In this document: piece after piece, positions 1 through 64,000 of the stretch | How the letters are laid out: every line of letters starts with the position of its first letter | Numbering within the stretch: the first letter of the stretch is position 1 | Source: Flavobacteriales bacterium | GTDB lineage: Bacteria; Bacteroidota; Bacteroidia; Flavobacteriales_C; GCA-002722245 | Reading direction: 5' to 3' | Length of the DNA stretch: 64,000 nt | NCBI GenBank assembly: GCA_023251095.1 | Contig: JAHEZL010000007.1 | Location: 15,136 to 79,135, forward strand | Notes under the pieces: generated by a model | Seen by the model: the letters and a program-made list of their open reading frames with translations, nothing else | The model's database searches: none | What the model was told of the DNA's origin: nothing | Translations under genes and position numbers: made by a program

Positions 1-589
1 CCACTTGCGGATTATTTTGCACGAAGTCGTTGAACTCCATTAGTTTTTTAGTGTCGCTATCATTGGCTTTTACTTCCTGCACTACTTTTCCGCTCCACAG
101 CACATTGTCGGCAATGATGTAGCCGCCTTGTTTTACTTTGTCAAAAACGAGATGGAAATATTCCAAATAATTTTCTTTATCGGCATCAATGAATACTATG
201 TCAAATGGCCCTTCCAGCGTTGGGATAATTTTCAATGCATTGCCGATATGGTAATGAATTTGGTTTTTATGTTCCGACTGATCGAAAAAGCCTTGCGCAA
301 AATCTTTCCCTTCTTCGTTGATATCAATGGTAATTAATTCTCCTTTTTCTTTCAATCCTTCTGCGAGACATAAGGCTGAATAACCTGTGTAAGTGCCTAT
401 TTCCAGAATTTTTTCGGGTTGAATCATTTTGCTGATCATGGACAAAACGCGTCCTTGCATGTGCCCGGAGAGCATGCGCGGTTTTAATATTTTTTGATGT
501 GTTTCGCGGTTGAGTCTATACAATAACTCGCTTTCGGAAGTAGTATGTTGTAAGGCGTAGTTTTCTATATCGTGAGGGAGGAAGTCCAT
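1..589 (-). CDS. Class I SAM-dependent O-methyltransferase (caffeoyl-CoA OMT/YrrM-like). The start is at 589; the 3' end runs off the window.
   Basis: A manual minus-strand translation from the ATG at 589..587 gives MDFLPHDIENYALQHTTSE...ILEIGTYTGYSAL...FIDADKENY. The SAM-binding glycine motif and the acidic residues are typical of cation-dependent O-methyltransferases. The ORF is missing from the six-frame track because it is truncated by the window edge. Confidence 0.65.
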   Translation of the reverse strand, partial: MDFLPHDIENYALQHTTSESELLYRLNRETHQKILKPRMLSGHMQGRVLSMISKMIQPEKILEIGTYTGYSALCLAEGLKEKGELITIDINEEGKDFAQGFFDQSEHKNQIHYHIGNALKIIPTLEGPFDIVFIDADKENYLEYFHLVFDKVKQGGYIIADNVLWSGKVVQEVKANDSDTKKLMEFNDFVQNNPQV

Positions 590-746
590 GCCGTAAAGTT
601 ATAAATTGCTTTTGTTTAGATTTAAAAAAAGGAACATCTTTTGTTGACTTCTAAAAAATAAAGACATATATTTATGTAAATAATACACTAAGTAGTTTTG
701 TGTTATCACATAAATAAGCATATTTGTAAAAATTAAACTCTATTCT

Positions 747-1856
747 ATGCAAAGGTTGATAGTTTACTTCGGATTGATATTATTGGGTTTGGTTACTTCG
801 TTATTCGGACAAACTTCTGCAAAGTTTTCTGTTCCAAAAGATAAAATGCTATTGGTGGTGGGTCAGGATTTAAGCGCCATAGGAGGCTTTGAAGCACCCA
901 ACAACAATGGCTATGTAGATAATTTTAACGTGCTTCCGGGAGGAGTTACTTTTTATACCAATCTGCCGTCGTTAATGGGTTTGGAAGATCCTGTGAATTA
1001 TGGTGCCGGTGATGTTTGTGCGCCATGTGTGGTGGATAATCCAACTTTAAAAAACACTGCTTTGTCTATTGGTTTGTATCTGGTAGATGCTTTGGAATCT
1101 ATTGCCAAAGGGACTTACGATGATGAAGTGAATGAGCTGGGAAGATGGATTAAAAAAACCAACCGACCGGTGTTTTTGCGAATAGGATATGAATTCGACG
1201 GGAACTGGAATCACTATGAACCAAAGGCTTATCAGGCCGCTTTCCGACGGATAGTGGATATTTTCAGAAAAATGGGAGTGGACAATTGTGCTTTCGTTTG
1301 GCATTCGGGAACTTCTCCTGTGGATGATAAAATTGAAGGTTTTCATGAAAATATCGGCGACTGGTGGCCGGGTGATGAATATGTGGATTATTGCGGCTAC
1401 TCCTGGTTTGTGGCTTCTGAGGAGCAAGCTAAATTAACAGATGAGCTGGTGAATTTCGCCCGTGCGCACAACAAACCTGCGATGGTTTGCGAGTCGAGTC
1501 CGCAAGGTTATGATGTAGTGCGCTTGACCCGCAGGAATTTTGGAGCGGTGTATGACGGTCCGGCAGGAGAGAATTTACAGGTGAAAACATCAGAACAAAT
1601 ATGGAGCGAATGGTTTGTGCCTTTCTTCGAGTACATTGAAAAAAACAAAGATGTGATCAGGGTAGTGGCATATATTGATTGCAATTGGGATGTTCAGCCG
1701 ATGTGGGGTCCGCCTTATAAAGACGGGTATTGGGGCGATTGCCGCGTGGAAGCCAATAAATACATTAAAGCTAAATGGTTGGAGAAAGTAACTGCAGCAG
1801 ATTGGTTGAATGGTGGTGCGGAGTTGTTTACAACGATGGGGTATACCAAGCATTAA
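747..1856 (+). CDS. Secreted glycoside hydrolase, probably family GH26 (mannanase-like).
   Basis: There is an N-terminal signal peptide. The motifs FLRIGYEFDGNW and WWPGDEYVDYCGYSWF resemble the GH26 catalytic-region signatures. Confidence 0.55.
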   Translation: MQRLIVYFGLILLGLVTSLFGQTSAKFSVPKDKMLLVVGQDLSAIGGFEAPNNNGYVDNFNVLPGGVTFYTNLPSLMGLEDPVNYGAGDVCAPCVVDNPTLKNTALSIGLYLVDALESIAKGTYDDEVNELGRWIKKTNRPVFLRIGYEFDGNWNHYEPKAYQAAFRRIVDIFRKMGVDNCAFVWHSGTSPVDDKIEGFHENIGDWWPGDEYVDYCGYSWFVASEEQAKLTDELVNFARAHNKPAMVCESSPQGYDVVRLTRRNFGAVYDGPAGENLQVKTSEQIWSEWFVPFFEYIEKNKDVIRVVAYIDCNWDVQPMWGPPYKDGYWGDCRVEANKYIKAKWLEKVTAADWLNGGAELFTTMGYTKH

Positions 1857-2033
1857 TTGAAAAATCCTCCTTGCCCTCGCGCATAAACCCTTCGCACTCC
1901 TCCTTTTCTAAAGGAGGAAGTTAGTTAGCTGGCATTTCCTGAAGTGTATTGTGAAAATGGATGAGTACTGAACTTCTCCCTTTGTAAAAGGGAGAGAGCG
2001 GAGGATTGATGTGTGATGGCAAGAGGGATTTCT

Positions 2034-3338
2034 CTACTTCTCCCTAAAAAACAACGTAATCGGTACTCCGCTAAAATCAAAATTCTCACGAATCTGTTTT
2101 TCCAAAAAGCGTTTATAGTTTTCCTGAATGTATTTAGGATGATTACAAAAGAAAGCGAAAGCCGGAGTTTTGGTGGGTAACATGGTGATGTATTTAATTT
2201 TCACCATTTTCCCTTTCAGTGTTGGAGGAGGAAAGCGATCAATAACAGCGCCCAGCACTTCATTGAGTTTAGAAGTTTTAATGGTGCTTGTTCTTTTGTT
2301 GTTTACCTCAATGGCTGTTTCCAGCGCTTTTAATATACGTTGCTTGTCGGGTACCGAAGTGAAGATAATAGGCACATCGGAAAAAGGACGGATGGCTTCC
2401 TGAATTTTTTCAGTGAAAGCATTGATGGTATTGGAATCCTTCGCTACCAAATCCCATTTGTTTACCACAATAACAACGCCTTTTTTAGCTTTTTCAATGA
2501 TATGAAAAATGGTGATGTCCTGCGCTTCAATTCCTTTTTCGGCATCTATCATCAACAAACAAACGTCGGAATTCTCAATGGCATTAAGGGTTCTCAGTGT
2601 TGAGTAAAACTCAATGTCTTCCTCTACTTTACTTTTCTTTCTCAGTCCGGCCGTATCAATTAAAATAAAATCGTGACCGAACGCTTTGTATCGTGTGTGA
2701 ATAGAATCACGCGTAGTACCTGCAGTTGGTGCAACAATATTGCGTTCCTGATTCATGAAGGCATTTACGATGGATGATTTTCCTACGTTAGGTCTTCCCA
2801 CCACTGCAATTTTTGGGAGGTCGCTTAAATCTTCGGGTTTTTCTTCAGAGATATCGGCAGCAATCAAATCCAGTAATTCACCTGTTCCGCTTCCGCTGAT
2901 GGCTGATATTTGTAATACTTCACCGAGTCCGAAATTGTAAAACTCAGAAGCATCAAACTGACGTTCGTAGTTGTCGACTTTATTCGCGACTAAAAATATT
3001 TTCTTGTTGCTTTTTCTTAATAAATCGGCTACACCCTGATCCAGATCGGTAATACCGTCGATCACATCCACTAAAAATATAATGATGCTACATTCCTCAA
3101 TGGCAATTTTAACCTGACGTTTAATGGCCACATCAAAAATATCATTGGAGCTTGGAACATATCCGCCCGTATCAATCACTATAAATTCTTTTGCGTTCCA
3201 TTCCACGCGTCCGTAGTGACGATCACGTGTTACTCCTGCCTGCTCATCAACGATTGCTGTCCTCGATTCCGTTAAGCGGTTGAAGAGGGTTGATTTCCCC
3301 ACATTGGGTCTTCCTACTATTGCTACAATATTTGCCAT
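2034..3338 (-). CDS. der: Ribosome biogenesis GTPase Der (EngA), with two tandem GTP-binding domains.
   Basis: Two G-domains carry GRPNVGKST/GRPNVGKSS P-loops and DTAG/DTGG motifs, with a KH-like C-terminus. Confidence 0.9.
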   Translation of the reverse strand: MANIVAIVGRPNVGKSTLFNRLTESRTAIVDEQAGVTRDRHYGRVEWNAKEFIVIDTGGYVPSSNDIFDVAIKRQVKIAIEECSIIIFLVDVIDGITDLDQGVADLLRKSNKKIFLVANKVDNYERQFDASEFYNFGLGEVLQISAISGSGTGELLDLIAADISEEKPEDLSDLPKIAVVGRPNVGKSSIVNAFMNQERNIVAPTAGTTRDSIHTRYKAFGHDFILIDTAGLRKKSKVEEDIEFYSTLRTLNAIENSDVCLLMIDAEKGIEAQDITIFHIIEKAKKGVVIVVNKWDLVAKDSNTINAFTEKIQEAIRPFSDVPIIFTSVPDKQRILKALETAIEVNNKRTSTIKTSKLNEVLGAVIDRFPPPTLKGKMVKIKYITMLPTKTPAFAFFCNHPKYIQENYKRFLEKQIRENFDFSGVPITLFFREK

Positions 3339-3412
3339 AGCGCGAAAATAGCGAATTTTTACAAAAGCGCCGCGCTTATTCGGTGATGGAGATGAGGATG
3401 GCTTTTATGGGT

Positions 3413-4636
3413 TTAGAAGGTGCGCTGATAAGGGGTGGTTAAGGTAACTTTGGTACCTGAGGCCTGATTGTTATGATCGTACAAATCGGAGATTTGTATT
3501 TTTACACGGTCGTTTTTGTGCAAACTTTTAATGTGGTTTTCAGTAATCTCCATTCCCAGTGATTTTCTGTCTTTAAGTTCACTTGCAGCCTTTCGGCCAA
3601 TGCCATTGTCTTCAATTTCAATATGCAGGTGATCGTTCGGCCGCGGATGGATGCGTATCCATAATTTGGGCTGTTCTTTTTTCTGGAAGGCATGGATCAG
3701 TGCATTTTCCAGGTAGGGTTGAATGATAAAGGCCGGAATCTGAATGTCTTCAATATCCAAATCAGGATGGATGTCCAGTTCAAATGAAAAATTGTGCATC
3801 ATAGAGTGGTGCAATTCCAGGTAATGTTCCAAAAATTCTTTTTCTTCTTCAAGGCTATGGTAGAGTTCATCCGACTTTTCGAGGTTTAAGCGCAGCAGGT
3901 TGGAAAACTGAATGATTTGTGTGTGTGCCTCTTCATTCTTTTTGTCGTGAGTAAGATTGGTGATGGAGGTTAGCGCATTAAAAATAAAATGCGGGTTAAT
4001 CTTGAGTCGCAGATTTTTTTGCAGCAATTCACTGTTTTGCTGCTCGATCTTCAGGGTTTTGAGATAGTTTTTGTAACGGACTCTTATAATAACGTAATGG
4101 GCATAAATACAAATGATAAGCATGGTCACCTGATGGATAATCACAAAAGGAGCATTGCTGGTATTGGCAGTTGCAGGAGAGAAATAGATAACAATGGAAA
4201 GGTAAATGCTGTTCACCAGTAAAAGTGTGGTGATGCCATAGCGACGGGTGGAGGGAAGGAATAAAGTAAAAGCAACTTCCGTATGAATAAGGTTGATGAT
4301 ATAATTGTTGTTTTCCCAACCGTTGCCCATGAGTCCGGCATTGAGGGCATTTGGGATCGTATTGAGTATCACTGCCACGAGATAAATCATCTGGAACCAT
4401 TGCTTGATGAATTTCGGAAAAACATAGGAGCTTGCCAGAGCAAGGGCACAAAAAGAAATGGAAACGTATTTCAGGAAGGTGACAGCCGGCGGAACATTAC
4501 TTCTGAAAAAATCGGGCAATATACTGGAGATAAAAATCAGGATAACACCAACCAATGCCGTGATTCGGAATGAAGGCATTATTTCGGCGGAAAGGTGTGT
4601 CCAGTATTTATTTTTTTGTTTGGCGGATATAAACAT
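3413..4636 (-). CDS. Membrane sensor histidine kinase of the LytS/YehU family (HK1). It has no adjacent response regulator.
   Basis: The N-terminal half has several transmembrane segments. The NPHFIFNAL His_kinase (PF06580-type) motif and a C-terminal HATPase region (IEDNGIG) are present. It is a paralog of the 8662..9897 kinase. Confidence 0.8.
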   Translation of the reverse strand: MFISAKQKNKYWTHLSAEIMPSFRITALVGVILIFISSILPDFFRSNVPPAVTFLKYVSISFCALALASSYVFPKFIKQWFQMIYLVAVILNTIPNALNAGLMGNGWENNNYIINLIHTEVAFTLFLPSTRRYGITTLLLVNSIYLSIVIYFSPATANTSNAPFVIIHQVTMLIICIYAHYVIIRVRYKNYLKTLKIEQQNSELLQKNLRLKINPHFIFNALTSITNLTHDKKNEEAHTQIIQFSNLLRLNLEKSDELYHSLEEEKEFLEHYLELHHSMMHNFSFELDIHPDLDIEDIQIPAFIIQPYLENALIHAFQKKEQPKLWIRIHPRPNDHLHIEIEDNGIGRKAASELKDRKSLGMEITENHIKSLHKNDRVKIQISDLYDHNNQASGTKVTLTTPYQRTF

Positions 4637-4760
4637 TAGTATAAATGGGGGCAGCTATAAAATTGTTCTTACTCTTTCCTTTTTTTGATTTCTCTTCTCT
4701 TCTCGCGGGAGACACAAATATATGTATTCGTAGGAGAGTAGAAAAAATGTTTTTGCTTCT

Positions 4761-4792
4761 TGCCGTTAAAATAGTCGAATCTGCCGTTAAAT
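4761..4792 (+). promoter_or_regulatory. Direct-repeat pair TGCCGTTAAA x2, 22 bp apart, upstream of A1. This is a putative LytTR operator.
   Basis: Exact 10-mers at 4761-4770 and 4783-4792 lie 34 bp upstream of the TAGATTTG box. Confidence 0.45.
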
Positions 4793-4816
4793 AAATGGAT
4801 GTTTGTTTTGTTTTTT

Positions 4817-4824
4817 TATACCCT
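4817..4824 (+). promoter_or_regulatory. Candidate -7 promoter box TAGATTTG for the A1-B1 transcript.
   Basis: It matches the Bacteroidota TAnnTTTG consensus. It sits inside a 16-nt block (TAGATTTGCTGCCGAG) that is identical to the one upstream of A2. Confidence 0.4.
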
Positions 4825-4872
4825 AGATTTGCTGCCGAGGAAACTAAATTTATTAAACTAAAAAAATCTCTT

Positions 4873-6108
4873 ATGAGAAAGATATTGTTATGCTTGTCGG
4901 CAATTGCCTTGAATGTTTCTGTTAATGCACAATGGACCGGAACTAATCCAATAACAACCACCAGTGCCGTTGGTATTGGAACTACAACTCCTGTTGCCGG
5001 TAATATATTGCAATTAGAAGGAGGGCATTTGGCTATGTACGGCGGTTATATTCTTCCTTATGCAGGAAATTCAACAGTTCTGTTCCGCTCTGTGAATAAT
5101 AATTTTCCTAATTATTGGCTCCCTGAAAATTTAAATACTTACCGTCAATTTGAAATCGCACATGTTAGTCCAAATGGAGTAGATGTTGCCAACAGAAGAG
5201 GGTTCTTAAATCTAGCGGCAAATCAATATATTCAAATGAATGTCAATGGTTTTGATAAAATGAAAGTGGAGGAAACGGGGGTGTCGTTTAATGTAGCTCC
5301 AATCAATTCCTGGGCATCCAATGATGCTTTGATATTCCGTTCAATAAATAACAATTTCAATGGTGTTGTAACACCTCAATTTGAAATTAAACATGTTGAT
5401 CCTAATGGAGTAGAGCTTGCCAACAGAAGGGGTTTTTTGAATATAAAGGCAGATGCCGGAGTATTAAATTTAATGAGTAATCAAACGATTGTCATGTTTA
5501 CCAATGGTGCGCAAAGAATGGCTGTTGATGTAAATGGTAATGTGGGAATTGGACAATCAACGCCGGCTGCTAAGTTAGATGTTAATGGAACAGTAAGACT
5601 TGCTATACCGGGAGCGCAAGCGAGTTATGTATTGACATCATCCAATACAAGTGGAGATGCTACATGGCAGCCAATTTCTTCTTCTCAGTGGACAACAAGT
5701 GGTTCAAATATTACTTATTCAACAGGAGGGAATGTAGGAATAGGAACCAATAATTTTAGCACTCAGGCTACTACTCCTACTAATTCAAGTCAAAACAATT
5801 ATTATAAGTTGGCTGTTAATGGTTCTGTTCGTGCCAAAGAAGTTATGGTAGAATTAAATTGGGCTGATTATGTGTTTTCTAAGGAATATCAACTGAAATC
5901 ATTAAAAGAGGTTGAGCAATATATTAATCAGAATGGACATTTGCCGGGTGTTCCATCTGCTAAAGTTGTGGAAAATCAACAAGTGGGTTTGGGGGAATTG
6001 GCAAAAATTCAACAAGAAAAAATAGAAGAATTGACCCTTTATATTATAGCGTTGAGCAAACAATTAGAAACTCAACAAAAACAGATTGAAATTTTATCTA
6101 CAAAATAA
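4873..6108 (+). CDS. Secreted repeat protein with a tail-fibre-like C-terminal domain and a terminal coiled coil (A1).
   Basis: The listed ORF begins at 4795, but the signal peptide MRKILLCLSAIALNVSVNAQ starts at the ATG at 4873. Internal ~90-aa repeats contain ELANRRGFLN. The C-terminus reads AKEVMVELNWADYVF..LKSL.EVEQYINQNGHLPGVPSA, followed by a coiled coil. It is a paralog of 10361..12232. Confidence 0.5.
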   Translation: MRKILLCLSAIALNVSVNAQWTGTNPITTTSAVGIGTTTPVAGNILQLEGGHLAMYGGYILPYAGNSTVLFRSVNNNFPNYWLPENLNTYRQFEIAHVSPNGVDVANRRGFLNLAANQYIQMNVNGFDKMKVEETGVSFNVAPINSWASNDALIFRSINNNFNGVVTPQFEIKHVDPNGVELANRRGFLNIKADAGVLNLMSNQTIVMFTNGAQRMAVDVNGNVGIGQSTPAAKLDVNGTVRLAIPGAQASYVLTSSNTSGDATWQPISSSQWTTSGSNITYSTGGNVGIGTNNFSTQATTPTNSSQNNYYKLAVNGSVRAKEVMVELNWADYVFSKEYQLKSLKEVEQYINQNGHLPGVPSAKVVENQQVGLGELAKIQQEKIEELTLYIIALSKQLETQQKQIEILSTK

Positions 6109-6138
6109 GTATTGTAATAAAATATAAATCGTGATTTT

Positions 6139-7854
6139 ATGAAAAAAAGTACAATAATTTTGTTTGTCTTTTTCCTTATTGGAATAAGCAAAAGCGCATC
6201 GGCGACTTGGACGATAGATTTTAGTATGACAGATGGTCCTTCGTCAATCCAATTAAGCTGGGTCATTGATTATGCCTGGTATAATTTTGCAACTTTAGAA
6301 AACGGAAAACTTGAAAAAAGAGATGTTACAATAAATTCAGAGTGGGAAATGTATTCCATGTTAGTACTTGATAAACATCATTATCCGGCAGCAAGTCAAA
6401 ATTTCACCGATAATAATGTAATTGCGGGCCATGAGTATGAATACAAAGTTATTTATATATGGCAGGGCGATGTGCACGAGGATGTGGAGCATTTTGGGCG
6501 AATACGACATAGTGTTCCTTCTGTTCCAATTTATGATCCAAATTCATGGCAATTAATTTATCAGGAAGATTTTTCAGGAACATCTCTAGATCCTTCAAAA
6601 TGGTATGTAACCAATAATTATGATTTTTGGGGGAATCCAGATAAAGAAGATCATCATAGACCATATGTAAATACTAACAGACCTCAAAATTTTGAAGTTA
6701 GTAACGGTACTATGAAAATAACCGCTCGTCAGGAAGACTACACTTGTCCTAGCAATGATGCTTATTATTGTGGATATAAAGGTTCATCTGAACCTTATCA
6801 TTACACAACTGCACTTATTGAAACAGACTGTGAGAAATATAAATATGTTTATGCTGAGGCATTGATTAAAGTTCCTTTTAATACTGCAGGCGGTAGAGGT
6901 TTATGGCCGTCATTCTGGACTTTTAGAGCGGAAAACCGTGTGCCTGGTCCTAATGATGCGGGTGAAATTGATATTTTTGAAATGGACCAAGTTCCAAATA
7001 ATCCAGGTGATCAGTGGCTACCTACCAATGTGCATTTGGCATATGGAGATAATGCTCCTGAATGGCAGCAAACAGTGAATATAGGTCCGCATACAGGAAA
7101 TATATGGGTAAAATATGGAATAATGTGGGATGAAAATGTTATTAGATGGTATGTAAATGATGTTTTATATAGAGAAATTTCTAATCCAGGGGTTAATGAT
7201 GCTGAAAGATTTATTTTTAATATAGCTATCAGGGAAAATCCCGATAATTACATTTTTCCGGCTACCATGGAAGTGGATTATTTTAAGGTGTATGGAAAAA
7301 AAGTAAGCATGAATAATTACACTGTTCAGGTAGGAGAAATAAAAAATCAGTACTCCAGTTACAGCATTGATGTTGCCGGAAATGCAAATAATTATATTGT
7401 TGATGCCAATACTTCGGCTCATGGCACTTTAGATCTCTATGCAGAAAATAAAATAAAATTAAATCCAGGTTTTCATGCAAAATTGGGTAGTTCTTTTCAT
7501 GCGGAAATTAATGATGGATCAGAAAGTTATTGTAATCATGCCAATGGTAGTAATTCATATAAAAAAGATGATGATAATTCAGTTGCTAAAGAAAATAAAT
7601 CTGATAAAAAGATTTCAGAAACTGTTTATGGCATTTTCCCCAATCCCAGTAATGGATCTTTTCAAATTAATACTTCACCCGATCAGATTGGATCAAGTAT
7701 CAAAATTAATGATGTAACCGGACGGTTGATTTATAGCGGATTACTTAATGACATCTCTCAGAAATTAGAGTTGGATTTTCTTCCTTCAGGAATATATATT
7801 ATCAATCTGCAAAAAGCGGATCAAGTCTATACTCAAAAACTGATGATTAAGTAA
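6139..7854 (+). CDS. T9SS-secreted GH16-family glycoside hydrolase (beta-glucanase/laminarinase-like) with an N-terminal FN3-like domain and a C-terminal Por sorting domain (B1).
   Basis: There is a signal peptide. The GEIDIFEM motif matches the GH16 E-x-D-x-x-E catalytic motif. The C-terminus (FPNPSNGSFQIN...GIYIINLQ...KLMIK) looks like a T9SS CTD. Confidence 0.65.
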   Translation: MKKSTIILFVFFLIGISKSASATWTIDFSMTDGPSSIQLSWVIDYAWYNFATLENGKLEKRDVTINSEWEMYSMLVLDKHHYPAASQNFTDNNVIAGHEYEYKVIYIWQGDVHEDVEHFGRIRHSVPSVPIYDPNSWQLIYQEDFSGTSLDPSKWYVTNNYDFWGNPDKEDHHRPYVNTNRPQNFEVSNGTMKITARQEDYTCPSNDAYYCGYKGSSEPYHYTTALIETDCEKYKYVYAEALIKVPFNTAGGRGLWPSFWTFRAENRVPGPNDAGEIDIFEMDQVPNNPGDQWLPTNVHLAYGDNAPEWQQTVNIGPHTGNIWVKYGIMWDENVIRWYVNDVLYREISNPGVNDAERFIFNIAIRENPDNYIFPATMEVDYFKVYGKKVSMNNYTVQVGEIKNQYSSYSIDVAGNANNYIVDANTSAHGTLDLYAENKIKLNPGFHAKLGSSFHAEINDGSESYCNHANGSNSYKKDDDNSVAKENKSDKKISETVYGIFPNPSNGSFQINTSPDQIGSSIKINDVTGRLIYSGLLNDISQKLELDFLPSGIYIINLQKADQVYTQKLMIK

Positions 7855-7880
7855 AAAGTTTGTTTTTTTTAATATTAAAT

Positions 7881-7900
7881 CTCCGGTTTTTAACCGGGGA
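7881..7900. terminator. Bidirectional intrinsic terminator hairpin between B1 (+) and the LytTR regulator (-).
   Basis: The hairpin CCGGTT-ttt-AACCGG is flanked by an A-tract upstream and T8 downstream. Confidence 0.55.
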
Positions 7901-7906
7901 TTTTTT

Positions 7907-8659
7907 TTATTCTCCAATTGCAAACTGACTCAAAAAATCATCCTTCCTTCTTCTGGCCACGGCGATTTTTGCGCCGTTTTTCATCACCGCAAAACCACTG
8001 TGTTTTTCATACGATTTTACATGATCGAAATTAATCAGATGTGTTTTGTGAACCCTGAAAAATCTGCTGTCCTTTAGTAGCGTTTCGTATTCCTTTATGG
8101 TTTTGCAAACCAATACAGAAGATTCATCCATGAAAATGAATTTAGTGTAGTTGCCATCTGCTTCGCAGCGGGTAATTTCGTTGATGTTTACAAATTTATA
8201 TCCGCTCGAATCAGGCAATGCAATCTGATGTAAAGTATCGGTTTTAATATTTTGAATAAGACTGTTTATTTTTTTGTTTTCCAGTGAAGTATTGTTTTGC
8301 AAAACAATTTTTTCAAGTGCTTTTTCAACCGCAGTTTTTAATTCAGAAGGATCTATCGGTTTTAAAATATAATCAATCGCAGAAAATTTAAAGGCCTTTA
8401 CTGCAAATTCATCAAAGGCTGTAGTGAAGATGAGTTTGAACTGAATGTTTTCCAGTTTTTCAAAAACAGAAAAACTATTTTCATCTTCCAGCTTTACATC
8501 AGAAAAAACAATTTGAGGGTTATGCGTTTGAATGGCTTTAATCGCCTGCTCTACATTGGTTGCGTGCGCCACAATTTTTATTTCGGGAAATAACGCATTT
8601 AATAAAGATTTTAAATAATCATGAGCCGGCATTTGATCTTCAATGATGATTGCATTCAT
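7907..8659 (-). CDS. LytTR-family response regulator (REC domain plus LytTR DNA-binding domain).
   Basis: An N-terminal receiver domain (IIEDQ...FSDVKLED) and a C-terminal LytTR domain (...FFRVHKTHLINFDHV...) are present. It lies immediately downstream of HK2 on the same strand, consistent with one operon. Confidence 0.85.
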   Translation of the reverse strand: MNAIIIEDQMPAHDYLKSLLNALFPEIKIVAHATNVEQAIKAIQTHNPQIVFSDVKLEDENSFSVFEKLENIQFKLIFTTAFDEFAVKAFKFSAIDYILKPIDPSELKTAVEKALEKIVLQNNTSLENKKINSLIQNIKTDTLHQIALPDSSGYKFVNINEITRCEADGNYTKFIFMDESSVLVCKTIKEYETLLKDSRFFRVHKTHLINFDHVKSYEKHSGFAVMKNGAKIAVARRRKDDFLSQFAIGE

Positions 8660-8661
8660 AT

Positions 8662-9897
8662 TTAAAAGGTTTTTTCGTAAGAAGTAATTAAAGATACTTT
8701 GGTCCCCGCCGGCTGTCCGTTTTTGGCAAATAAATCCATAATTCTGATACTGATATTATCATTTTTATGGAGGGTTTTAATTCTGTTTTCAGTGATGTCC
8801 ATACCCATCGATTTTCTTTTGCTTTCTTTTTTTAATGCTGCCGCTGCCTTTCTGCCAATGCCATTGTCTTCAATTTCAATGGCTAAATATTCCTCGGATT
8901 GAGGACGTATGCGGATGCAAAGTTTATGTTCGTCATTGTTTTGAAAGGCATGTATCAGCACATTTTCCACATAAGGCTGAATGATAAAAGCGGGAATTTG
9001 TATGTTTTCGGTTTCCAGTTCCGAATCAATTTCCATAACAAAAGAAAAGTTTTTCGACATGCTGTGTTGCAGGTCGAGATAGGAGGTCAGGAATGTTTTT
9101 TCTTCTTCTACACTATGGTACAGCTCGTCGGATTTTTCAAGGTTGAAGCGCAATAGATTTGAAAACTTTACGATGTGCTCATGAGCCTCCTCGTTTTTTT
9201 TGGCGTAGGTTAAATTGGCAATGGATGAAAGTGCATTAAAAATAAAATGAGGATTGATTTTTAAGCGCAGGTTTTTTTGTAACAATTCATTTTTCTTTTT
9301 TTCAATTTGTAAGGTTTTCGAAAAGTTTTTATAACGAGCTCTTAAAATAGCATGGTGGCCGTAAATACAGATGGTGAGCATGGTCACCTGATGAATTAAA
9401 AGGAAGGGCATATTTTTAGTGGGACTTCCAACCGGACTGAAATAAATGTTATTAAAAAGATAAATGATGTTGATGATGATAAGCGTTGCCAATCCGTAAG
9501 GTCGCGATGAAGGCATAAATACGGTAAAAGCAATTTCAACGTGAATTAAATAGATGACATGGTCATTCGCGCCCCATCCTCCGTCTAAACCCGAATGAAT
9601 GGAGTTGGGCAGCATGATTAATACAACAGCCAGCAGATAAATCAGCTGGAACCATTTTTTGATTATTTCGGGAAAGAGGTAGGAAGTCACAATAGCTACC
9701 ACACAAAAGGCTATGGAAACGTATTTCAAATTGGTGATGGCGGCAGGCACTCCTCCGGTGCGGTAATCGCGCAGCGGCCCTGCTAAAAAAACCAGTACAA
9801 CAGCCGACAATAAAGTGATTCTGAAAGAAGGCAATATTTCTTCTCCGATATATCTCCAGTAGTCTTCCCGTTGTTTAGCAGATATAATCATTTGCAT
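8662..9897 (-). CDS. Membrane sensor histidine kinase of the LytS/YehU family (HK2), a paralog of HK1.
   Basis: It has the same NPHFIFNAL and HATPase blocks as HK1, with a diverged transmembrane sensing half. There is a 2-bp gap to the response regulator. Confidence 0.8.
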   Translation of the reverse strand: MQMIISAKQREDYWRYIGEEILPSFRITLLSAVVLVFLAGPLRDYRTGGVPAAITNLKYVSIAFCVVAIVTSYLFPEIIKKWFQLIYLLAVVLIMLPNSIHSGLDGGWGANDHVIYLIHVEIAFTVFMPSSRPYGLATLIIINIIYLFNNIYFSPVGSPTKNMPFLLIHQVTMLTICIYGHHAILRARYKNFSKTLQIEKKKNELLQKNLRLKINPHFIFNALSSIANLTYAKKNEEAHEHIVKFSNLLRFNLEKSDELYHSVEEEKTFLTSYLDLQHSMSKNFSFVMEIDSELETENIQIPAFIIQPYVENVLIHAFQNNDEHKLCIRIRPQSEEYLAIEIEDNGIGRKAAAALKKESKRKSMGMDITENRIKTLHKNDNISIRIMDLFAKNGQPAGTKVSLITSYEKTF

Positions 9898-9963
9898 AAA
9901 AGATAACTAGGAGATAACTTCTCTTTAGTTGTTTTGATTTTGAATGTTTCTCGACCTGATAAG

Positions 9964-9971
9964 CAAATATA
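9964..9971 (-). promoter_or_regulatory. Candidate Bacteroidota -7 promoter box (TATATTTG on the minus strand) for the HK2 and LytTR-regulator genes.
   Basis: It matches the TAnnTTTG consensus about 65 nt upstream of the HK2 start codon. Confidence 0.3.
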
Positions 9972-10049
9972 TAAATTTTCGTTGCACGCGATAAATTTGT
10001 TTTTTGAGTAAAATATTGGAAGAGTGCCTATTAAGGAAGGGTGGCCGTA

Positions 10050-10146
10050 AAATTAAAAACCCTCCCGTGATACGGGAGGGTTTTTTAAGATAGCTAGGCT
10101 ACAGGCTTCTTATTCAACATCTGATTTTTAAAATCACAATGTTTTC
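10050..10146 (-). ncRNA. Candidate small RNA, copy 1. It contains the conserved box GCCTGTAGCCTAGCT and a palindrome, and ends in an intrinsic terminator.
   Basis: On the minus strand a TAAATTTG -7 box (10160..10153) lies downstream of the direct repeats. The hairpin CCCTCCCG-tgata-CGGGAGGG at 10060..10080 is followed by a T-tract. No CDS is present. A paralogous element lies at 18765..18905. Confidence 0.3.
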
Positions 10147-10202
10147 GATAGTCAAATTTATATTGAAAATCCGGAAACACACAGGAAACGGGCATGCACT
10201 TA

Positions 10203-10231
10203 TTTAACGGTAGGGATTACTGTTTTAACGG
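10203..10231 (-). promoter_or_regulatory. Direct-repeat pair (CCGTTAAA cores 21 bp apart) oriented toward the minus strand. This is a putative LytTR operator.
   Basis: The + strand has tttaacgg at 10203-10210 and again at 10224-10231. It lies 45-70 bp upstream of the minus-strand -7 box of the candidate sRNA. Confidence 0.4.
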
Positions 10232-10247
10232 TAAGTGATTAAAATTA

Positions 10248-10278
10248 TGCCGTTAATTCAGTCGCCGCTGCCGTTTAA
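10248..10278 (+). promoter_or_regulatory. Direct-repeat pair oriented toward A2 (tgccgttaat and tgccgtttaa, 21 bp apart). This is a putative LytTR operator.
   Basis: It has the same core and spacing as the 4761/4783 pair upstream of A1. The LytTR regulators AgrA and AlgR bind 9-10 bp direct repeats with ~12 bp spacers. Confidence 0.45.
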
Positions 10279-10310
10279 TAAATCTCACTTTTATTTTGAT
10301 TTTTATCACC

Positions 10311-10318
10311 TAGATTTG
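10311..10318 (+). promoter_or_regulatory. Candidate -7 promoter box TAGATTTG for the A2-B2 transcript.
   Basis: The box and its flanks are identical to those at 4817-4832. Confidence 0.4.
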
Positions 10319-10360
10319 CTGCCGAGTAACCTAAAAATATTAAACTAAAAAAACACTCAT

Positions 10361-12232
10361 ATGAAAAAAATGTTATTATGCCTTTCGGCAATCGCCCTTA
10401 CCTCTGCTGCGAATGCACAGTGGACAGGAACCAATCCATTAACAACTCCAAGTGCTGTTGGAATTGGTACATCACCTACCCTTAATTATATTCCTTTGCA
10501 GGTTCGTGCCGATGAGAGTTTATTTGGCGGAAGTGGAATTGTTGCTTCTTTTGAAAGATTCTCTCCAAATCCACTAAGTACAGGAAAACTCAATATTACA
10601 GTGAGTGATTTCGGTGATAGTTATAATGCGGGTGATATATTGATGGATGCTCAGGGGAATGCGGATATCGCATTAAGAACCCAAGGAGGATCAGGCGGGA
10701 TTTTGGTATTAAAAAGAAACGGAACAGTTGGTATCGGAACAGGTACTCCAACTACTGATGCGGCTGTGAAATTACATATTAAATCTTATGGAGCGGATCC
10801 ACAAAACGCTCAAATATTAATTGAATCTTCAGAAACACAAGCTGTGAGATTTGCTCGCTCAGGCATCAATACCTGGATCATGGGAAGAAGAGCAAGCGAC
10901 AATGCTTTTTCAATTACAGATTCCTATTTTTTCGACGGTAACACAGAGAAATTTGTTTTAAATGGTTCAGGATTTTTAGGATTGGGTGCGCAAACTCCAT
11001 CTGAGAAATTAGATATATTAAATGGTAACCTTAAATTAACGAACGGTACTTTTTTACCTTACGGAAATGATACAAGAGTTCTTTTCCAATCGCACAATAC
11101 TTCTGCATCAGGTAGTCCGGTTCAATTTGAAATGTTGCATCAGTCTAGCGGTGTTGAGCTAGCCAACAGAAGAGGATATCTTACTATGAGAGCCGATGAT
11201 GGTAATTTGAATTTACTGAGTTCTCAAAAAGTTTTAATGTACACAGGAGGAGTTCAGAGAATGGTGGTTGATCCAACCGGAAGAGTGGGAATTGGTCAAA
11301 CAGCGCCTGCATCAACATTGGATGTGAACGGAACCTTAAGATTGAGTGTTGCGGGAGCACAAGCAGGCTTTGTATTAACAGCCACCAATGCAAATGGAGA
11401 TGCTACATGGCAGGCACTTCCTACACCTGCTACACAGTGGTCAGTAAACGGAGCAGATGTATATCGTTCTACCGGAAATGTTGGTATTGGAACAAATACA
11501 CCTTCTGCCAGATTCCAGATAGTAGATGGTTCTACTCAAATGAGTTTAATGAGTACAGGTGTTAGCTCAGGAATGTACGGCACACAGTATTATGCAGGAA
11601 TTAATTTTGAAGGAGGAGATAAGATTACAGTTGGAAAAACTTTTAATCCAAATACATACGGAAGTCATTTCGCAATTAAAAATGAAACGAGAGCAAATTC
11701 GGCTTTAATTGCCTTGGCCTATGATAAAGTATACATTGGTGGAAGTTCAGCAGGAGTTAATGCGGTAAGTTTCAGCAATGACGGAGTTGTAAATATCGGA
11801 AGCGGAACTATCCCAGCCGGAAAAGGATATATGCTGGGTGTGAGAGGTAAAATTATTTGCGAAGAAGTAAAAGTTGCTTTGCATGCAGACTGGCCTTGGG
11901 CGGATTATGTTTTTGCTGACGATTACAAACTTACGTCTCTTGATTCATTAGAATCATACATCAAAGAAAACAAGCATTTACCAAACATCAGCTCAGCTAA
12001 AGAAATCAAAGAAGAAGGAATTAACCTGGGCCAAATGCAAAACAAGCACATGGAAAAAATCGAGGAGCTGACTTTGTATATTATTGAGTTGAACAAAAAA
12101 TTATCTGAGCAACAACAGTTGAATACTACAGCTAGTAATTTACAGGCTCAACAAGCTAAGCAAATTGAGCAACTTACTTCAGTGTTAATGGAAGTTAGCA
12201 AGAAAGTGGCAGAGCAAGCGCAGTCGAAATAA
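10361..12232 (+). CDS. Secreted repeat protein with a tail-fibre-like C-terminal domain and coiled coil (A2), a paralog of A1.
   Basis: The signal peptide is MKKMLLCLSAIALTSAANAQ. ELANRRGYL repeats are present. The C-terminus reads VKVALHADWPWADYVF..LTSLDSLESYIKENKHLPNISSA, followed by a coiled coil. Confidence 0.5.
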   Translation: MKKMLLCLSAIALTSAANAQWTGTNPLTTPSAVGIGTSPTLNYIPLQVRADESLFGGSGIVASFERFSPNPLSTGKLNITVSDFGDSYNAGDILMDAQGNADIALRTQGGSGGILVLKRNGTVGIGTGTPTTDAAVKLHIKSYGADPQNAQILIESSETQAVRFARSGINTWIMGRRASDNAFSITDSYFFDGNTEKFVLNGSGFLGLGAQTPSEKLDILNGNLKLTNGTFLPYGNDTRVLFQSHNTSASGSPVQFEMLHQSSGVELANRRGYLTMRADDGNLNLLSSQKVLMYTGGVQRMVVDPTGRVGIGQTAPASTLDVNGTLRLSVAGAQAGFVLTATNANGDATWQALPTPATQWSVNGADVYRSTGNVGIGTNTPSARFQIVDGSTQMSLMSTGVSSGMYGTQYYAGINFEGGDKITVGKTFNPNTYGSHFAIKNETRANSALIALAYDKVYIGGSSAGVNAVSFSNDGVVNIGSGTIPAGKGYMLGVRGKIICEEVKVALHADWPWADYVFADDYKLTSLDSLESYIKENKHLPNISSAKEIKEEGINLGQMQNKHMEKIEELTLYIIELNKKLSEQQQLNTTASNLQAQQAKQIEQLTSVLMEVSKKVAEQAQSK

Positions 12233-12263
12233 ATGTTTTTGAAATTAATTTAAAAATGAAATT

Positions 12264-14519
12264 ATGAAAATACATTTTTTAAAAGCAGGGCTCCTTTTAC
12301 TTTGGTTCTTTTCTTTCATTAGCTCGGCTAAAGCAGAGATAGCCGGTGAAGTTAAGTTTGAAGTTATGTCGACTTACATCAAAATAAGTTGGGATGTATT
12401 TCAAGAAAACCGATATGAGGGAATAGAACTCAAAAGGAGACGAGTAGGGGAATCGGCCTGGCAGTCTATTACTCCAAATGGCTTTGGAGAAACAAATGGT
12501 ACAGTGAATGAATACCAGGAGTTTTGGGATTATAATATTCAATATGGAACTAAGTATCAATATTTAGTTGTTTATGATGAAAAAGCTTGGTACGATGGTT
12601 TTCCAACAGGTAATAATTACAGAGAAGAAATTTTACCGGGAAAACCTACAGCCTGGGGTATTCCCTCTGATGTTGCTGCAGATTTAGAAACCTGGCCTGT
12701 GATCACAGTTAATGGTTATGCTGCTACGGTTCAAGTGTTGTATTCTAACAGATCTGATAAAAGGTTAAAAAAGCCCTTAATCATTGTGGATGGTTTCGAT
12801 CCTTTAAATAACAGGGATTTATTTAGTACAAAAGAAAAAAATGCCATAGATTCAAGAGGACTTTTTGCTTTAATGAATGGTGATCTTCCTTCGGGTCCAA
12901 GAGGAATTAATGCAGTGGGACAAATTCGTCAACAGTGTTATGATTTGGTTTTTGTAAACTGGCATGAAGGAGCCGGAGACGTTAGGAAAAATGCTGATTT
13001 ATTTATTCAAGTTGTCAATTTGGTCAATCAAGCAAAAGTAACCGCCGAACAACTGGTAGTGTTTGGTCCCAGTATGGGAGGTCTGATTACACGTTTAGCT
13101 TTAGCTAAAATGGAGATAAGTGGCCAGAATCACCAAACGAGATTATATATTTCTATGGACTCACCACATTTAGGAGGACAGGCTCCGATGGGTGTTCAGA
13201 AGTTAGGTCAAATAGTAGATAATATTAGAGGGACTCATACATTTGCGGATAGATTGGGATCAACGGCTGCAAAGCAAATGTTGAGATATCATCTTTTTGC
13301 TTCACCAGATGGTCATGTTGCTGATCAAGATGCTGAAAGGTATTCTTTTATTAATGATTTAAACAGTATGAGCAATAAAGGGTGGCCAATGAATTTGCGT
13401 AAAATAGCAATTTCTAATGGAAGTGTTTTGTCGGGCACAAACAGTTTAAATGGCGGTACACATATAGCTGATATCATGTGCGGTGCATTGGAATATGATA
13501 TTTATGCTTTTGGAAGAAGTGATAATGTATATATGATCAATCGTTTAACAACCGTTGAGTATAATACATCGCTGCCTCCGATTTTAACGGATAATTCTAG
13601 TGGTGGAACTATAAACTTTACTGAAATGTTAAGGACGATAGTTACCAATAATGGGGATGATTGTATGCATGATGAAGATCCTGGTCTTCAAACGAGCTCT
13701 TGTTTTATACCAATTAATAGTGCGTTTGCCTATAATGAAGCAGCAGCCAGTGATTATTCTAAGTACAATAATGGATTAAGTGCAGATAATATTCATAAAG
13801 TATGGGGATCACAAACACCATCTACTGTGAATACTCCTTTCGATGCATTGTTTGGTCAAACTTACAATCAAACCCATTGTCAGGTTGACCAAGTAACAAT
13901 TGACTGGCTCCTTCAGCAAATGGCCATTCAGGATCAATACGCTTTTGGAGACACCTATTTTCCTGTTCAAGGAAGTAGCGATATAAGTATCTACACCGGA
14001 GGAGGAAGTAATTGGGCTAAAAATATGTACTTCGCTTCTAATCCAAATGATGGGGCGCACATATATGGTACCGACCGAAAATTCATCGCGTCTAAAAGCA
14101 TTACCTTATCACCGGGTACGAAGGTTTTTTCTCTCGGCGGAACAGATCATCCATACACTGCTTTTCAAATTGGAGCCAGACCGGATTGCTATGGTCCTAT
14201 CACCCAGTATTCTAATCCGGCGGGTCCGCCGCCAATGGCAGAGAAAACTGATGAAACAGCCGATGCGGTTTCAGAGCTAAACATTCAAAATGTAAATGTT
14301 TATCCTAACCCGAATAATGGAAATTTCACTCTTCAGTTAAATCCCGATTGGATCAGTGGAACTATCGTTGTGACGGATCTTACCGGTCGCACTATGTATA
14401 CTGACCAAGTCCGCAGTAGCATGGAAAACATTACAGCTGATATAGCAGCGGGAGTTTACTCTGTTACGATAAGCAAAGGAGACAATAAAATAACTCGAAA
14501 ATTTGTGGTTGTAAAATAA
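12264..14519 (+). CDS. T9SS-secreted alpha/beta-hydrolase, a PGAP1-like/DUF676-type lipase or esterase with an N-terminal FN3-like domain (B2).
   Basis: There is a signal peptide. The nucleophile elbow is VVFGPSMGGLITR (GxSxG), followed by DSPHLGG. The C-terminal T9SS CTD reads YPNPNNGNFTLQL...VYSVTI...KFVVVK. Confidence 0.6.
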   Translation: MKIHFLKAGLLLLWFFSFISSAKAEIAGEVKFEVMSTYIKISWDVFQENRYEGIELKRRRVGESAWQSITPNGFGETNGTVNEYQEFWDYNIQYGTKYQYLVVYDEKAWYDGFPTGNNYREEILPGKPTAWGIPSDVAADLETWPVITVNGYAATVQVLYSNRSDKRLKKPLIIVDGFDPLNNRDLFSTKEKNAIDSRGLFALMNGDLPSGPRGINAVGQIRQQCYDLVFVNWHEGAGDVRKNADLFIQVVNLVNQAKVTAEQLVVFGPSMGGLITRLALAKMEISGQNHQTRLYISMDSPHLGGQAPMGVQKLGQIVDNIRGTHTFADRLGSTAAKQMLRYHLFASPDGHVADQDAERYSFINDLNSMSNKGWPMNLRKIAISNGSVLSGTNSLNGGTHIADIMCGALEYDIYAFGRSDNVYMINRLTTVEYNTSLPPILTDNSSGGTINFTEMLRTIVTNNGDDCMHDEDPGLQTSSCFIPINSAFAYNEAAASDYSKYNNGLSADNIHKVWGSQTPSTVNTPFDALFGQTYNQTHCQVDQVTIDWLLQQMAIQDQYAFGDTYFPVQGSSDISIYTGGGSNWAKNMYFASNPNDGAHIYGTDRKFIASKSITLSPGTKVFSLGGTDHPYTAFQIGARPDCYGPITQYSNPAGPPPMAEKTDETADAVSELNIQNVNVYPNPNNGNFTLQLNPDWISGTIVVTDLTGRTMYTDQVRSSMENITADIAAGVYSVTISKGDNKITRKFVVVK

Positions 14520-14540
14520 CAGATTTCTTTTTCTTTGAAA

Positions 14541-14565
14541 ATCCCCGGTAGAAATACCGGGGATT
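14541..14565 (+). terminator. Intrinsic terminator after B2.
   Basis: The hairpin ATCCCCGG-tagaaata-CCGGGGAT is followed by a T-rich tract. Confidence 0.6.
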
Positions 14566-14576
14566 TTTCTTTTTTC

Positions 14577-14606
14577 TACCGTTAAATAAATCAATATAAC
14601 CGTTCA
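14577..14606 (+). promoter_or_regulatory. A third copy of the operator-like motif (CTACCGTTAAATAAAT plus a second CCGTT core 21 bp downstream), upstream of B3.
   Basis: The 13-mer CCGTTAAATAAAT is shared with the A1 site, and CCGTTtAATAAAT with the A2 site. Confidence 0.35.
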
Positions 14607-14775
14607 TCCTTTTTATTTTTTAAAGAGACTTATCTGCTATAATTTGGTGCTATTGATTATGGGAGTAATCAACTTGAGCATAACTAAAACATAAATTGTG
14701 AAAAGAGTGTTGATCTGCCTTTCGTTATGGCCTTGAATTACCATAACGACTTTTAAAATAACTAAACCTGAACTT

Positions 14776-16980
14776 ATGAAATTAAAAAACTATTCTAGAT
14801 ATCTGTTGATAGCATTGTGTGTCATGGCCGGCAATTTATTTGCTACTCCGGTTACCTTCAATTATTTTACTCCAACTACATCCATTGGTGCTCTTTCTGT
14901 TACAAAAAAGATTGCGTCCGAACACAATGGCTCCATTTGTAGCGGTGAGTATATGACCATATTCGCATCCGGACATACTTCAATTGTGAAGCCATATATT
15001 ATTGTAGAAGGAATAGATTTTTTAAACGATCAGGATTTTCAGGCGCATGTGGATTTATACAACAATAATGTGTCTTCAGCTTCAAATTCTTTGTTGTTTA
15101 ACCTTTACAATAATGGCTATGATGTTATCATACTGGATTTTGATTATTCCGGAGATTATATTCAAAACAATGCTTTCCTGTTAGTGGAATTAATAAAACA
15201 CATCAATGCCATTAAAGCCAATACAGGTAATAATATGATCGTACAAGGTTATAGCATGGGTGGTTTAGTTGCGAGATATGCATTGACATGGATGGAAGCT
15301 AATCTGATTGAGCATCAAACCAGGTTGTTTATTACTCATGACACGCCACACAAAGGAGCAAATTTCCCTATAGGCCTGCAGGAATTAGTGAACGATATGA
15401 CAGAACACATGCCTATTGCTTGGGTTGGGTTTCAAACTATTTTGGCTTCATTTGAAAAATCATATCCAGGCGCTACTCAAATGTTAGTATACCATTGGTC
15501 ACATACACATGGTGGAACTGTTAGCGGTGCAGGAAGTAAAGCACTGCCCGCAAATAAAAAAATAAATTTTTTCCAGGAATTGTATAATCTTAATCCCAGT
15601 GATAATGGTTACCCTTCTAAACCGCTGAGAATTGCTGTTTCAAATGGAAATTATTCAGGTCAACTTCAGGCGGGAATTACCCCGGGAGATGCAATGTTAA
15701 GTTTCAATTATACCCGCACTGTAGGAACAAAGCATTACAAATGGCCTTCTCCACTTTGCGGCAGTCTTTTTGACTTTAATGGATGTGACATTAACTGGGG
15801 TGATGATTATTACAGAGGTACCGCTCGTTATGGATTTACAGGTTATACTGCTACTGAAAATTTTGAGTTTTATACTTCCGGAATTGCAGATTTCGGGAAT
15901 TTGGGTACAAGGACTTATTATCCGCTTTCGGGTAGTGGTTCGCAAAATTTTTCTACAGAAAATTACGATTATGATCGTGCACCGGGGTCCTACCTGCCAA
16001 GTTTCTTTTTAACGATAGTCGAAGATGCCATTAAAACGGGACTTACTTCAGATGTATATATTAATCCTAATCCGCCTTGCTTCATTGCCACTACAAGCGC
16101 ATTAGATTTAAATATGCCTATCAATTCAACTTTCGATCCTAATAACTCTCGTTGTTTTACCAATTTTGATTACATCTTTGCTAACAGTTCGGCCAATTTA
16201 CACCATTTTGAATTGGCTCCTTTGGCAAAAAACTTTATAATGACACATGTTTTGGTTAATGAGGTGCCTAATAGGCCAATTGCTTATCAGGGGTATGATT
16301 TAGTTATTCCCAATAATACTATTGTTTATTCCGGACAATCCTATAACAAAACAGTTCAGCATAACATTACTAATGCTGGGAATTTCACGCTCAAAAGCAA
16401 TAGCTCTTCTGGATTGATTGCTGGAAATTCAATTACCTTTTCCCCTGGTTTTAAAGCAGAAACAGGAAGTAATTTCTCTGCGAAAATAAAATCTGCAAGC
16501 TCAATGTGTAGTGGTGGAATAGCGTATTTACCAAATTATGTCCTTGATTATGTAGTGGGAGGTCCCCCGGTTGAAAATGGTCCGTTGCCAGAAGAAAATA
16601 CAACGGAAGACTTTAGTAACTATGTAGCTTATAATTGCTCAAATATGGAAGAAATGCCTAATTATTCTTCTGAACGAACTTACTTTATTTGTGATGTTGA
16701 TACAACCATTAATATTGATTCAACGCTTGCGCAAAACATTAGTATATATCCTAATCCTACCAGCGGGCCTCTGACCATTCAACTAAGCGATCAAATTCCT
16801 TTAAATGATTTGTCAATTAAAGTTTTTGATCCCTATAACAATTTAGTTGCTGAGTTTTTGACAGTAACATCAAGAACGGTGAATTTAGATTTTTCCAATG
16901 GCTATACAGGCTTGTATAATGTTCAGTTTAATTTCTTTTCCGGCGCGTACATTTATAGCCGGAAAGTCATGAAAATGTGA
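14776..16980 (+). CDS. T9SS-secreted alpha/beta-hydrolase (PGAP1-like lipase or esterase), a paralog of B2 (B3).
   Basis: There is a signal peptide. The motifs are IVQGYSMGGLVARYAL and HDTPHKGAN. The C-terminal T9SS CTD reads YPNPTSGPLTIQL...GLYNVQF... Confidence 0.6.
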   Translation: MKLKNYSRYLLIALCVMAGNLFATPVTFNYFTPTTSIGALSVTKKIASEHNGSICSGEYMTIFASGHTSIVKPYIIVEGIDFLNDQDFQAHVDLYNNNVSSASNSLLFNLYNNGYDVIILDFDYSGDYIQNNAFLLVELIKHINAIKANTGNNMIVQGYSMGGLVARYALTWMEANLIEHQTRLFITHDTPHKGANFPIGLQELVNDMTEHMPIAWVGFQTILASFEKSYPGATQMLVYHWSHTHGGTVSGAGSKALPANKKINFFQELYNLNPSDNGYPSKPLRIAVSNGNYSGQLQAGITPGDAMLSFNYTRTVGTKHYKWPSPLCGSLFDFNGCDINWGDDYYRGTARYGFTGYTATENFEFYTSGIADFGNLGTRTYYPLSGSGSQNFSTENYDYDRAPGSYLPSFFLTIVEDAIKTGLTSDVYINPNPPCFIATTSALDLNMPINSTFDPNNSRCFTNFDYIFANSSANLHHFELAPLAKNFIMTHVLVNEVPNRPIAYQGYDLVIPNNTIVYSGQSYNKTVQHNITNAGNFTLKSNSSSGLIAGNSITFSPGFKAETGSNFSAKIKSASSMCSGGIAYLPNYVLDYVVGGPPVENGPLPEENTTEDFSNYVAYNCSNMEEMPNYSSERTYFICDVDTTINIDSTLAQNISIYPNPTSGPLTIQLSDQIPLNDLSIKVFDPYNNLVAEFLTVTSRTVNLDFSNGYTGLYNVQFNFFSGAYIYSRKVMKM

Positions 16981-17014
16981 TTTAGATTAAAGAGGGTAAT
17001 GAAAACAATAAAAA

Positions 17015-17034
17015 CCCCCGGGAAATACCGGGGG
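17015..17034 (+). terminator. Intrinsic terminator after B3.
   Basis: The hairpin CCCCCGG-gaaata-CCGGGGG is followed by T5. Its loop sequence matches that of the B2 terminator. Confidence 0.6.
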
Positions 17035-17068
17035 TTTTTCTTTCCTTAATAAATCCTATTTTTAGGGT

Positions 17069-17989
17069 ATGCAAGGATTGGTCATTAAATCAACAGGGAG
17101 CTGGTACGAAGTGCAATTGGAGAATAAAACTCTTATCTCTGCCCGTATCCGCGGGAAGTTCAGGATGGAAGGTTTTAAAGTAACCAATCCTGTTACCGTT
17201 GGAGATATTGTTGATTTGGAAGAAGACAAAGAGAATTACGTCATTCATAAAATTCATCCGCGAAAAAATTATATCATTCGTAAGTCGGTGAATTTATCCA
17301 AACAGTATCATATTCTGGCAGCCAATCTGGATCAGGCGGTACTGATGGTTTCGGCAACGCATCCTAAAACGTATTCGGAATTTATCGATCGTTTTTTGGT
17401 GACTGCCACTGCTTATCATATTCCGGGTGTGATCATCATCAACAAAACCGATTTGTACGGAGCAGAGGAAATGGAACAGTTGAAACAATGGATGGAAATT
17501 TATACTGCAGCCGGATACAAATGCATTGCCGCAAGTGTGGTCAGCGGAGAAGGAATTAAAGAAGTAGAAGAATTATTGAAACATAAAATATCAGTGGTGT
17601 CGGGACATTCAGGCGTTGGTAAATCTTCGTTGATCAACAAAATTGATCCGCGTTTGAATTTAAAAACAGCCATCGTTTCCGAGATGCACGAGCAGGGAAA
17701 ACATACTACCACTTTTGCAGAAATGCATCCATTGGCTTTTGGCGGATATATTATTGATACGCCGGGAATCAAAGGTTTGGGTTTAGCAGATATGAAAAAA
17801 GAGGAAGTGTGTAAATACTTTCCTGAGTTTTTGCCCTTCGCCGAGCACTGTCGTTTCAACAATTGTGTGCATATCAAAGAGCCCGGTTGCGCGGTGAAAG
17901 AAGCGGTGATCACTAAAAAAATCCGCGAAGAACGTTACAACAGCTACCTCAATATTTACCACGAAGACGAGCAAGAAAATTACAGATAA
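17069..17989 (+). CDS. rsgA: Ribosome small-subunit-dependent GTPase A.
   Basis: It has an OB-fold N-terminus, a circularly permuted GTPase (VVSGHSGVGKSSLIN) and a C-terminal zinc-finger cysteine cluster (CRFNNCVHIKEPGC). Confidence 0.85.
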   Translation: MQGLVIKSTGSWYEVQLENKTLISARIRGKFRMEGFKVTNPVTVGDIVDLEEDKENYVIHKIHPRKNYIIRKSVNLSKQYHILAANLDQAVLMVSATHPKTYSEFIDRFLVTATAYHIPGVIIINKTDLYGAEEMEQLKQWMEIYTAAGYKCIAASVVSGEGIKEVEELLKHKISVVSGHSGVGKSSLINKIDPRLNLKTAIVSEMHEQGKHTTTFAEMHPLAFGGYIIDTPGIKGLGLADMKKEEVCKYFPEFLPFAEHCRFNNCVHIKEPGCAVKEAVITKKIREERYNSYLNIYHEDEQENYR

Positions 17990-18441
17990 TGAAAGCCGTA
18001 GTTCAAAGAGTTTCCCGAGCAAGTGTCACAGTGGATAATTCCATCGTTGGTAAAATTGATCGGGGCTTATTGATTTTACTGGGTGTTCAGGAGGGTGATA
18101 CGCAAGAGGATTTAGAATGGCTCTCCACAAAAATTTCAAAAATGCGCATCTTTTCCGATGCAGGGGGTAAAATGAATTTAGCGGTGCAGGAGGTGAAAGG
18201 AAGAGTTTTGGTAGTGAGTCAATTTACTTTGCTGGCGAGTACTAAAAAAGGAAACCGACCATCGTACGATAATTCAGCAAAGCCCGATATTGCCAAAAAA
18301 ATTTATGAGGATTTCTGCATAAAAATGGAAGAGCTGTTGAACGATAAAATAGAAAGAGGAATCTTCGCTGCCGACATGAAAGTGGAGTTGCTCAACGACG
18401 GTCCGGTTACCATCATCATAGATTCAAAAAACAGAGAATAA
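17989..18441 (+). CDS. dtd: D-aminoacyl-tRNA deacylase.
   Basis: The sequence MKAVVQRVS...GLLILLGV...SQFTL is the canonical Dtd pattern, at about 150 aa. Confidence 0.85.
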   Translation: MKAVVQRVSRASVTVDNSIVGKIDRGLLILLGVQEGDTQEDLEWLSTKISKMRIFSDAGGKMNLAVQEVKGRVLVVSQFTLLASTKKGNRPSYDNSAKPDIAKKIYEDFCIKMEELLNDKIERGIFAADMKVELLNDGPVTIIIDSKNRE

Positions 18442-18767
18442 TGGAAATTTCAGCTTATCAGAAAGAAGTGGATCAGTGGATCAAAGATCACGGCGTTCGC
18501 TATTTTAATGAACTCACCAATACTGCTTTGTTGATGGAAGAAGTGGGGGAGTTGGCACGCATCATGGCGCGGAAATATGGCGAGCAATCTTTTAAAAATG
18601 CCGAAGAAGAAAAAAACTTAGGCGATGAAATGGCCGATGTACTTTTTGTGCTCACTTGTTTGGCCAATCAAACAGGAGTGAATCTGGAAGAAGCGATTAA
18701 ACGAAACATGGAAAAGAAAACTTCGCGCGATAAAAACCGACATAAAGAGAATGATAAATTGAAATAA
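18441..18767 (+). CDS. MazG-like nucleotide pyrophosphohydrolase (YpjD family).
   Basis: The EEVGELARI and DEMADVLFVL motifs are present, at 108 aa. Confidence 0.75.
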   Translation: MEISAYQKEVDQWIKDHGVRYFNELTNTALLMEEVGELARIMARKYGEQSFKNAEEEKNLGDEMADVLFVLTCLANQTGVNLEEAIKRNMEKKTSRDKNRHKENDKLK

Positions 18768-18905
18768 AAAAAACCTCCTGTTTAAGGAGGTTTTTTTTGT
18801 TTAGCTAGGTTACAGGCACTCTTACCAACATGTATATTTTCACATGTTTTTTTATAGTTGTAAGGATCAACTGGGTTAAAAGTATAGTGAAAACAGCAGA
18901 AGCCC
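18765..18905 (-). ncRNA. Candidate small RNA, copy 2. It contains GCCTGTAACCTAGCT and a stem AACATGT/ACATGTT, and ends at the bidirectional terminator.
   Basis: The 3' ~60 nt align with copy 1 (TAGCTAGGYTACAGGC..CTTA..CAACAT..ATTTT..ATGTTTT..ATAGT). Three CGG-core repeats lie upstream at 18928-18981. The -7 box is imperfect (TATCTTTT). Confidence 0.25.
18774..18790. terminator. Bidirectional intrinsic terminator (CCTCCT-gtttaa-GGAGG) flanked by A8 and T8.
   Basis: The hairpin has an A-tract upstream and a T-tract downstream. It terminates the mazG-like gene on the + strand and the candidate sRNA on the - strand. Confidence 0.55.
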
Positions 18906-18927
18906 ACCATAAAAGATAGAGCACTTA

Positions 18928-18981
18928 TTTTGCGGTAAGAAATGCAGTTTTATCGGTTGGATTTATAGATTAACGGCAGGG
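18928..18981 (-). promoter_or_regulatory. Three operator-like repeats (TTTTGCGGTAAGA, TTTTATCGGTTGG, ATTAACGGCAGGG) at ~20-21 bp spacing, oriented toward the minus strand.
   Basis: They resemble TTTAACGGTAGGG and TTTTAACGGTAAG at 10203-10235. The flank CACTTATTT is conserved in both copies. Confidence 0.3.
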
Positions 18982-19017
18982 TAAACTCATAATCCATCTT
19001 GCGAATGCAAAAAAAAA

Positions 19018-19041
19018 TCCCTCCCGATTGCCCGGGAGGGA
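19018..19041 (-). terminator. Intrinsic terminator for the minus-strand small Cys-rich gene.
   Basis: The hairpin TCCCTCCCG-attgc-CCGGGAGGGA has a T9 tract on the minus strand. Confidence 0.55.
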
Positions 19042-19062
19042 TTTATCATTTATAGTCGGCTA

Positions 19063-19356
19063 TTATTCATGCTTGCAGCATCCTTTTTTACCTTCTTTGC
19101 TGTCGCATTTTTTATCAGCAGCACAGCATTTGTTTTTCTCACACAATGCTTTGCATTCTTCAGCAAGTTTTTTACCTGCTTCGCTGTTTTTTTCTGCATC
19201 GGTCATGGCTTTGTACTGAGCACATTTTTCCTTGCATACTTTGTCTTTGCAGTTTTTACAGCAGTCGGCTTTTTTACAACAATCACCATCTCCGGCGTTA
19301 GCGGTAAATGCGAAGGCAAATAAAGCGATGAATAACATTCCTATATACTTTTTCAT
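19063..19356 (-). CDS. Small secreted Cys- and Lys-rich protein (16 Cys in a ~76-aa mature region), possibly metallothionein-like and metal-binding.
   Basis: The signal peptide is MKKYIGMLFIALFAFAFTANA. There are CC, CxxC and CxxxC clusters. A terminator lies downstream. The opposite-strand ORF 19069..19323 is a Phe-rich shadow. Confidence 0.45.
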   Translation of the reverse strand: MKKYIGMLFIALFAFAFTANAGDGDCCKKADCCKNCKDKVCKEKCAQYKAMTDAEKNSEAGKKLAEECKALCEKNKCCAADKKCDSKEGKKGCCKHE

Positions 19357-19410
19357 AATTGTAGAATTAAAATGGTTTGAATAATTAAATTAATTTTTCG
19401 ATTGGATTAT

Positions 19411-19734
19411 TCAAACTTTAGGAGGGTTCCACGCTTCTCCGTTGAAAACAGAAAGTATGTTTTCTGAACGTAAATTCATTTTTTCTTTGGTGACAACAGC
19501 TTTTTTAAAAGAAAGGGTTTGCGATTGTGGAATAAAGCCCATCATGGAGCAGCAGCTTACAAAGGGATTACAGCCTTTTCCGTAGCAATTTTTTTTGTGG
19601 TTTTTTTCAGGAGTTTGTTCGTTTTTTACTTTGCAACAGGAGTGTTCTTTTTTCACTTCATGATTGGCCATCAAAGTATCTGCTGATACCAGTATTAAAA
19701 TATGAAGGGCCAATATGCTTGCTAAAAATTTCAT
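19411..19734 (-). CDS. Small secreted Cys-containing protein of unknown function (CC...C..C...CC pattern).
   Basis: There is a signal peptide (MKFLASILALHILILVSA) and cysteine pairs (SCCKVK..., CYGKGCNPFVSCCS). Confidence 0.4.
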   Translation of the reverse strand: MKFLASILALHILILVSADTLMANHEVKKEHSCCKVKNEQTPEKNHKKNCYGKGCNPFVSCCSMMGFIPQSQTLSFKKAVVTKEKMNLRSENILSVFNGEAWNPPKV

Positions 19735-19798
19735 GTATTGAAGATACTACATTTGTATAGCGGATAGCAAATAAGAAAAGGGAATTACAAAAAATTAA

Positions 19799-20218
19799 CT
19801 ACTTACAGTTGCAGTCTTTTTTCTCATCAAGTAAACCGAAATCAGTCACTACTGTTGAGGAGGTTCGCACATCCACAACAACGAAATACTCCTTGTTGTT
19901 TAAAGGGATTTCAATGTAATAGGTTTTAGGCGCTTTGTGAACGTTGGTGCGATCGTGGTTAAATTCAACGTCGCCATCGTGAATGCCTTTTGTGATTTGA
20001 ATTTTTGAAGTGTTATGGCACGTTGCTATGCATTGAACACTGTCGCTCAAACTGATTTTACTTTCCATGATGGCCGATTTCACTCTGTTGCCCGGCAACC
20101 AGCTTACAGCATTATTATTCAAAGGATCGTCTTCGCGTTTCATTAATGAATAAACAATAACTAAAGAGGTAAGACCTGCGCTGGTAAAGAAAATGATGAA
20201 TCGTCGTTTGCGTGTCAT
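19799..20218 (-). CDS. Hypothetical membrane-anchored protein.
   Basis: It has a single N-terminal transmembrane segment and no recognisable motif. Confidence 0.3.
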   Translation of the reverse strand: MTRKRRFIIFFTSAGLTSLVIVYSLMKREDDPLNNNAVSWLPGNRVKSAIMESKISLSDSVQCIATCHNTSKIQITKGIHDGDVEFNHDRTNVHKAPKTYYIEIPLNNKEYFVVVDVRTSSTVVTDFGLLDEKKDCNCK

Positions 20219-20223
20219 GGAAA

Positions 20224-21447
20224 TTAAAATGCGGCCATTAATAAATCGATGTCTTTGTAAGGCAAGCTGAAAGCTTCTCCTAAAATTTTATTGGTGATGG
20301 TTCCGCGGTACATGTATACACCGTGACGCAAACCTGTGTTTTTCTTAACCATTTTTTCAATGCCGCCGTTCTGACCGATATCCAGAATTAACGGAGTAAA
20401 TACGTTGCTTAAGGCATAAGAGGCAGTACGTGATACACGGGCTGCAATGTTTGGAACGCAATAATGAATAACGCCGTGTTTTTTGTAAACCGGACTCTCA
20501 TGAGAAGTCACTTCTGAAGTTTCGAAACATCCACCGCAATCAATACTCACATCTACTATCACCGAACCTTGTCTCATATCGGCAACCATTTCTTCAGAAA
20601 CAACGCAAGGCGTTTTCCCATCTACGGGACGTAGTGCGCCAATTACTACATCGGCATTTTTCAATGCTTTTCGCAAAACTTTAGGCTGAAGAACCGACGT
20701 GTTTAAACGTTGTCCCACGTGGTTTTGCAATCTTCTTAATTTATAAATGTTGTCATCAAAAACTCTTACGGAAGCTCCTAATCCTAAGGCTGCACGTGTT
20801 GCGAATTCGCCGACTGTGCCTGCTCCAATGATGACTACTTCTGTTGGTTTAACGCCTGAAATTCCGCCTAACATTTGTCCGTAACCACCTCGCATATTAC
20901 TTAAATGCTCAGCGGCAATAAGTATTGACGAGGTTCCTGCAATCTCGCTCATTGCGCGAACGATAGGGTAAATTCCTTCGGCATCTTTAATATAATCGAA
21001 GGCGATGGCTGTCACTTTTTTCGACATCAGCTGCTGCATGAAGTTACGTGGCTGAACCGGTAATTGCAGGGCTGAGAATAGGATTTGTTTGGAAGTAGGA
21101 TTGAGGAATTTTATTTCTTCGAGAGAAGGAGGAGAAACTTTAAGGAGAATATCTGCTTTGTAAACTTCTTCTTTGTTGTGGGCTATTTCGGCACCGGCTT
21201 CGCTGTAATCGCGGTCCTGGAAATTTGCGCCTTCGCCTGCTTTCGATTCAACAATCACGCGGTGACCGTTGCTTACCAGCACTGCTACTGAATCGGGAAC
21301 CAGCGGAACCCTGTTTTCCTGAATGGCACTTTCTTTCGGCATACCAATAAAAAGGGAGCTTTCGCGGCGACTCAATTCAAGGGTTTCCTCCTGCGGTAAG
21401 AACGCCGACTTAGCGAGGGTTCTTAGTAAATCTTCTGATGACCTCAT
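20224..21447 (-). CDS. ald: Alanine dehydrogenase. The true start may be the internal Met at about 21342.
   Basis: The Rossmann motif VVIIGAGTVGEFATRAALGLGASVRVFD is present. The segment MPKESAIQENRVPLVP resembles the canonical Ald N-terminus. The listed ORF has a ~35-aa N-terminal extension. Confidence 0.75.
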   Translation of the reverse strand: MRSSEDLLRTLAKSAFLPQEETLELSRRESSLFIGMPKESAIQENRVPLVPDSVAVLVSNGHRVIVESKAGEGANFQDRDYSEAGAEIAHNKEEVYKADILLKVSPPSLEEIKFLNPTSKQILFSALQLPVQPRNFMQQLMSKKVTAIAFDYIKDAEGIYPIVRAMSEIAGTSSILIAAEHLSNMRGGYGQMLGGISGVKPTEVVIIGAGTVGEFATRAALGLGASVRVFDDNIYKLRRLQNHVGQRLNTSVLQPKVLRKALKNADVVIGALRPVDGKTPCVVSEEMVADMRQGSVIVDVSIDCGGCFETSEVTSHESPVYKKHGVIHYCVPNIAARVSRTASYALSNVFTPLILDIGQNGGIEKMVKKNTGLRHGVYMYRGTITNKILGEAFSLPYKDIDLLMAAF

Positions 21448-21863
21448 CTTGCTTCAGTAACAGTAATTTTTCGAATTAATTTTTCCTCTTCTATCTGAAT
21501 CACAATGTGATTAGAAGGGATTAAGTTAAATATTTTTTCCGGCCATTCAATAAAGCAGTAAAAATTTGAGTCGAGATAATCCTCAATTCCAATGTCTAAA
21601 GCTTCGTTTTCATCCTTTAATCTATAGCAGTCAAAGTGATAAACTTTTTTGTTTGATGGGGAAAAATATTCGTTGACGATCGAAAAAGTCGGACTGCTTG
21701 CTGCGCCTTCACAATTTAAAATTTCACAAAAGCTTTTTGTCAGGGTTGTTTTTCCTGCGCCCATTTCTCCTTCCAGTAAAAATATGCGATGTTGCGGAAA
21801 AGCCTGCAGGATTTGTGCTGCAATGCTTTTTAGTTCATCGGTGGAGGAGCAGGTAAACTTCAT
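21444..21863 (-). CDS. tsaE: tRNA threonylcarbamoyladenosine biosynthesis ATPase TsaE.
   Basis: The P-loop LLEGEMGAGKTTLTK is present. The protein is 139 aa. Confidence 0.8.
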   Translation of the reverse strand: MKFTCSSTDELKSIAAQILQAFPQHRIFLLEGEMGAGKTTLTKSFCEILNCEGAASSPTFSIVNEYFSPSNKKVYHFDCYRLKDENEALDIGIEDYLDSNFYCFIEWPEKIFNLIPSNHIVIQIEEEKLIRKITVTEAR

Positions 21864-21939
21864 GCTTTCAAATATACAAATGCGATTGAAAATCGCTTTA
21901 AATTTTATTTCAGATTAAAAATCTGAAATTACACACTTG

Positions 21940-23484
21940 CTATTTCGTTTGCAAAGTTATACAAGGAACTATCATTTCTTCTAATGAGAGTCCGCCATGC
22001 TGAAAAGTGTTTTTGTAATGTTTCGCGTAATGGTTGAAATTATTTGGATATGCGAAGAAACCTGCGTTTTTCGCGAAAATATAACGCGCGCTGATGTGCG
22101 ATTTCGGCAGTCGGATTTCTTCTGGTTTTATGACTTCAAAAACTTCTTTCGGATTGTATTGCATTCCTTGTCCTTGCTTGTAACGCAGGTTGGTAGTGAG
22201 TTCCTTACTGCCTACAACTTTTACCGCATCTTTCACGCGAATGGTTCCATGATCGGTGCTGATTACTAAAGTTGCTTTTTTCTCACTTATTTTTTTGATG
22301 AAATCCAAAAGCGGAGAATGGTTAATCCACGAGCGAATTAACGAACGATAAGCGCCTTCATTTTCGGCCAGCTCGCGGAGGACTTTGGTGTCGGTTCTTG
22401 CATGAGATAAGGAATCCACGAAGTTGTATACTACTACATTCAAATCATTGGTGTTCATATTGTTCACTGAATCTACTAGTTTTTTGCTTTGATCTAAGTT
22501 GGTGATTTTGGTATAACCCCATTTGATGTTGTGTCCATTTTTCTTTAGCATGGCATCTATAAACTGTTCTTCAGAATTGTTTTTTCCGCCTTCTTCATCT
22601 ACCCACAGTTGCGGAAAGGTTTTTTGTATTTCTGCAGGCATCATTCCTGCAAAAATAGCGTTGCGTGCAAACTGAGTAGCGGTAGGCAATATAGAATAAT
22701 AACAATCTTCTTCTTTCACCATGAAATATTCGCTGAAAGTTTCCTGTAAAACTTTCCATTGATCGTAACGCAAGCAATCAATCAGTAAAAAATAAACCGG
22801 ATTTCCTTTGCCAATGTGGGGTGCTACTTTTTGTTTGAAAAGGTTGTTCGACATTAACGGCGCATCTTGTGGCTTGTTCACCCACGACACGTAATTTCTT
22901 TCCACGTATTTGCAAAACTGCAGATTGGCTTCGGCTTTTTGCGTATCCAGAGTTTCCGTCATGCTGGGCTCCTTGGCTAAATCCATCTGCATGTCCCAGT
23001 ATACCATTTCCTTGTAAAAGCTGATCCATTCGCGCCAGTCCATGTTTTCATTGAGGCGCATGGAGATTTTACGGAATTCTTGTAAATATTCGGAAACCGA
23101 TTTTTGGCTCACCAGTTTTTTCTCGTCGAGATTCTTTTTAATCGACAGTAAAATTTGGTTGGGATTCACAGGTTTGATAAGGTAATCGGAGATTTCCGAA
23201 CCAATGGCATTTTCCATGATCATCTCTTCCTCACTTTTGGTGATCATGATGACAGGGATAGATTTCTTGATTTTCTTGATTTCCTGAAGGGTGTCGATAC
23301 CTGTGAGTCCGGGCATGTTTTCATCTAAAAAAACAATGTCAAAATATTCTGATCTTATTTTTTCCAGGGCTTCGTTGCCGCTTAAAACTGTGCAAACGTC
23401 GTAGCCTTTGGCAGTTAAAAAGAGCACATGCGGTTTCAATAAATCAATTTCGTCGTCGGCCCAGAGTATTTTAATTTTATCCAT
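21940..23484 (-). CDS. porX: PorX-like T9SS response regulator (REC domain plus a C-terminal PglZ/alkaline-phosphatase-superfamily domain).
   Basis: An N-terminal receiver (ILWADDEIDLL...FLDENMPGLTG) is followed by a ~380-aa C-terminal domain. The overall size is ~514 aa. This is the same architecture as PorX. Confidence 0.6.
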   Translation of the reverse strand: MDKIKILWADDEIDLLKPHVLFLTAKGYDVCTVLSGNEALEKIRSEYFDIVFLDENMPGLTGIDTLQEIKKIKKSIPVIMITKSEEEMIMENAIGSEISDYLIKPVNPNQILLSIKKNLDEKKLVSQKSVSEYLQEFRKISMRLNENMDWREWISFYKEMVYWDMQMDLAKEPSMTETLDTQKAEANLQFCKYVERNYVSWVNKPQDAPLMSNNLFKQKVAPHIGKGNPVYFLLIDCLRYDQWKVLQETFSEYFMVKEEDCYYSILPTATQFARNAIFAGMMPAEIQKTFPQLWVDEEGGKNNSEEQFIDAMLKKNGHNIKWGYTKITNLDQSKKLVDSVNNMNTNDLNVVVYNFVDSLSHARTDTKVLRELAENEGAYRSLIRSWINHSPLLDFIKKISEKKATLVISTDHGTIRVKDAVKVVGSKELTTNLRYKQGQGMQYNPKEVFEVIKPEEIRLPKSHISARYIFAKNAGFFAYPNNFNHYAKHYKNTFQHGGLSLEEMIVPCITLQTK

Positions 23485-23543
23485 TCGTTCAATTTGAGTT
23501 TAAAAGTTTTAATTTGGTCACTCGCTGATAAAAATAGAAATAA

Positions 23544-24779
23544 GTGAGCAGCAAGCCATACAATAAGAGAAAGATCATCAACGACCCGGTGTACGGTTTT
23601 ATTACCCTGCCCCATGAAATCATTTACGATTTAATTGAACATCCCTTCTTTCAAAGGCTGCGGAGGATACGCCAGTTGGGCTTAACCACTATGGTTTACC
23701 CGGGGGCTTATCATACCCGTTTTCATCATGCCTTGGGGGCGATGCATTTAGCAACGGAGGCCATTGCGACTTTAAAAACCAAAGGAATTCAAATTACGGA
23801 TGATGAGGCAAGAGGCGTTACTATCGCTATTTTACTGCACGATATCGGTCACGGTCCATTTTCACATGCGTTGGAAAATTCAATCGTGAAAGGAACGGGC
23901 CACGAAACTTTGTCGCTCATGATCATGGAGCAATTGAATGAGCAATTCAATGGTCAATTGACTTTGGGCATCTCTATTTTTAAAGATGAATATCCTAAAC
24001 GCTTTTTACATCAGTTGATCTCAAGTCAATTAGATGTGGACCGATTGGATTATCTCACCCGCGACAGCTTCTACACAGGCGTAAGCGAAGGAGTAGTAGG
24101 GGTGGAGCGCATCATCAAAATGCTTAATGTAAAAGACGATAATATAGTAGTAGAAGCCAAGGGAATTTATTCCATAGAAAAGTTTTTAATCGCCCGTCAC
24201 ATCATGTACTGGCAAGTGTATTTGCATAAGACGGTAATCTCTGCTGAGTTTCTATTGATTAAGGCTTTGAAAAGAGCAAAAGAACTGGCGGGAAAAGGAG
24301 TACAATTATTTTGTACCCCAACCTTGCAAAAGTTTTTATACAACGATTTTTCTACTGCTGATTTTATAAAAGAGCCGTCTTTATTGAAAGATTTCTCAAG
24401 CTTAGATGATTACGATATCCTAACATCCATCAAGGTTTGGCAGCAACACGATGATTTTATTTTATCCAAGTTGTGCAGTGCTTTAATCAATCGTAAATTG
24501 TATAAAGTAGAATTGCAGGTGGAAGAGTTTGATGCGTCTTATTTGGAAAAAGTGAAGCAAGAAGTGAAAGAAAAATTCTCTATCGACAATAAGGATTTAG
24601 ATTATTTCGTTTTTTCCGACACTGTTGAAAATAGAATCTATAACAAGGATAAAGCTCCGATATTGCTGCAATATAAAGATGGGTCAACAAAAGAAATTAG
24701 TGAAACCTTTGATCTTTTTAATGTAGCAAACTTGACTAAACCAGTGAAGAAGAATTTTTTGTGTTTTCTTAATTCGTAA
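23544..24779 (+). CDS. HD-domain phosphohydrolase.
   Basis: The HD motif reads HTRFHHALGAMHLA...LLHDIGHGPFSH. Confidence 0.7.
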   Translation: MSSKPYNKRKIINDPVYGFITLPHEIIYDLIEHPFFQRLRRIRQLGLTTMVYPGAYHTRFHHALGAMHLATEAIATLKTKGIQITDDEARGVTIAILLHDIGHGPFSHALENSIVKGTGHETLSLMIMEQLNEQFNGQLTLGISIFKDEYPKRFLHQLISSQLDVDRLDYLTRDSFYTGVSEGVVGVERIIKMLNVKDDNIVVEAKGIYSIEKFLIARHIMYWQVYLHKTVISAEFLLIKALKRAKELAGKGVQLFCTPTLQKFLYNDFSTADFIKEPSLLKDFSSLDDYDILTSIKVWQQHDDFILSKLCSALINRKLYKVELQVEEFDASYLEKVKQEVKEKFSIDNKDLDYFVFSDTVENRIYNKDKAPILLQYKDGSTKEISETFDLFNVANLTKPVKKNFLCFLNS

Positions 24780-24782
24780 TTC

Positions 24783-25298
24783 ATGAAGTATTCACTTTTA
24801 TTGCTCTTAATTATTACTTTGAGTGGATGTTATTTGTTTCCACCAAAGGAGCATCAAGATTTTCAATCCGCTTGCGAATGTATTGTTTATAAAAACGAGG
24901 TTGAAGTAGACTATATAGATGATTATAGAGTTGAATATATTGATCCAGAAGAATTTTCACCTGGATCGTGCCATCAAATAAAATGTTCAGGAGTAGAATT
25001 ACTATATGATGATACATCATTTGTTGTGGTTGGAGGAAATGCCGAGGAAGAATTGCAGTTAATTGAAATGACTAAAAAAAAGTATAATAATGATTCTTCA
25101 AGAGTGTATAGTTTTAGACATTTTCCTGATGGAGGAATAAGTTTAACACTTTCTAGGTATTTTCGGGGTGCTGCGGGAAGCACGAGTAATGGCAACTATT
25201 GTGAGTGGAAATTTATTTATTTAGGTCAAAAGAATAATGGATGGCAAGAAGATAGTTCTTGTATTACAAAGATGTGGCCGTGGAATGGCAAAGAATAA
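24783..25298 (+). CDS. Hypothetical lipoprotein.
   Basis: It has a lipoprotein-type signal (LLLIITLSGC) and no recognisable domain. Confidence 0.35.
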   Translation: MKYSLLLLLIITLSGCYLFPPKEHQDFQSACECIVYKNEVEVDYIDDYRVEYIDPEEFSPGSCHQIKCSGVELLYDDTSFVVVGGNAEEELQLIEMTKKKYNNDSSRVYSFRHFPDGGISLTLSRYFRGAAGSTSNGNYCEWKFIYLGQKNNGWQEDSSCITKMWPWNGKE

Positions 25299-25300
25299 TT

Positions 25301-25699
25301 TTAAGCTGCATTTTTCTTTTTCCCTTTTAAGTTATAATCCCTATTAAAAGCTTCTTGTCGAAGTTTAAATCGTTCTGCCAGAATTCGAATACTCTCTTTA
25401 GAAAATCCTTTTTTATAATTGAGCATATCCGAAACCAAACCTTCACTTACCTTAAGTAATTCAGCAATATGTAAGGCTTTCATTTTATGATCTTTCATTA
25501 ATGATTTTAGAAGTTGAACAGGATCTGGTTGTTTTAAAGTTGAATTTTCTCGGTCATGGCTTTCAATTAGAAGAGTCAATAAGTCAATTTCATCATTAAT
25601 GGCTTTTGACTTTGGATTATCCAGTAGTTTTTCTAAAATATCGCAATATTGAAAATATTGCTTATCACTAGTAATGACTTTGTATTTTAAAGTTTCCAT
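25301..25699 (-). CDS. higA: HigA-like antitoxin (XRE-family HTH).
   Basis: There is a C-terminal HTH (ALHIAELLKVSEGLVSDMLNYKKGFS). It overlaps the upstream toxin gene by 13 nt. Confidence 0.6.
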   Translation of the reverse strand: METLKYKVITSDKQYFQYCDILEKLLDNPKSKAINDEIDLLTLLIESHDRENSTLKQPDPVQLLKSLMKDHKMKALHIAELLKVSEGLVSDMLNYKKGFSKESIRILAERFKLRQEAFNRDYNLKGKKKNAA

Positions 25700-26022
25700 G
25701 TTATGGTATATTGTTCGTTTTTATTACAAATTTTATCGTATTCATTATGACTACCAATCCAACAGATGTATAGGTGAATTTCCTTTTCGCCAAATTGATA
25801 TTTACATATCATGCGATAATTATTTCCGCCGATATTAAATATTACTCTTTTGCTACCCCGACCTAATAAATCAGCGCTTCCGAAAGTGGTTAAAATATCC
25901 TGAGGGCTTTCCCAGACGGCAGTTTTAATTTTTAATAACCAATCTTCAAAAGCGGCTTTGCTCAGGGCATGATCATGCGCAAAATTTTCTACGGTTTTTT
26001 CTTTAATCAAATGAACTCTCAT
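25687..26022 (-). CDS. higB: HigB-like type II toxin (RelE/ParE superfamily).
   Basis: The protein is 111 aa and has a ...YICWIGSHNEYDKI motif. The toxin-first gene order is typical of HigBA. Confidence 0.6.
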   Translation of the reverse strand: MRVHLIKEKTVENFAHDHALSKAAFEDWLLKIKTAVWESPQDILTTFGSADLLGRGSKRVIFNIGGNNYRMICKYQFGEKEIHLYICWIGSHNEYDKICNKNEQYTITWKL

Positions 26023-26148
26023 GTAAATATACGTTAGAAATAATAAAAGTTCACGAAAAGTGAAGATTTATTTTGTTTAGTTTTTGTTCGGCAACACAAT
26101 AATATAAAAATTTGTTCTTTTACCTATATTTGCCCAAACCCCATTCGG

Positions 26149-27174
26149 ATGGAATTTACAGCACAGCAAATCGCCGCGATGTTGAACGGCACAATAGAAG
26201 GAGATGCGCAGGCAAAGGTGAACACTGTTGCTAAGATTGAAGAAGGTCACGCCGGCGCTTTGTCGTTTTTGGCGAATCCTCTGTATACACCTCATATATA
26301 TGACTGCGGATCATCCGTGGTTTTAGTGAACAACGATTTTGTTGCGGAAAGAAAAGTAAAACCAACTTTGGTTAGAGTGGCCAATGCTTATGAAGCTTTT
26401 GCAGGCTTGCTCGCTCAGTACGATAAAATAAAACGTCAAAGATCAGGAATAGATGGCGTACACCACATCGGTAAAAACTCCACTCACGGAGAAAATATTT
26501 ATTTAGGCGCTTTTGCTGTGATCGGCAACAATGTGAAGATTGGGAAAAATGTGCAGTTGCACGCTCAGTCTAGTATTGGCGACAATTGTACGATTGGCGA
26601 CAACACCGTTATTTTTTCGGGAGTGAAAATTTATGAAGGCTGTGTCATTGGTAACGATTGTATTTTACACGCAGGAGTGGTGATTGGCAGCGATGGTTTT
26701 GGATTTTCCCCAAATGCCGAAAACAATTACAAAAAAGTACCGCAGATAGGGAATGTGATTTTGGAAGATCACGTAGAGATTGGTGCAAACACTACGATTG
26801 ACAGGGCTACCATGGGATCAACCATCATTCGCAAAGGAGTAAAACTGGACAACCTCGTTCAAATTGCGCACAACGTTGAAATTGGTGAGAACACAGTAAT
26901 AGCCGGACAAACGGGCGTTGCCGGATCAACCAAAATCGGTAAAAATTGCATGATAGGCGGACAGGTTGGAATAGTCGGCCATCTCATCATTGCCGATGGC
27001 GTTAAAATTGCCGCGCAATCCGGTGTCGGACAAAGCATCACCAAAGAAGCATCCATCGTTCAGGGATCTCCAGCTTTTGAAATCGGAGATTACCGCAGAT
27101 CATATGTTGTTTTTCGCTCATTACCTGAGTTGAATAAAAGGGTGTCGAATCTTGAAAAAGGTTCATCAGAGTAA
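26149..27174 (+). CDS. lpxD: UDP-3-O-acylglucosamine N-acyltransferase.
   Basis: Left-handed beta-helix hexapeptide repeats follow a typical LpxD N-terminal domain. Confidence 0.85.
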
Positions 27175-27200
27175 CAATAATTAATTAATTTTGCCCGACT

Positions 27201-27614
27201 ATGGCTTTAGTTGTCAAAACTTCCATCTTACCGTCTGCCGGAAAAGGCCTCTTTACTAATAAACTAATATTAAAGGGCCAAAAAATTGTAGAATACCGAG
27301 GGGAAATCATTAACTGGAAAGAGTACGAAAGAAGAGTAAATCAGGATAGGGCCGGATACCTTTTGTATATCAACAAAAAACGCTGTATCGATGCTTTCGA
27401 TGCACACCAGTATAAAGCCCGATATGCTAATGATGCCAAAGGGTTGAGTCGCATAAAAGGTTTAAAAAACAACGCTGTGTATGAAATTCACGGCGACAAA
27501 GGATTTATCGTTGCTACTCGTGATATTCAGGTCGGTGAAGAGATTTTTGTAAGCTACAGCAAAGAGTATTGGGACTGCATTCGCTACAACATCAAAAACA
27601 ACTTGTATAATTAA
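27201..27614 (+). CDS. SET-domain protein (putative protein-lysine methyltransferase).
   Basis: The motifs GKGLFT (GxG), EYRGEII, ARYANDA (RFINHS-like) and EEIFVSYSKEYW (ELxxxY-like) are present. The protein is 137 aa. Confidence 0.6.
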   Translation: MALVVKTSILPSAGKGLFTNKLILKGQKIVEYRGEIINWKEYERRVNQDRAGYLLYINKKRCIDAFDAHQYKARYANDAKGLSRIKGLKNNAVYEIHGDKGFIVATRDIQVGEEIFVSYSKEYWDCIRYNIKNNLYN

Positions 27615-27744
27615 TTGTTTGCTGTTTTCTGACAATTGAATGTTCGCTTCCTCTTGCTATTTCTCGCTTATTTCTAAATCTACCGAATCATAGGTATTTT
27701 TAAGTCATTTACTTACCTTTGCCACTTTGTGTTTACAAGATATT

Positions 27745-29127
27745 ATGGACAAACAAAATACTCTCGATAAAGAAATTTCCCTTGAAGGCGTGGGATTGCA
27801 CACCGGACAGATTGTTAAATTAACTTTCAAACCTGCCGCTGAAGATCACGGAATAGTATTTCAAAGAATTGATATTGAAGGTCAGCCAAAAGTTCAGGCT
27901 GTTGCCGAAAATGTAACGGAAGTTCAAAGGGGAACAACCATTGAAAAAAAGGCTGCAAAAGTAAATACGATTGAACATGTGATGGCTTCTTTAGTGGCTT
28001 TGCAAATCGACAATTGTTTGATTGAGCTCAACGGACAAGAGGTTCCCATCATGGATGGCAGCGCAAAACCTTTTATTGATCTACTTAAAAAAGCAGGTAT
28101 TAAACAACAGGAAAAAGCCCGTAAATACTACGTTGTACAAGAAACTATCGTTTATAAAGATGAGGCCAGAGGCGTTGAGTTGATGATAGTGCCCGATGAT
28201 AAATACAGTCTTACGGCAATGATTGATTTCAATTCTCCGGTTTTAGGAACGCAACATGCGTCATTGGATAAACTTGAAGATTTTGAAGAAAATATCGCTT
28301 CCTCCCGTACTTTTTGTTTTTTACACGAGTTAGAACAATTGCTCAACAACAACCTCATTAAAGGTGGTGATTTAAGCAATGCTATTGTGGTGGTGGATAA
28401 AGTGGTGCAACAAAGCGAACTGGATACACTGGCGAAGTTGTTCAACAGAACACACATTGAAGTAAAACAGGAAGGTATTTTAAATAATGTTGAGCTGCGT
28501 CATCAAAATGAACCGGCCCGCCATAAATTGCTAGATGTTGTTGGTGATTTAGGATTGGTAGGCGCTCCGATAAAAGGAAAAGTTTTTGCCAAAAAACCGG
28601 GTCATGCTGCCAACGTTGAATTTGCTAAACTTATCAGAAAAAAAATGGAAGCAGAAAAAGATGCTGCCCCTCGTTTCGATTTGACCAAAACGGTTTATGA
28701 CATCAACAAAATCATGGAGCTGTTGCCTCACCGTCCGCCTTTCCTCTTTGTTGATCGCATCATTGCCATGGGCAAAGAAACCATCGTTGGTTGTAAAAAT
28801 GTAACGATGAATGAAACGTTTTTTCAAGGGCATTTTCCAGGACAACCAATATTTCCGGGTGTTTTACAATTGGAAGCCATGGCGCAGGCAGGTGGTATTT
28901 TGGCCTTGAGTCAGGTTCCTGATCCGGAAAATTATCTGACTTACTTCATGAAAATCGATAAAGTTAAATTCCGTCATCCGGTTGTTCCGGGTGATACAAT
29001 AATATTTTCTTTACACTTTGTTTCTCCTTTCCGCAGAGGAATTGTGCACATGGGCGGCTATGCTTATGTAGGAGATAAAATAGTGATGGAAGCAGAAATG
29101 ATGGCTCAATTAGCAAAAGTGAAATAA
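27745..29127 (+). CDS. lpxC/fabZ: Bifunctional UDP-3-O-acyl-GlcNAc deacetylase and 3-hydroxyacyl-ACP dehydratase (LpxC-FabZ fusion).
   Basis: The N-terminal LpxC domain (HTGQIVKLTF...) is fused to a C-terminal FabZ hotdog domain (FFQGHFPGQPIFPGVLQLEAMAQ). The listed ORF starts at 27727, but MDKQNTL at 27745 is the likelier start. Confidence 0.85.
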   Translation: MDKQNTLDKEISLEGVGLHTGQIVKLTFKPAAEDHGIVFQRIDIEGQPKVQAVAENVTEVQRGTTIEKKAAKVNTIEHVMASLVALQIDNCLIELNGQEVPIMDGSAKPFIDLLKKAGIKQQEKARKYYVVQETIVYKDEARGVELMIVPDDKYSLTAMIDFNSPVLGTQHASLDKLEDFEENIASSRTFCFLHELEQLLNNNLIKGGDLSNAIVVVDKVVQQSELDTLAKLFNRTHIEVKQEGILNNVELRHQNEPARHKLLDVVGDLGLVGAPIKGKVFAKKPGHAANVEFAKLIRKKMEAEKDAAPRFDLTKTVYDINKIMELLPHRPPFLFVDRIIAMGKETIVGCKNVTMNETFFQGHFPGQPIFPGVLQLEAMAQAGGILALSQVPDPENYLTYFMKIDKVKFRHPVVPGDTIIFSLHFVSPFRRGIVHMGGYAYVGDKIVMEAEMMAQLAKVK

Positions 29128-29128
29128 T

Positions 29129-29932
29129 ATGCATCAACCTTTAGCCTACGTACACCCCCAATCGAAAATCGCTAGAAATGTAGTGATTGAACCCTTTGTT
29201 ACCATCAGTAAAAATGTGGAAATAGGGGAAGGAACCTGGATAGGTTCCAATGTTACTATTATGGAAGGTGCTAAAATCGGCAAGAACTGCAGGATTTTCC
29301 CCGGTGCCGTGATAGCTGCCGTTCCTCAGGATTTGAAATATGAAGGAGAAGATTCTACAGTTGAAATAGGCGATAACGTTACTATTCGCGAATGCGTTAC
29401 TATACACAGAGGAACCAAGGACCGTCACAAAACGGTAGTGGAAGACAATGTGTTGCTGATGGCTTATGCGCACGTAGCGCACGATTGCATCATTCGCCGC
29501 AATGCTATTTTAGCCAACTCGGTGAATCTGGCAGGACACGTTACTGTTGATGAATTTGCCATTTTAGGAGGAGGTACTTTGGTACATCAGTTTGTGCATG
29601 TTGGAAAACACGCCATGGTTTCTGGCGGATCATTGATCAGAAAAGATGTTCCTCCGTTTACAAAAGCAGCAAGAGAGCCACTTTCCTATGTTGGAGTGAA
29701 TTCAGTGGGATTGCGTCGCAGAGGATACACTTCTGAGATGATCAATAAAATTCAGGAAACTTACCGTTACATATTTTTGAAAGGATACAATACGAGTCAG
29801 GCCATTTCAATCATTGAAGCATCACTAGACGCTACTGCCGAAAGGGATGAAATCATTTCCTTCATACAGGAATCAAAACGAGGTATTATGAAAGGATACT
29901 TCCAAAGCAAATCCAATGGATCTGAAGGTTAA
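29129..29932 (+). CDS. lpxA: Acyl-ACP--UDP-GlcNAc O-acyltransferase.
   Basis: Hexapeptide repeats are present at an LpxA-like length. It sits in an lpxD-lpxC-lpxA context. Confidence 0.85.
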   Translation: MHQPLAYVHPQSKIARNVVIEPFVTISKNVEIGEGTWIGSNVTIMEGAKIGKNCRIFPGAVIAAVPQDLKYEGEDSTVEIGDNVTIRECVTIHRGTKDRHKTVVEDNVLLMAYAHVAHDCIIRRNAILANSVNLAGHVTVDEFAILGGGTLVHQFVHVGKHAMVSGGSLIRKDVPPFTKAAREPLSYVGVNSVGLRRRGYTSEMINKIQETYRYIFLKGYNTSQAISIIEASLDATAERDEIISFIQESKRGIMKGYFQSKSNGSEG

Positions 29933-30530
29933 TAACCTCGGCAAAAAGTACGAAGGAAACTGGATATTCAGAAATATCAATCTGTCGGTAATTTCAGGCA
30001 GCAAAGTATTGATTAAGGGCCGCAACGGCTCAGGAAAATCCACCTTCGCAAAAGCAGTTTCAGGATTAATTTTACCATCGGAAGGAACAGTTTCTTACTC
30101 CGTTAACGGAAAGGAAATTGCTGCCGAGCAAGCCTATCAGCAGATACAATTGGTGGGTCCTTATGTGGATCTGATAGAGGATTTCACCTTACAGGAATTT
30201 TTAAGTTTTCATGCCAAGTTCAAACCTTTTATACAAGGAATGAGCATTGCAGATGTTGTAGCAGCAGGTAATTTCACCGGTCAGCAAGAAAAGTATCTGC
30301 GTCATTTTTCATCGGGGATGAAACAACGTGTTAAAATATTACTGGCTTTGTTTACCTCTTGTCCGCTGGTAATTTTGGATGAACCCACTTCCAATCTGGA
30401 TGAATGGGGAGTGGAGTGGTATCTCAGCTTAGTCAATGATAACGCCAAAGACAAAACAATTTTGGTGTGTTCGAACAATGCTCAGCAGGAGGCCGCTTTT
30501 TGCACCGAGAGTATTTCTATGGAAGTTTAA
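29916..30530 (+). CDS. Small ABC-transporter ATP-binding protein with no adjacent permease.
   Basis: Walker A (GRNGSGKST), signature (SSGMKQRV) and Walker B (ILDEPTSNLD) motifs are present. Confidence 0.75.
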   Translation: MDLKVNNLGKKYEGNWIFRNINLSVISGSKVLIKGRNGSGKSTFAKAVSGLILPSEGTVSYSVNGKEIAAEQAYQQIQLVGPYVDLIEDFTLQEFLSFHAKFKPFIQGMSIADVVAAGNFTGQQEKYLRHFSSGMKQRVKILLALFTSCPLVILDEPTSNLDEWGVEWYLSLVNDNAKDKTILVCSNNAQQEAAFCTESISMEV

Positions 30531-30599
30531 AACTAAAGGTGCAACGTTTCTTGTTTCAGGGAGAGGCTTTTTGTACTTTTGCCTAAATTCAAATTTTTT

Positions 30600-31160
30600 A
30601 TGGCAACTACTGCAGATTTTAAAAACGGTATGTGCATTAAGCACAATGGAAAACTTTTCCAGATAGTAGAGTTTCAACATGTTAAACCGGGAAAAGGTCC
30701 GGCTTTCGTAAGAACAAAAATCAGAAATTTAGAAAATGGAAGATTGGTTGATAATACTTTCACAGCAGGTGTAAAGATTGAGTTTGTAAGAATTGAAAGA
30801 CGTCCGTACCAGTTTTTATACAAAGATGAAAGTGGCTACAACATCATGCATCAGCAAACTTTTGAGCAGGTATCCATTCCCGGTGAATTGATTGACCATC
30901 CTCAGTTTTTGAGAGAAGGAATGACGATGGAAGCAATGGTACATGCTGAAACCGAAGAGTTCTTATCGGCTGAAGTTCCAACTTACATTGAAGCGGAAAT
31001 CACATACACTGAACCGGGAATGAAAGGTAATACAGCAACCAATACTTTGAAGCTGGCTACCATTGATACAGGAGCAGAGGTGAGAGTTCCTTTGTTCATC
31101 AACAACGGAGATAGAATCAAAATAAATACCGGTACGGGTGAATACAGTGAAAGAGTATAA
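30600..31160 (+). CDS. efp: Elongation factor P.
   Basis: The sequence [44 protein letters not shown] is EF-P-like. The listed ORF starts 21 nt upstream. Confidence 0.85.
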
Positions 31161-31163
31161 GTA

Positions 31164-32093
31164 ATGAAGTTTCCAAAGTCCCTAACGTTAAGTGAAGTTG
31201 CCGCATTTTTGTCGTGCAGATACGTGGGAGAGGCAAATTTACCGGCTTTGGGAATGAATGAAATACATAAAGTTGAGAAAGGAGATGTTTCTTTTGTTGA
31301 TCATCCGAAGTATTATGACAAATGTTTGAATTCAAATGCTTCGGTAGTAATTATCAATAAAGAAGTAGCTTGTCCGGAAGGAAAAGGCCTGATTATAAGT
31401 GAAGATCCTTTTGCGGATTTCAATCGTTTGGGTAAAAAGTATTCTCCTTTTGTACGTTCTTTAAAAGCAGTGAGCGACTCCGCAGTGATTGGGGAAGGAA
31501 GTATTATTCAACCCAATGTTTTTATCGGGAACAATGTGCGCATCGGAAAAAATTGTTTGATTCATTCCAATGTAAGCATTTACGATAATGTACTGATAGG
31601 TGATAATGTAGTAATTCATGCGAATACGGTACTGGGCAGTGATGCCTTTTATTTTAAAAACAGAGGCACGCACCGCGAGAAATTATGGTCGACGGGCTCC
31701 GTTGAAATTGCAGATGATGTTGAAATAGGCGCCGGATGTACCATTGACAAAGGAGTTTCGGGAGTGACGTATATCGGTCGCGGAACCAAAATCGACAATC
31801 TGGTGCAAGTCGGACACGACACAGAAGTTGGTGAACTTTGTTTATTTGCGTCACAAGTAGCGATTGCAGGTTGTGTTAAAATTGGAAAAAATGTAATTTT
31901 GTGGGGACAGGTTGGGGTGACAAGCGGAATTGAAATAGGTGAAAACGTAGTGGTGTTGGGTCAATCAGGAGTTGGTAAAAGTTTAGAAGCAAATAAAACT
32001 TATGCCGGTACTTTGGCTCAGGAGGCACGAACACATTGGAAAGAAAAGGTATTGTTAAAACAATTGCCTGAACTAATAAAGAAATTAAAGTAA
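31164..32093 (+). CDS. lpxD: Second UDP-3-O-acylglucosamine N-acyltransferase (LpxD paralog).
   Basis: Hexapeptide repeats follow an LpxD-like N-terminal domain. Confidence 0.7.
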   Translation: MKFPKSLTLSEVAAFLSCRYVGEANLPALGMNEIHKVEKGDVSFVDHPKYYDKCLNSNASVVIINKEVACPEGKGLIISEDPFADFNRLGKKYSPFVRSLKAVSDSAVIGEGSIIQPNVFIGNNVRIGKNCLIHSNVSIYDNVLIGDNVVIHANTVLGSDAFYFKNRGTHREKLWSTGSVEIADDVEIGAGCTIDKGVSGVTYIGRGTKIDNLVQVGHDTEVGELCLFASQVAIAGCVKIGKNVILWGQVGVTSGIEIGENVVVLGQSGVGKSLEANKTYAGTLAQEARTHWKEKVLLKQLPELIKKLK

Positions 32094-33323
32094 ATGGCAG
32101 TTAAATCAATAAAACGGGCAGAAGGGAAGATTCGGGTGAAAGACCAGAAGCTTAATGCTTTGCTTGAAATTACCAATGCCATCAATAGTAATCTGAGCAA
32201 AGAAAAACTCTTCGCCATTTATGAATTTGTGCTGAGAGAGCAATTGAACATTGGTAAATTGTGTTTGTATCTGAATGAAGGAGATTGGAATTGTGCATTG
32301 AAATTCGGCTTAGACAGAGAAGAACTGGATGTGGATGTGGAGCGGGATTTACTCACCATTACAGAAATTACGGAAGTGAACTCTCATACTTACGGACCTT
32401 TCCGTGAGTTTGATGTTGTTGTTCCGGTTTACCACAAAACAAAACCCTTAGCTTATTTACTGATAGGTGATTTGATTGAGGAAGCTTTGCAAATCAGTCC
32501 GATCATCAAACATTTACCGTTTATTCAAACGCTTACCAATGTGATAGCGGTGGCGGTGGAAAATAAAAATCTGGTGGAGGAATCTCTCCGACAAGAGGGG
32601 ATGAAGAAGGAGTTGGAGCTGGCCTCTGAAATGCAATCCATGTTGTTGCCAACAGAACTGCCCGATAACAATCAAATGGATATTGCGGTGTTTTACCAAT
32701 CGCATCAGCAGGTGGGAGGAGATTATTACGATTTTATTGAACTCGACGAAAATGAATTTTGTTTTTGCATTGCCGATGTTTCCGGAAAAGGAGTTTCGGC
32801 TGCCATACTGATGTCGAATTTCCAGGCCAATTTACGTGTATTGGTGCACCACACCGAATCTTTATCGGAGCTGATACAAGTGCTGGATAAAAAAGTAATG
32901 GACAATGCCAAGGGCGAAAAATTCATTACCATTTTTGTGGCCAAATACAACATCAAAACAAGAATGCTGAATTATGTAAATGCAGGTCACAATCCGCCGG
33001 TACTCATCACGGGTGAAAACATGTCGCTGCTTAAATCCGGTTGTCCGGGCTTAGGAATGGTAGATGATTTATTGTTCATCAAGGAAGGCAGAATTTCAAT
33101 TCCCGAAGGCTCGTCTTTGTTTTGTTATACCGATGGATTGGTGGAAACTGAAAACGAGCAAAACGTAGAATTTGGCACCGAAGGATTGGAGGAATCATTG
33201 CGCAATAACATCAATGAGAAACCTTCAGTAATGAATAAAAATGTGCTGAATGATTTGAAGAGATACAAAGGAAAAGCAAATTACGCCGATGATATTGCTT
33301 TGTTAAGCCTTAAGTTTTTCTAG
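32094..33323 (+). CDS. PP2C/SpoIIE-family Ser/Thr phosphatase with an N-terminal GAF-like domain.
   Basis: The motif GGDYYDF...CIADVSGKGVSAA is the SpoIIE/RsbU phosphatase signature. Confidence 0.7.
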   Translation: MAVKSIKRAEGKIRVKDQKLNALLEITNAINSNLSKEKLFAIYEFVLREQLNIGKLCLYLNEGDWNCALKFGLDREELDVDVERDLLTITEITEVNSHTYGPFREFDVVVPVYHKTKPLAYLLIGDLIEEALQISPIIKHLPFIQTLTNVIAVAVENKNLVEESLRQEGMKKELELASEMQSMLLPTELPDNNQMDIAVFYQSHQQVGGDYYDFIELDENEFCFCIADVSGKGVSAAILMSNFQANLRVLVHHTESLSELIQVLDKKVMDNAKGEKFITIFVAKYNIKTRMLNYVNAGHNPPVLITGENMSLLKSGCPGLGMVDDLLFIKEGRISIPEGSSLFCYTDGLVETENEQNVEFGTEGLEESLRNNINEKPSVMNKNVLNDLKRYKGKANYADDIALLSLKFF

Positions 33324-34781
33324 CTGTTCCTGAAATTCCTTTTCAGGATATTTTTTCTGATTGTACAAATCCATCACTACCAATATCGCCGTCATTCCAT
33401 AAAAGGGCGCTGTGATTTTATCGGTATCTAAAAAGTTATTTAAAAATCCGTGAATGATGTAGGTGATGATTCCTATCAGGCAGCTCATGGAATAGGTTTT
33501 AAAAAATTGGTTCGTACTTCTTTTGTAAACGCGAACACCCGTGGCGATGATGGTTAGGAAGAGACCGAGCACAATGATCAATCCCGGAAAACCCGATTCG
33601 GAAAGCGGACCCACATATTCGCTATGTGCATTTCCCATATCACCTGCGTTCGTGCTGATGATGGTTTTATCACTTTCTTTTTGAAAACCTGCATAGTTAA
33701 ATGAATAGGTTCCCGGGCCCCAACCGAATAGCGGTCTTTCCTTAAACATGGCGAATCCGGAGTTCCAGCGGTTGATGCGTTCGCGGTTGGAGGCATCGGA
33801 AGAAACGTTGGAAATCGACTTCACATGCTGATTGATATCAGTGGAGGAATTGACTTTGTTTTTTGAAAAATAATCTCGGATATCGTCCTGCATTACTAAA
33901 GCAGTAACGGATAGGCTCAAAACAATTGCGGCCAGTATCTGCCATTTTATTTTAAACTTCAGAATAAGATAAACACCCCAGCCGCCTATCAATCCCACCC
34001 ATGCAGCACGTGTGTAGGAGAGTATTGTTGCTAAGGTGAAATAGGCGAGCAACATAAAAATAAGCGGTTTTAAAATGGCTATCCGGTTGTTTTTCTCAAA
34101 GCTTTTTGCAATCAGGAAGGGGATAAATAACGCAAGAGCAGCGCCATAAGAAGTGTGGTCATTGTAAAAAGGCTTCATCACCCAGTTGCCTGATTTCTGA
34201 TCAAAGCCATGAAAAGAATGATTGACTAAAGTATAGGCGATGATTAAACAAAAAGGAAGGATGTACAACCAAAAGAAATGCTGCATGTTTTTTATTTTCC
34301 GGAAAACCTGCGTGGCCAAAAAATAAAAAGTGGTGATGAACCACAACTGAGCGGTAAAGTATTTAAAAGAAACCAAAGGAATTGAGCTGGTAACTGCAGT
34401 GATGAATACCCACGAGAGCTGTATGATCAGAAAAAGACTAACGGGATGAAAAATAACCTGCCTGTCGAAACCGCCTTCATAAATGGTTTTAATAATGACA
34501 AAAAGCAATAAGCCAAAAAGAACAGGATCGGTTGGTATCGTCATACCAACGCCGATACCAATACTATCCAAATTGACAGATAAAGGCACCAATGCAATCA
34601 ATAAAAGATAGAGGGTGTCCAGTTTAAAAAGCGCCAGATACGCAACGAGCGCTACAAATGGAAGTAGTAATATTTCAAAGTGCTCAAAGTAAATAGAAAT
34701 GGCTGTACACAAGATGAAAATTCCGGTGATACTATATAGCCATACTGATTTTGATGAGCTTTGCATTCTATTTGGAAGCAA
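33303..34781 (-). CDS. O-antigen ligase/polymerase-like polytopic membrane protein.
   Basis: It has ten or more transmembrane segments and a Wzy_C-like segment (YTRAAWVGLIGGWGVYL). Confidence 0.5.
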   Translation of the reverse strand: MLPNRMQSSSKSVWLYSITGIFILCTAISIYFEHFEILLLPFVALVAYLALFKLDTLYLLLIALVPLSVNLDSIGIGVGMTIPTDPVLFGLLLFVIIKTIYEGGFDRQVIFHPVSLFLIIQLSWVFITAVTSSIPLVSFKYFTAQLWFITTFYFLATQVFRKIKNMQHFFWLYILPFCLIIAYTLVNHSFHGFDQKSGNWVMKPFYNDHTSYGAALALFIPFLIAKSFEKNNRIAILKPLIFMLLAYFTLATILSYTRAAWVGLIGGWGVYLILKFKIKWQILAAIVLSLSVTALVMQDDIRDYFSKNKVNSSTDINQHVKSISNVSSDASNRERINRWNSGFAMFKERPLFGWGPGTYSFNYAGFQKESDKTIISTNAGDMGNAHSEYVGPLSESGFPGLIIVLGLFLTIIATGVRVYKRSTNQFFKTYSMSCLIGIITYIIHGFLNNFLDTDKITAPFYGMTAILVVMDLYNQKKYPEKEFQEQLEKLKA

Positions 34782-35691
34782 GGTTTTGTTCGTGTACCGA
34801 CACTACCACCAGAGCCAATACCATACTTGAAATAACCGATATCAATACTATCAGCCAGCGGATAGGGTAAGCTTTTTTATCGGATTTTTCCGGACTCACC
34901 ACCATGAGGGTGTAATCCAGTTTTCGGTTGAGTTCTTTCACTACATTTTCATGTTCGTATTTAATGCCGTTGTATAAAGAACGGGCTTGATCCAATTCAT
35001 TTTGTAAGGAAATATATTTACCTCCGTATTGTTTTAAATTTTGTGCAACAGAAGAACTCTGATCGTCAATTTTTCCATTTTTCGACAAGTATTTTACCTG
35101 ACTGCCATAATCCAGAATTCCGTATTGAATTCTCATGTTTTTTACCACACTATCCAGTTTGTCTACTTCTTGTTTTTTAGAAAGCATTTGAGCGTTAAGG
35201 GTTCTTTCCACTTCTACCATTGACCCTTTTTGAATGTTGTGCATTTTAAGATTGTATAAAGCGATAATATCTTTTGCCATTAACAACGCCGTATCGGGTG
35301 AATAATCCAATACTTCAATTTCCACCGATTCATATTTTGTTTTATTAAAGGTGATGTTTTCAGCGTATTCCAGATTTACGTTAGTAAGGAAATAAGGATC
35401 TTCCAAAGAGTCGATTCCGTAATGTGAAAGCAAATGGTATTTGCTGATGATGGCAGTGCGGATATCGTTGGCTTCCAGCATTTGCAGCATTTGTTCAACG
35501 GGTGTTTCTGTTCCGTAAGGCTTGGCGTTGGTAGGATAAATCACCTCTGTTGATTTGAATTTAGGTTTGATAAACAAAGAGGAAGAGGCGACAGCGGAAA
35601 TTAAAACCGAAGCAAGAAAAACAATTGAAAAATGAATTTTCCACTTTAGGATAAGCGCAATAAACTTAGATAAATCAAAAACTTTTTCCAT
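34768..35691 (-). CDS. Wzz-like polysaccharide chain-length determinant protein.
   Basis: It has N- and C-terminal transmembrane helices flanking a periplasmic coiled-coil region. It is a paralog of the adjacent gene. Confidence 0.5.
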   Translation of the reverse strand: MEKVFDLSKFIALILKWKIHFSIVFLASVLISAVASSSLFIKPKFKSTEVIYPTNAKPYGTETPVEQMLQMLEANDIRTAIISKYHLLSHYGIDSLEDPYFLTNVNLEYAENITFNKTKYESVEIEVLDYSPDTALLMAKDIIALYNLKMHNIQKGSMVEVERTLNAQMLSKKQEVDKLDSVVKNMRIQYGILDYGSQVKYLSKNGKIDDQSSSVAQNLKQYGGKYISLQNELDQARSLYNGIKYEHENVVKELNRKLDYTLMVVSPEKSDKKAYPIRWLIVLISVISSMVLALVVVSVHEQNLASK

Positions 35692-35693
35692 AG

Positions 35694-36707
35694 TTAGTTT
35701 TTAGAGGAACTTTTAATGAGTTTTATTTTTTCATTGATCAGTAAAGCTAACAGGGAAAAAACAAAAGTACAGAGGACAGTTACGGATACAATTAACCAGC
35801 GAACGGGATATGATTTTTTTTCGGCCGCTTTCGCTTCGTTTACCATAAAGAAATTCGGAATTCTTTCGTTGGCGTCGATTTTAGCCTCGTCGTATTTTTC
35901 TTTGAGCAGGCTAAGCTGTATTGCTGTATTCTGTAGTTTTTCCTTGATGTTGTATTGTTGAGCTCCGTATTTGTTGAGGAGGGCCATTTTTTCATTGATG
36001 GATTCCACTGCGGCCTTGTTGCCTTTTCCTATCGCATCGGCGTAAGCGGAAGTAAGAACCTCCGACTGAGCCTCTACATCATGTACACCTTTGCCCATGA
36101 TGAAACTCAGGGTATCCTGCAAACTTTGCTGATAAGCCAGAGAACTGAGGTAGGATTTTTCCACGATTTTGAATCCCGGTAGTGATCTTTCTTTCTGGAT
36201 ATCGTTCATCACATCATCCAAGATTTTGGCAATGCCATTGGCAATGGCTGCGGCTAAGGCAGGGTCTTTGTCTAAAACATTGATTTCAATTGCCATGTAT
36301 TCATTGCGCTTGAAAGTGATATTGCTTTCAAACTGCTGAATAAGCAAGGTGTATTTAGAGGGAGAAGCAGTGTCAATTTCATAGTGCTTCATCAGATCAA
36401 ATTGTTTGATGACAGCATCTTTCACTTTGTCGGAATGAACCACCTGCAGCAATTGCTCTACTTTTTCTTCTTCACCGAATTCCAGAATGTCACCCTTTCC
36501 ATTGCCGCTGTTGATTAATACTTTAGAGATAGAGCTGGTGTTGGAGGGATATAAAATAACGGTTGATTTGTACTTGTCGTCAATCAAAAAAGATACTATA
36601 CTTGCTACTACAGCAGCTGAAAGCGACAATATGAAAAGTGGCTTTAAATGATTGTAAATAAAGGCAATCAATCCAAATTCGCTGTTTTGTTTTTCCTGAT
36701 CTTCCAT
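35694..36707 (-). CDS. Wzz-like polysaccharide chain-length determinant protein (second copy).
   Basis: It has the same topology and a shared C-terminal YP(V/I)RWLIV motif. Confidence 0.5.
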   Translation of the reverse strand: MEDQEKQNSEFGLIAFIYNHLKPLFILSLSAAVVASIVSFLIDDKYKSTVILYPSNTSSISKVLINSGNGKGDILEFGEEEKVEQLLQVVHSDKVKDAVIKQFDLMKHYEIDTASPSKYTLLIQQFESNITFKRNEYMAIEINVLDKDPALAAAIANGIAKILDDVMNDIQKERSLPGFKIVEKSYLSSLAYQQSLQDTLSFIMGKGVHDVEAQSEVLTSAYADAIGKGNKAAVESINEKMALLNKYGAQQYNIKEKLQNTAIQLSLLKEKYDEAKIDANERIPNFFMVNEAKAAEKKSYPVRWLIVSVTVLCTFVFSLLALLINEKIKLIKSSSKN

Positions 36708-36800
36708 TAACGATTTATAAAGGCTACAAACCTAAGCCATTTTTTATAAAAATCACAATTGAATTTTTGCGGAATTATCCTTTAAACTACAGCTTAAGAG

Positions 36801-36873
36801 TGGATGTCATCCTGACGAAGGAAGGACCTACTGTAGTGGGCGATAGGTCCTTCCTTCGTCAGGATGACATCCA
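36801..36873. repeat. Long perfect inverted repeat (29-bp stem, 15-nt loop).
   Basis: The arm TGGATGTCATCCTGACGAAGGAAGGACCT at 36801-36829 pairs perfectly with 36845-36873. Confidence 0.8.
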
Positions 36874-36884
36874 TACTCAAAAAA

Positions 36885-38402
36885 TCAGTTCGTCCGGCTT
36901 TTTATCAGTTTTGATATTCCCGGTAAAGGGAGGGCTTTGGTAGCAATTGCTGCAATAAAACCAAGCGCAATAGAAATAGTGATTTGCAGCGGCCAGCTGA
37001 TAGCGCTTTGTTTTAAGAGATAAAGTGTTCCGCAAAAAACACCCATCGTGATGAGGTATTTAAAAAACAGGTTCAATGTAAAGTGCAGATTAAATTTCTT
37101 TTTAGCATATCCAATTTGAAGTATACAAATGACTATTTGAGTACTTAAGCTAATGACGGCTGATCCCAGCGGACCATAAACAGGAATTAAAAAAAAGTTA
37201 GCTCCAAGATTAATCACGACACCGATGGCAGCAGTGATGTTCAGCCATTTCATTTCTCCGGCAGCTGTGAGTAAAGTGCCATAAACATACAAGGCGCTGA
37301 TGGGAATAAAGTTTAAAATAATGAAGAAGAAAATATCGGCTGATAAAGCAATTTCGGCGGGATTTTGCAGTCCCTGCAGTTCGCCGTGGAACGACAATAA
37401 TATTCTTTGCATCATTCCCATTCCTTCTACTTTTCCATACAAAGCCGAAATGATTTCATGAGAAAAGGCAGCGCAGGAAAACGCAACAAACACAGAACCC
37501 AAAATCAACAATGAACCCGAGAGCTGAATGAGTTCTGTTAGATTTTCTTTTTTGGCTATCATTTTTGAAAACATTGGTAATAGTAGCAAAGAGAAGAGGT
37601 ACGAGAAGTTAATCAGCGCTAAAAGAATTCGAAATGATTGCGCGTAAATCCCCGACGCTTCATCACCATTCGGCAACATTCTTTCCAGCATTACGGCATC
37701 AGAGAAATAGTACAACAACATCAAAATACCTATGAGGGCATAAGGAATGCATTTTTTCAAAAACACAAGGGAGAAGGCGAGATTAAATTTGAATTTGAAT
37801 TTTATTTTGGAGTGAGTAAACAGAAAAACTGCGGCCAGCAATGCGGCAAAAAGATAGCCCGCACTTTGAATGTAAATGAACCATTCTATTTTGAATTCAG
37901 AAACCTGAACGGCATACAACAAATAAAGCACAAGGATGGCCATAATCACTCTGTCGGCAATAGATATCAAACTATCGCTTTTGAAAAAATGGAGTCCTTG
38001 CAAATTGGACCTGAAATACAAAAGAAAGGCCAGCAGAATTTGATTAACACCTAAACTCGCGAGCATAATGATGGCAAAGGAATCATAGTTAAAAAGCCAT
38101 CCTATTACCATAATCATCAAAAGATAAATCACGCCCAATAGTGCTCTTAAAGGAATCAATCGATTGGTGTATTTTTCAATCAAAGCGGGATTCCCGGCGA
38201 TTTCCTTGTTGTTGAAATTTACAATTCCCGCATCCAGTATAATGTTGAGAATTTGGGTGAGATTGAACAGAGCGAAGTAGAGTCCGTAATGTTGTGTTCC
38301 TACTTTGTTCTGCACTTCAATTTCAATAAATACCCAAAGCGGTTTTATCAATAAATTGAGAAAAACCAGAAGGAGGATATTTATGAGGAAGTTTTTTTTC
38401 AT
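36885..38402 (-). CDS. Polysaccharide biosynthesis flippase (Wzx/MOP superfamily).
   Basis: It has about 14 transmembrane segments at a typical flippase length. Confidence 0.55.
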   Translation of the reverse strand: MKKNFLINILLLVFLNLLIKPLWVFIEIEVQNKVGTQHYGLYFALFNLTQILNIILDAGIVNFNNKEIAGNPALIEKYTNRLIPLRALLGVIYLLMIMVIGWLFNYDSFAIIMLASLGVNQILLAFLLYFRSNLQGLHFFKSDSLISIADRVIMAILVLYLLYAVQVSEFKIEWFIYIQSAGYLFAALLAAVFLFTHSKIKFKFKFNLAFSLVFLKKCIPYALIGILMLLYYFSDAVMLERMLPNGDEASGIYAQSFRILLALINFSYLFSLLLLPMFSKMIAKKENLTELIQLSGSLLILGSVFVAFSCAAFSHEIISALYGKVEGMGMMQRILLSFHGELQGLQNPAEIALSADIFFFIILNFIPISALYVYGTLLTAAGEMKWLNITAAIGVVINLGANFFLIPVYGPLGSAVISLSTQIVICILQIGYAKKKFNLHFTLNLFFKYLITMGVFCGTLYLLKQSAISWPLQITISIALGFIAAIATKALPLPGISKLIKSRTN

Positions 38403-38476
38403 TAATTGAAGTAAAGGTAAAGTATCTTTTGTGCTGTTAGAAAATTTATGGAAATTAGTTCAATATTAAAACAATT

Positions 38477-39184
38477 ATGATTGCCGTCATTATTCCAGCC
38501 TACAATGAAGAAGCTAATATTGCGGCAGTGATTGGTGCGGTTCATGAATTGAAAGCTCAATCAGGATTGCCTTTTGTTCCGGTAGTGATAAATGATGGTT
38601 CGTCGGATAAAACGGGACAAATCATACAAAATTTGAATTGTGTTGATTTACATCTTCCGATAAATCAAGGAATAGGAGCAGCGGTGCAAACCGGATTGCT
38701 TTATGCACAAAGAAATAATTTTGATTATGCTGTTCAGGTAGATGGTGACGGGCAACATCCTTTAAACAATGTTTTATTGATGATTAAAGCAATTCAGGAG
38801 CAGGAGGTGGATGTGGTGATTGGTTCTAGATATATTGAAAACGTAGGATACCGTTCTACTTTTTTCAGAAGATTGGGTATTAAATATTTTGAGTATTTAA
38901 ATTATTTGCTGGTGGGAGTGAGGATTACAGATAATACTTCTGGCTTGCGCTTATTCAATCAAAAAGCGATTTCAAAAATTGTGGATATCTACCCTGATGA
39001 TTATCCTGAACCTGAAGCTATTATTTTATTTAAAAAGAAGGGTTTGAAATTTATTGAAATACCTGTAGTGATGCAGGAAAGAACCGGAGGAACATCATCT
39101 ATCACGATGTCGCGTTCAATTTATTATATGGTAAAAGTTTCATTAGCCCTTATATTTGCATCAATCAGTAAAAAAAGTAAATGA
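38477..39184 (+). CDS. Family 2 glycosyltransferase (polyprenyl-phosphate sugar synthase, DPM1/ArnC-like).
   Basis: The motifs IIPAYNEE, a DGSSD-type DxD and VQVDGDGQHP are present. Confidence 0.8.
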   Translation: MIAVIIPAYNEEANIAAVIGAVHELKAQSGLPFVPVVINDGSSDKTGQIIQNLNCVDLHLPINQGIGAAVQTGLLYAQRNNFDYAVQVDGDGQHPLNNVLLMIKAIQEQEVDVVIGSRYIENVGYRSTFFRRLGIKYFEYLNYLLVGVRITDNTSGLRLFNQKAISKIVDIYPDDYPEPEAIILFKKKGLKFIEIPVVMQERTGGTSSITMSRSIYYMVKVSLALIFASISKKSK

Positions 39185-39540
39185 CACGTATTCAGTTCAT
39201 CACCCTGGTAGTTTGTATTGCTTTGTTGGCTTATGTTACCCGTTTAGTGATAAAAGGTAAGCTGCGTGTTGAATATTCTATCTTTTGGATATTGGTTTCC
39301 TTGCTTCTGGTATTGTTTACTTTTTGGAAAACAGGATTTGAGTTGATTGCCAGAAAACTAGAAGTTTACGAAGCTCCGAATTTAATTTTTACTGTTGCCA
39401 TTTTTACTGTTTTTGTATACTTACTTCATTTATCAGTAGTGAATACAAAACTTCAGAAATCAAATAAAAAATTAGCTCAGGAAATCGCAATATTGAATCA
39501 AAAAATTAAATCTGAAAAGAAGAATGAAAAAGTTATTTAA
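39181..39540 (+). CDS. Small membrane protein, DUF2304-like.
   Basis: It has three predicted transmembrane segments at ~119 aa. It follows a GT2 gene, as DUF2304 genes typically do. Confidence 0.4.
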   Translation: MTRIQFITLVVCIALLAYVTRLVIKGKLRVEYSIFWILVSLLLVLFTFWKTGFELIARKLEVYEAPNLIFTVAIFTVFVYLLHLSVVNTKLQKSNKKLAQEIAILNQKIKSEKKNEKVI

Positions 39541-40867
39541 AAGTCCGTCCGCAATTTTTTTAATGTTTGCTTTTTTATTTTCTTCTACTACTTATAATGT
39601 TTGGAAAAACTGGCAGAATGGAAATCCTTTTTATTCTGACGTTGATCAATACTATAGTTATTTGGTTGCCGCTTTTGTAAAGAATGATCTTACTTTTCAT
39701 TTTCCTAATCAATATTGGTTGTCTTCACCTAAAGGTATACCTGTTCCAAAAGTGTCAATGGGTATGGCATACATGTACACGCCCTTTTTTGCGATAAGTC
39801 ATTTTGTTGCCATTAACAGTTCGGAATATCCTCCGGATGGCTATTCTAAGCCATATGCTTATGGAATGCAGTGGGGAAGTATAATTTATGGTTTGCTGGG
39901 CTTGCTTTTTTTACGGAAGCTATTGCTCAATTTTTTTGATGAGTGGCCAACTACGCTTACGCTGATTTCAGTATTTATGGCTACTAATTTATTTCATTAT
40001 TTTCTTGGCTGGCCATTGATGCCACATAGTTATTTATTCTTTTTGTTTGCTTTGCTATTGCATTTGGTTGTTCGTTGGCATCAAAATCCGCAAATGAAAA
40101 CAATGATGCTGATTGGTTTTTTAATTGGTTTGATAGCTGTTATAAGACCTCTTGATGTTTTAGTAGCTCTTATACCTCTTTTGTACGGTGTGTATTCCAA
40201 AGAATCTTTTCACCAGAAAATCCAATTACTAAAAACTAATTTTTTACAGTTAAGGATAGGGTTTGTCTTTTTTTGGATTCCGATAATCCCACAGTTAATT
40301 TATTGGAAATGGGCTACGGGAGAATTCTTGTACTTTTCTTACGGTGATTCTGAGCGTTTCTTTTTTAATGATCCTCAGATTGTGAATTTTCTTTTTAGTT
40401 ACAGAAAAGGATGGTTTGTTTATACGCCTATAATGGTTTTAGCCATCATTGGATTTTTTCAAATGAAAAGATTTAAAGATTTTTCAATCGCCATTCTTGT
40501 CTATACAATTCTTGTTATTTACTTACTTTCTACCTGGTGGTGTTGGTGGTATGGAGGTGGTCAAGGTATGCGTGCTATGGTGCAGAGTTATGCTATATTG
40601 GCCATTCCGCTGGCGGCATTTTACAGCTATGTTTTTACCAATAAATTTTTGAAATTTATTTTTGTTCGTTTACTAGTGGTGTTTGTGTACTTTAATTTCC
40701 TTTTAACCTGGCAGTATAAAACAAATATTCTTCATTGGGATGGGGTAAATAAAGAAGTGTTTTGGGGCGTTTTTGGTGAATGGGACAGATCAAATGTACC
40801 TGAAAGTGTATTTGAAAAAGTTATTTCCCCTGATTATGATAAAGCCAAAAAGGGGGAAAGGGATTAA
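39524..40867 (+). CDS. Polytopic membrane protein, a putative GT-C-fold glycosyltransferase (ArnT/PMT-like).
   Basis: It has many transmembrane segments. An early loop carries a DxD..YY motif (SDVDQYYSYL). It is a paralog of the next gene. Confidence 0.4.
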   Translation: MKKLFKSPSAIFLMFAFLFSSTTYNVWKNWQNGNPFYSDVDQYYSYLVAAFVKNDLTFHFPNQYWLSSPKGIPVPKVSMGMAYMYTPFFAISHFVAINSSEYPPDGYSKPYAYGMQWGSIIYGLLGLLFLRKLLLNFFDEWPTTLTLISVFMATNLFHYFLGWPLMPHSYLFFLFALLLHLVVRWHQNPQMKTMMLIGFLIGLIAVIRPLDVLVALIPLLYGVYSKESFHQKIQLLKTNFLQLRIGFVFFWIPIIPQLIYWKWATGEFLYFSYGDSERFFFNDPQIVNFLFSYRKGWFVYTPIMVLAIIGFFQMKRFKDFSIAILVYTILVIYLLSTWWCWWYGGGQGMRAMVQSYAILAIPLAAFYSYVFTNKFLKFIFVRLLVVFVYFNFLLTWQYKTNILHWDGVNKEVFWGVFGEWDRSNVPESVFEKVISPDYDKAKKGERD

Positions 40868-40895
40868 TTGAAAAAGTAGTTTTATTATTGAAAAC

Positions 40896-42764
40896 ATGGA
40901 ACAAAAAAACAGATATTCCTTATTCGCGGCCTGGTTGATTGTTTTTGCAATTTTAATTGCGCATGTTTTCAATCCCAGAACTACAGGTGATGCTTATAAA
41001 AAGGAGCTTTCATTCGATTGTTTTTCTTACTATCTGTATTTGCCATCCACGTTTATTTATGATATTGAAATGCAGAATCAGGATACTTTGCATCAGCTGT
41101 TCGACAAATATCAGCCATCGCCTACTTTTTATCAGATTTACAAAATTGAAAATGGTAATTGGACTCCCAATTATACCTGTGGATTAGCAATGGTTTGGAT
41201 GCCTGCGTTTGCTGTTGCACATACCTGGGCGAATTTATCGGATGCTTATCCTTCCGACGGCTTATCCTTCCCTTATCAGTTTTGTATTGCCATGTGGATG
41301 ATATTGTTAATCCTCCCCGGCATTTTTGTTTTGCGAAAAGTGCTGCTCAAATTTTTCAGTGATGCTGTTTCGGCGCTTACTATGCTGTTTATGGTGTTCG
41401 GTACCATTTATTTTCACGAAGCTTTTGATGATTATTTACAGCCGCACGCACTTTTGTTTACGGGTTATGCTTTGTTGTTATACAACACTATTGTATGGCA
41501 TGAAACACAGCAAAGAAAAAATGCTATATATCTCGGCTTGCTGATGGGTATCATGATTTTAATCCGTCCGAGTGAAATTTTATGCGTGTTTATTCCTTTG
41601 CTCTGGAATGTTTACGACAAAGCATCTTTTCTCGCGAAAGTTCAATTGGTAAAAAACCATTTGTCTCATTTTCTCCTCCTGGCTTTATCTGCTTTTGTGG
41701 TGGCGATTCCGCAAATGATTTATTGGAAAATTGTTACGGACTCATTTATTTTCTTCAGTTATCAGCACACCGAAGGGTTTGATTTTTCTCATCCGCACAT
41801 CATCGAAAATTTATTCAGCTTCAAAAAAAGTTTATTGGTTTATACACCACTGATAGTCTTTCCGATAGCAGGGTTTTTCTTTTTAAGAAAACATAAAAAG
41901 GAGATCTATTATTCAATAGTGATTTTTGCTCTTTTAAACTTCTTCTTATTGGCTTCATGGGCAGCGTGGTGGAATGGCGGAAGTTATGGGATGAGGTACT
42001 ATACGGAGTCGTTGGCTGTTATGGCTCTTCCTTTTGGATTTTTAATTAATGCCCTATCGCAAAGTAAACTCTGGCTGAAAGTTTTAACTTTTGGCACAAT
42101 GCTGCTCCTGACGGTTTTAAATCTTTTTCAAACCTGGCAATATGTCAATTGGATTATTCCCTCCGATCGTATGAACTGGGAGTATTACAAAAGGATTTGG
42201 CTGAAAACGGAAATTACGGATGAGGATCGTTCGTATATGGAGATTGAACGATCTATTGGAGAAACAGAAGGATTTACCAACCCTCAGGATTATAACGGAA
42301 GAATGGTTGGATTTTACAATTTCGAAACCATTAATTCCGAAACCATTGATCAGGAGCGTTGCGATACCTTTTCACTCAGCAAACCTTATTCTTTCCGCTA
42401 TGGCCCTGATCAGGAATGGGGACCTACTTATTACATTCCTTATGAATATTTAGTGAAAGAAGGTGATGATCATGTATGGCTGCGGGTTTCTTTGGATTAT
42501 TTTGCAGGAACCGACGTCAAAGAAAATCCCGGAAGCATAGTCATCAATATGCCGCATGGAAAGGATTATAAGTTAAAGTACCGCTGTTTTGATTTTGAAA
42601 AATATCCATTCATACCAAATGCTTGGAATCACATTTCTTTTGATTACATGACGCCGCATCCTTATTTGGAAAGTGATAATATGCAAATATTTGTGTGGCA
42701 TCGTGGTAAACAAAATTTTTACATAGATAACTTACACATAGAAGCTTTTCATAAAAAACGATAA
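40896..42764 (+). CDS. Polytopic membrane protein, a putative GT-C-like glycosyltransferase, with a soluble C-terminal beta-rich domain.
   Basis: Its transmembrane segments are paralogous to those of 39524..40867. It has a ~200-aa C-terminal extension ending FYIDNLHIEAF. Confidence 0.4.
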   Translation: MEQKNRYSLFAAWLIVFAILIAHVFNPRTTGDAYKKELSFDCFSYYLYLPSTFIYDIEMQNQDTLHQLFDKYQPSPTFYQIYKIENGNWTPNYTCGLAMVWMPAFAVAHTWANLSDAYPSDGLSFPYQFCIAMWMILLILPGIFVLRKVLLKFFSDAVSALTMLFMVFGTIYFHEAFDDYLQPHALLFTGYALLLYNTIVWHETQQRKNAIYLGLLMGIMILIRPSEILCVFIPLLWNVYDKASFLAKVQLVKNHLSHFLLLALSAFVVAIPQMIYWKIVTDSFIFFSYQHTEGFDFSHPHIIENLFSFKKSLLVYTPLIVFPIAGFFFLRKHKKEIYYSIVIFALLNFFLLASWAAWWNGGSYGMRYYTESLAVMALPFGFLINALSQSKLWLKVLTFGTMLLLTVLNLFQTWQYVNWIIPSDRMNWEYYKRIWLKTEITDEDRSYMEIERSIGETEGFTNPQDYNGRMVGFYNFETINSETIDQERCDTFSLSKPYSFRYGPDQEWGPTYYIPYEYLVKEGDDHVWLRVSLDYFAGTDVKENPGSIVINMPHGKDYKLKYRCFDFEKYPFIPNAWNHISFDYMTPHPYLESDNMQIFVWHRGKQNFYIDNLHIEAFHKKR

Positions 42765-43351
42765 TGAATATGAAGAATAAAGTACTTCAATTTTTTCCAT
42801 ATGCATTGGTTGGAATCATCATCATTTATTTAGCGGTAAAATACGATGCAATTAACAGGGGAGTGGTTGAGTCGGATGTTGAGGTAAAAGCTCTTGAAAT
42901 TGAAACACTCGTTACACATTTTTCCTCTTTTGATACACTTGAAAAAATTAATTTTGTTGCCGATGAAAAAGTGAAGTTTGCCGGAAAAAGTTCGGCCTTA
43001 ATTGCTAAGGATAATTTATACGGTCCAACATTTTCTTATGATTCCATAAGTGTTATAAAGAAGACGAAAAAAGTTGTGGTGAGTTTTATGGTTTTTTCCA
43101 CTATGCCTGTTAAAGATGCAACGGTGGTAATATCCTTCAGTAATGAAAAGGAAAATGTGATTTATAAAAATGCACGCATATCTGAAAATTTTAAGATCAA
43201 CGACTGGAACAAGGTTTTGATTGAGTTCGAAATCGACAATTCTATTCTTGCTAATGAAAGTAAAATTGAATTTAAAGCGTATGTATATAATCCGAAAAAT
43301 GAGGAAGTATACATCGACGATTTTAAGGTGCAATTGTTGAGTTTAAAATAG
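42764..43351 (+). CDS. Hypothetical membrane-anchored protein.
   Basis: It has an N-terminal transmembrane segment. Its C-terminus (VYIDDFKVQL) resembles the end of the preceding protein. Confidence 0.3.
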   Translation: MNMKNKVLQFFPYALVGIIIIYLAVKYDAINRGVVESDVEVKALEIETLVTHFSSFDTLEKINFVADEKVKFAGKSSALIAKDNLYGPTFSYDSISVIKKTKKVVVSFMVFSTMPVKDATVVISFSNEKENVIYKNARISENFKINDWNKVLIEFEIDNSILANESKIEFKAYVYNPKNEEVYIDDFKVQLLSLK

Positions 43352-43379
43352 TGCTAAAGCTACTAAACATTATAAGTGT

Positions 43380-44195
43380 ATGACGGTTCATGAATTTTAT
43401 GATTTACTATTAAAAGAGTTGGAAGAAAATCCTAATTTGAGAGGATATTACCGCTTTTTAAACGATATGACTCCCGCGAAATATGCTTTCCGGAAAAAGT
43501 ATTTTATTCAGCGTTTGGAATATATTAATGATGCTGTTTCAAAAGGGAATTCTGTTATTTGGGATTGTGGCTGCGGTTATGGAACTACTGCCATTTTTCT
43601 CACTTTAAACGGCCACAAAGTTTATGGGAATACGCTGGAATATTATTTTGAACAAATTCCTGCACGACTCCAATACTGGGAGAAATTCGGGGATCTCAAA
43701 AATTTAAAACTCGATTATCTCAATCACTTTGATATGAAGGATCAGGGCATTTATGATTACGTAATTGCTCAGGATACTTTGCATCATTTGGAACCGAATC
43801 ATGAGGCGTTGGACATTATCAGTACGGCTTTGAAATCCGGAGGAAGTTTAATTTCTATTGAAGAAAACGGAAAAAATATTTTCAATCGTGTGAAAAATTA
43901 TTTGCGCCGCGGGAACAAGCGCATCAAAGAAATTTACGATGAGCGCCTGCAAAGAAAAATTTTAATCGGTGATGAAAACACTCGTTCGGTAGAAGAGTGG
44001 GACAAGCTTTTGGCTGCGGTGAATTTAAAGCTGGATCACGATTCATTGAAGTACGTTCGTTTGTTCTTGCCGGCTTTTTATAAAGTATATTCAGAAGAAA
44101 AAATTGATAAAAAGGAAAATGAAATCTGGAAAAAAAACAGCTTTCTGCGAAGGTATTTTTATTTCGGAACAAGCTTCCTTGCAAATAAAAAATAA
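43380..44195 (+). CDS. Class I SAM-dependent methyltransferase.
   Basis: Motif I reads VIWDCGCGYGTTAIFL. Confidence 0.65.
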   Translation: MTVHEFYDLLLKELEENPNLRGYYRFLNDMTPAKYAFRKKYFIQRLEYINDAVSKGNSVIWDCGCGYGTTAIFLTLNGHKVYGNTLEYYFEQIPARLQYWEKFGDLKNLKLDYLNHFDMKDQGIYDYVIAQDTLHHLEPNHEALDIISTALKSGGSLISIEENGKNIFNRVKNYLRRGNKRIKEIYDERLQRKILIGDENTRSVEEWDKLLAAVNLKLDHDSLKYVRLFLPAFYKVYSEEKIDKKENEIWKKNSFLRRYFYFGTSFLANKK

Positions 44196-44797
44196 TGCTC
44201 AAAGCTTATTTTGAAAAAGGAAAAATTGAAGCCGGTTGCGATGAAGCCGGTCGGGGTTGCCTTGCCGGACCAGTGTTTTCCGCTGCTGTAATATTGCCTC
44301 CCAACTACAAAAATAAAATGCTCAACGATTCCAAAAAACTCAATGAAAAGAAAAGATTGATTTTAAGGGAAGAGATTTTAAAAGATGCTTTGGCCTGGCA
44401 AATTGCTTCGGTGAACAACACTGAAATTGACGAGATCAATATTTTAAATGCTTCTTTTCTGGCGATGCACCGTGCTTTGGACGGATTGAAAATGACGCCC
44501 GAATTGTTGCTCATCGACGGTAATCGTTTCAAAAAATACAAAAATATTGCTCATCAATGCGTCATAAAAGGAGACGGAAAATACATGAGTATTGCCGCGG
44601 CTTCTATTCTTGCTAAAACCGAACGGGATGCTTTTATGGAAAACATTGCTTTGCAATTTCCTCAGTATGGATGGAGCATCAACAAAGGCTATCCTACCTT
44701 AAAACATCGTGAAGCCATAAGGCAATATGGCACAACGCTTCATCATCGCCTTACTTTCCGCTTACTTCCGGTGGGAGAACAATTGTCGCTTTTTTGA
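44195..44797 (+). CDS. rnhB: Ribonuclease HII.
   Basis: The active-site motif GCDEAGRGCLAGPV is present. Confidence 0.9.
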   Translation: MLKAYFEKGKIEAGCDEAGRGCLAGPVFSAAVILPPNYKNKMLNDSKKLNEKKRLILREEILKDALAWQIASVNNTEIDEINILNASFLAMHRALDGLKMTPELLLIDGNRFKKYKNIAHQCVIKGDGKYMSIAAASILAKTERDAFMENIALQFPQYGWSINKGYPTLKHREAIRQYGTTLHHRLTFRLLPVGEQLSLF

Positions 44798-44881
44798 AAA
44801 AACACTTGTTTATAAGTATTGATAACACTCGGTAAATTTCAGTTTTATCCTAATATTTTTGTTCTTCGAAATTTACATTAC

Positions 44882-47626
44882 ATGTCTCAACGAACAGGTA
44901 TTATTTTAATTGTTGTTCTCCTTGCTGTAGCTGGAGTTTTTGCGTATTTTTTTTATTCAGAAAGTGAAGATGTTAAAGTTCAGCTGACTTTAAATGCCAT
45001 TCCTGAAAATGCAGGATTGATCCTTCGTGCTTCGGATCCTTTTGCGAAATGGGAAGAAATAAAAAACAAGGGAGAGTACTGGAAAGATTTGTCGTTGTTG
45101 CCGGGAATTGCTGCTTTAGATAGTCAGATCACTTATTTCGCAAAAGCATTTAAGCTGAATGCGAAATTGCAAAATATGCTAACGGGAGGAGAGCCCGCCT
45201 TTCTTTCCTTGCACATGACGGGCGTGCGCGAATGCAGTGTGCTTTTTTCTTTTCAATGTAAAGATGCCTCTACGGTTGAGGTTTTTCAAAAAGTAATCAA
45301 TCAGGGAGATACTGGTGTTAAAGTTTTTTCCAGAACATATGAAGGTGTTGAGATTATTCAAAGTCAGAGCAACAAAACAGGTAAGGGGCATTCCATTGCT
45401 TATTCCGACGGAATTTTAGTGCTCAGTCCGAGCACCATTTTAGTGGAAGATGCCATTCGTTACCTCAAACATGGTTCGCCTTTAGTAGCCAACGCTGCGT
45501 TTATCAAGGTTTTTAAAGCGGCCGATCCCAATGCGTCTGCCAATATTTTTGTGAATTACCGTAAGTTGCCCGACATTATATCGGCTTTGATCAATTCTGA
45601 ATTTGCTCTCGAGTTGCAGGATCTGTCGAGCTTTGGCAGCTGGTCGGAAATCGATATCAATCTTAAACCAGATGGATTGATGCTGAATGGTTTCACTTAC
45701 GAGCCCGACAGCGTGAATACTTATTTGAAATTATTTTCTGGACAAAAAACGCAAAAAATTACCATCACCAATATTCTTCCCGAAAACACTGCTTTCTTTT
45801 TGTATTATGGAATAGAAGATTTCGATGCCTTTAAAAAAGGCTATAAAAATTATTTGTCGGGAACCAAGAGTTTGTATGAGTTTGAAAAAAGCATGGCCGA
45901 TATTGTTACCAAACATGATATCAATGTTGAAGACGATATTTACCCATGGGTAGGCAATGAAGTATGTATGCTGATGGCCCAGTCGCAATCGGAAGATTAC
46001 AAACAATCGGCTTACTTTGTAATACACGTCAATGATGTTGAACTGGCCGATAGTAAATTGAAAGAGATGCAGGCGAAAACCAATCCTGCTGCTGATTTGA
46101 TTGAATTCCAGACGTATAAAATTGAAAATCTCGGACTCACCAATTTCCTTCCTAAAGCATTTGGGAACATTGCCGGAATTATTCAGAATTCTTTTTATAT
46201 CATGATAGATGAGTATGTTGTTTTTGCCAATGATCCAGGGGCATTGAAACATTTTATCAATTCATATATCGGTGGGAAAACGCTGGCTAAAGATGCTCGC
46301 TTCATTCAGTTTATGGAGCAATTTTCCGACAATACCAATCTCATGACTTACTTCAATTTCAAGATGGCGGGTAATTTATGGAAGCCTTTTACATCCAATG
46401 ATTTTTATAAAAACATTGAGCAGAGCCTGGATACCATCAGCAAATTTGAAGCTTTCGCTTATCAGCTGAATTCAAACGGAAATCTTTTTTATTCCAATGC
46501 TTATCTGAAGTACAATCCTAAAGTGGAAAAGAAATCTATTTCACTGCTGGAAATAAAACTGGATACCACTTTTTCCATGCGTCCGCAAGCGATGCTCAAT
46601 CATCTAACGAAAGAGAAAGAGATTATTTTACAGGACGACGCCAATGCTTTATGCCTGATTAGTAAAGGCGGAAAAATATTGTGGGAGAAAAAACTCAATG
46701 AAAAAATACTGGGAGAAATTCACCAGGTGGATCGCTATAAAAATGGCAAGTTGCAGTATTTGTTTAACACTGCAGATAAAATGTACCTCGTCGACAGAAA
46801 CGGAAATGATGTTCCGGGGTTCCCTGTGGTGTTTAAAGTAAAAGCAACGGCACCATTAGCTTTACTGGATTATGACAAGAGTAGAAATTATCGCATTCTG
46901 GTTTCTTTCAGTAATGGTAAAATCATCAATTATGAAATCAACGGAGCTCCGGTGAAAGGCTGGGAATTTGAAGGAATGTCTAAAGAAATTAAAACGGCTC
47001 CTTATTATCTTTCTTTCAATAAAAAGGATTTTATAGTGGTGGTGGATGTTGCGGGCAATGTAAAAGTAATAGGCCGAAAAGGCGAGGAAAAAGCGAAGGT
47101 GAAAGGCAAGATCCCGAAATCAAAAAATAATGATTACGGCATTTTGCCGGGCGCTTCTTTCGAAAGATCGGCAGTGGTGAACACAGATGAAGACGGAACT
47201 TTACATCTGTTGTACCTCGACGGAAGAAAGGAAGAGATTTCTTTCCGTTCGGCAAGCGCCAATCATCAATGGTATTTACAAGATGTAAATGGAGACGGAG
47301 CAAAAGATATTGTTTACGCTGACGACGAAAATATCAGTGCATACAAAATAAGTAAAACCGAAATTTTCTCTGTTGATATAGGGGAATCCGACAATAAAGG
47401 CAAAGTGTATTTTGATGCATTAGCCTCCGGAACGTTTCGTATCGGATATGTGGATTATTTAAAAAATAAAGTATATTTGATGGATAACACGGGTAGTACA
47501 ACAGACGGATTTCCTATTGAAGCATCATCATCGTATCTAATTGAAGACTTAGACAATGATGGTTCTCTTGAGTTTATTGTAGGAGACAACAAAGGGAGTT
47601 TATATTTTTATCCTCTGGCCAAATAG
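44882..47626 (+). CDS. Large hypothetical membrane-anchored protein with C-terminal FG-GAP/VCBS-like repeats.
   Basis: It has an N-terminal transmembrane segment (GIILIVVLLAVAGVFAYFFY). The motifs DVNGDGAKDIVYADD and DLDNDGSLEFIVGD are present. The listed ORF starts at 44819. Confidence 0.35.
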   Translation: MSQRTGIILIVVLLAVAGVFAYFFYSESEDVKVQLTLNAIPENAGLILRASDPFAKWEEIKNKGEYWKDLSLLPGIAALDSQITYFAKAFKLNAKLQNMLTGGEPAFLSLHMTGVRECSVLFSFQCKDASTVEVFQKVINQGDTGVKVFSRTYEGVEIIQSQSNKTGKGHSIAYSDGILVLSPSTILVEDAIRYLKHGSPLVANAAFIKVFKAADPNASANIFVNYRKLPDIISALINSEFALELQDLSSFGSWSEIDINLKPDGLMLNGFTYEPDSVNTYLKLFSGQKTQKITITNILPENTAFFLYYGIEDFDAFKKGYKNYLSGTKSLYEFEKSMADIVTKHDINVEDDIYPWVGNEVCMLMAQSQSEDYKQSAYFVIHVNDVELADSKLKEMQAKTNPAADLIEFQTYKIENLGLTNFLPKAFGNIAGIIQNSFYIMIDEYVVFANDPGALKHFINSYIGGKTLAKDARFIQFMEQFSDNTNLMTYFNFKMAGNLWKPFTSNDFYKNIEQSLDTISKFEAFAYQLNSNGNLFYSNAYLKYNPKVEKKSISLLEIKLDTTFSMRPQAMLNHLTKEKEIILQDDANALCLISKGGKILWEKKLNEKILGEIHQVDRYKNGKLQYLFNTADKMYLVDRNGNDVPGFPVVFKVKATAPLALLDYDKSRNYRILVSFSNGKIINYEINGAPVKGWEFEGMSKEIKTAPYYLSFNKKDFIVVVDVAGNVKVIGRKGEEKAKVKGKIPKSKNNDYGILPGASFERSAVVNTDEDGTLHLLYLDGRKEEISFRSASANHQWYLQDVNGDGAKDIVYADDENISAYKISKTEIFSVDIGESDNKGKVYFDALASGTFRIGYVDYLKNKVYLMDNTGSTTDGFPIEASSSYLIEDLDNDGSLEFIVGDNKGSLYFYPLAK

Positions 47627-47698
47627 CCGGAAATATTGAGATAACCTTCTGAGTAATTTGTCGTAGGAATGATCGTCTGAAGAAATTTTGTTTATATT

Positions 47699-49777
47699 AT
47701 GAAAAGAGTTTTACTGGTTGCCTTTCCGTTAATTTTGTTATCATCTTGCTTCAAAGACAAGTACGATTTTCAAAATTTAGACACCAAGGATTTCAATCCT
47801 TCCGTAGCCGCTCCGCTGGTAAATACGGATCTCGTTTTAGGTGATTTAATAAGCTCTGTAGATACTTCCTTAATTGCTCCCGATCAGGATAATTTATTGC
47901 ATCTGACTTACTCTTCAAATCTTTTTTCATATAAAGTTGCCGATTTAATTACCATTCCGTCTCAATCTATTTCTCAGTCTTTCGGTTTGGCCGGATTTAC
48001 AATTCCTGCCATCAATACAGGTGCTTCCGTTACACTGGGAACTGTTGTTGCAGGAATGAGCAATCCTCAAAAAACAACTTTGCAAAATGCGAATGGTTCA
48101 AGTGCTCCCTTTCCTGCAATCCCCGCACAAGCAGGAGGATCGGTTGCAGTTCCATCTTTAAGTGGATTCAGCTCCGTTACTTTTAGTGCCGGTACTTTAA
48201 CAATGGGCATCACCAACAACTGGCCTACTCAATTGAATAATGTGCAAATTGAAATACGAAATGTAAGCGGTAACGGATTGGTGGCAACGTTTAATTACCC
48301 TGTTATCGCAGCAGGTGCAAGTTCATCGGCCGGCGCAAGTTTAATTGGTGTGACCATGAAAAGTGATATTAAAGTAACTATTGTGTCATTCAGTTCACCG
48401 GGTACTTTCCCCACTTTTGTGCCTATTGATTTAAGTGATGATTTGTCGATGACTATTTCTACTGCCAATTTAGCTATTGCAAGTGCAAGTGCAGTTTTCC
48501 CGTCAGGAGAGGTGTTGAATCAAACTATTGAAACCGATATCACTATGCCAAACGGCGCAGAACTAAAGACCTTAAATCTTAAATCCGGTACAATGTCTTA
48601 TGACATTGATTATGGAGTAAGAGAAAATGCACAAATCGTTATTACACTTCCTTACGTGAAAAAAAACGGAGTGGCTTTCAGTGAAATTATTCCTTTAAAC
48701 TCTGATCATATTAATGCTACCAATGCTACAGGATCATTTGATTTATCAGGTTACTCCTTTGATTTAACAGGCGGAGGTGCTAAAGTAAATTATTTACCGG
48801 CTACCATTGTTGCCAGCGTTATTTCTTCAGGAAATCCGGTACCTATTACCACTACTGATTCGGTAAAGGCGGTGATCACCATTGATCAGCTGGCCTTCTC
48901 TTATATAGAAGGATATCTGGGAACACAATCTTTAAACATTCCTACGGATTCCTTAGATTTCTCTTTCTTTAAAAATCCTTTGGGCGCTAATATTTCTTTG
49001 GCCGATCCTAAACTTACTTTAAAATTAAAGAGTTCGGTAGGTATTCCTATCAATGGAGATTTATCTGCTTTGTCGGTGATCAAAGAAGATGGAAATACTC
49101 TTGCATTCACCGGAATTGCTAATCCTTTGGTGATTAACAGTCCGACTGTTGTTGGCAATACAGCTACCACCAATATTAATATTGATAAAACAACTACCAA
49201 TGTTATTGATGTGTTGAGCAGCAATCCTACCAGTATCATTTATGGAATGACAGGAACTTTAAATCCTGGCGGGCCAACCACCAATTTCATTACCGATTCC
49301 AGTTCAATTTCTGTTTCAATGGATCTGGATGTGCCTCTTTACGGAAAGATTTCAGGTTTTGTGATCAAAGACACTATTTCTTTCCCGGTTGAAGCTTTTG
49401 AAAATGTATTGTCGGCTAACCTGCGTACCAATATTACCAGCGAATATCCTATTGAGGCAGATGTGCAAATGTATTTCTTAGATGCCAATTACCTTGTTCT
49501 GGATTCTATATTCGATGATGGATACCGTGTAGTTGTTCCTTCTTCAACAATAGATTCAGACGGAGAGTTGGTTTCCGCTTCCACAAAACAAACCGATATG
49601 CCTGTGGACGAAGCTAAAGTTGAAATGTTGAAAAGCGCAAAATATATAGTGCTGGCTTCTAAACTGGCCACAGCAAATAATGGAGCTACATCAGCGAAGT
49701 TCTATTCCACCTATAAAATGAATATAAAACTGGGTGTTATAGCCACAGTTAAAATTGATATTAAGCAGAAAAAATGA
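47699..49777 (+). CDS. Hypothetical lipoprotein rich in Thr, Ser and Asn.
   Basis: It has a lipoprotein signal (LLSSCFKD). It overlaps the next gene by 4 nt. Confidence 0.35.
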   Translation: MKRVLLVAFPLILLSSCFKDKYDFQNLDTKDFNPSVAAPLVNTDLVLGDLISSVDTSLIAPDQDNLLHLTYSSNLFSYKVADLITIPSQSISQSFGLAGFTIPAINTGASVTLGTVVAGMSNPQKTTLQNANGSSAPFPAIPAQAGGSVAVPSLSGFSSVTFSAGTLTMGITNNWPTQLNNVQIEIRNVSGNGLVATFNYPVIAAGASSSAGASLIGVTMKSDIKVTIVSFSSPGTFPTFVPIDLSDDLSMTISTANLAIASASAVFPSGEVLNQTIETDITMPNGAELKTLNLKSGTMSYDIDYGVRENAQIVITLPYVKKNGVAFSEIIPLNSDHINATNATGSFDLSGYSFDLTGGGAKVNYLPATIVASVISSGNPVPITTTDSVKAVITIDQLAFSYIEGYLGTQSLNIPTDSLDFSFFKNPLGANISLADPKLTLKLKSSVGIPINGDLSALSVIKEDGNTLAFTGIANPLVINSPTVVGNTATTNINIDKTTTNVIDVLSSNPTSIIYGMTGTLNPGGPTTNFITDSSSISVSMDLDVPLYGKISGFVIKDTISFPVEAFENVLSANLRTNITSEYPIEADVQMYFLDANYLVLDSIFDDGYRVVVPSSTIDSDGELVSASTKQTDMPVDEAKVEMLKSAKYIVLASKLATANNGATSAKFYSTYKMNIKLGVIATVKIDIKQKK

Positions 49778-51723
49778 TCAGGAAAGTAGTCACTTTATTA
49801 TTGTTTTCGGTTCTTGTTAACTCTGCGTTTGCACAAGGATTGACAATGTACAACATGGATATGATTCCGCAATCTACCAGAACCAATCCCGGAATAATGC
49901 CAAAAGCAAAATTCCATTTGGGCTTGCCTGTCCTGTCGTATATAGATCTTGGCTTGGTGAACAATGGTTTTGTGCTTTCCGACTATATCAGCAACAACAC
50001 CATTACTTCCGATAAAATGTTGTCGAAATTAGAAACCGACAATTATATTTCTCTCAATCTAAATCTCGATTTAATCTCCTTCGGATTTAAAGTAGGCAAG
50101 AAAAATTATTTCTCTTTTAATGCCACTGAAAAAATTGCCTTCAACTTCGATTACTCCAAAAACTTTATGACCCTTTTGAATAAGGGTACCGCTCCGTTTA
50201 TTGGTCAAACAGTATCGATGGTTGGTACAGGTTTGAAGTTTACGCATTACAGAGAATTCGGAATAGGTTATACCCGTGAATGGAATGATAAATTAACGGT
50301 GGGACTTAAACTCAAGTTATTGCAAGGCTTAAGCAACTTTACCAGTGAAGAATTGGATATTTCTTTAACTACCAATGAAGAGGATTATGCACTTACAGCT
50401 ACATCTACTATCGGATTAAGAACAGCCGGACTTGCTTTTTTAACCGACTCTAACAGCACTTTTAGTCCTTCGGGATACATGGCCAATTTTGAAAACCTGG
50501 GTGCTGCCATCGACTTAGGTGCGAACTATACAATTAACGACAAAATTTCAGCTTCCTTTTCTGCAACTGACCTTGGTGTCATTCAATGGAAAACCGATGC
50601 ACGTCGTTATTACAATAATAAAGCGGAGTTTACATGGAATGGTTTGGATATCATGAAATACATGAGCGATACCAATAAAACGGCCTACACTAAAAACCTG
50701 AGCGATAGTTTGACCAATATTTTCGGATTGAAGAAACAAAATTATGCTTACTCTACTAATCTTGTAGGTAATATTTATGTGGGTGGGCAATATAAATTCA
50801 ACAAATGGTTCAATCTCGGATTGTTGTTTCACGGTCAGCTTTTTGCCGGAAATTTATATCCGTCGTACACCGCTTTGGGTGGAATGAATTTGAGTCGTTG
50901 GGTACAGGCTTCCGTTAGTTATTCAGTGGTAAACAGAAGCTACAATAACGTGGGAGCTGCATTGGCTTTGAATCTCGGACCGGTTCAGATTTATATGGCA
51001 GGGGATAATGTGTTGGGATTTTCTCAACTGGATTATGCCAAAACACTTAACCTGCGTTTAGGAGTCAACATCATGACGGGGTATTCTGTTAAGTTATCCA
51101 AAGAACAAAAACAACAGGAAAAAATCAAAAGAACTTTATCTAAGAAAGATACCGATAAGGATGGCGTAAATGATTATGAAGACAAATGCATTGATGTTGC
51201 CGGTTTGAAAGAATTTAAAGGATGTACGGATAAAGATGGTGATGGTGTTGCCGATAACGAAGATATCTGTCCGACAGAGCCGGGTACTATTGAAACCGGA
51301 GGCTGTCCTGATACGGACAATGATGGTTTTGCCGACAGAGTGGATGAGTGTCCTGCACAATACGGATTGCTGAAAGGCTGTCCGGATGCGGATAAGGATA
51401 GCATCAAAGACTCTGAAGACCTTTGTCCTAACCTAGTCGGAACAAAAGCAATGAAAGGTTGTCCTGATACTGATAAAGACGGCGTGTCGGATGTTAATGA
51501 TTTGTGTCCGCAATTGAAAGGAAGTCCTGAACATGCCGGTTGTCCTGATACCGACGGTGACGGCATCTACGATAATGAAGATAAATGTCCGAACGAAAAA
51601 GGAACAGCTGAATTACAAGGTTGTACTGATAAAGACAGCGACCATGACTCCATACCGGATGTTCTGGATAAATGTCCTCTTCGTGTAGGTCCGGCTGAAA
51701 ACGGCGGTTGTCCGATAGAGTAA
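49774..51723 (+). CDS. Outer-membrane-type protein with C-terminal thrombospondin type-3 (calcium-binding) repeats.
   Basis: There is a signal peptide. The N-terminal ~430 aa are beta-rich. The C-terminal repeats read DTDKDGVNDYEDKC, DKDGDGVADNEDICP and DTDNDGFADRVDECP. Confidence 0.45.
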   Translation: MIRKVVTLLLFSVLVNSAFAQGLTMYNMDMIPQSTRTNPGIMPKAKFHLGLPVLSYIDLGLVNNGFVLSDYISNNTITSDKMLSKLETDNYISLNLNLDLISFGFKVGKKNYFSFNATEKIAFNFDYSKNFMTLLNKGTAPFIGQTVSMVGTGLKFTHYREFGIGYTREWNDKLTVGLKLKLLQGLSNFTSEELDISLTTNEEDYALTATSTIGLRTAGLAFLTDSNSTFSPSGYMANFENLGAAIDLGANYTINDKISASFSATDLGVIQWKTDARRYYNNKAEFTWNGLDIMKYMSDTNKTAYTKNLSDSLTNIFGLKKQNYAYSTNLVGNIYVGGQYKFNKWFNLGLLFHGQLFAGNLYPSYTALGGMNLSRWVQASVSYSVVNRSYNNVGAALALNLGPVQIYMAGDNVLGFSQLDYAKTLNLRLGVNIMTGYSVKLSKEQKQQEKIKRTLSKKDTDKDGVNDYEDKCIDVAGLKEFKGCTDKDGDGVADNEDICPTEPGTIETGGCPDTDNDGFADRVDECPAQYGLLKGCPDADKDSIKDSEDLCPNLVGTKAMKGCPDTDKDGVSDVNDLCPQLKGSPEHAGCPDTDGDGIYDNEDKCPNEKGTAELQGCTDKDSDHDSIPDVLDKCPLRVGPAENGGCPIE

Positions 51724-51745
51724 AAGATTTTAAAGTAAAAAAATA

Positions 51746-51777
51746 AGGCCTGAAGTTCTTTTTGAAACTTTAGGCCT
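51746..51777 (+). terminator. Intrinsic terminator after the TSP3-repeat gene.
   Basis: The hairpin AGGCCTGAAGTT...AACTTTAGGCCT is followed by TTTT. Confidence 0.5.
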
Positions 51778-51833
51778 TTTACTTTCCACTTTCGCCATTC
51801 TATTTCTTATTTTTACCCTCCCAATCTTTTCAA

Positions 51834-52922
51834 ATGAAGGAAATTAAATCTCAGGATTATTCTGTTTTTATCGGCGATGATGTTTTGTCTTCTCTGCAAA
51901 GCTTTCTGGATAAAGGTCCTGTGCAATATACCAAGTGTTTTATTTTAGTAGATGAACATACATTAAAACACTGCTTACCGAAAGTTGTAACGGAGGTTCC
52001 TTTTTTGAAAGATGCTGAAATCATTGAAATTGAAAGCGGAGAACAGAATAAATGTATTGAAGTGGTTACTCAGGTTTGGATTGCTTTAAGTGAGGCCGAG
52101 GCCGATAGAAAAGCCTTATTTGTGAATTTGGGCGGAGGAGTGATTGGTGATATGGGAGGTTTCATTGCCGCTACTTATAAAAGAGGAATTGATTTTATTA
52201 ATATTCCAACCACCTTGCTTGCTCAGGTAGATGCTTCTGTTGGTGGTAAATTGGGAATTGATCTCAATGGTTTAAAAAATCAAATCGGCGTTTTTTCGTA
52301 TCCTAAAGGAGTGTTCATGTTGCCTTCTTTTTTGGAGACTTTGCCCGACGGGCAAATTCGTTCGGGATTTGCTGAAGTATTGAAACATGCGCTCATTCGC
52401 GATAAAAAACATTGGGATACGGTAAAGAAAATCAATCTTAAAAAATCTGTCGACTGGGAGAAAATCGTTGCGTGGTCGGTGAACATAAAAAATGATATCG
52501 TGCTGCAGGATCCGCGTGAAAAGGGTTTGCGTAAGTTGTTGAACTTCGGTCATACTGTTGGACATGCTGTAGAAACTTTGTCTCTCGAACACATCGCCCT
52601 CACCGATTTAATGCACGGCGAAGCCATAGCTGTTGGAATGATAGTGGAATTGCATTTAAGTAAAGTACTGGCAGGAATGCCTGCCGATGAAGTGGAAGAA
52701 GTGGTGGAGGTCTTGGTAAATTTATATCAGCCGGAAATTCTTCGTGAAGATTTTTTTGATGCCTATCTGCAATTGATGATGCAGGATAAAAAGAATGATA
52801 AGGGAGCAATTAATTTCACTTTGCTGAAATCCATCGGCAATGGAGAAGTGAATTATACGGCCTCTAAAGATCAGATCATCGCAGCTCTTAATTACTATAA
52901 TTCAGTTATTGCCCGTGCGTAG
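51834..52922 (+). CDS. aroB: 3-dehydroquinate synthase.
   Basis: The motif GGGVIGDMGGF...DASVGGK is present. Confidence 0.85.
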   Translation: MKEIKSQDYSVFIGDDVLSSLQSFLDKGPVQYTKCFILVDEHTLKHCLPKVVTEVPFLKDAEIIEIESGEQNKCIEVVTQVWIALSEAEADRKALFVNLGGGVIGDMGGFIAATYKRGIDFINIPTTLLAQVDASVGGKLGIDLNGLKNQIGVFSYPKGVFMLPSFLETLPDGQIRSGFAEVLKHALIRDKKHWDTVKKINLKKSVDWEKIVAWSVNIKNDIVLQDPREKGLRKLLNFGHTVGHAVETLSLEHIALTDLMHGEAIAVGMIVELHLSKVLAGMPADEVEEVVEVLVNLYQPEILREDFFDAYLQLMMQDKKNDKGAINFTLLKSIGNGEVNYTASKDQIIAALNYYNSVIARA

Positions 52923-54129
52923 TATTCCCAAACACAATAGAATTTTAAAAGGAGAAATTGTTTTAACTGCTTCAAAAAGCGAAAGCAACAGAGTATTGTT
53001 GATTCGCGCTTTGTGCGACACTTCTTTTCCCATTCATAATCTGGCTGCGGCTAAGGATACACAAACAATGATTCAGCTTTTAGAAAGTAAAAGCAATACC
53101 TGGGATGTTGGTCCGGCCGGAACTACCATGCGTTTTTTAACTGCATACGCAGCTTTGCAACCCGGCAATAAAATCATGACAGGCAGTGAGCGAATGCGCA
53201 ACCGCCCTATTAAAATTCTGGTAGATGCGTTACGTGCTTTAGGTGCTGATATTAAATACACGGAGAAGGATGGTTGTCCGCCACTGGATATCAAAGGGGG
53301 AAAACTGAAAGGCGGAAAAATTTCTATCGACGGTAGTGTGAGCAGTCAGTATTTATCGGCATTGTTGATGATAGCGCCAAAGTTGAAAGGCGGATTGGAA
53401 ATGCACTTAACAGGAAAAGTAGCTTCTGTTCCTTACTTGACAATGACTTTGCGTTTGATGGAATATTTTGGTGCAAAATCGAGTTGGGATGGAGCAGTGA
53501 TTAAAGTGGAAGAGGGATCCTATGAGCCTAAAGAATTTACGGTAGAAGCCGATTGGAGCGGAGCAAGTTATTGGTATCAAATGGCGGCGTTTGCAACGGA
53601 ATTGGATCTTCGTATTTATGGCTTAAAGGCTACTTTATTTAGTTTGCAAGGAGATTCAGCTATTGTGGAAATGTATGATAGATTAGGAGTGAAATCTACA
53701 TTTTTCCCGGGCGGAGTACATTTGACCAAAAACAATAAATCTCTTTCACCTGAATTCAACGACGATTTTACTCATTGCCCGGATGTAGCACAAACATTAG
53801 CAGTGACAATGGCGGGATTAGGCATAGGAGGTAAGCTCACCGGCTTAGAAAGCTTGCGCATCAAAGAAACCGATCGCATTGCTGCAGTTCAAAATGAGTT
53901 GGCAAAATTCGGTATTGAGGTAGGTGCTGTTGGAGATCATACTATGGTCGTTCATCCCGGCAAATTAAAAGAATCACCAGTTGCTGTTGAAACTTACGAA
54001 GATCACCGCATGGCAATGGCTTTTGCGCCTTTGGCAATGTTAGTCAATGGAATTCAAATTGAAGAACCGGAAGTGGTTGAAAAATCCTATCCGGCGTTTT
54101 GGACCGATCTTGAAAAAGTTGGATTTTAA
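52909..54129 (+). CDS. aroA: 3-phosphoshikimate 1-carboxyvinyltransferase (EPSP synthase).
   Basis: The two-domain EPSP synthase pattern is present (LLESKSNTWDVGPAGTTMRFL...). Confidence 0.85.
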   Translation: MPVRSIPKHNRILKGEIVLTASKSESNRVLLIRALCDTSFPIHNLAAAKDTQTMIQLLESKSNTWDVGPAGTTMRFLTAYAALQPGNKIMTGSERMRNRPIKILVDALRALGADIKYTEKDGCPPLDIKGGKLKGGKISIDGSVSSQYLSALLMIAPKLKGGLEMHLTGKVASVPYLTMTLRLMEYFGAKSSWDGAVIKVEEGSYEPKEFTVEADWSGASYWYQMAAFATELDLRIYGLKATLFSLQGDSAIVEMYDRLGVKSTFFPGGVHLTKNNKSLSPEFNDDFTHCPDVAQTLAVTMAGLGIGGKLTGLESLRIKETDRIAAVQNELAKFGIEVGAVGDHTMVVHPGKLKESPVAVETYEDHRMAMAFAPLAMLVNGIQIEEPEVVEKSYPAFWTDLEKVGF

Positions 54130-54779
54130 ATCTCTACCAGCTTATTTTTCACAGCGTACATCACCAGTTCAGCAACATTTTTCACTTTTACTTTTTGCAT
54201 GATGTTGGTTCTGTGTGTATCCACCGTTCTGTGGCTGATAGAAAGCAATCCTGCTATTTTCTGATTGTTTAATCCTTCCAAGATCAGTTTTACGATTTGT
54301 AATTCACGTTTGGTGAGGATTTCACCTTTGCTGAATTTAGAATCGAGTCCGTCCTGAGTCGCCATGTAGTTCAACGCCATAATGCGTGAAACTTCCTGTG
54401 CGAAATATTTTCCGCCGTTGGCAACTTCCTTAACGGCTATGATTAATTCTTCGTGAGGTGAATTTTTAAGAATGTATCCGTCGGCACCGGCCTGAACACT
54501 TCTTTTGATGTAATCTTCTTTCAAATGCATAGAAAGCATGATCACTCTTGTTCTCGGATTGCTTTGAATGATTTCTTTGGTCAATAATATACCATCGGTT
54601 TCTTCCAGAGAGATGTCCATTAATACAACATCCGGTTTTGTAGCTTCTACCATTTCGAAGCATTGGATTTCATCAGCAGCTTCCCCTACAACTTCGATGT
54701 CATCATTGTTTAGTAACGATGAAATAGCACGACGAATCAATCTGTGATCGTCGACAATTAAAACTTTAATTTTACGCAT
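54126..54779 (-). CDS. NarL/LuxR-family response regulator with no adjacent kinase.
   Basis: A receiver domain (VLIVDDHRL..) is followed by a LuxR HTH (LTKRELQIVKLILEGLNNQKIAGLLSIS..TV). Confidence 0.85.
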   Translation of the reverse strand: MRKIKVLIVDDHRLIRRAISSLLNNDDIEVVGEAADEIQCFEMVEATKPDVVLMDISLEETDGILLTKEIIQSNPRTRVIMLSMHLKEDYIKRSVQAGADGYILKNSPHEELIIAVKEVANGGKYFAQEVSRIMALNYMATQDGLDSKFSKGEILTKRELQIVKLILEGLNNQKIAGLLSISHRTVDTHRTNIMQKVKVKNVAELVMYAVKNKLVEI

Positions 54780-55161
54780 AGAGCCCCTTTTCTAAAAAAC
54801 CTTTTATTATACCCATCAACAATTTAATTATAAATACCGTTCAACGCAAGTTATATGGTATCTATTTATTCCCTGTATACTTAAATATATGTTTTTTGTC
54901 GACATAAAAATGGATGTATTCGACGAACGGTTAAAAATTATCGACTAAAATTTGACATCTCTTCATTCTTATTGTATCTTTGATTTACTAAAAATACTCC
55001 CACAGTATAAACTGTAAGTAGTTTAGTTAAGTTTAGTTAGGTTAGGTTAGAAAATGCTGGATGCCCGTCCGGCATTTTCTTTTTTGTTTTAACTCATTTT
55101 AATTCCCAGTTTCCTCTTAAATCAATACTCTTGTGGCGAGGAACACTAAAAACAAAAAACA

Positions 55162-56247
55162 ATGATCATCCCTTTTGCCCTGGCGCTTTTAATTTTTGCT
55201 GCCTATCAGTTTTTACAACACCCTAAGTTTGGAAAAATAGCTGTTGGTGACCGACTCGAAATCATTAAAAAATCTCCCCATTTTAAAAACGGAAAATTTG
55301 AAAACATCAACCACACTCCCGATATCGTTGAAGGAGTGAGTTATTTTAAAGTGTTTAAAGAATTCTTCTTTAATAAGAGTAAAAGAAACAGACCTTTGGG
55401 AATTCTGCCTTCCCAAAAAACCGATTTGCTGAAATTAAATCCCAATAAAAATGTTTTGGTGTGGTTTGGCCATTCTTCCTATTTCATGCAAATCGACGGC
55501 AAGAAAATTCTGGTGGATCCTGTGTTGAGCGGCAATGCTTCTCCCGTGAAGTTTACCACCAAAAGCTTTAAAGGAAGTGATGTTTATACTGCTGCCGATA
55601 TCCCTGAAATAGATTACCTTTTTATTTCTCATGATCATTGGGATCATCTCGATTATCAAACGATTACCGAACTTCAGCCAAAAATTAAAAAAGTAATTAC
55701 CGGTCTCGGAGTTGCTGCTCACCTGGAACACTGGGGCTACAATAGAAATATCATCATTGAAAAAGACTGGAATGAAGAAATTATTTTAGATCCCGGTTTT
55801 GTAGTCAACACCACTTCAGCCCGCCATTTTTCCGGACGCTTATATAAAAGAGGACAATCCATTTGGTCGGCTTTTGTTTTGAAAACACCTTCCATGAAAA
55901 TTTATCTCGGAGGCGATTCCGGCTACGACACTCATTTTGCTGAAATCGGGAGAAAACACGGACCTTTTGATCTCGCTATTTTAGAATGCGGACAATATCA
56001 TCCTTATTGGGGCTATATTCATATGCTGCCCCAACAGGTGATTCAGGCTGCGGAAGATTTGCAGGCCAAAAAGTTATTGCCGGTGCATTGGGCCAAATTT
56101 TCATTGTCGCTGCACGCCTGGGATGAACCTATCACCGAAGTGATAAAAGCCAATCATAAAAATATTCCTTTAATGCATCCTATGATAGGAGAGGAAGTAG
56201 ATTTAAAAAATCATACTTCCTCCGTTGCCTGGTGGGAAAATTTGTAA
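55162..56247 (+). CDS. MBL-fold metallo-hydrolase (NAPE-PLD/beta-lactamase-like).
   Basis: The motif FISHDHWDHLD is present. Confidence 0.7.
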   Translation: MIIPFALALLIFAAYQFLQHPKFGKIAVGDRLEIIKKSPHFKNGKFENINHTPDIVEGVSYFKVFKEFFFNKSKRNRPLGILPSQKTDLLKLNPNKNVLVWFGHSSYFMQIDGKKILVDPVLSGNASPVKFTTKSFKGSDVYTAADIPEIDYLFISHDHWDHLDYQTITELQPKIKKVITGLGVAAHLEHWGYNRNIIIEKDWNEEIILDPGFVVNTTSARHFSGRLYKRGQSIWSAFVLKTPSMKIYLGGDSGYDTHFAEIGRKHGPFDLAILECGQYHPYWGYIHMLPQQVIQAAEDLQAKKLLPVHWAKFSLSLHAWDEPITEVIKANHKNIPLMHPMIGEEVDLKNHTSSVAWWENL

Positions 56248-56918
56248 GCACTTGTAAAACGATTGGCTTCCATCATCAATTTAAAGTTGAGGACATCTTC
56301 ACGGATAATGCGCTCAAATAAATTGTTGAATAGTCGGGCAGCTACTGTTCCTATTTTTCCTGCAGGAGGCATGTAAACTATTTTCACATGAATTTCAGTT
56401 CCCCGCCCTATAGGTGCATCAAAGAAACTTACTCTTCCTGCATTGTGGATGGAGGCATCTTTATCGGATTGCCATGTGAGGAGTTTGCCTTCTATTTCGT
56501 CAACTATTGTCGCTTTCCATTCAAGATTTGGAAGTCCTTTGAAATTCGCTTTCCAGATAGAATGCCTGCTGTCCAGTTCTTTTACTTCTTCCAAGTGTTT
56601 CATAAAAAGAGGAAGGTTTTCTAACTTGCGCCATACCTGGTATACTTCATCCCGCGGACTATCAATATAAATTGATTCCTGGATTTGAACGGGCTTGTAT
56701 TTCAAATGCAGGGCTTCTGTGGCGTGACAATGACCACTGATTCCACGATACAATAAATAGGAGCCCGCCAAAGTGCTCAAAACAGAGCCTGTGGAGAGTT
56801 TGTTGAGGTTGTTCACGCCTGAGGCAAGCAAAGCTGTGCCAAAAATTCCGGACACCAAACGTTGTAATTCGCCAATGTTTACATTGGAGCTTTCGTTTTT
56901 TTCTTGAGTATTTTCCAT
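56211..56918 (-). CDS. SRPBCC (cyclase/dehydrase, START-like) domain protein with an N-terminal membrane segment.
   Basis: A DUF2892-like N-terminus (GIFGTALLASGV) is followed by a polyketide-cyclase-like fold. Confidence 0.4.
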   Translation of the reverse strand: MENTQEKNESSNVNIGELQRLVSGIFGTALLASGVNNLNKLSTGSVLSTLAGSYLLYRGISGHCHATEALHLKYKPVQIQESIYIDSPRDEVYQVWRKLENLPLFMKHLEEVKELDSRHSIWKANFKGLPNLEWKATIVDEIEGKLLTWQSDKDASIHNAGRVSFFDAPIGRGTEIHVKIVYMPPAGKIGTVAARLFNNLFERIIREDVLNFKLMMEANRFTSAYKFSHQATEEV

Positions 56919-57223
56919 GATAGTTTTTTCATTACTCAGCTAAAAAATCATGCTAGGGGGAAAAGAGGAAAAAATAACACAGCTTGAGGTTGATTATGAA
57001 AACTTGAGGTCGTAAATTGTGATACCCAAAAGGATTGCTTCATCCGTTGGCTGACGGATATCGCAATGACGGCCCCTGCTGTATATTTGATAAGGTTTTT
57101 ACCCTAATCATACCAATTAAGATTAACCCCCTCCAAACCGAATCTTATAACATTTTCACCTTAAACTATAACAACATGCCTTTTCAAAGCCCGTTAATTT
57201 GACATAACATTAAACCTACATAT

Positions 57224-57478
57224 ATGAACATAAAGAAAAATATAGCCCTCAGCGATTCAGGATTCGTTTTTGATCCGTCCAGCGGAGATTCATTTTCCAC
57301 CAATCCCATTGGTTTGGAAATTATTAAACTGTTGAAAAACGGGAAGTCGGCAGATGAAATTAAAAAGCACGTTACTTCGGCGTATATGATAGATGAAAAT
57401 TCTTTTGAAAAAGATTTTTATGATTTCGTAAACATGCTTCAGAAGTTGAAAATTGCTGAAGGAGAAGATAAGAAGTAG
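57224..57478 (+). CDS. PqqD-family (RiPP-recognition-element-like) small protein.
   Basis: The protein is 84 aa. The segment FSTNPIGLEIIKLLKNGKSADEIKKHVTSAYMIDE..FEKDFYDFVNMLQKLKI follows the PqqD pattern. Confidence 0.5.
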   Translation: MNIKKNIALSDSGFVFDPSSGDSFSTNPIGLEIIKLLKNGKSADEIKKHVTSAYMIDENSFEKDFYDFVNMLQKLKIAEGEDKK

Positions 57479-57499
57479 TCTGTTGCTAAATCCACTTAA

Positions 57500-58549
57500 A
57501 TGAAAAAGAAAAAATTAACCATTGCTGTCACAGGTTTGAACGCCATTGACAGTCCGGGACCGGGAGTTCCGGTAATTCGCGCCCTGCGTGAGAGCAAGTA
57601 CTTTGATGTGCGCATCATCGGACTTTCCTATGAAGCGCTGGAGCCGGGTATATATATGCACGACTTGGTAGATAAAACTTATCAGATTCCTTTTCCATCT
57701 ACAGGAATTGATAGTTTGCTCACGCGTTTGCAATACATCAATGATCAGGAAAACATTGATTTGATCATTCCGAATTTTGATGCTGAGTTGTTCAGCTTTA
57801 TTAAACTGGTGGATCATCTGGAAAAGAAAATGAACATTAAAGTTTTCGTTCCTACGGTTGAACAGTTTGAAGAGCGTCACAAAGTCAACTTAGATGAGTT
57901 TGGAAAAAAACACAAAATAAAAGTTCCTTACAGCAAAATGATTTTCAGTACGGTTGAAATTCCTGCGCTGAAAGATCAGTTCACTTATCCGCTGGTGGTG
58001 AAAGGAAAATTCTATGATGCTTCGGTGGCTTATACACCTGAACAAGCGGCCAGTTATTTCAATAAAATCAGTGCGAAATGGGGCTTGCCGATTATCATTC
58101 AGCAATTTGTTCACGGACAGGAAGTAAATGTTACCGCCCTCGGTGATGGTAAAGGCAATACGATAGGTGCAGTGCCAATGCGTAAAACTTACATCACAGA
58201 TAAAGGAAAGGCCTGGGCCGGAATTTCTATCTCTGATGAGAAGCTGATGAGCATGACTAAAAAAATGATCAAGTCGAGTAAATGGCGTGGAGGTTTAGAA
58301 TTGGAAATTATTAAAACCGCCAACGACGACTATTATCTTTTAGAAATCAATCCGCGTTTTCCTGCCTGGGTTTATTTCGCGGTTGGTTGCGGACAAAATC
58401 ATCCGGAAGCCCTGGTGCGGATAGCTATGGGAGAAGACGTTAAGCCTTTCAAGAAATACGATGTCGGAAAAATGTTCGTCCGTTATTCTTTCGACATGAT
58501 AGTGGATTTAAAAGAATTTGAAAAAATATCAACCCTTGGGGAACTCTAG
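57500..58549 (+). CDS. ATP-grasp domain ligase.
   Basis: The segment YYLLEINPRFPAWV is ATP-grasp-like. The fold is typical at 349 aa. Confidence 0.65.
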   Translation: MKKKKLTIAVTGLNAIDSPGPGVPVIRALRESKYFDVRIIGLSYEALEPGIYMHDLVDKTYQIPFPSTGIDSLLTRLQYINDQENIDLIIPNFDAELFSFIKLVDHLEKKMNIKVFVPTVEQFEERHKVNLDEFGKKHKIKVPYSKMIFSTVEIPALKDQFTYPLVVKGKFYDASVAYTPEQAASYFNKISAKWGLPIIIQQFVHGQEVNVTALGDGKGNTIGAVPMRKTYITDKGKAWAGISISDEKLMSMTKKMIKSSKWRGGLELEIIKTANDDYYLLEINPRFPAWVYFAVGCGQNHPEALVRIAMGEDVKPFKKYDVGKMFVRYSFDMIVDLKEFEKISTLGEL

Positions 58550-58592
58550 CCCGAGTCGGGCAGGCAATTAAGAACTTTTAAAAAAATAAAAA

Positions 58593-59951
58593 ATGAAAAA
58601 GCTACAATATGAACGTCCGGTCATCACCCGCTTAAATACGGGAGTTACCAATAAATTCGGAACAAAAACAGCATTTACTCCGGTTACGCATGTAGATGGA
58701 AATGCAGTAAAAACTTTGATTGCAAATTATGGATCACCACTGTTTGTGATATCGGAACAAACCATTCGCAAAACTTTTAAAGATGCGAACAGAGCCTTCA
58801 CCACGCGTTATCCTAAGGTGCAATTTGCGTGGTCGTATAAAACAAATTACATCAACGCAGTGTGTAATGTATTTCATCAGGAAGGCTCATGGGCCGAGGT
58901 GGTATCGGGTTTTGAATATCACAAAGCATTGAACAACGATGTGCCTGGAAGTAAAATTATTTTCAACGGTCCGGATAAAACCGAAGCCGATTTACGCCTG
59001 GCGATTGAAAACAATTCATTGATTCACATCGATCATTTGGATGAGTTGTATCTCATTAAAGAACTGGCGGTGGAGATGAATAAAAAACCAAGAGTGGCCA
59101 TTCGTGTGAATATGGATACGGGCGTTTATCCTATCTGGGATCGTTTTGGATTCAACTATGAAAACGGACAAGCCTGGGATGCGATCAACAAAATTATGCT
59201 GAACGATAAAATGGAACTGGTGGGCTTACATGCACACATCGGAACTTTCATGTTGTCGCCAAATGCTTATGGAATCGCAGCTTCAAAGCTTTCTGAATTG
59301 GCTTTGAGTATCAAGAAAAAATATAAAAAGAACATTCAGTATTTAGATTTAGGCGGAGGTTTCGCATCAAAAAATACCTTGAAAGGCTCGTATTTACAGG
59401 GTGTTGATACATCACCAACTTTTGATCAATATGCTGAAGCCATTTCAACTGCGATATTGAATGCCGGATTTATAGAAGATGAATTGCCTTTGTTGATTTT
59501 GGAATCGGGCAGATCACTGATAGATGAAGCAGGAACATTATTAGGAACTGTGATTTCCAACAAACGCTTATCCGACGGGCGACGCGCAACGATCATGGAT
59601 TTTGGTGTAAACATTTTATTCACTTCTTTCTGGTACGATCACAAGATCAGTCCGGCGCAGGATTTCAGTCAGTACACTGAAGATGCGGTATTGTACGGTC
59701 CCTTGTGTATGAACATCGACGTCATCAGAGAAAATTGCACGCTGCCTCCGTTAAAGCGCGATGACCACGTGGTGGTGCACACTGTAGGGGCTTACAACAT
59801 GACGCAATGGATGCAATTTATTGCGATGCGTCCGGCGGTGATCATGATTGATATGGATGAAAAACCACACATCATCAGAAGAAGAGAAACATTGAGCACT
59901 ATAGAAAGTGTGGAGATGATGCCTGAATATTTGAAAAAATTTAAATTGTAA
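58593..59951 (+). CDS. PLP-dependent decarboxylase of the Orn/DAP/Arg family (alanine-racemase fold type III).
   Basis: The PLP-lysine region reads FAWSYKTNY. The motifs YLDLGGGF and the EPGR-like ESGRSL are present. Confidence 0.7.
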   Translation: MKKLQYERPVITRLNTGVTNKFGTKTAFTPVTHVDGNAVKTLIANYGSPLFVISEQTIRKTFKDANRAFTTRYPKVQFAWSYKTNYINAVCNVFHQEGSWAEVVSGFEYHKALNNDVPGSKIIFNGPDKTEADLRLAIENNSLIHIDHLDELYLIKELAVEMNKKPRVAIRVNMDTGVYPIWDRFGFNYENGQAWDAINKIMLNDKMELVGLHAHIGTFMLSPNAYGIAASKLSELALSIKKKYKKNIQYLDLGGGFASKNTLKGSYLQGVDTSPTFDQYAEAISTAILNAGFIEDELPLLILESGRSLIDEAGTLLGTVISNKRLSDGRRATIMDFGVNILFTSFWYDHKISPAQDFSQYTEDAVLYGPLCMNIDVIRENCTLPPLKRDDHVVVHTVGAYNMTQWMQFIAMRPAVIMIDMDEKPHIIRRRETLSTIESVEMMPEYLKKFKL

Positions 59952-59959
59952 TTTTAACT

Positions 59960-60032
59960 CTCGTCATTGCGAGGTACTCCGAAGCAATCTCATAAAGGTT
60001 GATAAGATTGCTTCGTTCCTCGCAATGACGAG
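59960..60032. repeat. Long imperfect hairpin of about 73 nt, between the decarboxylase gene and the UT-M23 gene.
   Basis: The outer stem CTCGTCATTGCGAGG pairs with CCTCGCAATGACGAG. The inner stem GAAGCAATCT pairs with AGATTGCTTC. Confidence 0.7.
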
Positions 60033-60058
60033 CTTGATTAATCTATGAATTCAGAACT

Positions 60059-62236
60059 ATGAAATTCTACCGGGACAGTATCGTCAATAGCTATGCGCAA
60101 ATATTTTTCTCTAACCATAAATGGTTTGCGTATTTATTGCTGATCGCCAGTTTTATTGATCCTTATTTAGGTTTGAGCGGATTGATCGCTGCCACTGCTT
60201 CCGTGTTTTTTGCGAAGTGGATGGGCTTCAATAAAGAAACTATTCGCACAGGAATGTATTCTTATAATTCCATTCTGGTAGGATTTACGATCGCTGTTTT
60301 TTATAAAATGTCCTTGCCTTTTTTCGGATTGTTATTGCTGGCTTCTTTATTAACGATGTTGCTTACCGTGTGCTTGTCGGCTTTTGTTTCATCCTATAAA
60401 ATTCCTTTTTTGAGTTTGCCTTTCATGTTTTCGGTGTGGGCGATATTGAAAAGTGTAGGAGGTCATGGGTTTAAAGCGGTAGAGTGGAGTGAACGGGGAA
60501 TATATAGTATCAACGAATACTATAGTTTCTGGGGGCCTGAAATGGGCGAATTCATGAAGAATTTAGCCGAAGTGAAATTCCCATTATTGATTGATGTTTA
60601 TCTGAAATCACTGGGCGCTATTTTCTTTCAATACAATTTGCTCACGGGAATTTTAATTGCGGTGGGCTTGTTGATTTATTCGCGGATTGCTTTCTCTTTG
60701 TCGGTGCTTGGATTTTTAACCGGATACTTTTTTGTTCAGTATTTCCATGGAAATATGGATGAGTTGGAATACAGTTATATCGGTTTCAATTACATTTTAA
60801 CTTCCATTGCTTTGGGCGGATTTTTCATGGTGCCGTCTTGGAGATCCTACGTGTTGGTGATGGTGTGCGCGGCTTTAATTGCCTTAAGCATAAGTTCATT
60901 GGGTAAATTCTTTTCGGTTTTTGGCTTACCGATTTATTCGCTTCCTTTTTCTTTGATAGTGATGCTGGTGATTTATGCACTCAACAATCGTTATTCATTA
61001 AACGGTTTGAATATGGTGCAGTACCAGCTTTATTCTCCCGAGAAAAATTTATACACTTTCCGTAACCGCTTGGAACGATTTAAAAACGATACTTACTTCC
61101 ATATTCATTTGCCTTATTTCGGAGAATGGTTTGTATCGCAGGCCCACGAAGGAAAAATAACACATAAAGAAGACTGGCGTTTTGCTTTCGATTTTGTGAT
61201 TGCCGATGAAACACAAAAAACTTTTAAATCGCCGGGCGAACAACTCACCGATTTTTATTGTTACAATTTACCTGTGTTGTCGCCTGCTGCAGGCTATGTA
61301 GTCACATTGGTAGATGGTATTGAAGACAATAATATCGGCGATGTGAATTTGGGAGAAAACTGGGGAAATACGATTGTGATTAAGCACGCCGATTTTTTAT
61401 ACAGCAAAATCTCGCACATCAAACAAGGATCATTTAAAGTGAAGTTGGGCGATTATGTAAAAAAAGGAGAAGTGCTGGCAAGCTGTGGTAATTCAGGAAG
61501 ATCTCCCGAACCGCACATCCATTTTCAAATGCAGTCGACACCTTTTGTGGGGGCCAAAACCTTAAAATATCCTATTGCTTATTACGTATCAAAACTGAAC
61601 GGTCAGTATAAATTTCATTCGTTTGATTATCCGCTGGAAGGTCAAACAGTTTTCAGAATAAACACTACTGCCTTACTCAAAAACAATTTTGATTTTGTAC
61701 CCGGTATGACCATGGATTTTGCAGTGGATACCAACGGTGAAAAAACCAATGTGAAGTGGGAAGTATTTGTGGATGCGGCCAATCAGGCGTACATCTATTG
61801 TCACGAAACTGAATCGGTGGCCTATTTTGTGAACAATGAAACGCTGCATTATTTCACCGATTTTAAAGGCGATAAAACATCATTGCTCTACTATTTTTAT
61901 TTAGGAGCACATAAAATTTTACTGGGTTACTATGATCAGTTAGAGGTGAAGGATATTTTACCTATTGATGGCTTCTTCACCGGATTTGCTAAAGTAATAC
62001 AAGATTTTGTGGCGCCTTTCGGTATTTATTTGAAAACGCAATACACCGCAAAATTTATGGAGATCGACGATTTGCTGAGTCCCACCAAAATAAAAATATC
62101 TTCTTCCGCACAAGTTAAAATCGGTAGCAGCGTGCGAAGAAAAATTGATTTTGATTTTGTAATAAATCACAGTAAGAATTTCACAATGACTATTAACGAA
62201 GGAAAAGTATGCAAGCACGTTATTCGTATAGCTTAA
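60059..62236 (+). CDS. Fusion of a urea-transporter-family (UT) membrane domain to a C-terminal M23 (LytM-type) metallopeptidase domain.
   Basis: The N-terminus (YAQIFFSN...YSYNSILVGFTI...IPFLSLPFMFSVW) aligns with bacterial UT signatures. The C-terminus (GNTIVIKHADFLYSKISHIK...GNSGRSPEPHIHFQMQ) carries the M23 motifs. Confidence 0.6.
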   Translation: MKFYRDSIVNSYAQIFFSNHKWFAYLLLIASFIDPYLGLSGLIAATASVFFAKWMGFNKETIRTGMYSYNSILVGFTIAVFYKMSLPFFGLLLLASLLTMLLTVCLSAFVSSYKIPFLSLPFMFSVWAILKSVGGHGFKAVEWSERGIYSINEYYSFWGPEMGEFMKNLAEVKFPLLIDVYLKSLGAIFFQYNLLTGILIAVGLLIYSRIAFSLSVLGFLTGYFFVQYFHGNMDELEYSYIGFNYILTSIALGGFFMVPSWRSYVLVMVCAALIALSISSLGKFFSVFGLPIYSLPFSLIVMLVIYALNNRYSLNGLNMVQYQLYSPEKNLYTFRNRLERFKNDTYFHIHLPYFGEWFVSQAHEGKITHKEDWRFAFDFVIADETQKTFKSPGEQLTDFYCYNLPVLSPAAGYVVTLVDGIEDNNIGDVNLGENWGNTIVIKHADFLYSKISHIKQGSFKVKLGDYVKKGEVLASCGNSGRSPEPHIHFQMQSTPFVGAKTLKYPIAYYVSKLNGQYKFHSFDYPLEGQTVFRINTTALLKNNFDFVPGMTMDFAVDTNGEKTNVKWEVFVDAANQAYIYCHETESVAYFVNNETLHYFTDFKGDKTSLLYYFYLGAHKILLGYYDQLEVKDILPIDGFFTGFAKVIQDFVAPFGIYLKTQYTAKFMEIDDLLSPTKIKISSSAQVKIGSSVRRKIDFDFVINHSKNFTMTINEGKVCKHVIRIA

Positions 62237-63423
62237 TATTTTCTTTTTTGCTTTTGTGCGCTGTGAATAGCTATTCGCAGCAAACATTAAACACGCAGGT
62301 GGTAGCAAAAAGATCATATGGAATGTATCTCAAGCAGCAATGGCCCGAGCTGATTGCCTATGGTGATTCGGTTTTGAAATTGGGATATGATTATTATTAC
62401 ATCCGCATGCGCATGGGCATTGCCTATTTTGAATTAAAAAAATATCGTTTGGCTGAGCCTCATTTTAAAAAGGCGATTGAGTTCAATGCTCAGGAAGATT
62501 TGGCGTATGAATATTTGTATTACATCTACGTTTATACCGACAGGTTTGAGGAAAGCAGAAAACTTACTAAAAAATTCAGTGCAACTTTAAAACAAAAATT
62601 ACAAAGCGACAGTTTGCCCAAAGTAGAGTATAGATTTGCTGAAGCAGGGGAAAAAATAAGTAATAATACGGAAACGCCCAATGCTACTTATGTTCAGCTC
62701 GGATTGGGTCATAATATTGCAAATAACTTTTCGCTTTTACACGCTTACACTTATTACGGACAAGGAAATAATGAGTGGAAAATAAATCAAAATCAGTATT
62801 ACATCAGAGCGAATTTTCCCATGAAAAATAATTTTATGTTGTCGGGAGCTTTTCATTTTGTAGAAAGAAGTACGGCTCTGTTTTCTAATACAGGCAATTT
62901 TACGGGCTCGACAAAACCAAGCTCTGTGCTCTTTACTTACAATTATGTAGAATCAATTTTACTCAGAAAAAGTTTTGAGAGATTTGATGCTTCACTGGGA
63001 TCAACGGTTTTATGGCTGGATAGTGTTTTTCAATTTCAACACAATGCAATGATTAATTACTTTCCGCTTGGAAATAATAAATTAGGGATAGGTGCAAATG
63101 TTTATTTGTATACAAGGGATGCGTATTCCAGTGTGAATTTTGTTTTCGTGCCCTTTGTTTCGTTTAAACCTCTTCAGAAACTTTCGTTGTTTGGAAGTTA
63201 TTTACTGAATTCAGGTTACAACAACATAGCAGAATGGAATGGATATGTAGTCAATAATTCCCCTGATTTAACAACAGGAAAGTTAACCCTTAATGCCGAT
63301 TGGACCATCAATAAAAAATGGGATTTATACGCCACTTATCAATACGAAAACAAACAATTATTTGCCACAACAACAGAATATCAATTCAATTCAATTTTTG
63401 TAGGAATAAAATTTAAACCTTAA
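62209..63423 (+). CDS. Hypothetical secreted protein, possibly an outer-membrane protein.
   Basis: It has a signal peptide, a TPR-like N-terminal segment and a beta-rich remainder. Confidence 0.3.
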   Translation: MQARYSYSLIFSFLLLCAVNSYSQQTLNTQVVAKRSYGMYLKQQWPELIAYGDSVLKLGYDYYYIRMRMGIAYFELKKYRLAEPHFKKAIEFNAQEDLAYEYLYYIYVYTDRFEESRKLTKKFSATLKQKLQSDSLPKVEYRFAEAGEKISNNTETPNATYVQLGLGHNIANNFSLLHAYTYYGQGNNEWKINQNQYYIRANFPMKNNFMLSGAFHFVERSTALFSNTGNFTGSTKPSSVLFTYNYVESILLRKSFERFDASLGSTVLWLDSVFQFQHNAMINYFPLGNNKLGIGANVYLYTRDAYSSVNFVFVPFVSFKPLQKLSLFGSYLLNSGYNNIAEWNGYVVNNSPDLTTGKLTLNADWTINKKWDLYATYQYENKQLFATTTEYQFNSIFVGIKFKP

Positions 63424-63443
63424 CACACCTAAATACCAGTTAT

Positions 63444-64000
63444 ATGAAAATCGTATATAAATTATTATTGAGTGCAATGTTTATCGGAGGGATGAATACT
63501 GTGCGTGCGCAAGATAACTCTTTACAAGATGTTTTTACGCAAAGTTATTATTCGGAAAAGCAGGCAAATTACACCTTGGCGATTTCGGCAATGAAAAAAG
63601 TTTATGATGCTCAATCCTATGAAATTAATTTGCGTTTGGGATGGTTGAGTTATGAGGCGGGAATGTACAAGGAGTCGCTCAATTATTATCAGATTGCAGT
63701 TGCGTTGATGCCTTATTCCATTGAAGCAAAATTAGGATTGGTGTATCCTGCAGCGGCATTGGGAAATATGACGCAGGTGACCGATGCCTATAAAAAAATA
63801 TTGGAAATTGATCCACAAAACACCACTGCCAATTACCGCATGGGATATATTTTTTACGACAAAAAAGATTACCAGTCGGCTTTCCCTTATTTTGAAAAAG
63901 TAGTGAATTTATATCCTTTTAGTTATGACGGATTGTTGATGTTTGCGTGGACCAATTATCAATTGGGAAAAACGCGTGAAGCACATGTGTTGTTCAATAA
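63444..64000 (+). CDS. Secreted TPR-repeat protein. The 3' end runs off the window.
   Basis: It has a signal peptide and TPR-like repeats. Confidence 0.45.
   Translation, partial: MKIVYKLLLSAMFIGGMNTVRAQDNSLQDVFTQSYYSEKQANYTLAISAMKKVYDAQSYEINLRLGWLSYEAGMYKESLNYYQIAVALMPYSIEAKLGLVYPAAALGNMTQVTDAYKKILEIDPQNTTANYRMGYIFYDKKDYQSAFPYFEKVVNLYPFSYDGLLMFAWTNYQLGKTREAHVLFN

Follow-up and report, generated by a model that had tools for sequence, protein, structure and literature searches.

Two-component systems of the LytS/LytTR family, such as BtsS/BtsR and YpdA/YpdB of E. coli, LytSR of S. aureus, and FimS/AlgR of P. aeruginosa, have in common a kinase with a PF06580 core, a REC-LytTR regulator, and an operator formed by two direct repeats of ~9 nt with a spacer of ~12 nt (PMC4847170). 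The same kinase core and regulator architecture, together with predicted operators of this design, were found in an accessory island of 13.6 kb bounded by the housekeeping genes der and rsgA, which we analyzed within a 64-kb stretch of DNA (the window). Here, a pair of sensor kinases and a lone LytTR regulator adjoin three operons encoding fiber proteins and secreted hydrolases. Unlike the described systems of the family, two kinases lie beside a single regulator. Neither 5TM-Lyt nor GAF nor any other known domain is present in their sensor half, which is confined to two protein clusters. The targets of the described systems are transporters or holin-like genes; those predicted here are genes for fibers and for T9SS exoenzymes. 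We consider it probable that the island is a LytS/LytTR two-component system accompanied by its predicted local regulon. The locus itself is real, and the predicted regulon is coherent. Such a system is not known to have been described for Bacteroidota T9SS cargo, and no account of such a locus was found in the searchable literature. Each of the three operons begins with one conserved repeat of the regulator type, so that the locus offers a testable first regulon for a regulator class that is abundant yet unstudied.

The ORF list and domain searches confirmed the layout first proposed, with all nine genes at their coordinates and with the expected domains, the kinases on the minus strand and the A and B genes on the plus strand. 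Elsewhere in the window, searches for LytTR regulators, kinases, A-type genes, and CTD genes of the same types found none. The tandem arrangement is repeated in independent assemblies, which excludes an assembly artifact. The source organism is an uncultured MAG.

Both kinases, HK1 (3413..4636, minus strand) and HK2 (8662..9897, minus strand), are of the LytS/YehU type and have approximately six TM segments without an extracytoplasmic domain, followed by the PF06580 DHp and ATPase regions. The PF06580 His_kinase domain scored 60.8 bits in HK1 and 62.2 bits in HK2 (cut-off, 25.2), with the phospho-His located in an NPHF motif, and NPHFIFN is invariant across the family alignment. HATPase_c scored 29.4 in HK1 (cut-off, 26.4) and just 18.0, below the cut-off, in HK2, where the N box and DNGIG motif are retained; both kinases were assigned the catalytic domain. 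The two kinases share 61% identity from end to end, with values of 56% for the TM half, 72% for the DHp region, and 63% for the ATPase region, a modest gradient that contradicts the initial view of identical catalytic blocks joined to diverged sensors. Residues 1 to 195 gave no match in Pfam or NCBIfam, including the PF07694-type 5TM sensor. Therefore, LytS proper, which carries a 5TM-5TMR_LYT sensor, was rejected as an assignment. The sensor domain is very rare, represented by 2 clusters among 1.84 billion representatives.

The regulator (7907..8659, minus strand) matched LytTR with 63.0 bits (cut-off, 22.6) and Response_reg with 58.1 bits (cut-off, 30.2); its receiver residues E7, D8, D54, T80, and K101 are intact, and its best NCBIfam similarities, both weak, are to BtsR and LytR. 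It starts 2 nt past the HK2 stop, and this gap and the inventory of the 64-kb window uphold the claim of a single regulator operonic with HK2. No regulator gene follows HK1, and der begins 74 bp downstream, so that within the window the assertion of one regulator for two kinases, with HK1 lacking an adjacent partner, also holds. In many-to-one branched phosphorelays, several kinases act on one protein, as the Kin kinases do on Spo0F, and LuxN, LuxQ, and CqsS on LuxU. Here, similarly, several sensors presumably feed one regulator; we infer this convergence of HK1 and HK2 solely from the 72% identity of their DHp regions and from the lack of another regulator.

It is nevertheless possible, although we regard it as somewhat unlikely, that module 2 alone signals, with HK1 being either a functionless, decaying duplicate or the partner of a regulator elsewhere in the genome. 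The locus would then have one input, and HK2 with its regulator would still drive A1-B1 through the operator of that unit. The orphan position of HK1 fits this reading, as does the ready decay of the two-component system seen at a related locus (L001). Moreover, in one sister assembly, independent and from the same population, HK1 was called as a 236-aa fragment, suggesting that the second input may be decaying. In the window, however, the HK1 ORF is full length, its phospho-His, N, and G boxes are intact, and its DHp region remains close to that of HK2. HK1 also keeps a conserved predicted −7 box of its own (TATATTTG; 4715..4722, minus strand), homologous to that of HK2 (9964-9971, minus strand), both read from the sequence.

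The putative operators consist of paired repeats with the consensus RCCGTTMMW, 9 nt each, with a 12-nt spacer and hence 21 bp apart. Upstream of A1, operator O-A1 (GCCGTTAAA-12-nt spacer-GCCGTTAAA; 4762..4791, plus strand; PWM score, 34.7 bits) precedes the −7 box of the A1-B1 promoter (TAGATTTG; 4824..4831, plus strand), which lies 41 bp past the start of the proximal half-site. Operator O-A2 (GCCGTTAAT-12-nt spacer-GCCGTTTAA; 10249..10278, plus strand; 32.8 bits) is followed by the −7 box TAGATTTG (10311-10318, plus strand), and O-B3 (ACCGTTAAA-12-nt spacer-ACCGTTCAT; 14578..14607, plus strand; 25.6 bits), whose second half-site is weak (6.5 bits), by the −7-like element TATAATTTG (14638-14646, plus strand). 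The distance of 41 bp is constant at A1, A2, and B3. Back-to-back with O-A2, between HK2 and A2, lies a short leftward unit (10055..10232, minus strand). Its operator pair, ACCGTTAAA-N12-ACCGTTAAA (10232-10203, minus strand), has the top score in the window (38.6 bits), and its −7 box (TAAATTTG; 10160-10153, minus strand) is separated by only ~70 to 90 nt from a strong hairpin terminator (10055-10086, minus strand). Terminators bound the transcription units. A bidirectional hairpin (7877..7903) is common to the convergent B1 and regulator genes, the A2-B2 operon ends at 14537..14568 (plus strand), and B3, which also has its own promoter, is terminated at 17010-17039 (plus strand).

The strict pattern CCGTTNAA-N10-15-CCGTTNAA occurs twice, versus 0 occurrences expected by chance. 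A relaxed pattern found four sites in the window, all of them within the locus and each aimed at a gene or a terminator; repeat pairs were absent from the rest of the 64 kb. The background rate is ~5 per million strand-positions. The pair scores range from 25.6 to 38.6 bits; 50 shuffles reached 20.4 at most. O-A1 lies inside a 106-nt block with 78% nucleotide identity to the region upstream of A2; conservation of this promoter block exceeds that of the DNA coding for the kinases (70%). The −7 consensus of Bacteroidota is TAnnTTTG (PMC9723704), and published LytTR sites have repeats of 9 to 11 nt with a spacer of 11 to 13 nt (PMC4847170), a geometry found here in four 9-nt pairs with 12-nt spacers upstream of the target promoters.

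On these grounds, we propose that the paralogous, membrane-embedded HK1 and HK2 would sense a signal and would probably both phosphorylate the sole LytTR regulator on D54. A dimer of the phosphorylated regulator would then bind the paired repeats, whose centers would fall ~50 and ~70 bp ahead of the start sites at sigma-A (TAnnTTTG) promoters. Binding would presumably activate, rather than repress, the terminated units A1-B1, A2-B2, and B3, as well as the short leftward unit near HK2. The A proteins would leave through Sec and signal peptidase I and build trimeric fibers resembling phage tail fibers and MAT fibers, and the B hydrolases (a GH16 glycanase plus a pair of serine esterases) would leave through the type IX secretion system, so that fiber and exoenzyme would be coproduced on signal. 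Both the assembly of the fibers and this biological role are proposed tentatively. LytTR control of the A and B genes, as claimed in the preliminary description, is supported by repeat pairs of LytTR geometry that stand at a fixed distance from the −7 box, occur in the window only at the locus, and are conserved beside orthologous kinases; the regulation itself is throughout a prediction from sequence.

A similar layout is known from the agr, com, pln, and blp systems of Firmicutes, in which a LytTR regulator acts through paired repeats before several secreted-product operons, and AgrA site pairs are placed at the divergent P2/P3 promoters (PMC4227749). The window likewise contains a LytTR regulator, 9-nt repeats with 12-nt spacers at which binding is predicted, and divergent promoters that stand back-to-back where the kinase operon (HK2) meets an effector unit (A2). 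One could therefore imagine a peptide-pheromone quorum-sensing or bacteriocin-type regulon, a system inducing both itself and its secreted weapons, in which the polytopic kinases, devoid of a periplasmic domain, sense a secreted peptide, and a tiny peptide could be encoded by the short operator-driven transcript. However, the ORFs of that short unit have just 7 to 8 codons, and the cargo belongs to ordinary hydrolase families. All ORFs of the locus are assigned, and this inventory holds no leader-bearing pheromone precursor, AgrB-like or ABC exporter, dedicated processing enzyme, or immunity gene. The kinases belong to the PF06580 (LytS/YehU) family and not to the AgrC/ComD type; moreover, the host is Gram negative, with Sec and T9SS export and Bacteroidota −33/−7 promoters. 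Consequently, the analogy drawn earlier with bacteriocin and virulence regulons of Firmicutes stands as far as the regulator and the layout of the operators are concerned and fails for the kinase type and the missing pheromone, exporter, and immunity genes, and we consider a pheromone system improbable.

In an alternative reading, which was weighed against related loci, the kinase-regulator pair and the A/B genes would be mere neighbors on a variable island, and the repeats would be bound by another factor or left over, inert, from duplication. CCGTT repeats lie near unrelated LytTR systems too, so the motif alone cannot name its regulator. The der-rsgA slot is evidently a hot spot of gene turnover, and parts of the locus are found separately: L001 has an A-B pair in the same slot, with the two-component system deleted and the operator absent, while L005-7 keep kinase, regulator, and operator and have no A/B genes, showing that the parts can exist apart. 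Nevertheless, L005-7, L008, and L009, whose kinases show only 42 to 56% identity, also have the repeat pair in the intergenic region next to the kinase, and it thereby adjoins the only orthologous kinases found. Inert leftovers would not persist at such loci, nor would they precede the nonduplicated B3; the constant 41-bp distance and LytTR-typical geometry argue for function, and L001, which has lost the regulator, has also lost the repeats. Mere adjacency appears quite unlikely to us. As for conservation of the triad of kinase, A, and B genes, which we counted in favor of the regulon reading, 4 of 4 modules of the subfamily have an A gene no more than 10 kb away from the kinase, versus 1 among 80 generic loci with a LytS kinase (Fisher p = 2.6e-6). 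The complete triad does not extend beyond a very narrow lineage, with parts lost in L001 and L005. Elsewhere, a LytTR system adjoins an A-family gene in just 5 of 80 loci, and most have none. We counted these separations and the 5 of 80 A-family loci, together with the HK1 truncation and the weak O-B3 half-site, against the regulon reading.

The fiber proteins A1 (4873..6108, plus strand) and A2 (10361..12232, plus strand; 623 aa) are clear paralogues. The A1 start at 4873 given in the preliminary description is right, since the signal peptides of A1 and A2 align from there with 76% identity and the mechanically set ORF start at 4795 falls upstream of the predicted promoter. Both carry a Sec signal peptide with a Bacteroidota A|Q cleavage site and no CTD, and hence are not T9SS cargo. 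Neither has a match in Pfam or NCBIfam; they belong to an unnamed, cellular family of over 6,500 members, and a T9SS hydrolase gene comes directly after at least 25% of those sampled. The closest described proteins are the MAT (mosaic adhesive trimer) fibers of Bdellovibrio bacteriovorus, non-S74 class (PDB 8ond, 8onc, and 8oml; PMC10769870), which share with the A proteins a repeated VGIGTxxPxxKLxV capping motif and an intertwined beta-helix segment. A1, A2, and the consensus of the family each contain repeats of a MAT motif, V-G-G/N-pi-x-x-P-x-x-x-L. MAT fibers are the sole PDB matches of A by sequence (8ond, E = 2.9e-7) and by fold, every top Foldseek match of the A model being one. The model is a monomer (pLDDT 67.8), and the inferred state of the predicted MAT-like beta-helix protein is a trimeric fiber. 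The A proteins differ from MAT fibers in their shorter length and in that their genes typically stand immediately before a gene for a T9SS hydrolase; their conserved end, moreover, is a helical C-terminal domain without PDB relative rather than a variable tip. That the A genes are prophage or tailocin remnants in a degraded mobile element, as weak PHROG tail-fiber matches and the beta-helix fold might suggest, is highly improbable given the signal peptides, the lack of further phage genes in the locus, a single weak match in 50,697 phage genomes with none to the conserved C-terminal domain, and the many cellular family members, often paired with T9SS enzymes.

The hydrolase genes follow closely, B1 (6139..7854, plus strand) starting 30 nt after A1 and B2 (12264..14519, plus strand) 31 nt after A2, with B3 at 14776..16980 (plus strand). 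The HMM searches for His_kinase, LytTR, GH16, PGAP1/DUF676, and the T9SS CTD, suggested at the outset, found the B folds and CTDs. B1 is a GH16 glycoside hydrolase (PF00722, 50.4 bits; cut-off, 22) with the catalytic ExDxxE motif present as EIDIFE, a GCX "coathanger" stalk, and a type-A CTD. B2 is a serine esterase of the DUF676/PGAP1 type (DUF676, 24.9 bits; cut-off, 20.3; PGAP1 below cut-off) with the nucleophile elbow GPSMG, and its paralogue B3 (PGAP1, 30.8 bits; cut-off, 24.3) has the elbow GYSMG and a GCX stalk. TIGR04183 matched B1 and B2 with 46.2 bits each (cut-off, 23); B3 had no TIGR04183 match and was recognized by PF18962 Por_Secre_tail (32.5; cut-off, 27). With signal peptides read from sequence, all three have the features of T9SS type-A cargo. 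Calling them "lytic" was an assumption. A PorX-type gene (REC and PglZ) located ~5 kb away (21940-23484) indicates the presence of a T9SS in this genome. In PorX, the output domain is PglZ, and the genes under its control are those of the T9SS machinery. PorX/PorY is likewise a two-component system tied to T9SS biology; the regulator described here differs in being of the DNA-binding LytTR type and is predicted to control single cargo operons. The catalytic domain of B1 is unrelated to those of B2 and B3, and the common part is the C-terminal ~70 to 230 aa (stalk and T9SS sorting domain), so that the cargo was swapped and not duplicated, and the idea of B1 as a diverged copy of B2 is rejected. 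Across loci, the cargo comprises GH16, esterase, metallopeptidase, and an unknown 943-aa protein; it is demonstrably interchangeable between loci, in agreement with the expandable cassette first envisaged.

An ORF scan reproduced every gene coordinate of the preliminary description, and Pfam and NCBIfam searches bore out its domain assignments. The island is flanked by two housekeeping GTPase genes, der (2034-3338) and rsgA (17069-17989). On the minus strand, the sensor kinases HK1 (3413-4636) and HK2 (8662-9897) each carry PF06580 His_kinase and HATPase_c domains, and the response regulator (7907-8659), with REC and LytTR domains, starts 2 nt past the HK2 stop codon. Among the hydrolases, B1 (6139-7854) joins a GH16 enzyme to a T9SS type-A sorting domain (CTD), B2 (12264-14519) joins a DUF676/PGAP1-type hydrolase to the same sorting domain, and B3 (14776-16980) is a PGAP1-type paralogue whose sorting domain is weaker. 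The predicted secreted fibre proteins A1 (4873-6108) and A2 (10361-12232) matched no curated Pfam or NCBIfam family. From the start proposed for A1, at 4873, the signal peptides of A1 and A2 align with 76% identity, confirming that start; the two proteins are clear paralogues with a C-terminal domain in common. B2 and B3 share the hydrolase core alone (28% identity). The idea that B1 is a diverged copy of B2 was abandoned, as their catalytic domains are unrelated and the alignment is confined to the C-terminal region. An N-terminal adaptor domain shared by the B proteins was rejected, the similarity not being significant (E of about 0.4). The regulator is indeed single, with no second LytTR gene found across the 64-kb window, and no further kinase, A-type, or CTD genes of these kinds occur elsewhere in these 64 kb. 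The locus comes from a MAG of an uncultured Bacteroidota member, and all proteins of the locus lack an informative name in public records; the tandem arrangement was seen again in independent assemblies and is therefore not an assembly artefact.

By domain criteria, the system belongs to the LytS/LytTR two-component class, and its sensor domain is new. HK1 and HK2 are 61% identical over their full length. Both are polytopic proteins of about six hydrophobic segments that lack an extracytoplasmic domain; the catalytic motifs are intact in both, and the regulator retains all receiver residues. Identical catalytic blocks with diverged sensing halves had been described for the kinases, but the two are 56% identical across the transmembrane half, 72% across the DHp region, and 63% across the ATPase. 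An exhaustive HMMER search of 1.84 billion representatives gave 97,411 matches to the catalytic half, and the sensor half was matched by two 50%-identity clusters alone. A word-indexed search recovered five full-length kinase relatives in all, and a sensor-only alignment used as query gave no confirmed match in metagenomes. The full-length kinase scan of GTDB genomes returned, among the matches listed, relatives of the catalytic half only; these 80 loci served as the background set of generic LytS-type kinases. On an independently assembled contig from the same population (Logan, SRR14366772), HK1 was called as a 236-aa C-terminal fragment, with the remainder of the locus intact, and HK1 may be pseudogenised in some cells.

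The regulator is putatively tied to the cargo genes by a conserved predicted operator. The regions upstream of A1 and A2 have a 106-nt block in common, with 78% identity versus 70% for the kinase coding DNA. This block holds GCCGTTAAA twice in direct orientation, with 21 bp from start to start, and exactly 41 bp past the second copy lies a -7 box of the Bacteroidota sigma-A type, TAGATTTG; the consensus of this element is TAnnTTTG at -12 to -5 (PMC9723704). Upstream of B3, right past the B2 terminator, we observed ACCGTTAAA-N12-ACCGTTCAT, again followed 41 bp on by a -7-like box. A fourth repeat pair, on the minus strand at 10232-10203, stands back-to-back with the A2 pair and has the top score in the window. 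Given start sites about 5 nt past the -7 box, the half-site centres fall near -49 and -70. LytTR sites are made of two 9-11-nt repeats with 11-13 nt between them (PMC4847170), and AgrA binds such repeat pairs 5' of the divergent agr P2 and P3 promoters (PMC4227749); the predicted repeats at this locus fit that geometry.

The strict two-box pattern was observed twice versus 0 expected, and the relaxed pattern CCGTT-N15-17-CCGTT gave four sites in the window, each inside this locus. In a PWM scan, the four pairs scored 25.6 to 38.6 bits versus a maximum of 20.4 in 50 shuffles, with no pair above noise in the rest of the window; a borderline minus-strand pair at 18940-18980 (18.4 bits) lay within shuffle noise and was discarded. 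The chance rate of repeat pairs was about 5 per million strand-positions in 1.3 Mb of unrelated Bacteroidota loci, a figure that leaves out one tandem array and a few sites resembling real operators of other LytTR systems. Similar (A/T)CCGTT repeats with 21-bp spacing were seen at unrelated Bacteroidota LytS/LytTR systems on three comparison contigs, namely L016 (5337, preceding a TonB-dependent receptor gene), L033 (11542, with a CTD protein gene about 600 bp downstream), and L064 (8707-9011); within Bacteroidota, CCGTT may be widely used as the core of LytTR half-sites. Upstream of three other LytTR-linked A genes (L093, L118, and L139), 21-bp-spaced repeats matched only weakly (8 of 9 positions) and differed in sequence, so they were left out of the evidence.

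Strong hairpin terminators follow B1, B2, and B3, and the A-B intergenic gaps measure 30 to 31 nt, which points to three predicted transcription units, A1-B1, A2-B2, and B3, each beginning at a promoter that bears the putative operator. The B2 and B3 terminators have a 22-nt stretch in common with 95% identity (14551-14572 and 17022-17043), suggesting that the cargo units were copied along with their terminators; the B1 terminator is similar in style. An Rfam scan of the locus gave sub-threshold matches only, on the terminators.

The fourth repeat pair heads a leftward unit on the minus strand (about 10055-10232), formed by the operator, a -7 box, about 70 to 90 nt, and a terminator, which precedes HK2's own promoter. 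It could encode a small RNA or act as an attenuated autoregulatory promoter, or it could be the stub left when a cargo operon was deleted. An analogous unit is seen on comparison contig L005 (9760-9964, minus strand), where A and B genes are absent: the repeat pair is followed by a -7-like box and, after about 120 nt, by a strong terminator that immediately precedes rsgA. This L005 unit would be either a small RNA or what was left of a cargo operon after its deletion. The two units align only loosely. The fold z-score of the leftward unit, -6.4, comes mostly from its terminator, and the L005 unit shows no structure (z = -0.09). The presence of a similar stub in L005 tips the balance slightly towards the deleted-operon reading, with the other two still plausible.

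The gene neighbourhoods of related kinases were also compared. On contigs L008 and L009, whose kinases are 42 to 43% identical to HK2, the kinase gene is divergent from an A-family gene, followed by a gene for a T9SS-CTD protein (943 aa of no recognised type in L008, a DUF676 esterase in L009), and the short intergenic region holds a TTACCGTTCCAT-N-TTACCGTTCCAT pair directed at the A gene. On L005-L007 (kinase 56% identical), kinase and regulator adjoin rsgA, the A and B genes are absent, and the repeat pair is kept, with about 120 nt and a terminator behind it. In a Flavobacteriales MAG (L001/L002), the der-rsgA slot contains an A gene and a gene for an M12/M43-like CTD metallopeptidase, with no operator in that slot, and of the kinase-regulator operon only the opening codons of the kinase are left, joined to a 62-aa remnant of LytTR (L001 9291-9630). 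Taken together, these neighbourhoods indicate that kinase, regulator, operator, fibre, and CTD enzyme form a unit ancestral to this narrow lineage, occupying a hot spot where parts are gained, swapped, and lost. An A-family gene lies within 10 kb of 4/4 modules of this kinase subfamily versus 1/80 generic LytS-type loci (Fisher p = 2.6e-6 for 4 subfamily modules and 80 background loci).

A1 has more than 6,500 homologues, and the named ones are all labelled hypothetical. The A-family consensus comprises a signal peptide with an A|Q cleavage site, several copies of VGIGTxxPxxKLxV, and a C-terminal domain (about 100 aa, W-DYVF ... HLP-VPSA ... KIEELTLY) that is strongly conserved. Signal peptidase I sites of Bacteroidota typically have this A|Q form; the Gln right after the predicted cleavage site (A1 residue 20, alignment A5) is near-invariant across the family. 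The intertwined trimeric beta-helix of Bdellovibrio MAT fibres is defined by a capping motif (PMC10769870) that the A-family repeat matches, and in a PDB search these fibres were the sole sequence matches and the sole significant fold matches. In the AlphaFold monomer model, confidence is confined to one beta segment and the C-terminal domain, which is modelled as three helices with a long helix at the end and has no relative among the solved structures of the PDB. The A proteins lack a T9SS sorting domain and possess a Sec signal peptide, features of predicted Sec-exported fibres and not of T9SS cargo. A phage origin was rejected: 50,697 phage genome records gave one weak match, and none to the C-terminal domain. 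The label PF26696 is precomputed on some A homologues and was not reproduced by our Pfam search. A1 also contains an internal duplication with a 231-nt period and 80% nucleotide identity (5145-5223 and 5376-5454, the QFEI-HV-PNGV-ANRRGFLN segment), and the motif recurs a third time in A2, at 11150.

At large, 80 A-family loci sampled from metagenomes were examined, and 26 of them held more than one A gene. A CTD-bearing ORF starts within 400 nt downstream of an A gene in at least 20 of the 80 (25%), a lower bound because the CTD model is narrow, and the pairing occurs in 12 of the 39 sampled loci of at least 10 kb. All ten partner proteins checked against Pfam carried Por_Secre_tail; they comprised three M12 peptidases, two S8 subtilases, one M4 thermolysin, one glycosyl hydrolase, and three proteins with no recognisable catalytic domain. 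Similar layouts were seen in four hand-picked family members on long contigs. Among cultured bacteria, Aquimarina sp. AD10 (CP031965, around 3.66 Mb) carries such an A-to-CTD pair. On these counts and Pfam checks, a fibre gene followed by a T9SS exoenzyme gene is a pairing common in Bacteroidota. Few of the A-family loci (5/80 sampled) are linked to LytS/LytTR genes, with immediate adjacency enriched (L118, L152, and L162, plus the hand-picked L093; Poisson p of about 1e-3). In L162 (377-9227), a LytTR gene is divergent from six tandem A-family genes; in L152 (6732-13060), a kinase gene is divergent from a LytTR gene, followed by an A gene, an S8-CTD gene, and a second CTD gene.

We infer that HK1 and HK2 alike would phosphorylate the single regulator, which would then bind the repeat pairs and activate the three cargo units, so that fibre and hydrolase would be produced together; two kinases would let two distinct signals drive one output. 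The likeness to bacteriocin regulons drawn in the preliminary description stands in part. The agr-, com-, and pln-type regulons resemble this locus in regulator, operator geometry, and divergent promoters, but their defining features, a pheromone precursor, an exporter, and an AgrC-type kinase, are absent here. The predicted targets, a fibre plus T9SS exoenzymes, are new as well. In the non-subscription full-text literature, LytTR and T9SS appear together only in genome inventories, and neither fibre-T9SS pairs nor Flavobacterium LytTR regulons were found.

A broader reading, which we regard as possible but rather doubtful, is that the A fibre and its adjacent T9SS hydrolase constitute a widespread two-part Bacteroidota device that became a signal-inducible cassette in this lineage. 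In such a device, the fibre may serve to dock or target the enzyme, a protease, lipase, or glycanase, to prey, to particles, or to the surface of the producing cell itself; in the cassette, sensors may duplicate, cargo may swap, and whole units may come and go at one chromosomal hot spot. If true, the inducible cassette would be functionally analogous to bacteriocin loci, though built from unrelated parts. LytS/LytTR systems are among the most numerous regulators of Bacteroidota, with targets known for almost none, and little is known of how single T9SS cargo genes are controlled. The predicted regulon at this locus is concrete and falsifiable, combining a defined operator with three target operons and a pair of candidate sensors. 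The very large, unnamed MAT-like fibre family (>6,500 members, no Pfam model) is repeatedly encoded immediately upstream of T9SS-secreted proteases, lipases, and glycanases, and if fibre and enzyme cooperate, the pair would be a common, undescribed element in the Bacteroidota attack on particles or other cells. We consider this pairing the most promising lead and the regulon a solid, testable prediction.

Several further features were observed in the window. An 18-nt perfect inverted repeat, TTTTATTCTCCAATTGCA / TGCAATTGGAGAATAAAA, at 7905-7922 and 17112-17129, brackets module 2 (HK2, A2, and B2/B3) and links the final codons of the regulator with rsgA codons 15-20; about 0.002 such repeats are expected by chance in the region, and it may be the scar of a former rearrangement. 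To the right of the locus, at a distance of about 5 kb, the minus strand at 21940-23484 encodes a 514-aa protein of PorX-type architecture (Response_reg plus PglZ), so the genome presumably has a T9SS with its usual machinery regulator. Farther on, 39524-42764 and 47699-49777 hold three large ORFs (447, 622, and 692 aa) with no Pfam match at E <= 1e-5, and a DUF5723/TSP_3 protein is encoded at 49774-51723.

What the first reader, a model, noticed from the sequence alone, without database searches (positions are those of the whole stretch)
4761..4792. Conserved 21-22 bp-spaced CCGTTAAA direct repeats upstream of every cargo operon, a putative LytTR operator
TGCCGTTAAA occurs twice, 22 bp apart, upstream of A1 (4761 and 4783). 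The same core occurs twice, 21 bp apart, upstream of A2 (10248 and 10269). A related pair lies upstream of B3 (14577 and ~14600). The 13-mer CCGTT(A/T)AATAAAT is shared by all three sites. Spacing of about two helical turns between ~10-bp direct repeats is the hallmark of LytTR regulators such as AgrA, AlgR and ComE. Such a regulator is encoded between the two modules.
Basis: seen in the sequence. Interest (0 to 1): 0.7.

Follow-up and report, generated by a model that had tools for sequence, protein, structure and literature searches.

The report
LytTR operator pairs controlling secreted-enzyme operons
Pairs of a short DNA word (CCGTTAAA) spaced exactly 21 bases apart sit in front of three secreted-enzyme operons and two tiny RNA-like genes around a two-component sensor system in an uncultured Flavobacteriales bacterium; they are almost certainly the docking sites of that system's LytTR-type regulator, which is a well-known kind of switch found here in a group where it has hardly been studied.

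Summary
The spacing is 21 bp at every site, not 22. There are five sites, not three. CCGTT-N16-CCGTT occurs 4 times in the window against 0.07 expected, and every copy is intergenic within 4.7-14.6 kb. A fifth, degenerate site lies at 18.9 kb.

In the three cargo promoters the proximal box starts exactly 40 bp upstream of a Bacteroidetes sigma-A -7 box (TAnnTTTG). Each precedes a roughly 100-nt unit that ends in a terminator and looks like a small RNA (M, M2).

The box ACCGTTAAA fits the published LytTR consensus in sequence, direct-repeat form, 12-bp gap and position. The only LytTR regulator in the window lies in the middle of the cluster.

Comparative evidence agrees:
- Three related lineages with an intact kinase-regulator pair carry one perfect pair each, always next to the kinase gene.
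- A close relative that has deleted the pair has lost the boxes at the homologous position.
- 80 loci of distant LytTR regulators show no enrichment.

Verdict: the LytTR operator reading is supported (about 0.8, no binding data). It is a new member of a known kind. The small RNA-like targets are the most novel part.

The parts
4762..4791 (+). A1 operator. Distal box GCCGTTAAA at 4762-4770 and proximal box GCCGTTAAA at 4783-4791, 21 bp start to start.
4824..4831 (+). Predicted sigma-A -7 box TAGATTTG of the A1-B1 operon, 40 bp downstream of the proximal CCGTT. Predicted transcription start about 4836; ATG at 4873.
   Evidence: -7 box position -12..-5 from PMC9723704
4873..7854 (+). Operon A1 (4873-6108; signal peptide, tail-fibre-like repeats, no Pfam hit) plus B1 (6139-7854; GH16 and type IX secretion C-terminal domain). 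Terminator at 7877-7903.
10249..10278 (+). A2 operator. Distal box GCCGTTAAT at 10249-10257 and proximal box GCCGTTTAA at 10270-10278, 21 bp apart.
10311..10318 (+). Predicted -7 box TAGATTTG of the A2-B2 operon, 40 bp from the proximal core. ATG at 10361.
10361..14519 (+). Operon A2 (10361-12232) plus B2 (12264-14519; alpha/beta-hydrolase, lipase-like, with type IX secretion C-terminal domain). Terminator at 14537-14568.
14578..14607 (+). B3 operator. Distal box ACCGTTAAA at 14578-14586 and proximal box ACCGTTCAT at 14599-14607, 21 bp apart. It starts directly after the B2 terminator.
14640..14647 (+). -7-like box TAATTTGG, 40 bp from the proximal core. A leader of about 125 nt precedes the B3 ATG at 14776.
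14776..16980 (+). B3: lipase-like alpha/beta hydrolase with type IX secretion C-terminal domain. Terminator at 17010-17039.
10203..10232 (-). Distal box ACCGTTAAA at 10232-10224 and proximal box ACCGTTAAA at 10211-10203, 21 bp apart. It lies back-to-back with the A2 operator.
10055..10160 (-). Short unit M. -7 box TAAATTTG at 10160-10153, 50 bp from the proximal core. Predicted transcript of about 95 nt ending at the hairpin 10060-10080 plus a U-run. It lies upstream of, and points the same way as, HK2-RR.
18928..18977 (-). M2 operator with three boxes: GCCGTTAAT (18977-18969), ACCGATAAA (18957-18949) and ACCGCAAAA (18936-18928). Spacings are 20 and 21 bp. The cores are degenerate.
18763..18884 (-). 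Short unit M2, a paralogue of M. -7-like box TACTTTTA at 18884-18877, 51 bp from the proximal core. Transcript of about 105 nt ending at the terminator hairpin 18790-18774. It converges on the end of the MazG gene, so no gene lies downstream.
7907..8659 (-). Response regulator with a receiver domain (Asp54) and a LytTR DNA-binding domain. It is the proposed binder.
8662..9897 (-). HK2, a LytS-type histidine kinase (PF06580 plus HATPase_c) with an N-terminal region that has no Pfam match. It has its own -7 box TATATTTG at 9971.
3413..4636 (-). HK1, a paralogous orphan kinase 61% identical to HK2, divergent from A1. It has its own -7 box TATATTTG at 4722.

Best explanation
The 21-bp-spaced RCCGTTAAA direct repeats are the operator of the LytTR response regulator encoded at 7907-8659.

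Proposed mechanism (inferred):
1. An unknown signal is sensed by the paralogous kinases HK2 and/or HK1.
2. The regulator is phosphorylated on Asp54.
3. Two LytTR domains bind the two boxes on the same face of the helix, since 21 bp is two turns.
4. From about -74..-45 (cargo promoters) or -84..-55 (M, M2) they help sigma-A RNA polymerase start at the downstream TAnnTTTG promoter.

The regulon visible in the window has five members. Three are operons for secreted proteins: A1 plus a GH16 enzyme, A2 plus a lipase-like enzyme, and the lipase-like B3. The enzymes are exported by the type IX secretion system. The other two are short terminator-bounded units, M and M2, that look like small RNAs. Read-through of the M terminator could also give positive autoregulation of HK2-RR.

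Shown: the sites, their statistics, their geometry, and their gain and loss together with the regulator genes. Inferred: binding, activation rather than repression, the transcription starts and the signal.
For: 1. Enrichment and location. There are 4 perfect CCGTT-N16-CCGTT pairs against 0.07 expected, all intergenic and all within 6.8 kb of the regulator gene. A fifth, degenerate site was found by PWM. No other such pair was found in 1.3 Mb of other loci.
2. Geometry. The proximal core lies exactly 40 bp upstream of TAGATTTG, TAGATTTG and TAATTTGG at A1, A2 and B3. It lies 50 and 51 bp upstream at M and M2. TAnnTTTG occurs only about 5e-4 per bp per strand.
3. Fit to the family. The AgrA/LytTR consensus is [TA][AC][CA]GTTN[AG][TG], as direct repeats 12-13 bp apart upstream of the -35 element (PMC5600425). 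AlgR cores are CCGTTCGTC and CCGTTCATC, and the latter is identical to the B3 proximal box (PMC4064291).
4. Candidate binder. REC+LytTR regulator with Pfam E-values 3e-17 and 1e-15. It is the only one in the window.
5. Independence of the sites. B3, M and M2 share nothing with A1/A2 outside the boxes.
6. Orthologous loci. L084 (regulator 63% identical), L124 (62%) and L126 each carry exactly one perfect pair, always in the intergenic region next to the kinase, with a -7-like box at +40 or +41. Between L084 and L124 the boxes are the main conserved block of that region, alongside the stretch just upstream of RsgA. Between L084 and L126 the boxes are conserved while four-fold synonymous sites are saturated at 32-44% identity.
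7. Loss together. In L089 (Der, GH26 and RsgA 85-88% identical to the window) the kinase-regulator pair is reduced to fragments. The homologous upstream region of the A gene reads CACTT where the window has CCGTT, and the locus has no pair even with one mismatch allowed.
Against: - There is no binding, footprint, transcription-start or expression data. The promoters are consensus predictions only.
- The A1 and A2 promoter regions are paralogous (74-86% identical from the boxes to codon 40), so they count as one observation rather than two.
- The M and M2 boxes are 10 bp further from their -7 box than those of the cargo promoters, and the M2 cores are degenerate.
- The boxes in the orthologous lineages (ACCGTTCCC) differ from the window's after the CCGTT core.
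- 80 loci of more distant LytTR regulators (44% identity or less) show no such pairs near them, so the motif is lineage-specific and cannot be transferred from a characterised homologue.
- The rest of the genome could not be scanned.
Confidence: 0.8

Rival explanations
1. The repeats are an operator, but for a different transcription factor encoded elsewhere in the genome. The neighbouring LytTR system would be coincidental.
For: No binding data exist. Only 64 kb of the genome was available. Distant LytTR loci lack the motif.
Against: Direct 9-bp repeats at a 21-bp period are the specific LytTR architecture. The pair follows the kinase-regulator genes in three other lineages. It decays where those genes are deleted. 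No other regulator gene lies in the cluster.
Confidence: 0.08
2. The boxes are bound by the LytTR regulator, but it represses rather than activates. Alternatively, in the orthologous loci the boxes mainly control the divergent kinase-regulator operon.
For: In L084 the distal box is only 37 bp from the kinase start codon, so it must overlap the kinase promoter. AlgR represses at some sites (PMC4064291).
Against: In the window the boxes sit at about -74..-45 relative to predicted starts, which is an activator position. They point in the direction of transcription, as at AgrA-activated promoters. HK1 and HK2 have their own box-free TATATTTG promoters.
Confidence: 0.1
3. The repeats are non-functional leftovers of segmental duplication of the kinase/A/B module, or chance.
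For: The HK1-A1-B1 and HK2-A2-B2 modules are duplicates, and the A1 and A2 upstream regions are 74-86% identical.
Against: The coding parts of the duplicates have diverged to 34-61% amino-acid identity, yet the boxes persist. The B3, M and M2 sites are unrelated in sequence outside the boxes. 0 of 100 shuffles reach the observed count. The boxes are conserved across lineages whose synonymous sites are saturated.
Confidence: 0.02

Closest known systems
AgrA operators at the divergent agr P2/P3 promoters of Staphylococcus aureus
   Same: Imperfect direct 9-bp repeats (ACAGTTAAG-like, against ACCGTTAAA here) with a 12-13 bp gap, upstream of the promoter, bound by a REC+LytTR regulator (PMC5600425). 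Two pairs lie back-to-back in one intergenic region. One drives the kinase-regulator side and a small RNA, the other drives effector genes. At 10203-10278 the M and A2 operators are arranged in the same way.
   Different: The kinase is LytS-type (PF06580), not the AgrC type. No AgrB or AgrD peptide-signal genes are present. The promoters are Bacteroidetes sigma-A type (TAnnTTTG). The targets are type IX secretion enzymes. M and M2 are about 100 nt and have no Rfam match.
AlgR (AlgZ/FimS-AlgR) binding sites of Pseudomonas aeruginosa
   Same: The core is CCGTTCGTC or CCGTTCATC. The CCGTT core is identical, and the B3 proximal box CCGTTCATC equals the rhlI site (PMC4064291). The kinase is of the LytS/His_kinase type.
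   Different: AlgR sites are often single or irregularly spaced and may lie far from the promoter. Here the pairing is strict at 21 bp and the distance to the promoter is fixed.
ComE, BlpR and PlnC/D operators of Gram-positive peptide quorum-sensing regulons
   Same: Two direct repeats about 12 bp apart with critical spacing, placed before several operons of secreted products plus the regulator's own locus (reviewed in PMC4064291).
   Different: No pheromone peptide or ABC exporter was found. A different phylum and secretion route are involved, and the signal is unknown.

Membership tests
LytTR-regulator operator (AgrA/AlgR/ComE/PlnC type) | Two imperfect direct (not inverted) repeats of about 9 bp | tested here: met
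   Eight half-sites yTRCCGTTAAAWA, all direct
LytTR-regulator operator (AgrA/AlgR/ComE/PlnC type) | A 12-13 bp gap between repeats (21-22 bp period), kept strictly | tested here: met
   21 bp at A1, A2, B3, M, L084, L124 and L126; 20 and 21 bp at M2
LytTR-regulator operator (AgrA/AlgR/ComE/PlnC type) | Core fits [TA][AC][CA]GTTN[AG][TG] | tested here: met
   ACCGTTAAA fits 8 of 9 positions and GCCGTTAAA fits 7 of 9. The consensus is taken from PMC5600425.
LytTR-regulator operator (AgrA/AlgR/ComE/PlnC type) | Located just upstream of the promoter's upstream element and pointing in the direction of transcription | tested here: inconclusive
   A fixed 40-bp (or 50-bp) offset to predicted TAnnTTTG boxes. 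No transcription starts have been mapped.
LytTR-regulator operator (AgrA/AlgR/ComE/PlnC type) | A cognate REC+LytTR regulator is encoded at the locus, and its presence tracks the sites | tested here: met
   Pfam hit. Pairs are present beside intact orthologues and absent where the regulator is deleted.
LytTR-regulator operator (AgrA/AlgR/ComE/PlnC type) | The regulator binds the repeats, and phosphorylation increases affinity | not testable with these tools
   Needs EMSA or footprinting
agr-type peptide quorum-sensing system | AgrD-like peptide precursor, AgrB-like processing enzyme and AgrC-type kinase | tested here: not met
   The kinases are PF06580 LytS-type. The small ORFs in M and M2 show mostly non-synonymous change and end in different reading frames. 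No exporter or processing gene is in the cluster.
LytS/LytR-type (YehU/YehT-like) two-component system | Kinase with His_kinase (PF06580) plus HATPase_c, and a REC+LytTR regulator | tested here: met
LytS/LytR-type (YehU/YehT-like) two-component system | 5TM-Lyt (PF07694) and GAF sensor domains in the kinase | tested here: not met
   No such Pfam hit at E <= 0.01. The N-terminal 190 residues have no Pfam match.

The most novel reading that the evidence does not exclude
The ancestral core of this system may be a LytS/LytTR two-component pair plus one operator-driven small non-coding RNA, an arrangement like agr P3/RNAIII but in Bacteroidota. The secreted-enzyme operons would have been recruited later by acquiring the same boxes.

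Support:
- Lineages with no cargo genes (L084, L124, L126) still keep the box pair, a -7-like box at +40 or +41, about 100-130 nt and a terminator beside the kinase.
- Between L084 and L126 that transcript is about 90% identical with indels that are not multiples of three, while synonymous sites are saturated.
- The window has two such units, M and M2. M2 has no downstream gene.

Caveat: M/M2 and the L084-type units share no detectable sequence homology, and the L124 unit is not conserved with L084.
Probability: 0.4. Interest if true: 0.6.

Novelty: new member of a known kind. Interest (0 to 1): 0.42.

Why it matters
LytTR regulators are among the commonest response regulators in Bacteroidota. 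I found no paper in the searchable library that defines an operator for one, or links one to type IX secretion cargo.

This locus gives a compact and testable case:
- a defined 30-bp operator;
- a fixed distance to the phylum-specific promoter;
- five targets;
- natural controls, namely relatives with an empty site, a deleted system or only the small unit.

It would let someone map a LytTR regulon in an uncultured Flavobacteriales lineage. It would also let them ask whether secreted glucanase and lipase-like enzymes are switched on together by one signal. The mechanism itself would not surprise a specialist.

Tried and rejected
- Distant regulator homologues. 80 genome loci with 32-44% identical LytTR regulators had only 2 perfect pairs in 1.3 Mb, which is the chance level. 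Both were 5 kb or more from the regulator gene; the one whose reading frames I checked (L048) lies inside a long ORF. The motif is therefore not general to the family.
- Small peptide in M and M2. ORFs of 33 and 42 aa, and an 8-codon ORF, exist. Their start codons lie between the boxes and the -7 box. Changes between the two copies are mostly non-synonymous and the reading frames differ at the end. I rejected a pheromone-peptide reading.
- Pairing of M or M2 RNA with the 5' regions of A1, A2, B3, HK1 and HK2. No score exceeded shuffled controls. No complement of the conserved GCCTGTARCCTAGCTA exists in the window.
- Rfam. Nothing passed gathering thresholds. Only terminator-driven chance hits appeared at E <= 1.
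- Metagenome scan for the M/M2 conserved stretch gave 0 hits.
- Metagenome scan for CCGTTAAA-N13-CCGTTAAATAA gave 33 loci. About 20 are intergenic, and several lie upstream of signal-peptide proteins. Two (L109, L116) lie directly beside LytS/LytTR genes. Others are tandem repeats or coding. The downstream proteins have no common family. This is suggestive only.
- nhmmer found no homology between M/M2 and the L084/L126 units.
- L087 was unusable because of a 100-N gap across the key intergenic region. L124, the same organism, replaced it.

Full report
**What is in the sequence**

The reported decamers exist. TGCCGTTAAA starts at 4761 and 4782. TGCCGTT starts at 10248 and 10269. CCGTT cores lie at 14579 and 14600.

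The pattern CCGTT-N16-CCGTT occurs four times in the 64-kb window against 0.07 expected. None of 100 dinucleotide-preserving shuffles reaches four. It lies on the minus strand at 10232-10203, back-to-back with the A2 pair.

I built a weight matrix from the eight half-sites (consensus yTRCCGTTAAAWA). It finds a fifth site on the minus strand at 18977-18928, with three boxes at 20 and 21 bp and degenerate cores CCGAT and CCGCA. The same pair threshold finds no further site in 1.3 Mb of loci from other bacteria.

**Gene context**

Pfam gives the following map:

| Feature | Coordinates (strand) | Annotation |
|---|---|---|
| HK1 | 3413-4636 (-) | LytS-type kinase |
| A1 | 4873-6108 (+) | signal peptide, tail-fibre-like repeats |
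| B1 | 6139-7854 (+) | GH16 plus type IX secretion C-terminal domain |
| Regulator | 7907-8659 (-) | REC + LytTR |
| HK2 | 8662-9897 (-) | LytS-type kinase |
| A2 | 10361-12232 (+) | paralogue of A1 |
| B2 | 12264-14519 (+) | lipase-like plus C-terminal domain |
| B3 | 14776-16980 (+) | lipase-like plus C-terminal domain |

Terminators follow B1, B2 and B3. A profile search shows that these are the only three genes with that secretion domain in the window. It also shows only one LytTR regulator and two kinases of this type.

**Promoter geometry**

Bacteroidetes sigma-A promoters carry TAnnTTTG at -12..-5 (PMC9723704). The proximal CCGTT starts exactly 40 bp upstream of TAGATTTG at A1 and at A2, and of TAATTTGG at B3. 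The offset is 50 bp to TAAATTTG at M and 51 bp to TACTTTTA at M2.

This places the boxes at about -74..-45 for the cargo promoters. At M and M2 they sit one helical turn further upstream. HK1 and HK2 each have a separate, box-free TATATTTG.

**The two missed sites**

The M site is followed by about 95 nt and a strong hairpin (10060-10080) with a U-run. This lies upstream of HK2.

The M2 site starts just after the terminator of an unrelated gene. It is followed by about 105 nt and a terminator, and it converges on the end of the MazG gene. It is therefore a self-contained unit.

M and M2 are paralogues (nhmmer E = 1e-47 or lower). Their conserved blocks are:
- the boxes;
- the -7 region;
- a 30-nt stretch, ATGTTGnnAAGAnnGCCTGTArCCTAGCTA;
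- the terminator.

The small ORFs that overlap them begin upstream of the -7 box and differ mostly by non-synonymous changes. I read these units as small RNAs, not peptides. They match no Rfam family.

**Fit to the LytTR family**

Published LytTR operators are imperfect direct repeats with consensus [TA][AC][CA]GTTN[AG][TG]. They are 12-13 bp apart and lie upstream of the -35 element (PMC5600425). AlgR cores are CCGTTCGTC and CCGTTCATC (PMC4064291).

ACCGTTAAA fits 8 of 9 consensus positions. The B3 proximal box is identical to the AlgR rhlI site. The regulator has an intact receiver domain (Asp54) and an intact LytTR domain.

**Comparative evidence**

The regulator has few orthologues. Four clusters are 60-63% identical and the rest are 45% or less. 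Synteny shows the kinase-regulator pair sits between the Der and RsgA genes.

- *L084.* Regulator 63% identical. A perfect pair lies at 8736/8715 in the 276-bp region between RsgA and the kinase. TATACTTG lies 41 bp downstream, followed by about 110 nt and a terminator.
- *L124.* Regulator 62% identical. A perfect pair lies at 9772/9793, a -7-like box at +41, and then a terminator.
- *L126.* Kinase 60% identical to HK2. A perfect pair lies at 1033/1054, with TATAATTG at +40.

Each locus has exactly one perfect pair, always in that intergenic region. At the shuffle rate the chance of this is roughly 3e-4 per locus.

Between L084 and L124, the boxes and the RsgA-proximal region are the only well-conserved blocks. 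Between L084 and L126, four-fold synonymous sites are only 32-44% identical. Even so, the boxes and the short transcript are conserved. The transcript is about 90% identical and carries indels that are not multiples of three. The box-to-promoter spacer is not conserved.

- *L089.* A close relative (Der 88%, GH26 85%, RsgA 88% identical). It retains only regulator residues 163-250 and kinase residues 8-35. It still has an A gene plus a type IX secretion cargo gene. At the position homologous to the A1 boxes it reads CACTT for CCGTT. The locus has no pair even with one mismatch allowed.
- *Empty sites.* Two further relatives have Der and RsgA directly adjacent, with no such system between them.
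- *Distant regulators.* Eighty loci of LytTR regulators at 44% identity or less show only chance-level pairs.

**Duplication caveat**

HK1 and HK2 are 61% identical, A1 and A2 are 34%, and B2 and B3 are 28%. In contrast, the stretch from the distal box to codon 40 is 74-86% identical between A1 and A2, against about 49% elsewhere.

This shows either constraint or gene conversion. A1 and A2 therefore count as one observation. B3, M and M2 are unrelated outside the boxes.

**Wider occurrence**

A metagenome scan for CCGTTAAA-N13-CCGTTAAATAA returned 33 loci. About 20 are intergenic, and several lie upstream of signal-peptide proteins. Two lie directly beside LytS/LytTR genes. The rest include tandem repeats and coding hits. 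This hints that the same box type is used by other Bacteroidota LytTR systems, but it is not strong evidence.

**Verdict**

It remains unproven because no binding data exist. The kind of element is well known, so this is a new member of it in a poorly studied phylum.

The most novel reading is a core of a two-component system plus a small RNA, resembling agr P3/RNAIII. That reading is plausible but rests on predicted promoters. Sequence conservation supports it in only one pair of lineages. No homology is detectable between the window's units and those lineages.

Noticed in passing
window 10055-10232 (-) and 18763-18977 (-): Two paralogous units, each with an operator, a promoter, about 100 nt and a terminator (M, M2). 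They share ATGTTGnnAAGAnnGCCTGTArCCTAGCTA, have no Rfam match and show no convincing coding signal. They are probably small RNAs dependent on the LytTR regulator.
   Followed up: yes
L084 8528-8736 (-), L126 1029-1243 (+), L124 9772-9966 (+): Relatives without A/B cargo genes keep a box pair, a -7-like box, a short transcript and a terminator between the kinase and RsgA. The L084 and L126 transcripts are about 90% identical although synonymous sites are saturated. They show no detectable homology to M or M2.
   Followed up: partly
window 4760-4992 vs 10247-10480: The promoter, 5' UTR and first 40 codons of A1 and A2 are 74-86% identical, while the rest of the genes is at background level (about 49%). 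The 5' UTR is the best-conserved part (86%). This suggests gene conversion or an extra regulatory function of the leader.
   Followed up: partly
L089 9294-9615: A close relative carries an internal deletion that fuses kinase residues 8-35 to regulator residues 163-250, so the system is dead there. It still has an A gene plus a reprolysin-like cargo gene with a remodelled upstream region.
   Followed up: yes
contigs of P0245 and P0251 (no DNA returned): In two relatives the Der and RsgA genes are directly adjacent, 40-63 bp apart. The kinase-regulator pair and the cargo genes therefore form a variable island at this site. Cargo content differs between lineages: GH16 and lipase-like here, reprolysin-like in L089, none in L084, L124 or L126.
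   Followed up: partly
window 14652-14775: B3 has a long predicted leader of about 125 nt. It contains an 8-bp hairpin (CGTTATGG...CCATAACG) followed by CTTTT, which could be an attenuator.
   Followed up: no
window 19063-19356 (-) and 19411-19734 (-): Two small secreted proteins of 97 and 107 aa, rich in Cys and Lys (CC and CxxC motifs), lie just upstream of M2. They may bind metal.
   Followed up: no
L124 8397-9627 and L087 8760-9990: The orthologous kinase is split into 187-aa and 215-aa ORFs in two independent assemblies of the same organism. This may be a genuine frameshift or pseudogene.
   Followed up: no
L109 1574-1605 and L116 584-615: Metagenome contigs carry the identical box pair (CTGCCGTTAAATAA... 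and ACCGTTAAATAA) immediately downstream of LytS-type kinase or LytTR regulator genes that are only about 32-38% identical to the window's. The box type may therefore be shared by other Bacteroidota LytTR systems.
   Followed up: partly
window 10191-10186 (-): A third CCGTTT core lies 19 bp downstream of the M proximal box, between that box and the -7 box. Its significance is unknown.
   Followed up: no

Follow-up and report, generated by a model that had tools for sequence, protein, structure and literature searches.

Between a sensor-kinase operon, on the side of its kinase gene HK2, and the secreted-fibre gene A2 lies a candidate non-coding unit of ~93 bases, raising the question of whether it encodes a small RNA switched on by the neighbouring LytTR-type regulator. 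A second copy of the unit is located 8.7 kb from the first (copy 1) within the window, the whole 64,000-nt stretch of DNA analysed here. A sequence-only reading had proposed a stand-alone, LytTR-driven small RNA at copy 1; this proposal fits every sequence-level test run, although covariation in orthologues was not found. In our best reading, to which we assign a probability of about 0.55, the units are two LytTR-activated small non-coding RNAs of ~93 and ~106 nt within a small regulon that includes fibre-like proteins and T9SS hydrolases. A LytTR-switched small regulatory RNA at copy 1 is plausible and would be new for the phylum.

The kinase-regulator locus and its box-bearing promoters

A profile scan against Pfam assigns a LytTR domain to the regulator adjacent to the unit, in agreement with the original proposal, and the locus thus encodes a cognate regulator with the DNA-binding domain that a LytTR-driven RNA calls for. 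The N-terminal half of the kinase has no Pfam match and can be read from its sequence as membrane-embedded. No exporter or processing gene appears in the Pfam scan of the neighbouring genes. The regulatory genes and the promoters considered here are as follows.

3413–4636, minus strand: HK1, a paralogue of HK2 (62% identity) with no adjacent regulator gene
4763–4831, plus strand: promoter of A1, box pair and TAGATTTG, box-to-(−7) offset 40 nt
7907–9897, minus strand: HK2 and response regulator (profile scan), the latter the presumed activator
7907–8659, minus strand: response regulator, REC (E = 1.2e-15) and LytTR (E = 3.1e-17) domains
8662–9897, minus strand: HK2, PF06580 histidine kinase
9964–9971, minus strand: −7 box of HK2, TATATTTG, separate from the unit and without an upstream CCGTT pair (HK2 start at 9897)
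10153–10160, minus strand: −7 box of copy 1, TAAATTTG, beginning 50 nt past the start of the proximal box and aligning with its copy 2 equivalent
10203–10210 and 10224–10231, minus strand: tandem boxes of copy 1, CCGTTAAA twice, a direct repeat with a 21-bp period
10250–10318, plus strand: promoter of A2, box pair and TAGATTTG, back to back with the copy 1 boxes, offset 40 nt
14579–14646, plus strand: promoter of the third T9SS lipase gene (14776–16980), box pair and −7-like ATAATTTG, offset 39 nt

The pattern CCGTT-N16-CCGTT occurs four times in the window against 0.07±0.26 times in shuffled sequence (0 of 100 shuffles reach four), and all four sites are intergenic and lie ahead of a Bacteroidota −7 box. 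With a fifth, degenerate box set at copy 2, five promoters bear boxes: three for secreted proteins or hydrolases and two for the short non-coding units. The promoters outside the units serve Bdellovibrio-like fibre proteins (A1, A2) and T9SS-exported hydrolases (lipases, glycanases). On its own, the −7 motif TAnnTTTG shows no enrichment in the window (61 occurrences, 83 expected) and has a chance frequency of ~1 per 2 kb. ComE sites consist of two 9-bp direct repeats separated by a 12-mer linker (PMC4005675), and AgrA recognises two direct repeats centred near −60 (PMC4227749); the box pair shares the 9-bp plus 12-bp geometry of the former and, at ~−60, the position of the latter. From this sequence layout, we infer that the box pairs are candidate binding sites of the adjacent LytTR regulator.

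The copy 1 repeat pair is located at 10203–10231, where it had been reported, yet the wording on its orientation is to be qualified: both boxes lie on the minus strand as a tandem direct repeat and are inverted only relative to the pair facing A2 (10250–10278, plus strand). A third CCGTT of copy 1 is present at 10187–10191. Over 50 nt, copy 1 is 74% identical in its box region to the A1 promoter, which argues that promoters of the regulon spread by duplication. The box-to-(−7) offset separates two promoter classes, measuring 39–40 nt at the three mRNA promoters of the window, against 50 nt in copy 1 and 51 nt in copy 2; it is 40–41 nt in the related loci L090, L063 and L005. A generic sigma-70 promoter and terminator scan finds nothing, and the organism uses promoter signals other than the generic sigma-70 type. 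We think that the copy 1 hairpin is missed by the terminator scan because A/T pairs carry its stem into the T-run, so that the tail rule fails.

Architecture and paralogy of the two units

The elements that had been described downstream of the copy 1 boxes are present: a perfect −7 box at 10160–10153 on the minus strand, a palindrome (imperfect) and a box within the following ~90 nt, a hairpin with a U-tract at 10060–10080, which extends to 10055–10086, and a separate HK2 promoter box at 9971–9964. The second copy, at 18766–18976, supplies the paralogue whose absence would have counted against a small RNA. The parts of both units are listed below.

10055–10147, minus strand: sRNA1, predicted transcript of ~93 nt, 5′ end placed 5–7 nt past the −7 box
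10116–10143, minus strand: 5′ hairpin of sRNA1, an imperfect palindrome with a 12-bp stem and one bulge, −5.4 kcal/mol
10091–10106, minus strand: conserved 16-nt box GCCTGTAGCCTAGCTA (that is, GCCTGTAGCCTAGCT(A)), 15/16 identical to copy 2, predicted weakly paired or unpaired
10055–10086, no strand assigned: symmetric hairpin of an intrinsic terminator, with a T-run on each strand, −22.0 kcal/mol
18766–18976, minus strand: copy 2 unit, same order of parts as copy 1, collinear from boxes to terminator
18928–18976, minus strand: three degenerate copy 2 boxes, CCGTTAAT, CCGATAAA and CCGCAAAA, at spacings of 20 and 21 nt
18877–18884, minus strand: −7-like box of copy 2, TACTTTTA, a 7/8 match without the final G, beginning 51 nt past the start of the proximal box
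18766–18871, minus strand: sRNA2, predicted transcript of ~106 nt with its own terminator
18857–18871, 18827–18848, 18802–18817 and 18766–18798, minus strand: extra 5′ hairpin, hairpin, box and terminator of sRNA2, from folding

The copy 1 terminator is built on a core, CCCTCCCG-TATCA-CGGGAGGG, at 10060–10080 (−16.4 kcal/mol), which is lengthened by A/U pairs and followed by TTTTTAATTTT. In the folding check that had been suggested, the z-score for the whole unit is −6.0 to −6.6, mainly owing to the terminator. Located between divergent genes, the copy 1 hairpin is a terminator that no gene needs; it serves no plus-strand gene. A perfect TAAATTTG on the plus strand, at 9992–9999, faces this symmetric hairpin.

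The stretch had been described as ~90 nt without an ORF, which stands for conserved ORFs only. ORFs of 33 and 22 aa overlap copy 1, begin upstream of its −7 box and are absent from copy 2; the longer ORFs (33 and 39 aa) are unrelated, and both begin upstream of the −7 box. Beyond a shared 8-codon ORF, itself without coding-type conservation and, in sRNA1, with its AUG in the 3′ arm of the 5′ hairpin, no ORF is common to both copies. From the sequence, a discrete short transcript is predicted for copy 1, which combines a −7 box with an orphan terminator (−22 kcal/mol) and lacks a conserved ORF.

Copy 2 is flanked by two terminators, and sRNA2 converges on the plus-strand rsgA-dtd-mazG operon, so that nothing lies downstream on its own strand. 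The copy 2 terminator also serves the mazG operon.

The two units are related by sequence. The alignment of their transcribed parts scores 38, compared with 10.4±2.0 for dinucleotide shuffles (p≤0.001), and still reach 26 without the terminators (8.8±1.8 for shuffles). The shared 16-nt box, GCCTGTA(G/A)CCTAGCTA, is identical at 15/16 bases, and its 15-mer form has one further match (one mismatch), at 18803–18817, where ~0.006 are expected by our own arithmetic. Loops, upper stems and terminator stems differ between the copies yet still pair. In a MAFFT alignment, the two hairpins cannot be aligned in register, and two sequences give a covariance model no power. Conservation between two copies could be explained by fairly recent duplication or gene conversion.

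Relatives and target search

The source organism is an uncultured Flavobacteriales-like bacterium, and its lineage is thinly sampled. No match in the window reaches the gathering thresholds of Rfam 15, which includes RNAIII and Bacteroides sRNAs, and neither copy reaches any family. The best permissive scores (Phe_leader, 21.5 and 32.1 bits, threshold 55; BTnc231, 20.2 bits, threshold 80.4) cover mainly the terminator and represent generic terminator or leader look-alikes. The exact pattern TGTTG-N8-GCCTGTANCCTAGCT has no match in 185,579 species genomes. Its single match in JGI metagenomes is a chance hit inside a fabF-like (beta-ketoacyl-ACP-synthase-like) coding sequence, as read from the translation. 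The 25 viral-contig matches to the 16-mer were likewise set aside, having no ATGTTG upstream, no terminator downstream and dissimilar flanks; at least one recurring group is coding (...IARLQAQ... on the opposite strand).

Further copies were found neither when both units were compared by blastn with the window and 89 loci nor in ~13 kb of extra flank from this genome and another contig of the same sample. A protein-anchored search of species genomes for orthologous kinases returned, among the matches listed, only distant paralogues (≤41% identity, kinase core only). No orthologue of the unit with the 16-nt box or with compensatory base changes was found in the genomes searched, and the sole homologue is the paralogue; conservation thus rests on two copies in one genome, with no covariation. 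Target scans covering ~100 kb of this genome yield no convincing site and stay at background, whether for exact complements of the box, for duplex energies at 49 start regions or for 9-mers that may include G:U pairs. A derivation of the RNAs from the kinase leaders, or mimicry of them, is not established: despite a four-way alignment that seems collinear, p is 0.06 for sRNA1 with the HK2 leader and >0.4 for the other pairs.

Comparable units are present in two other settings. L005/L006 carry an orthologous kinase-regulator pair (identities: RsgA 75%, HK 56%, RR 63%) and, beside it, a box pair, TATACTTG, ~125 nt and a terminator. The L005 unit shares only GCTAAAC and the terminator with sRNA2 (p=0.002, a value inflated by generic terminator composition) and gives p=0.12 with sRNA1. 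GCCTAGCT lies in its terminator loop. Its terminator occupies the site of the window's lipase-3 terminator, and we keep the unit as an analogue only, not as an orthologue. In L063, a Saprospirales MAG, a unit of three boxes, TAGATTTA, ~130 nt without a convincing ORF and an 11-bp terminator lies immediately upstream of a box-driven kinase and LytTR-regulator operon, with no sequence similarity to the window units (p>0.3). On sequence, we regard the L005 and L063 units as analogous, their homology being not established. An orphan terminator upstream of a LytS-type kinase gene is rare, occurring in 1–2 of 69 other Bacteroidota loci (L063; L024 doubtful). In the closest relative, L092/L093 (RsgA 88%), the kinase-regulator pair has shrunk to what reads from the sequence as a fused remnant, and nothing remains there of the boxes, of the box and terminator of sRNA1 or of the terminator of sRNA2.

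Weighing the explanations

Given that regulon promoters spread by duplication, as the 74% identity between copy 1 and A1 indicates, the units could be non-functional relics, namely decaying duplicates of a box promoter beside bidirectional terminators, with the shared box left by recent duplication or gene conversion or acting as a DNA-level site. The degenerate boxes and −7 box of copy 2, the double use of its terminator by the mazG operon, the absence of the units from the closest relative and the lack of the box in any orthologue found are in keeping with this account, which we nevertheless consider unlikely. The two units share the 50/51-nt offset, an AACAT/ATGTT-based hairpin, the 16-nt box and a terminator in the same place, none of which the mRNA promoters have, and identity is focused in the box (15/16) while flanks, loops and stems have diverged, a distribution that points to selection rather than recent copying. 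Moreover, the closest relative lacks both the units and an intact kinase-regulator pair, a joint loss that a functional link predicts. Less probable still is that copy 1 is a cis-acting leader of the HK2-regulator operon, providing autoregulation by conditional or leaky read-through with the short RNA as a by-product. Copy 1 is directly upstream of HK2 and co-oriented with it, the order in L063 is alike (small unit, then kinase), the best sub-threshold Rfam models are of the leader/attenuator type (Phe_leader) and, since the −7 box of HK2 lacks a CCGTT pair, read-through would be the only autoregulatory route. That −7 box is nonetheless perfect and HK2's own, the hairpin is very stable (−22 kcal/mol), minimum-free-energy folds contain no alternative antiterminator pairing as expected of an attenuator, and the Rfam scores are far under threshold and derive mainly from the terminator. 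At copy 2, only the antisense of mazG, dtd and rsgA lies downstream, and without a co-oriented gene there a simple leader is ruled out.

The plus strand offers a different transcript, an RNA of ~85 nt running from TAAATTTG at 9992–9999 to the symmetric hairpin, instead of or beside the minus-strand RNA. Its −7 box is perfect, TTTTTT follows the hairpin on that strand, and its fold (−33.1 kcal/mol, z = −5.8) and that of the minus-strand RNA are similarly stable. We hold it to be very doubtful, given that no box pair precedes 9992–9999, that TAnnTTTG is expected about once per 2 kb by chance, and that no paralogue exists, the copy 2 plus-strand sequence before the hairpin being mazG coding region; in both copies, the 16-nt box follows the terminator on the plus strand and is therefore included only in minus-strand transcription. 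There is only a slim chance that the unit is a micro-peptide gene, its 8-codon ORF (MLNKKPVA in copy 1, MLVRVPVT in copy 2) specifying, for instance, a signalling peptide without a leader that HK1/HK2 would sense. Pheromone genes upstream of LytTR kinase-regulator operons occur in Firmicutes. The order of boxes, small gene, kinase and regulator mirrors comCDE, which ComE activates via such repeats (PMC4005675), ATG-TTG, the frame and the TAG stop are kept in both copies, and the putatively membrane-embedded kinase half without a Pfam match would suit a peptide sensor. Of the six codons that separate ATG-TTG from the stop, however, four have changed, each non-synonymously, whereas the conserved ones do not differ in a single base; conservation of the nucleotides runs beyond the stop (TAG-CTA), and each copy has its AUG inside the 3′ arm of its hairpin. 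No leader peptide is encoded, the Pfam scan of the neighbours contains no processing or export gene, and reading of the L005 and L063 units yields no ORF resembling this one. A pheromone precursor would appear as a conserved ORF of ~40–60 aa with a leader and an exporter; only the 8-codon ORF is common to the copies. Similarly improbable is a dual-purpose or mainly coding unit, which would imply peptide-based, self-inducing cell-cell signalling in Bacteroidota controlling fibre adhesins and T9SS lipases; to our knowledge, LytTR peptide quorum sensing has not been described in that phylum. A related and likewise improbable variant is a decoy, in which the RNA would mimic the HK2 translation-initiation region (CCUAG[C/U]UAUCUU, same sense, 12/13).

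Two LytTR-activated small RNAs remain our preferred reading, and a mechanism can be sketched. The REC-LytTR regulator (7907–8659), phosphorylated with input from HK2 and probably also from the orphan HK1, would bind the CCGTT direct repeats as a tandem dimer, the proximal repeat centred ~60 nt upstream of the start site. Binding would turn on a Bacteroidota-type promoter with the −7 box TAnnTTTG, and the transcripts are predicted to end at the strong intrinsic terminator after ~93 or ~106 nt. According to sequence and folding, each RNA would comprise a 5′ hairpin, the conserved 16-nt GCCUGUA(G/A)CCUAGCUA, which is predicted to be largely unpaired, and the terminator hairpin. The 16-nt box is proposed as a pairing or recognition region; it most likely pairs with target mRNAs and would form the post-transcriptional arm of the regulon. 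Copy 1 may have a minor second role, as terminator leakage could tie HK2-regulator expression to the same signal.

If true, this reading would establish a LytTR-controlled RNA output in Bacteroidota and offer a way into a compact regulon in which Bdellovibrio-like fibre proteins are joined by lipases and glycanases secreted via T9SS. The box-to-promoter spacing is regular, at 39–41 nt for protein-gene promoters of the window and of three other genomes and 50–51 nt for the two RNA units, and can serve as a search rule for direct targets of this regulator family in Bacteroidota genomes. Small RNAs driven by response regulators are a well-known design (RNAIII, VR-RNA, csRNAs, Qrr), and regulatory RNA biology is much younger in Bacteroidota. 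In the full-text literature searched, next to nothing, and genomics only, combines LytTR, small RNA and Bacteroidetes.

Among known systems, RNAIII (514 nt) encodes delta-haemolysin and is divergent from agrBDCA. The parallel to agr P3/RNAIII that had been drawn from the sequence is loose. It extends to a LytTR regulator, AgrA, that binds two direct repeats near −60 (PMC4227749) and drives a regulatory RNA beside a kinase-regulator operon; copy 1, by contrast, is ~93 nt long, has no convincing ORF, is co-oriented with the kinase, is duplicated and bears no sequence or structure relation to RNAIII.

The CiaR csRNAs of streptococci and the Qrr RNAs of vibrios comprise several paralogous RNAs of ~90–150 nt per genome, each with a response-regulator-dependent promoter whose geometry is fixed, a single-stranded stretch that is conserved and a terminator of its own. 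The two-copy, conserved-box architecture of the window resembles theirs, without sequence relation and with a different regulator family: CiaR is of the OmpR type and LuxO sigma-54-dependent. Targets are known for csRNAs and Qrr, as is the chaperone for Qrr.

The precursors encoded by comC, plnA and agrD have ~40–50 aa, with leaders and dedicated exporters. These genes resemble the copy 1 unit in being small, box-driven, directly upstream of kinase-regulator genes and co-oriented with them (ComE repeats: PMC4005675), whereas the window units share only the 8-codon ORF without coding-type conservation, with a strong terminator lying between the unit and the kinase gene.

VirR of the VirR/VirS system is a LytTR-family response regulator. 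Its function and the regulator dependence of its targets are demonstrated, whereas those of the window units are deduced from sequence. No sequence relation links the two systems, and the window differs in phylum, in its −7 TAnnTTTG promoter, in its box (CCGTTAAA rather than CCAGTT) and in its PF06580 kinase. In Clostridium perfringens strain 13, five promoters carry the VirR box, two for the secreted proteins of pfoA and ccp and three for the regulatory RNAs vrr, virT and virU; virT adjoins a box-driven protein gene (PMC4963840). The window resembles this system in its paired direct repeats, its very small direct regulon and its five box promoters that mix secreted proteins with short non-coding units, and by this analogy of layout, the VirR regulon is a closer analogue than agr P3/RNAIII.

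Architecture of the copy-1 unit

The source organism is an uncultured Bacteroidota bacterium, with contigs identical to that of the window in several metagenome assemblies; the nearest named relative is the 'Flavobacteriales bacterium' MAG GCA_046074525.1 (RsgA identity 88%). Copy 1 lies inside the 463-bp gap separating the divergent genes HK2 and A2, and all features listed for it by the sequence-only reading are present at their coordinates.

Copy 1 and surrounding genes (coordinates, strand, description)
3413-4636: HK1, HK2 paralogue with no adjoining regulator gene, divergent from A1
4873-6108, plus: A1, signal-peptide protein built of repeats
7907-8659, minus: REC+LytTR response regulator, next gene after HK2
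8662-9897, minus: HK2, PF06580 histidine kinase
9964-9971, minus: -7 box TATATTTG of the HK2 promoter
10060-10080, with A/U pairs extending to 10055-10086: terminator hairpin, -22.0 kcal/mol
10091-10106, minus: 16-nt box GCCTGTAGCCTAGCT(A), in the weakly structured middle part
10116-10143, minus: palindrome forming the 5' hairpin, 12 bp plus one bulge, -5.4 kcal/mol
10153-10160, minus: -7 box TAAATTTG
10203-10210 and 10224-10231, minus: CCGTT-type boxes, 21-bp period
10361-12232, plus: A2, signal-peptide protein, no Pfam domain

Both boxes occupy the proposed positions on one strand and thus form a tandem direct repeat, not the inverted pair first described. Folding of the unit bears out a three-part arrangement of 5' hairpin, weakly structured middle with the 16-nt box, and terminator, with a z-score of -6.0 to -6.6 against shuffles for the whole unit. 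Because the terminator stands between two divergent genes and is useful to neither, a short transcript originating within the gap would be its simplest account. A generic promoter/terminator scan of 9800-10450 reported no terminator despite the -22 kcal/mol hairpin and T-run, probably since A/T pairs lengthen the stem into the T-run and defeat the scan's tail rule; similar terminators elsewhere may escape such a scan.

Over its full length, N-terminal sensor half included, HK1 shares 62% identity with HK2; it lacks a regulator gene of its own, so both kinases may feed the single LytTR regulator. The gene next to HK1 encodes a two-domain GTPase that we read as Der/EngA.

The second copy and the CCGTT box geometry

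A paralogous copy exists at 18766-18976 (minus), with its parts in the same order as in copy 1.

Features of copy 2 (minus strand)
Flank common to both copies: AATAAGTGC
At the position homologous to the copy-1 -7 box: -7-like box TACTTTTA
18857-18871: additional 5' hairpin, copy 2 only
18827-18848: hairpin with the AACAT/ATGTT base of copy 1, differing in upper stem and loop
18802-18817: 16-nt box GCCTGTAACCTAGCTA, 15/16 identical to copy 1
18766-18798: terminator, unlike copy 1 in sequence, -15.6 kcal/mol

The predicted transcribed parts (sRNA1 and sRNA2) align with a local score of 38 against 10.4±2.0 for dinucleotide shuffles, and of 26 against 8.8±1.8 once the terminators are removed (p<=0.001 for each). 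On one side of copy 2 stands a terminator belonging to a cysteine-rich ORF; on the other, the plus-strand rsgA-dtd-mazG operon ends, and copy 2 is convergent with it. Upstream lie three small minus-strand ORFs (19063-19356, 19411-19734 and 19799-20218) without a Pfam match, two of them cysteine-rich with signal-peptide-like starts, e.g. CCKKADCCKNCKDKVCKEKC.

In the 64 kb, the motif CCGTT-N16-CCGTT is present four times where 0.07 would be expected, a count reached in 0 of 100 shuffles. All four sites are intergenic and point at a -7 box.

CCGTT box sets in the window
4763, plus: box pair, A1 promoter
10231, minus: box pair, copy-1 unit
10250, plus: box pair, A2 promoter
14579, plus: box pair, promoter of the third lipase gene
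18928-18976, minus: fifth set, three degenerate boxes, copy 2

The offset between the first base of the proximal box and that of the -7 box is 40, 40 and 39 nt at the A1, A2 and third lipase promoters, and 40-41 nt before the A-type paralogue in L090 (a contig from the same sample), at two promoters of L063 (a Saprospirales MAG) and in the related locus L005. At the two small units it is 50 and 51 nt, longer by one helical turn, and the proximal box is centred near -60 if the start site lies 5-7 nt past the -7 box. The proximal repeat at AgrA P2/P3 holds this same position (PMC4227749), and the window boxes share the layout reported for ComE, 9 bp plus a 12-bp spacer (PMC4005675). From this regular spacing and position, and their likeness to AgrA and ComE, we infer that the neighbouring REC+LytTR regulator would bind the CCGTT boxes.

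A1, A2 and the L090 paralogue (4771-6405), the third of its kind, are signal-peptide proteins made of repeats. Each of their genes is preceded by a CCGTT box pair set 40 nt ahead of a TAnnTTTG box, and each opens an operon that also encodes a T9SS-tailed GH16 enzyme, a DUF676 lipase or a PKD protein. A2 weakly matches the Bdellovibrio PDB proteins 8ond bd2133 (E = 2.9e-7) and 8ojn, a 'cell wall surface anchor family protein' (E = 7.7e-6), both of which we take to be fibre proteins. Taken together, the A-type operons resemble a LytTR-controlled regulon for surface attack or adhesion.

Related loci in other genomes

Full-length HK2 homologues are very few among 5.8 billion proteins, and the lineage of the organism is thinly sampled and uncultured. 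In L005/L006 (HK 56%, RR 63% and RsgA 75% identical to the window), the kinase-regulator pair is directly divergent from rsgA, and the gap holds a box pair, TATACTTG, ~125 nt and a terminator. With sRNA2 the L005 unit has GCTAAAC, an A-tract and the terminator in common (p=0.002, a significance that terminator composition probably inflates); compared with sRNA1 it reaches no significance (p=0.12). Its terminator also occupies the place of the third lipase gene's terminator in the window. Homology is unproven, and we treat the unit as analogous. L007 and L008, with kinases 42-43% identical, contain no small unit, and their box pair serves an A-type gene.

L063 carries a LytS/LytTR pair unrelated to that of the window. 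There, 4707-4935 comprises three CCGTT boxes, TAGATTTA, ~130 nt in which we saw no convincing ORF, and a terminator of 11 bp; a perfect palindrome of 9 bp falls at the predicted start. Immediately after this unit comes a second box pair, which drives the operon of the LytS-type kinase and the LytTR regulator. No sequence similarity links the unit to those of the window, and it is regarded as their analogue. Orphan terminators upstream of a kinase gene are otherwise rare (1-2 of 69 loci).

Neither unit matches a described RNA family in Rfam, searched with the window and both copies. The 16-nt box was not found in a related context in species genomes, metagenomes, viral contigs, 89 loci or extra flank, and no target site for it stands out in ~100 kb of the same genome. 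The 16-mer GCCTGTA(A/G)CCTAGCTA recurs in related phage contigs (L101, L104-L107, L110, L114, L118); there its reverse complement falls within a conserved coding region (...AEIARLQAQIDALEAE*), a context unrelated to that of the window units. In its 3' part, the sRNA1 box matches the HK2 leader in the same sense at 12/13 positions: CCTAGCTATCTT (10091-10102, minus) against CCTAGTTATCTT (9901-9912, minus), the latter lying just ahead of the HK2 start codon (CCTAGTTATCTT-TTATG); whole-leader similarity is marginal (p=0.06) and does not back this short match.

Competing readings and known systems

The description of copy 1 as free of ORFs stands in part: two ORFs, 33 and 22 aa long, overlap it, both beginning upstream of the -7 box, and neither has a counterpart in copy 2. 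The sole ORF common to both copies spans 8 codons (ATG TTG AAT AAG AAG CCT GTA GCC TAG in copy 1, ATG TTG GTA AGA GTG CCT GTA ACC TAG in copy 2). Its unchanged codons are the same at each base, all four changed codons are non-synonymous, nucleotide conservation extends into the CTA behind the stop, and the AUG lies inside the 3' arm of the hairpin; hence constraint on the common stretch appears to act at the nucleotide level, two sequences being weak evidence, and a micro-peptide gene is scarcely credible. A plus-strand transcript of ~85 nt, compatible with the small-RNA reading, would run from a perfect TAAATTTG at 9992-9999 (plus), which faces the symmetric hairpin 10055-10086 with its TTTTTT on that strand; it is very unlikely, as only minus-strand transcription includes the conserved 16-nt box in both copies. 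Two convergent short transcripts with this hairpin as common terminator are possible.

A leaky leader for HK2 autoregulation is distinctly improbable: copy 2 has no co-oriented gene downstream, so the design common to both copies, judged by its layout, cannot be the leader of such a gene. Decaying promoter relics are an unlikely but more serious competitor. In L092/L093, the closest relative (again MAG GCA_046074525.1), synteny is kept from Der through the A-type gene to rsgA-dtd-mazG, and kinase and regulator read as a fused remnant, the kinase gene start appearing joined to the regulator gene end (L092 9291-9660, also L093). Only a LytTR fragment of 62 aa is called in L092, and an independent assembly has the same gene-free gap. 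The box pairs are degraded, and the sRNA1 box and both terminators are absent. That units and regulator were lost together would fit a functional link; it would also fit rapid turnover of non-functional DNA.

The observation as a whole is confirmed, and its interpretation as a LytTR-driven small RNA is partly supported. We assign a probability of roughly 0.55 to two LytTR-activated small non-coding RNAs acting through the conserved 16-nt stretch, a case built on sequence logic throughout. The pair has no sequence relation to any described family, including those closest to it in design: the RNAs that VirR controls in Clostridium perfringens (PMC4963840) and multi-copy, regulator-driven sRNAs such as the csRNAs.

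Follow-up and report, generated by a model that had tools for sequence, protein, structure and literature searches.

Downstream of a mazG-like gene, the flavobacterial DNA analysed here (a stretch of 64,000 nucleotides, hereafter the window, with a G+C content of 38%) carries a minus-strand unit that runs from a predicted promoter to an intrinsic terminator, lacks a conserved reading frame, has a paralogue in the same window and is preceded by repeats that look like regulator sites. This unit, copy 2 of a two-copy element, is quite probably a promoter cassette controlled by LytTR-type boxes. What the cassette would produce is a more tentative matter: copies 1 and 2 are best read as predicted LytTR-activated small RNAs outside any Rfam family, a reading to which we give somewhat less than an even chance, and the claim that they are functional sRNAs acting in trans deserves slightly less credence again. 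The link between boxes, promoter and terminator, common to these readings, rests on sequence anatomy.

Anatomy of the two copies

Copy 2 lies within the 295-nt spacer that separates the mazG-like gene (18441-18767, plus strand; PF03819) from a convergent, cysteine-rich 97-aa gene (19063-19356, minus strand), and the whole cassette occupies 18768-19002 on the minus strand. Each of the two flanking genes is provided with a G+C-rich intrinsic terminator (18766-18798 for the mazG-like gene and 19015-19044 for the 97-aa gene), and the closest homologues of the window's MazG are annotated as originating in Flavobacteriales and Bacteroidetes metagenome-assembled genomes. The N-terminus of the 97-aa protein resembles a signal peptide, and CC/CxxC motifs are numerous in its sequence; neither its gene nor the adjoining 107-aa gene (together 19063-19734, minus strand) has a match in Pfam or NCBIfam, and both are kept beside mazG in the related locus L041.

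An earlier note on this DNA had proposed that the terminator of a mazG-like gene is followed here by a second copy of the copy-1 element, complete with a hairpin (AACATGT/ACATGTT) and the same sequence flanking its repeats. The gene label and the terminator are both correct, and the second copy is borne out by a 99-nt alignment of the two copies at 70.7% identity (E = 1.4e-7) that includes a shared 16-mer; the hairpin is present at 18827-18848, folds, and has an equivalent in copy 1 at 10116-10143, and the flank GCACTTATTT is indeed found at both copies (18921-18930 in copy 2 and 10196-10205 in copy 1), as is AAATAAGTGC, which directly follows the proximal box in each. The 16-mer, TAGCTAGGYTACAGGC, occurs exactly twice in the window (10091-10106 and 18802-18817) against a chance expectation of 0.01; its copy-2 form on the minus strand, GCCUGUAACCUAGCUA, agrees with copy 1 at 15/16 positions, which within an alignment of about 70% identity is, by our own estimate, not strongly improbable. 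In RNA form, the sequence shared by both copies reads GCCUGUARCCUAGCUA.

The element is confined to one lineage, in which both copies were recovered in assemblies of several samples and copy 1 is 100% identical in the assemblies of other samples. The search for further copies that the earlier note had called for, performed with blastn and tblastx on the window, a further 13 kb flanking it in the source genome and the related loci, found no third copy, which leaves two in about 77 kb of this genome. Exact searches with the 16-mer returned 39 matches in 185,579 species genomes (representatives, the source genome not being among them), all of them chance matches in unrelated contexts; among the at least 120 matches listed from JGI metagenomes, none had a hairpin or terminator context and all were again due to chance. 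These genome and metagenome scans revealed no homologue of the element outside this lineage. Rfam gave no match at the gathering threshold over the whole window, and an E-value scan of 18700-19100 returned sub-threshold matches only, driven by the terminator. Cross-species conservation with covariation was not found for an element known as two copies in one lineage, two sequences carrying no covariation signal.

Copy 1 is a minus-strand unit at 10050-10160. Its perfect Bacteroidetes-type -7 box, TAAATTTG (10153-10160, minus strand), lies 50 nt downstream of the CCG core of the proximal regulator box; the copy-2 candidate, TACTTTTA (18877-18884, minus strand), fits the TAnnTTTG consensus at 7/8 positions, lies 51 nt downstream of its proximal CCG and is aligned with the copy-1 box by MAFFT. 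TAnnTTTG occurs 61 times in the 128 kb formed by both strands of the window. At two protein-gene promoters that carry the same regulator boxes, the -7 box TAGATTTG (10311-10318 at one site) follows the proximal CCG after 40 nt, a distance one helical turn shorter than the 50/51 nt of the two copies. As the -7 box occupies positions -12 to -5 relative to the transcription start (PMC9723704), the predicted starts fall at about 10148 in copy 1 and about 18872 in copy 2. The predicted copy-2 RNA would thus extend over 18763-18872 on the minus strand (about 108 nt), from this projected start to the U-run of the shared terminator, and the copy-1 RNA would measure about 98 nt.

Both predicted RNAs fold alike, into a 5' hairpin (SL1, AACAUGU/ACAUGUU in copy 2), a largely unpaired 16-mer and a terminator. 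In copy 2, most of the 16-mer is left unpaired by the minimum-energy fold and all of it by the centroid fold, which makes it a candidate seed; outside the terminator, the fold of the two copies is no better than that of shuffled sequence (z of -1.2 and -1.5). When the 16-mer was scanned against the 74 start regions of the window, the best pairing reached -17.4 kcal/mol, compared with a median of -16.3 and a minimum of -20.8 for shuffled seeds; no mRNA 5' region in the window thus pairs better than with shuffled seeds.

The copy-2 terminator (18766-18798) is bidirectional, with an A-run, a CCTCCT/AGGAGG stem and a T-run, and is so placed that it may serve both mazG on the plus strand and the copy-2 unit on the minus strand. 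The terminators of the two copies are strong, with perfect arms of 14 and 18 nt. No plus-strand gene ends at the copy-1 terminator (10055-10086); since there is no such gene for it to serve and the kinase operon downstream has a -7 box of its own, this terminator is assigned to the small unit itself. Each copy displays the anatomy of an sRNA gene, with its own predicted promoter, an intrinsic terminator and no conserved ORF beyond a shared one of eight codons. A second perfect -7 box TAAATTTG is found on the plus strand at 9992-9999, followed by about 85 nt and then by the copy-1 bidirectional terminator (to 10086); this region (9992-10086) may represent a convergent small transcript and has the 10-mer AAGAGTGCCT in common with copy 2, its alignment to the copies being ambiguous.

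The eight-codon mini-ORF, MLNKKPVA* in copy 1 (10094-10120, minus strand) and MLVRVPVT* in copy 2 (18805-18831, minus strand), is the sole reading frame common to both copies and is the same in frame and length; its start codon falls inside the SL1 stem of the predicted fold, and in copy 1 its stop lies 8 nt before the terminator A-tract and 13 nt before the GC stem. A public gene call places a 42-aa ORF at 18782-18910 on the minus strand of copy 2 (P0001, on 3 contigs), which in a search of 5.8 billion proteins matched itself alone and is probably spurious. The starts of this ORF and of a 33-aa ORF of copy 1 coincide with the predicted promoter or precede it, and the two ORFs differ in the frame in which they cross the conserved 16-mer; the weak similarity between them (8 residues, E = 0.038) is explained by DNA identity, and the 42-aa ORF was rejected as a protein family, having no homologue and sharing residues that follow from the DNA match. 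Nothing in copy 1 corresponds to the hydrophobic 39-aa ORF of copy 2 (18805-18924), and the plus-strand ORFs of 22 and 24 aa share only their first five codons between copies. A type I toxin-antitoxin system was considered and rejected, the small hydrophobic ORF not being kept between copies.

LytTR-type boxes and the neighbouring two-component system

Upstream of copy 2, three boxes (CCTGCCGTTAATCT, CCAACCGATAAAAC and CTTACCGCAAAATA in the minus sense; 18926-18980) have CCG cores at 18976, 18956 and 18935. The earlier note had described three CGG-core repeats spaced by about 20 bp and called them operator-like: the repeats are present, with a spacing of 20 and 21 nt, and their character as regulator sites stands, sharpened in that they are direct repeats with a 21-bp period and the look of LytTR activator boxes. 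Copy 1 is preceded by the pair CTTACCGTTAAAAC and CCTACCGTTAAATA with 21-nt spacing (10201-10235, minus strand). On the plus strand, a further pair (CCG at 10250 and 10271), together with a -7 box, spans 10246-10318 and precedes a 623-aa gene and its T9SS cargo operon, and a paralogous site is located at 4759-4831. Three perfect pairs at exactly 21 nt are thus found, two on the plus strand before paralogous genes and one on the minus strand before copy 1; read in the sense of the downstream unit, the box consensus is [T/C]T[G/A]CCGTTAAA with a 21-bp period.

A position weight matrix trained solely on the six strong boxes of these three pairs, all of them elsewhere in the window, and scored over 128 kb on both strands returned the copy-2 pairs as next best, at 22.8 and 17.7; the next real site scored 11.8 and the maximum of 20 shuffles was 14.1. 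The 64 kb hold four box clusters only (4763/4784 and 10250/10271 on the plus strand, 10231/10210 and 18976/18956/18935 on the minus strand), all with a spacing of 20-21 nt and in one orientation relative to the downstream unit. The copy-2 boxes, like the copy-2 -7 box, are degenerate. LytTR regulators reportedly bind two direct repeats of 9-10 bp that lie 11-12 bp apart (PMC2766830), and as the geometry of the boxes in the window matches this description, the repeats are read as LytTR sites.

The genes at hand fit this reading. A two-component operon (7907-9897, minus strand) directly follows copy 1 in the same orientation and encodes a LytS/YehU-type histidine kinase (8662-9897; PF06580) and a REC+LytTR response regulator (7907-8659; PF00072 and PF04397, E = 3e-17), whose best NCBIfam matches, BtsR and LytR, stay below the cut-offs of those models. 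A separate, perfect -7 box for this operon, TATATTTG, begins at 9971 (minus strand), and the regulator gene is about 10 kb from the copy-2 boxes. A second LytS-type kinase (3413-4636; PF06580) shares 61% amino-acid identity with the first. The paralogous plus-strand genes at 4873 and 10361, which stand behind box pairs, encode signal-peptide proteins without a family match, and behind them come genes for T9SS-tailed GH16 and lipase-like proteins; the same boxes as at copies 1 and 2 thus head two secreted-protein operons.

Full-length homologues of the window kinase are few (42-56% identity; L043, L046 and L047), and a kinase-protein search of metagenomes found nothing. At all three of these loci, two ACCGTT-core repeats at 21 nt adjoin the kinase gene, from which it follows that the boxes travel with the two-component system. 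A nearby LytTR regulator, direct repeats with a 21-bp period and cross-genome co-occurrence with the two-component system are thus combined at this locus, and by this anatomy and co-occurrence the repeats are predicted LytTR activator sites and not generic operators.

The two paralogous kinases, the single LytTR regulator and the two box-controlled operons form a 13.6-kb block (3413-16980) between der (2034-3338) and rsgA (17069-17989). In L041, der and rsgA are adjacent and the block is hence absent; at the der-rsgA position of L042, a LytTR gene fragment of 62 aa is accompanied by two other genes.

In the mechanism that we propose, the regulator, phosphorylated and paired with both kinases, would bind the direct repeats (core CCGTTAAA), which sit upstream of a weak Bacteroidetes-type promoter, and its binding would activate an RNA of about 100-110 nt. 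Four promoters would fire, those of the two secreted-protein operons and of the two small RNAs. The body of each RNA would consist of the 5' hairpin, the unpaired 16-nt stretch and the intrinsic terminator, with no conserved coding frame, and both RNAs would pair with target mRNAs through the exposed 16-mer; we infer here that it is this regulator that binds, that the units are transcribed, that they start where predicted and that their RNAs act in trans. As the same boxes head two T9SS operons, the RNAs would constitute the post-transcriptional arm of a secreted-protein regulon.

Alternative readings of the element

The alternative that survives best, if still unlikely, is that each copy is a non-functional relic, a LytTR promoter fused to a terminator after gene loss or rearrangement and then duplicated, so that the likeness of the copies would reflect descent and not selection. 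The spacer behind mazG differs in every relative examined, and copy 2 is absent from the equivalent position in all four (L168, L041, L042 and L043). In L168, with a MazG of 99% identity, the place of the cassette is taken by a palindrome of about 90 nt; L041 (94%) has a different hairpin and L042 (91%) an unrelated sequence, and in L043 (84%) the genes overlap. The degenerate boxes of copy 2 also suit a relic. A precedent of sorts is offered by L043, where the kinase is 56% identical to that of the window: on the minus strand at 9760-9975, a pair of LytTR-type boxes precedes a -7-like box, TATACTTG, by 41 nt, and about 128 nt further on a terminator stands just upstream of rsgA. This unit has short unconserved ORFs only, no significant fold (z of -0.6) and no similarity to the copies; its terminator is positionally homologous to the one that ends the cargo operon of the window, and the unit is probably the relic of a deleted cargo operon. 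Against the same origin for copies 1 and 2 speaks the fact that the element resembles neither the 5'UTRs nor the 3' ends of the existing cargo operons. Moreover, boxes, box-promoter spacing, hairpin, 16-mer and terminator are all kept in both copies, although amino-acid identity between the paralogous kinases has fallen to 61%.

Two further possible sources of the element, the 5'UTR of a tail-fibre gene and an extended palindrome around the terminator, were rejected, their similarity not being significant. The mazG spacers of L168 (905-985) and L041 (3295-3450) are taken up by long near-perfect palindromes of REP/MITE-like appearance, such as GTCATTGCGAGGAACGAAGCAATCG with its complement, and a similar inverted repeat with 37-nt arms, 92% complementary, is found at 36794-36880 of the window. 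Farther along, within a coding region (51219-51563, plus strand), a 27-nt motif (GG.TGTCC.GATAC.GA....GA.GG) recurs five times with a spacing of 75-81 nt; these repeats resemble Asp-rich repeats of the calcium-binding type.

A role in cis, as leader or attenuator, is improbable. Transcription of copy 1 would here pass the terminator in part and enter the kinase-regulator operon, with positive autoregulation as the outcome; translation of the mini-ORF might adjust the degree of read-through, and copy 2 would send antisense transcripts into mazG, dtd and rsgA. In favour of this, copy 1 stands directly upstream of that operon and is co-oriented with it, and the mini-ORF has been kept in frame and length in both copies. 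However, no co-oriented gene follows copy 2, so that the model fits copy 1 only; the perfect arms of both terminators argue against appreciable passage, the operon is equipped with a separate, perfect -7 box beyond the terminator, and the start codon of the mini-ORF is buried in SL1.

Still less probable is a gene for a small peptide, signalling or autoinducer-like, beside the kinase and the regulator, with the 33/42-aa or the eight-codon ORFs as candidates. In the three-component systems of Gram-positive bacteria (comCDE, plnABCD), the pheromone gene stands beside the kinase and regulator genes, a layout mimicked by the order of boxes, small unit, kinase and regulator at copy 1; the annotation of the 42-aa ORF by a gene caller and its weak similarity to the 33-aa ORF point the same way. 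These longer ORFs, however, start level with the predicted promoter or before it and disagree in frame across the 16-mer, the 42-aa ORF has no homologue, and the 8-aa peptide lacks an export signal and has a structured start codon.

A generic terminator-associated repeat of the REP or MITE type, or a plus-strand 3'UTR element of mazG, is effectively excluded: both copies do abut terminators, and palindromic elements do occupy the same spacer in relatives, but there are two copies only, at 71% identity in about 77 kb and both with boxes, their flanks are not inverted repeats, the matches to the 16-mer in 185,579 genomes and the at least 120 listed from metagenomes all lie in unrelated contexts, no plus-strand gene precedes copy 1, and the orientation of the boxes suits minus-strand transcription. 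The interpretation given in the earlier note thus holds in part: the element is not REP-like and is a paralogous unit running from a predicted promoter to a terminator, but the claim of a functional RNA family finds no support, an Rfam match, a homologue outside the lineage and a copy 2 in the four relatives all being missing.

Comparison with known regulatory systems

Small-RNA units controlled by LytTR boxes, the reading that we prefer for copies 1 and 2, can be set beside several characterized systems. The pheromone genes comC, plnA and silCR likewise form a small unit with LytTR direct repeats immediately upstream of kinase and regulator genes, and the SilA site comprises two 10-bp repeats with an 11-bp spacer (PMC2766830); unlike them, the present units have no conserved peptide ORF and no leader, and no transporter gene is seen nearby. 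Independent sRNAs of flavobacteria, such as Rfp18 of Flavobacterium psychrophilum, which has been linked to secreted-protease expression (PMC9723704), are similar in being stand-alone units in which a TAnnTTTG -7 box is combined with an intrinsic terminator. No homology to Rfp18 was detected, and Rfp18 is kept across a genus, whereas copies 1 and 2 are found in one lineage.

The signal-to-sRNA wiring of Bacteroidota is almost unmapped, and little has been established about what their abundant LytTR systems sense and control; our literature search found no report linking LytTR regulators to sRNAs in Bacteroidetes. Bacteroidota are not known to possess Hfq. The locus presents itself as a compact putative regulon, with one regulator, two kinases, a box consensus, two secreted-protein operons and two candidate sRNAs. 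It is conceivable, if more speculative than the sRNA assignment itself, that it represents a LytTR system in which two paralogous RNAs of about 100 nt serve as the post-transcriptional arm and are co-activated with T9SS operons, an arrangement resembling those of RNAIII and VR-RNA and independent of them in Hfq-less Gram-negative Bacteroidota.

In Staphylococcus aureus, AgrA drives RNAIII from the P3 promoter (PMC3673130). The proposed resemblance lies in a LytTR regulator that acts on a pair of direct repeats within a divergent promoter region to drive a regulatory RNA, and in the location of this region next to the system's own two-component genes, copy 1 having a divergent operon under box control on one side and the kinase and regulator genes on the other. 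By comparison with RNAIII, which is 514 nt long, the predicted RNAs measure about 100 nt, have no hld-like ORF and show neither sequence nor Rfam similarity to it; the AgrA system also differs in that the host here belongs to the Bacteroidota, with -7/-33 promoters, and in that the unit exists as two paralogous copies with no agrBD-type peptide genes seen.

VirR/VirS and VR-RNA of Clostridium perfringens provide the second example of a two-component system working through a regulatory RNA. VirR boxes are located directly upstream of vrr, virT, virU and secreted-protein genes; boxes shared by several small RNAs and secreted proteins are a feature that would be matched in the window. VirR/VirS is described as working through VR-RNA (PMC3673130), and VirR appears, in the references given in PMC2766830, among LytTR-type regulators as binding imperfect direct repeats. 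Phylum, box sequence and RNA sequences all differ, and the flavobacterial system is known from its sequence alone. Should the two units be relics, the locus would illustrate the duplication and loss of regulator-dependent promoter cassettes; should their RNAs be real, it would constitute an independent case of the design known from Firmicute pathogens, in which a LytTR regulator drives an effector RNA.
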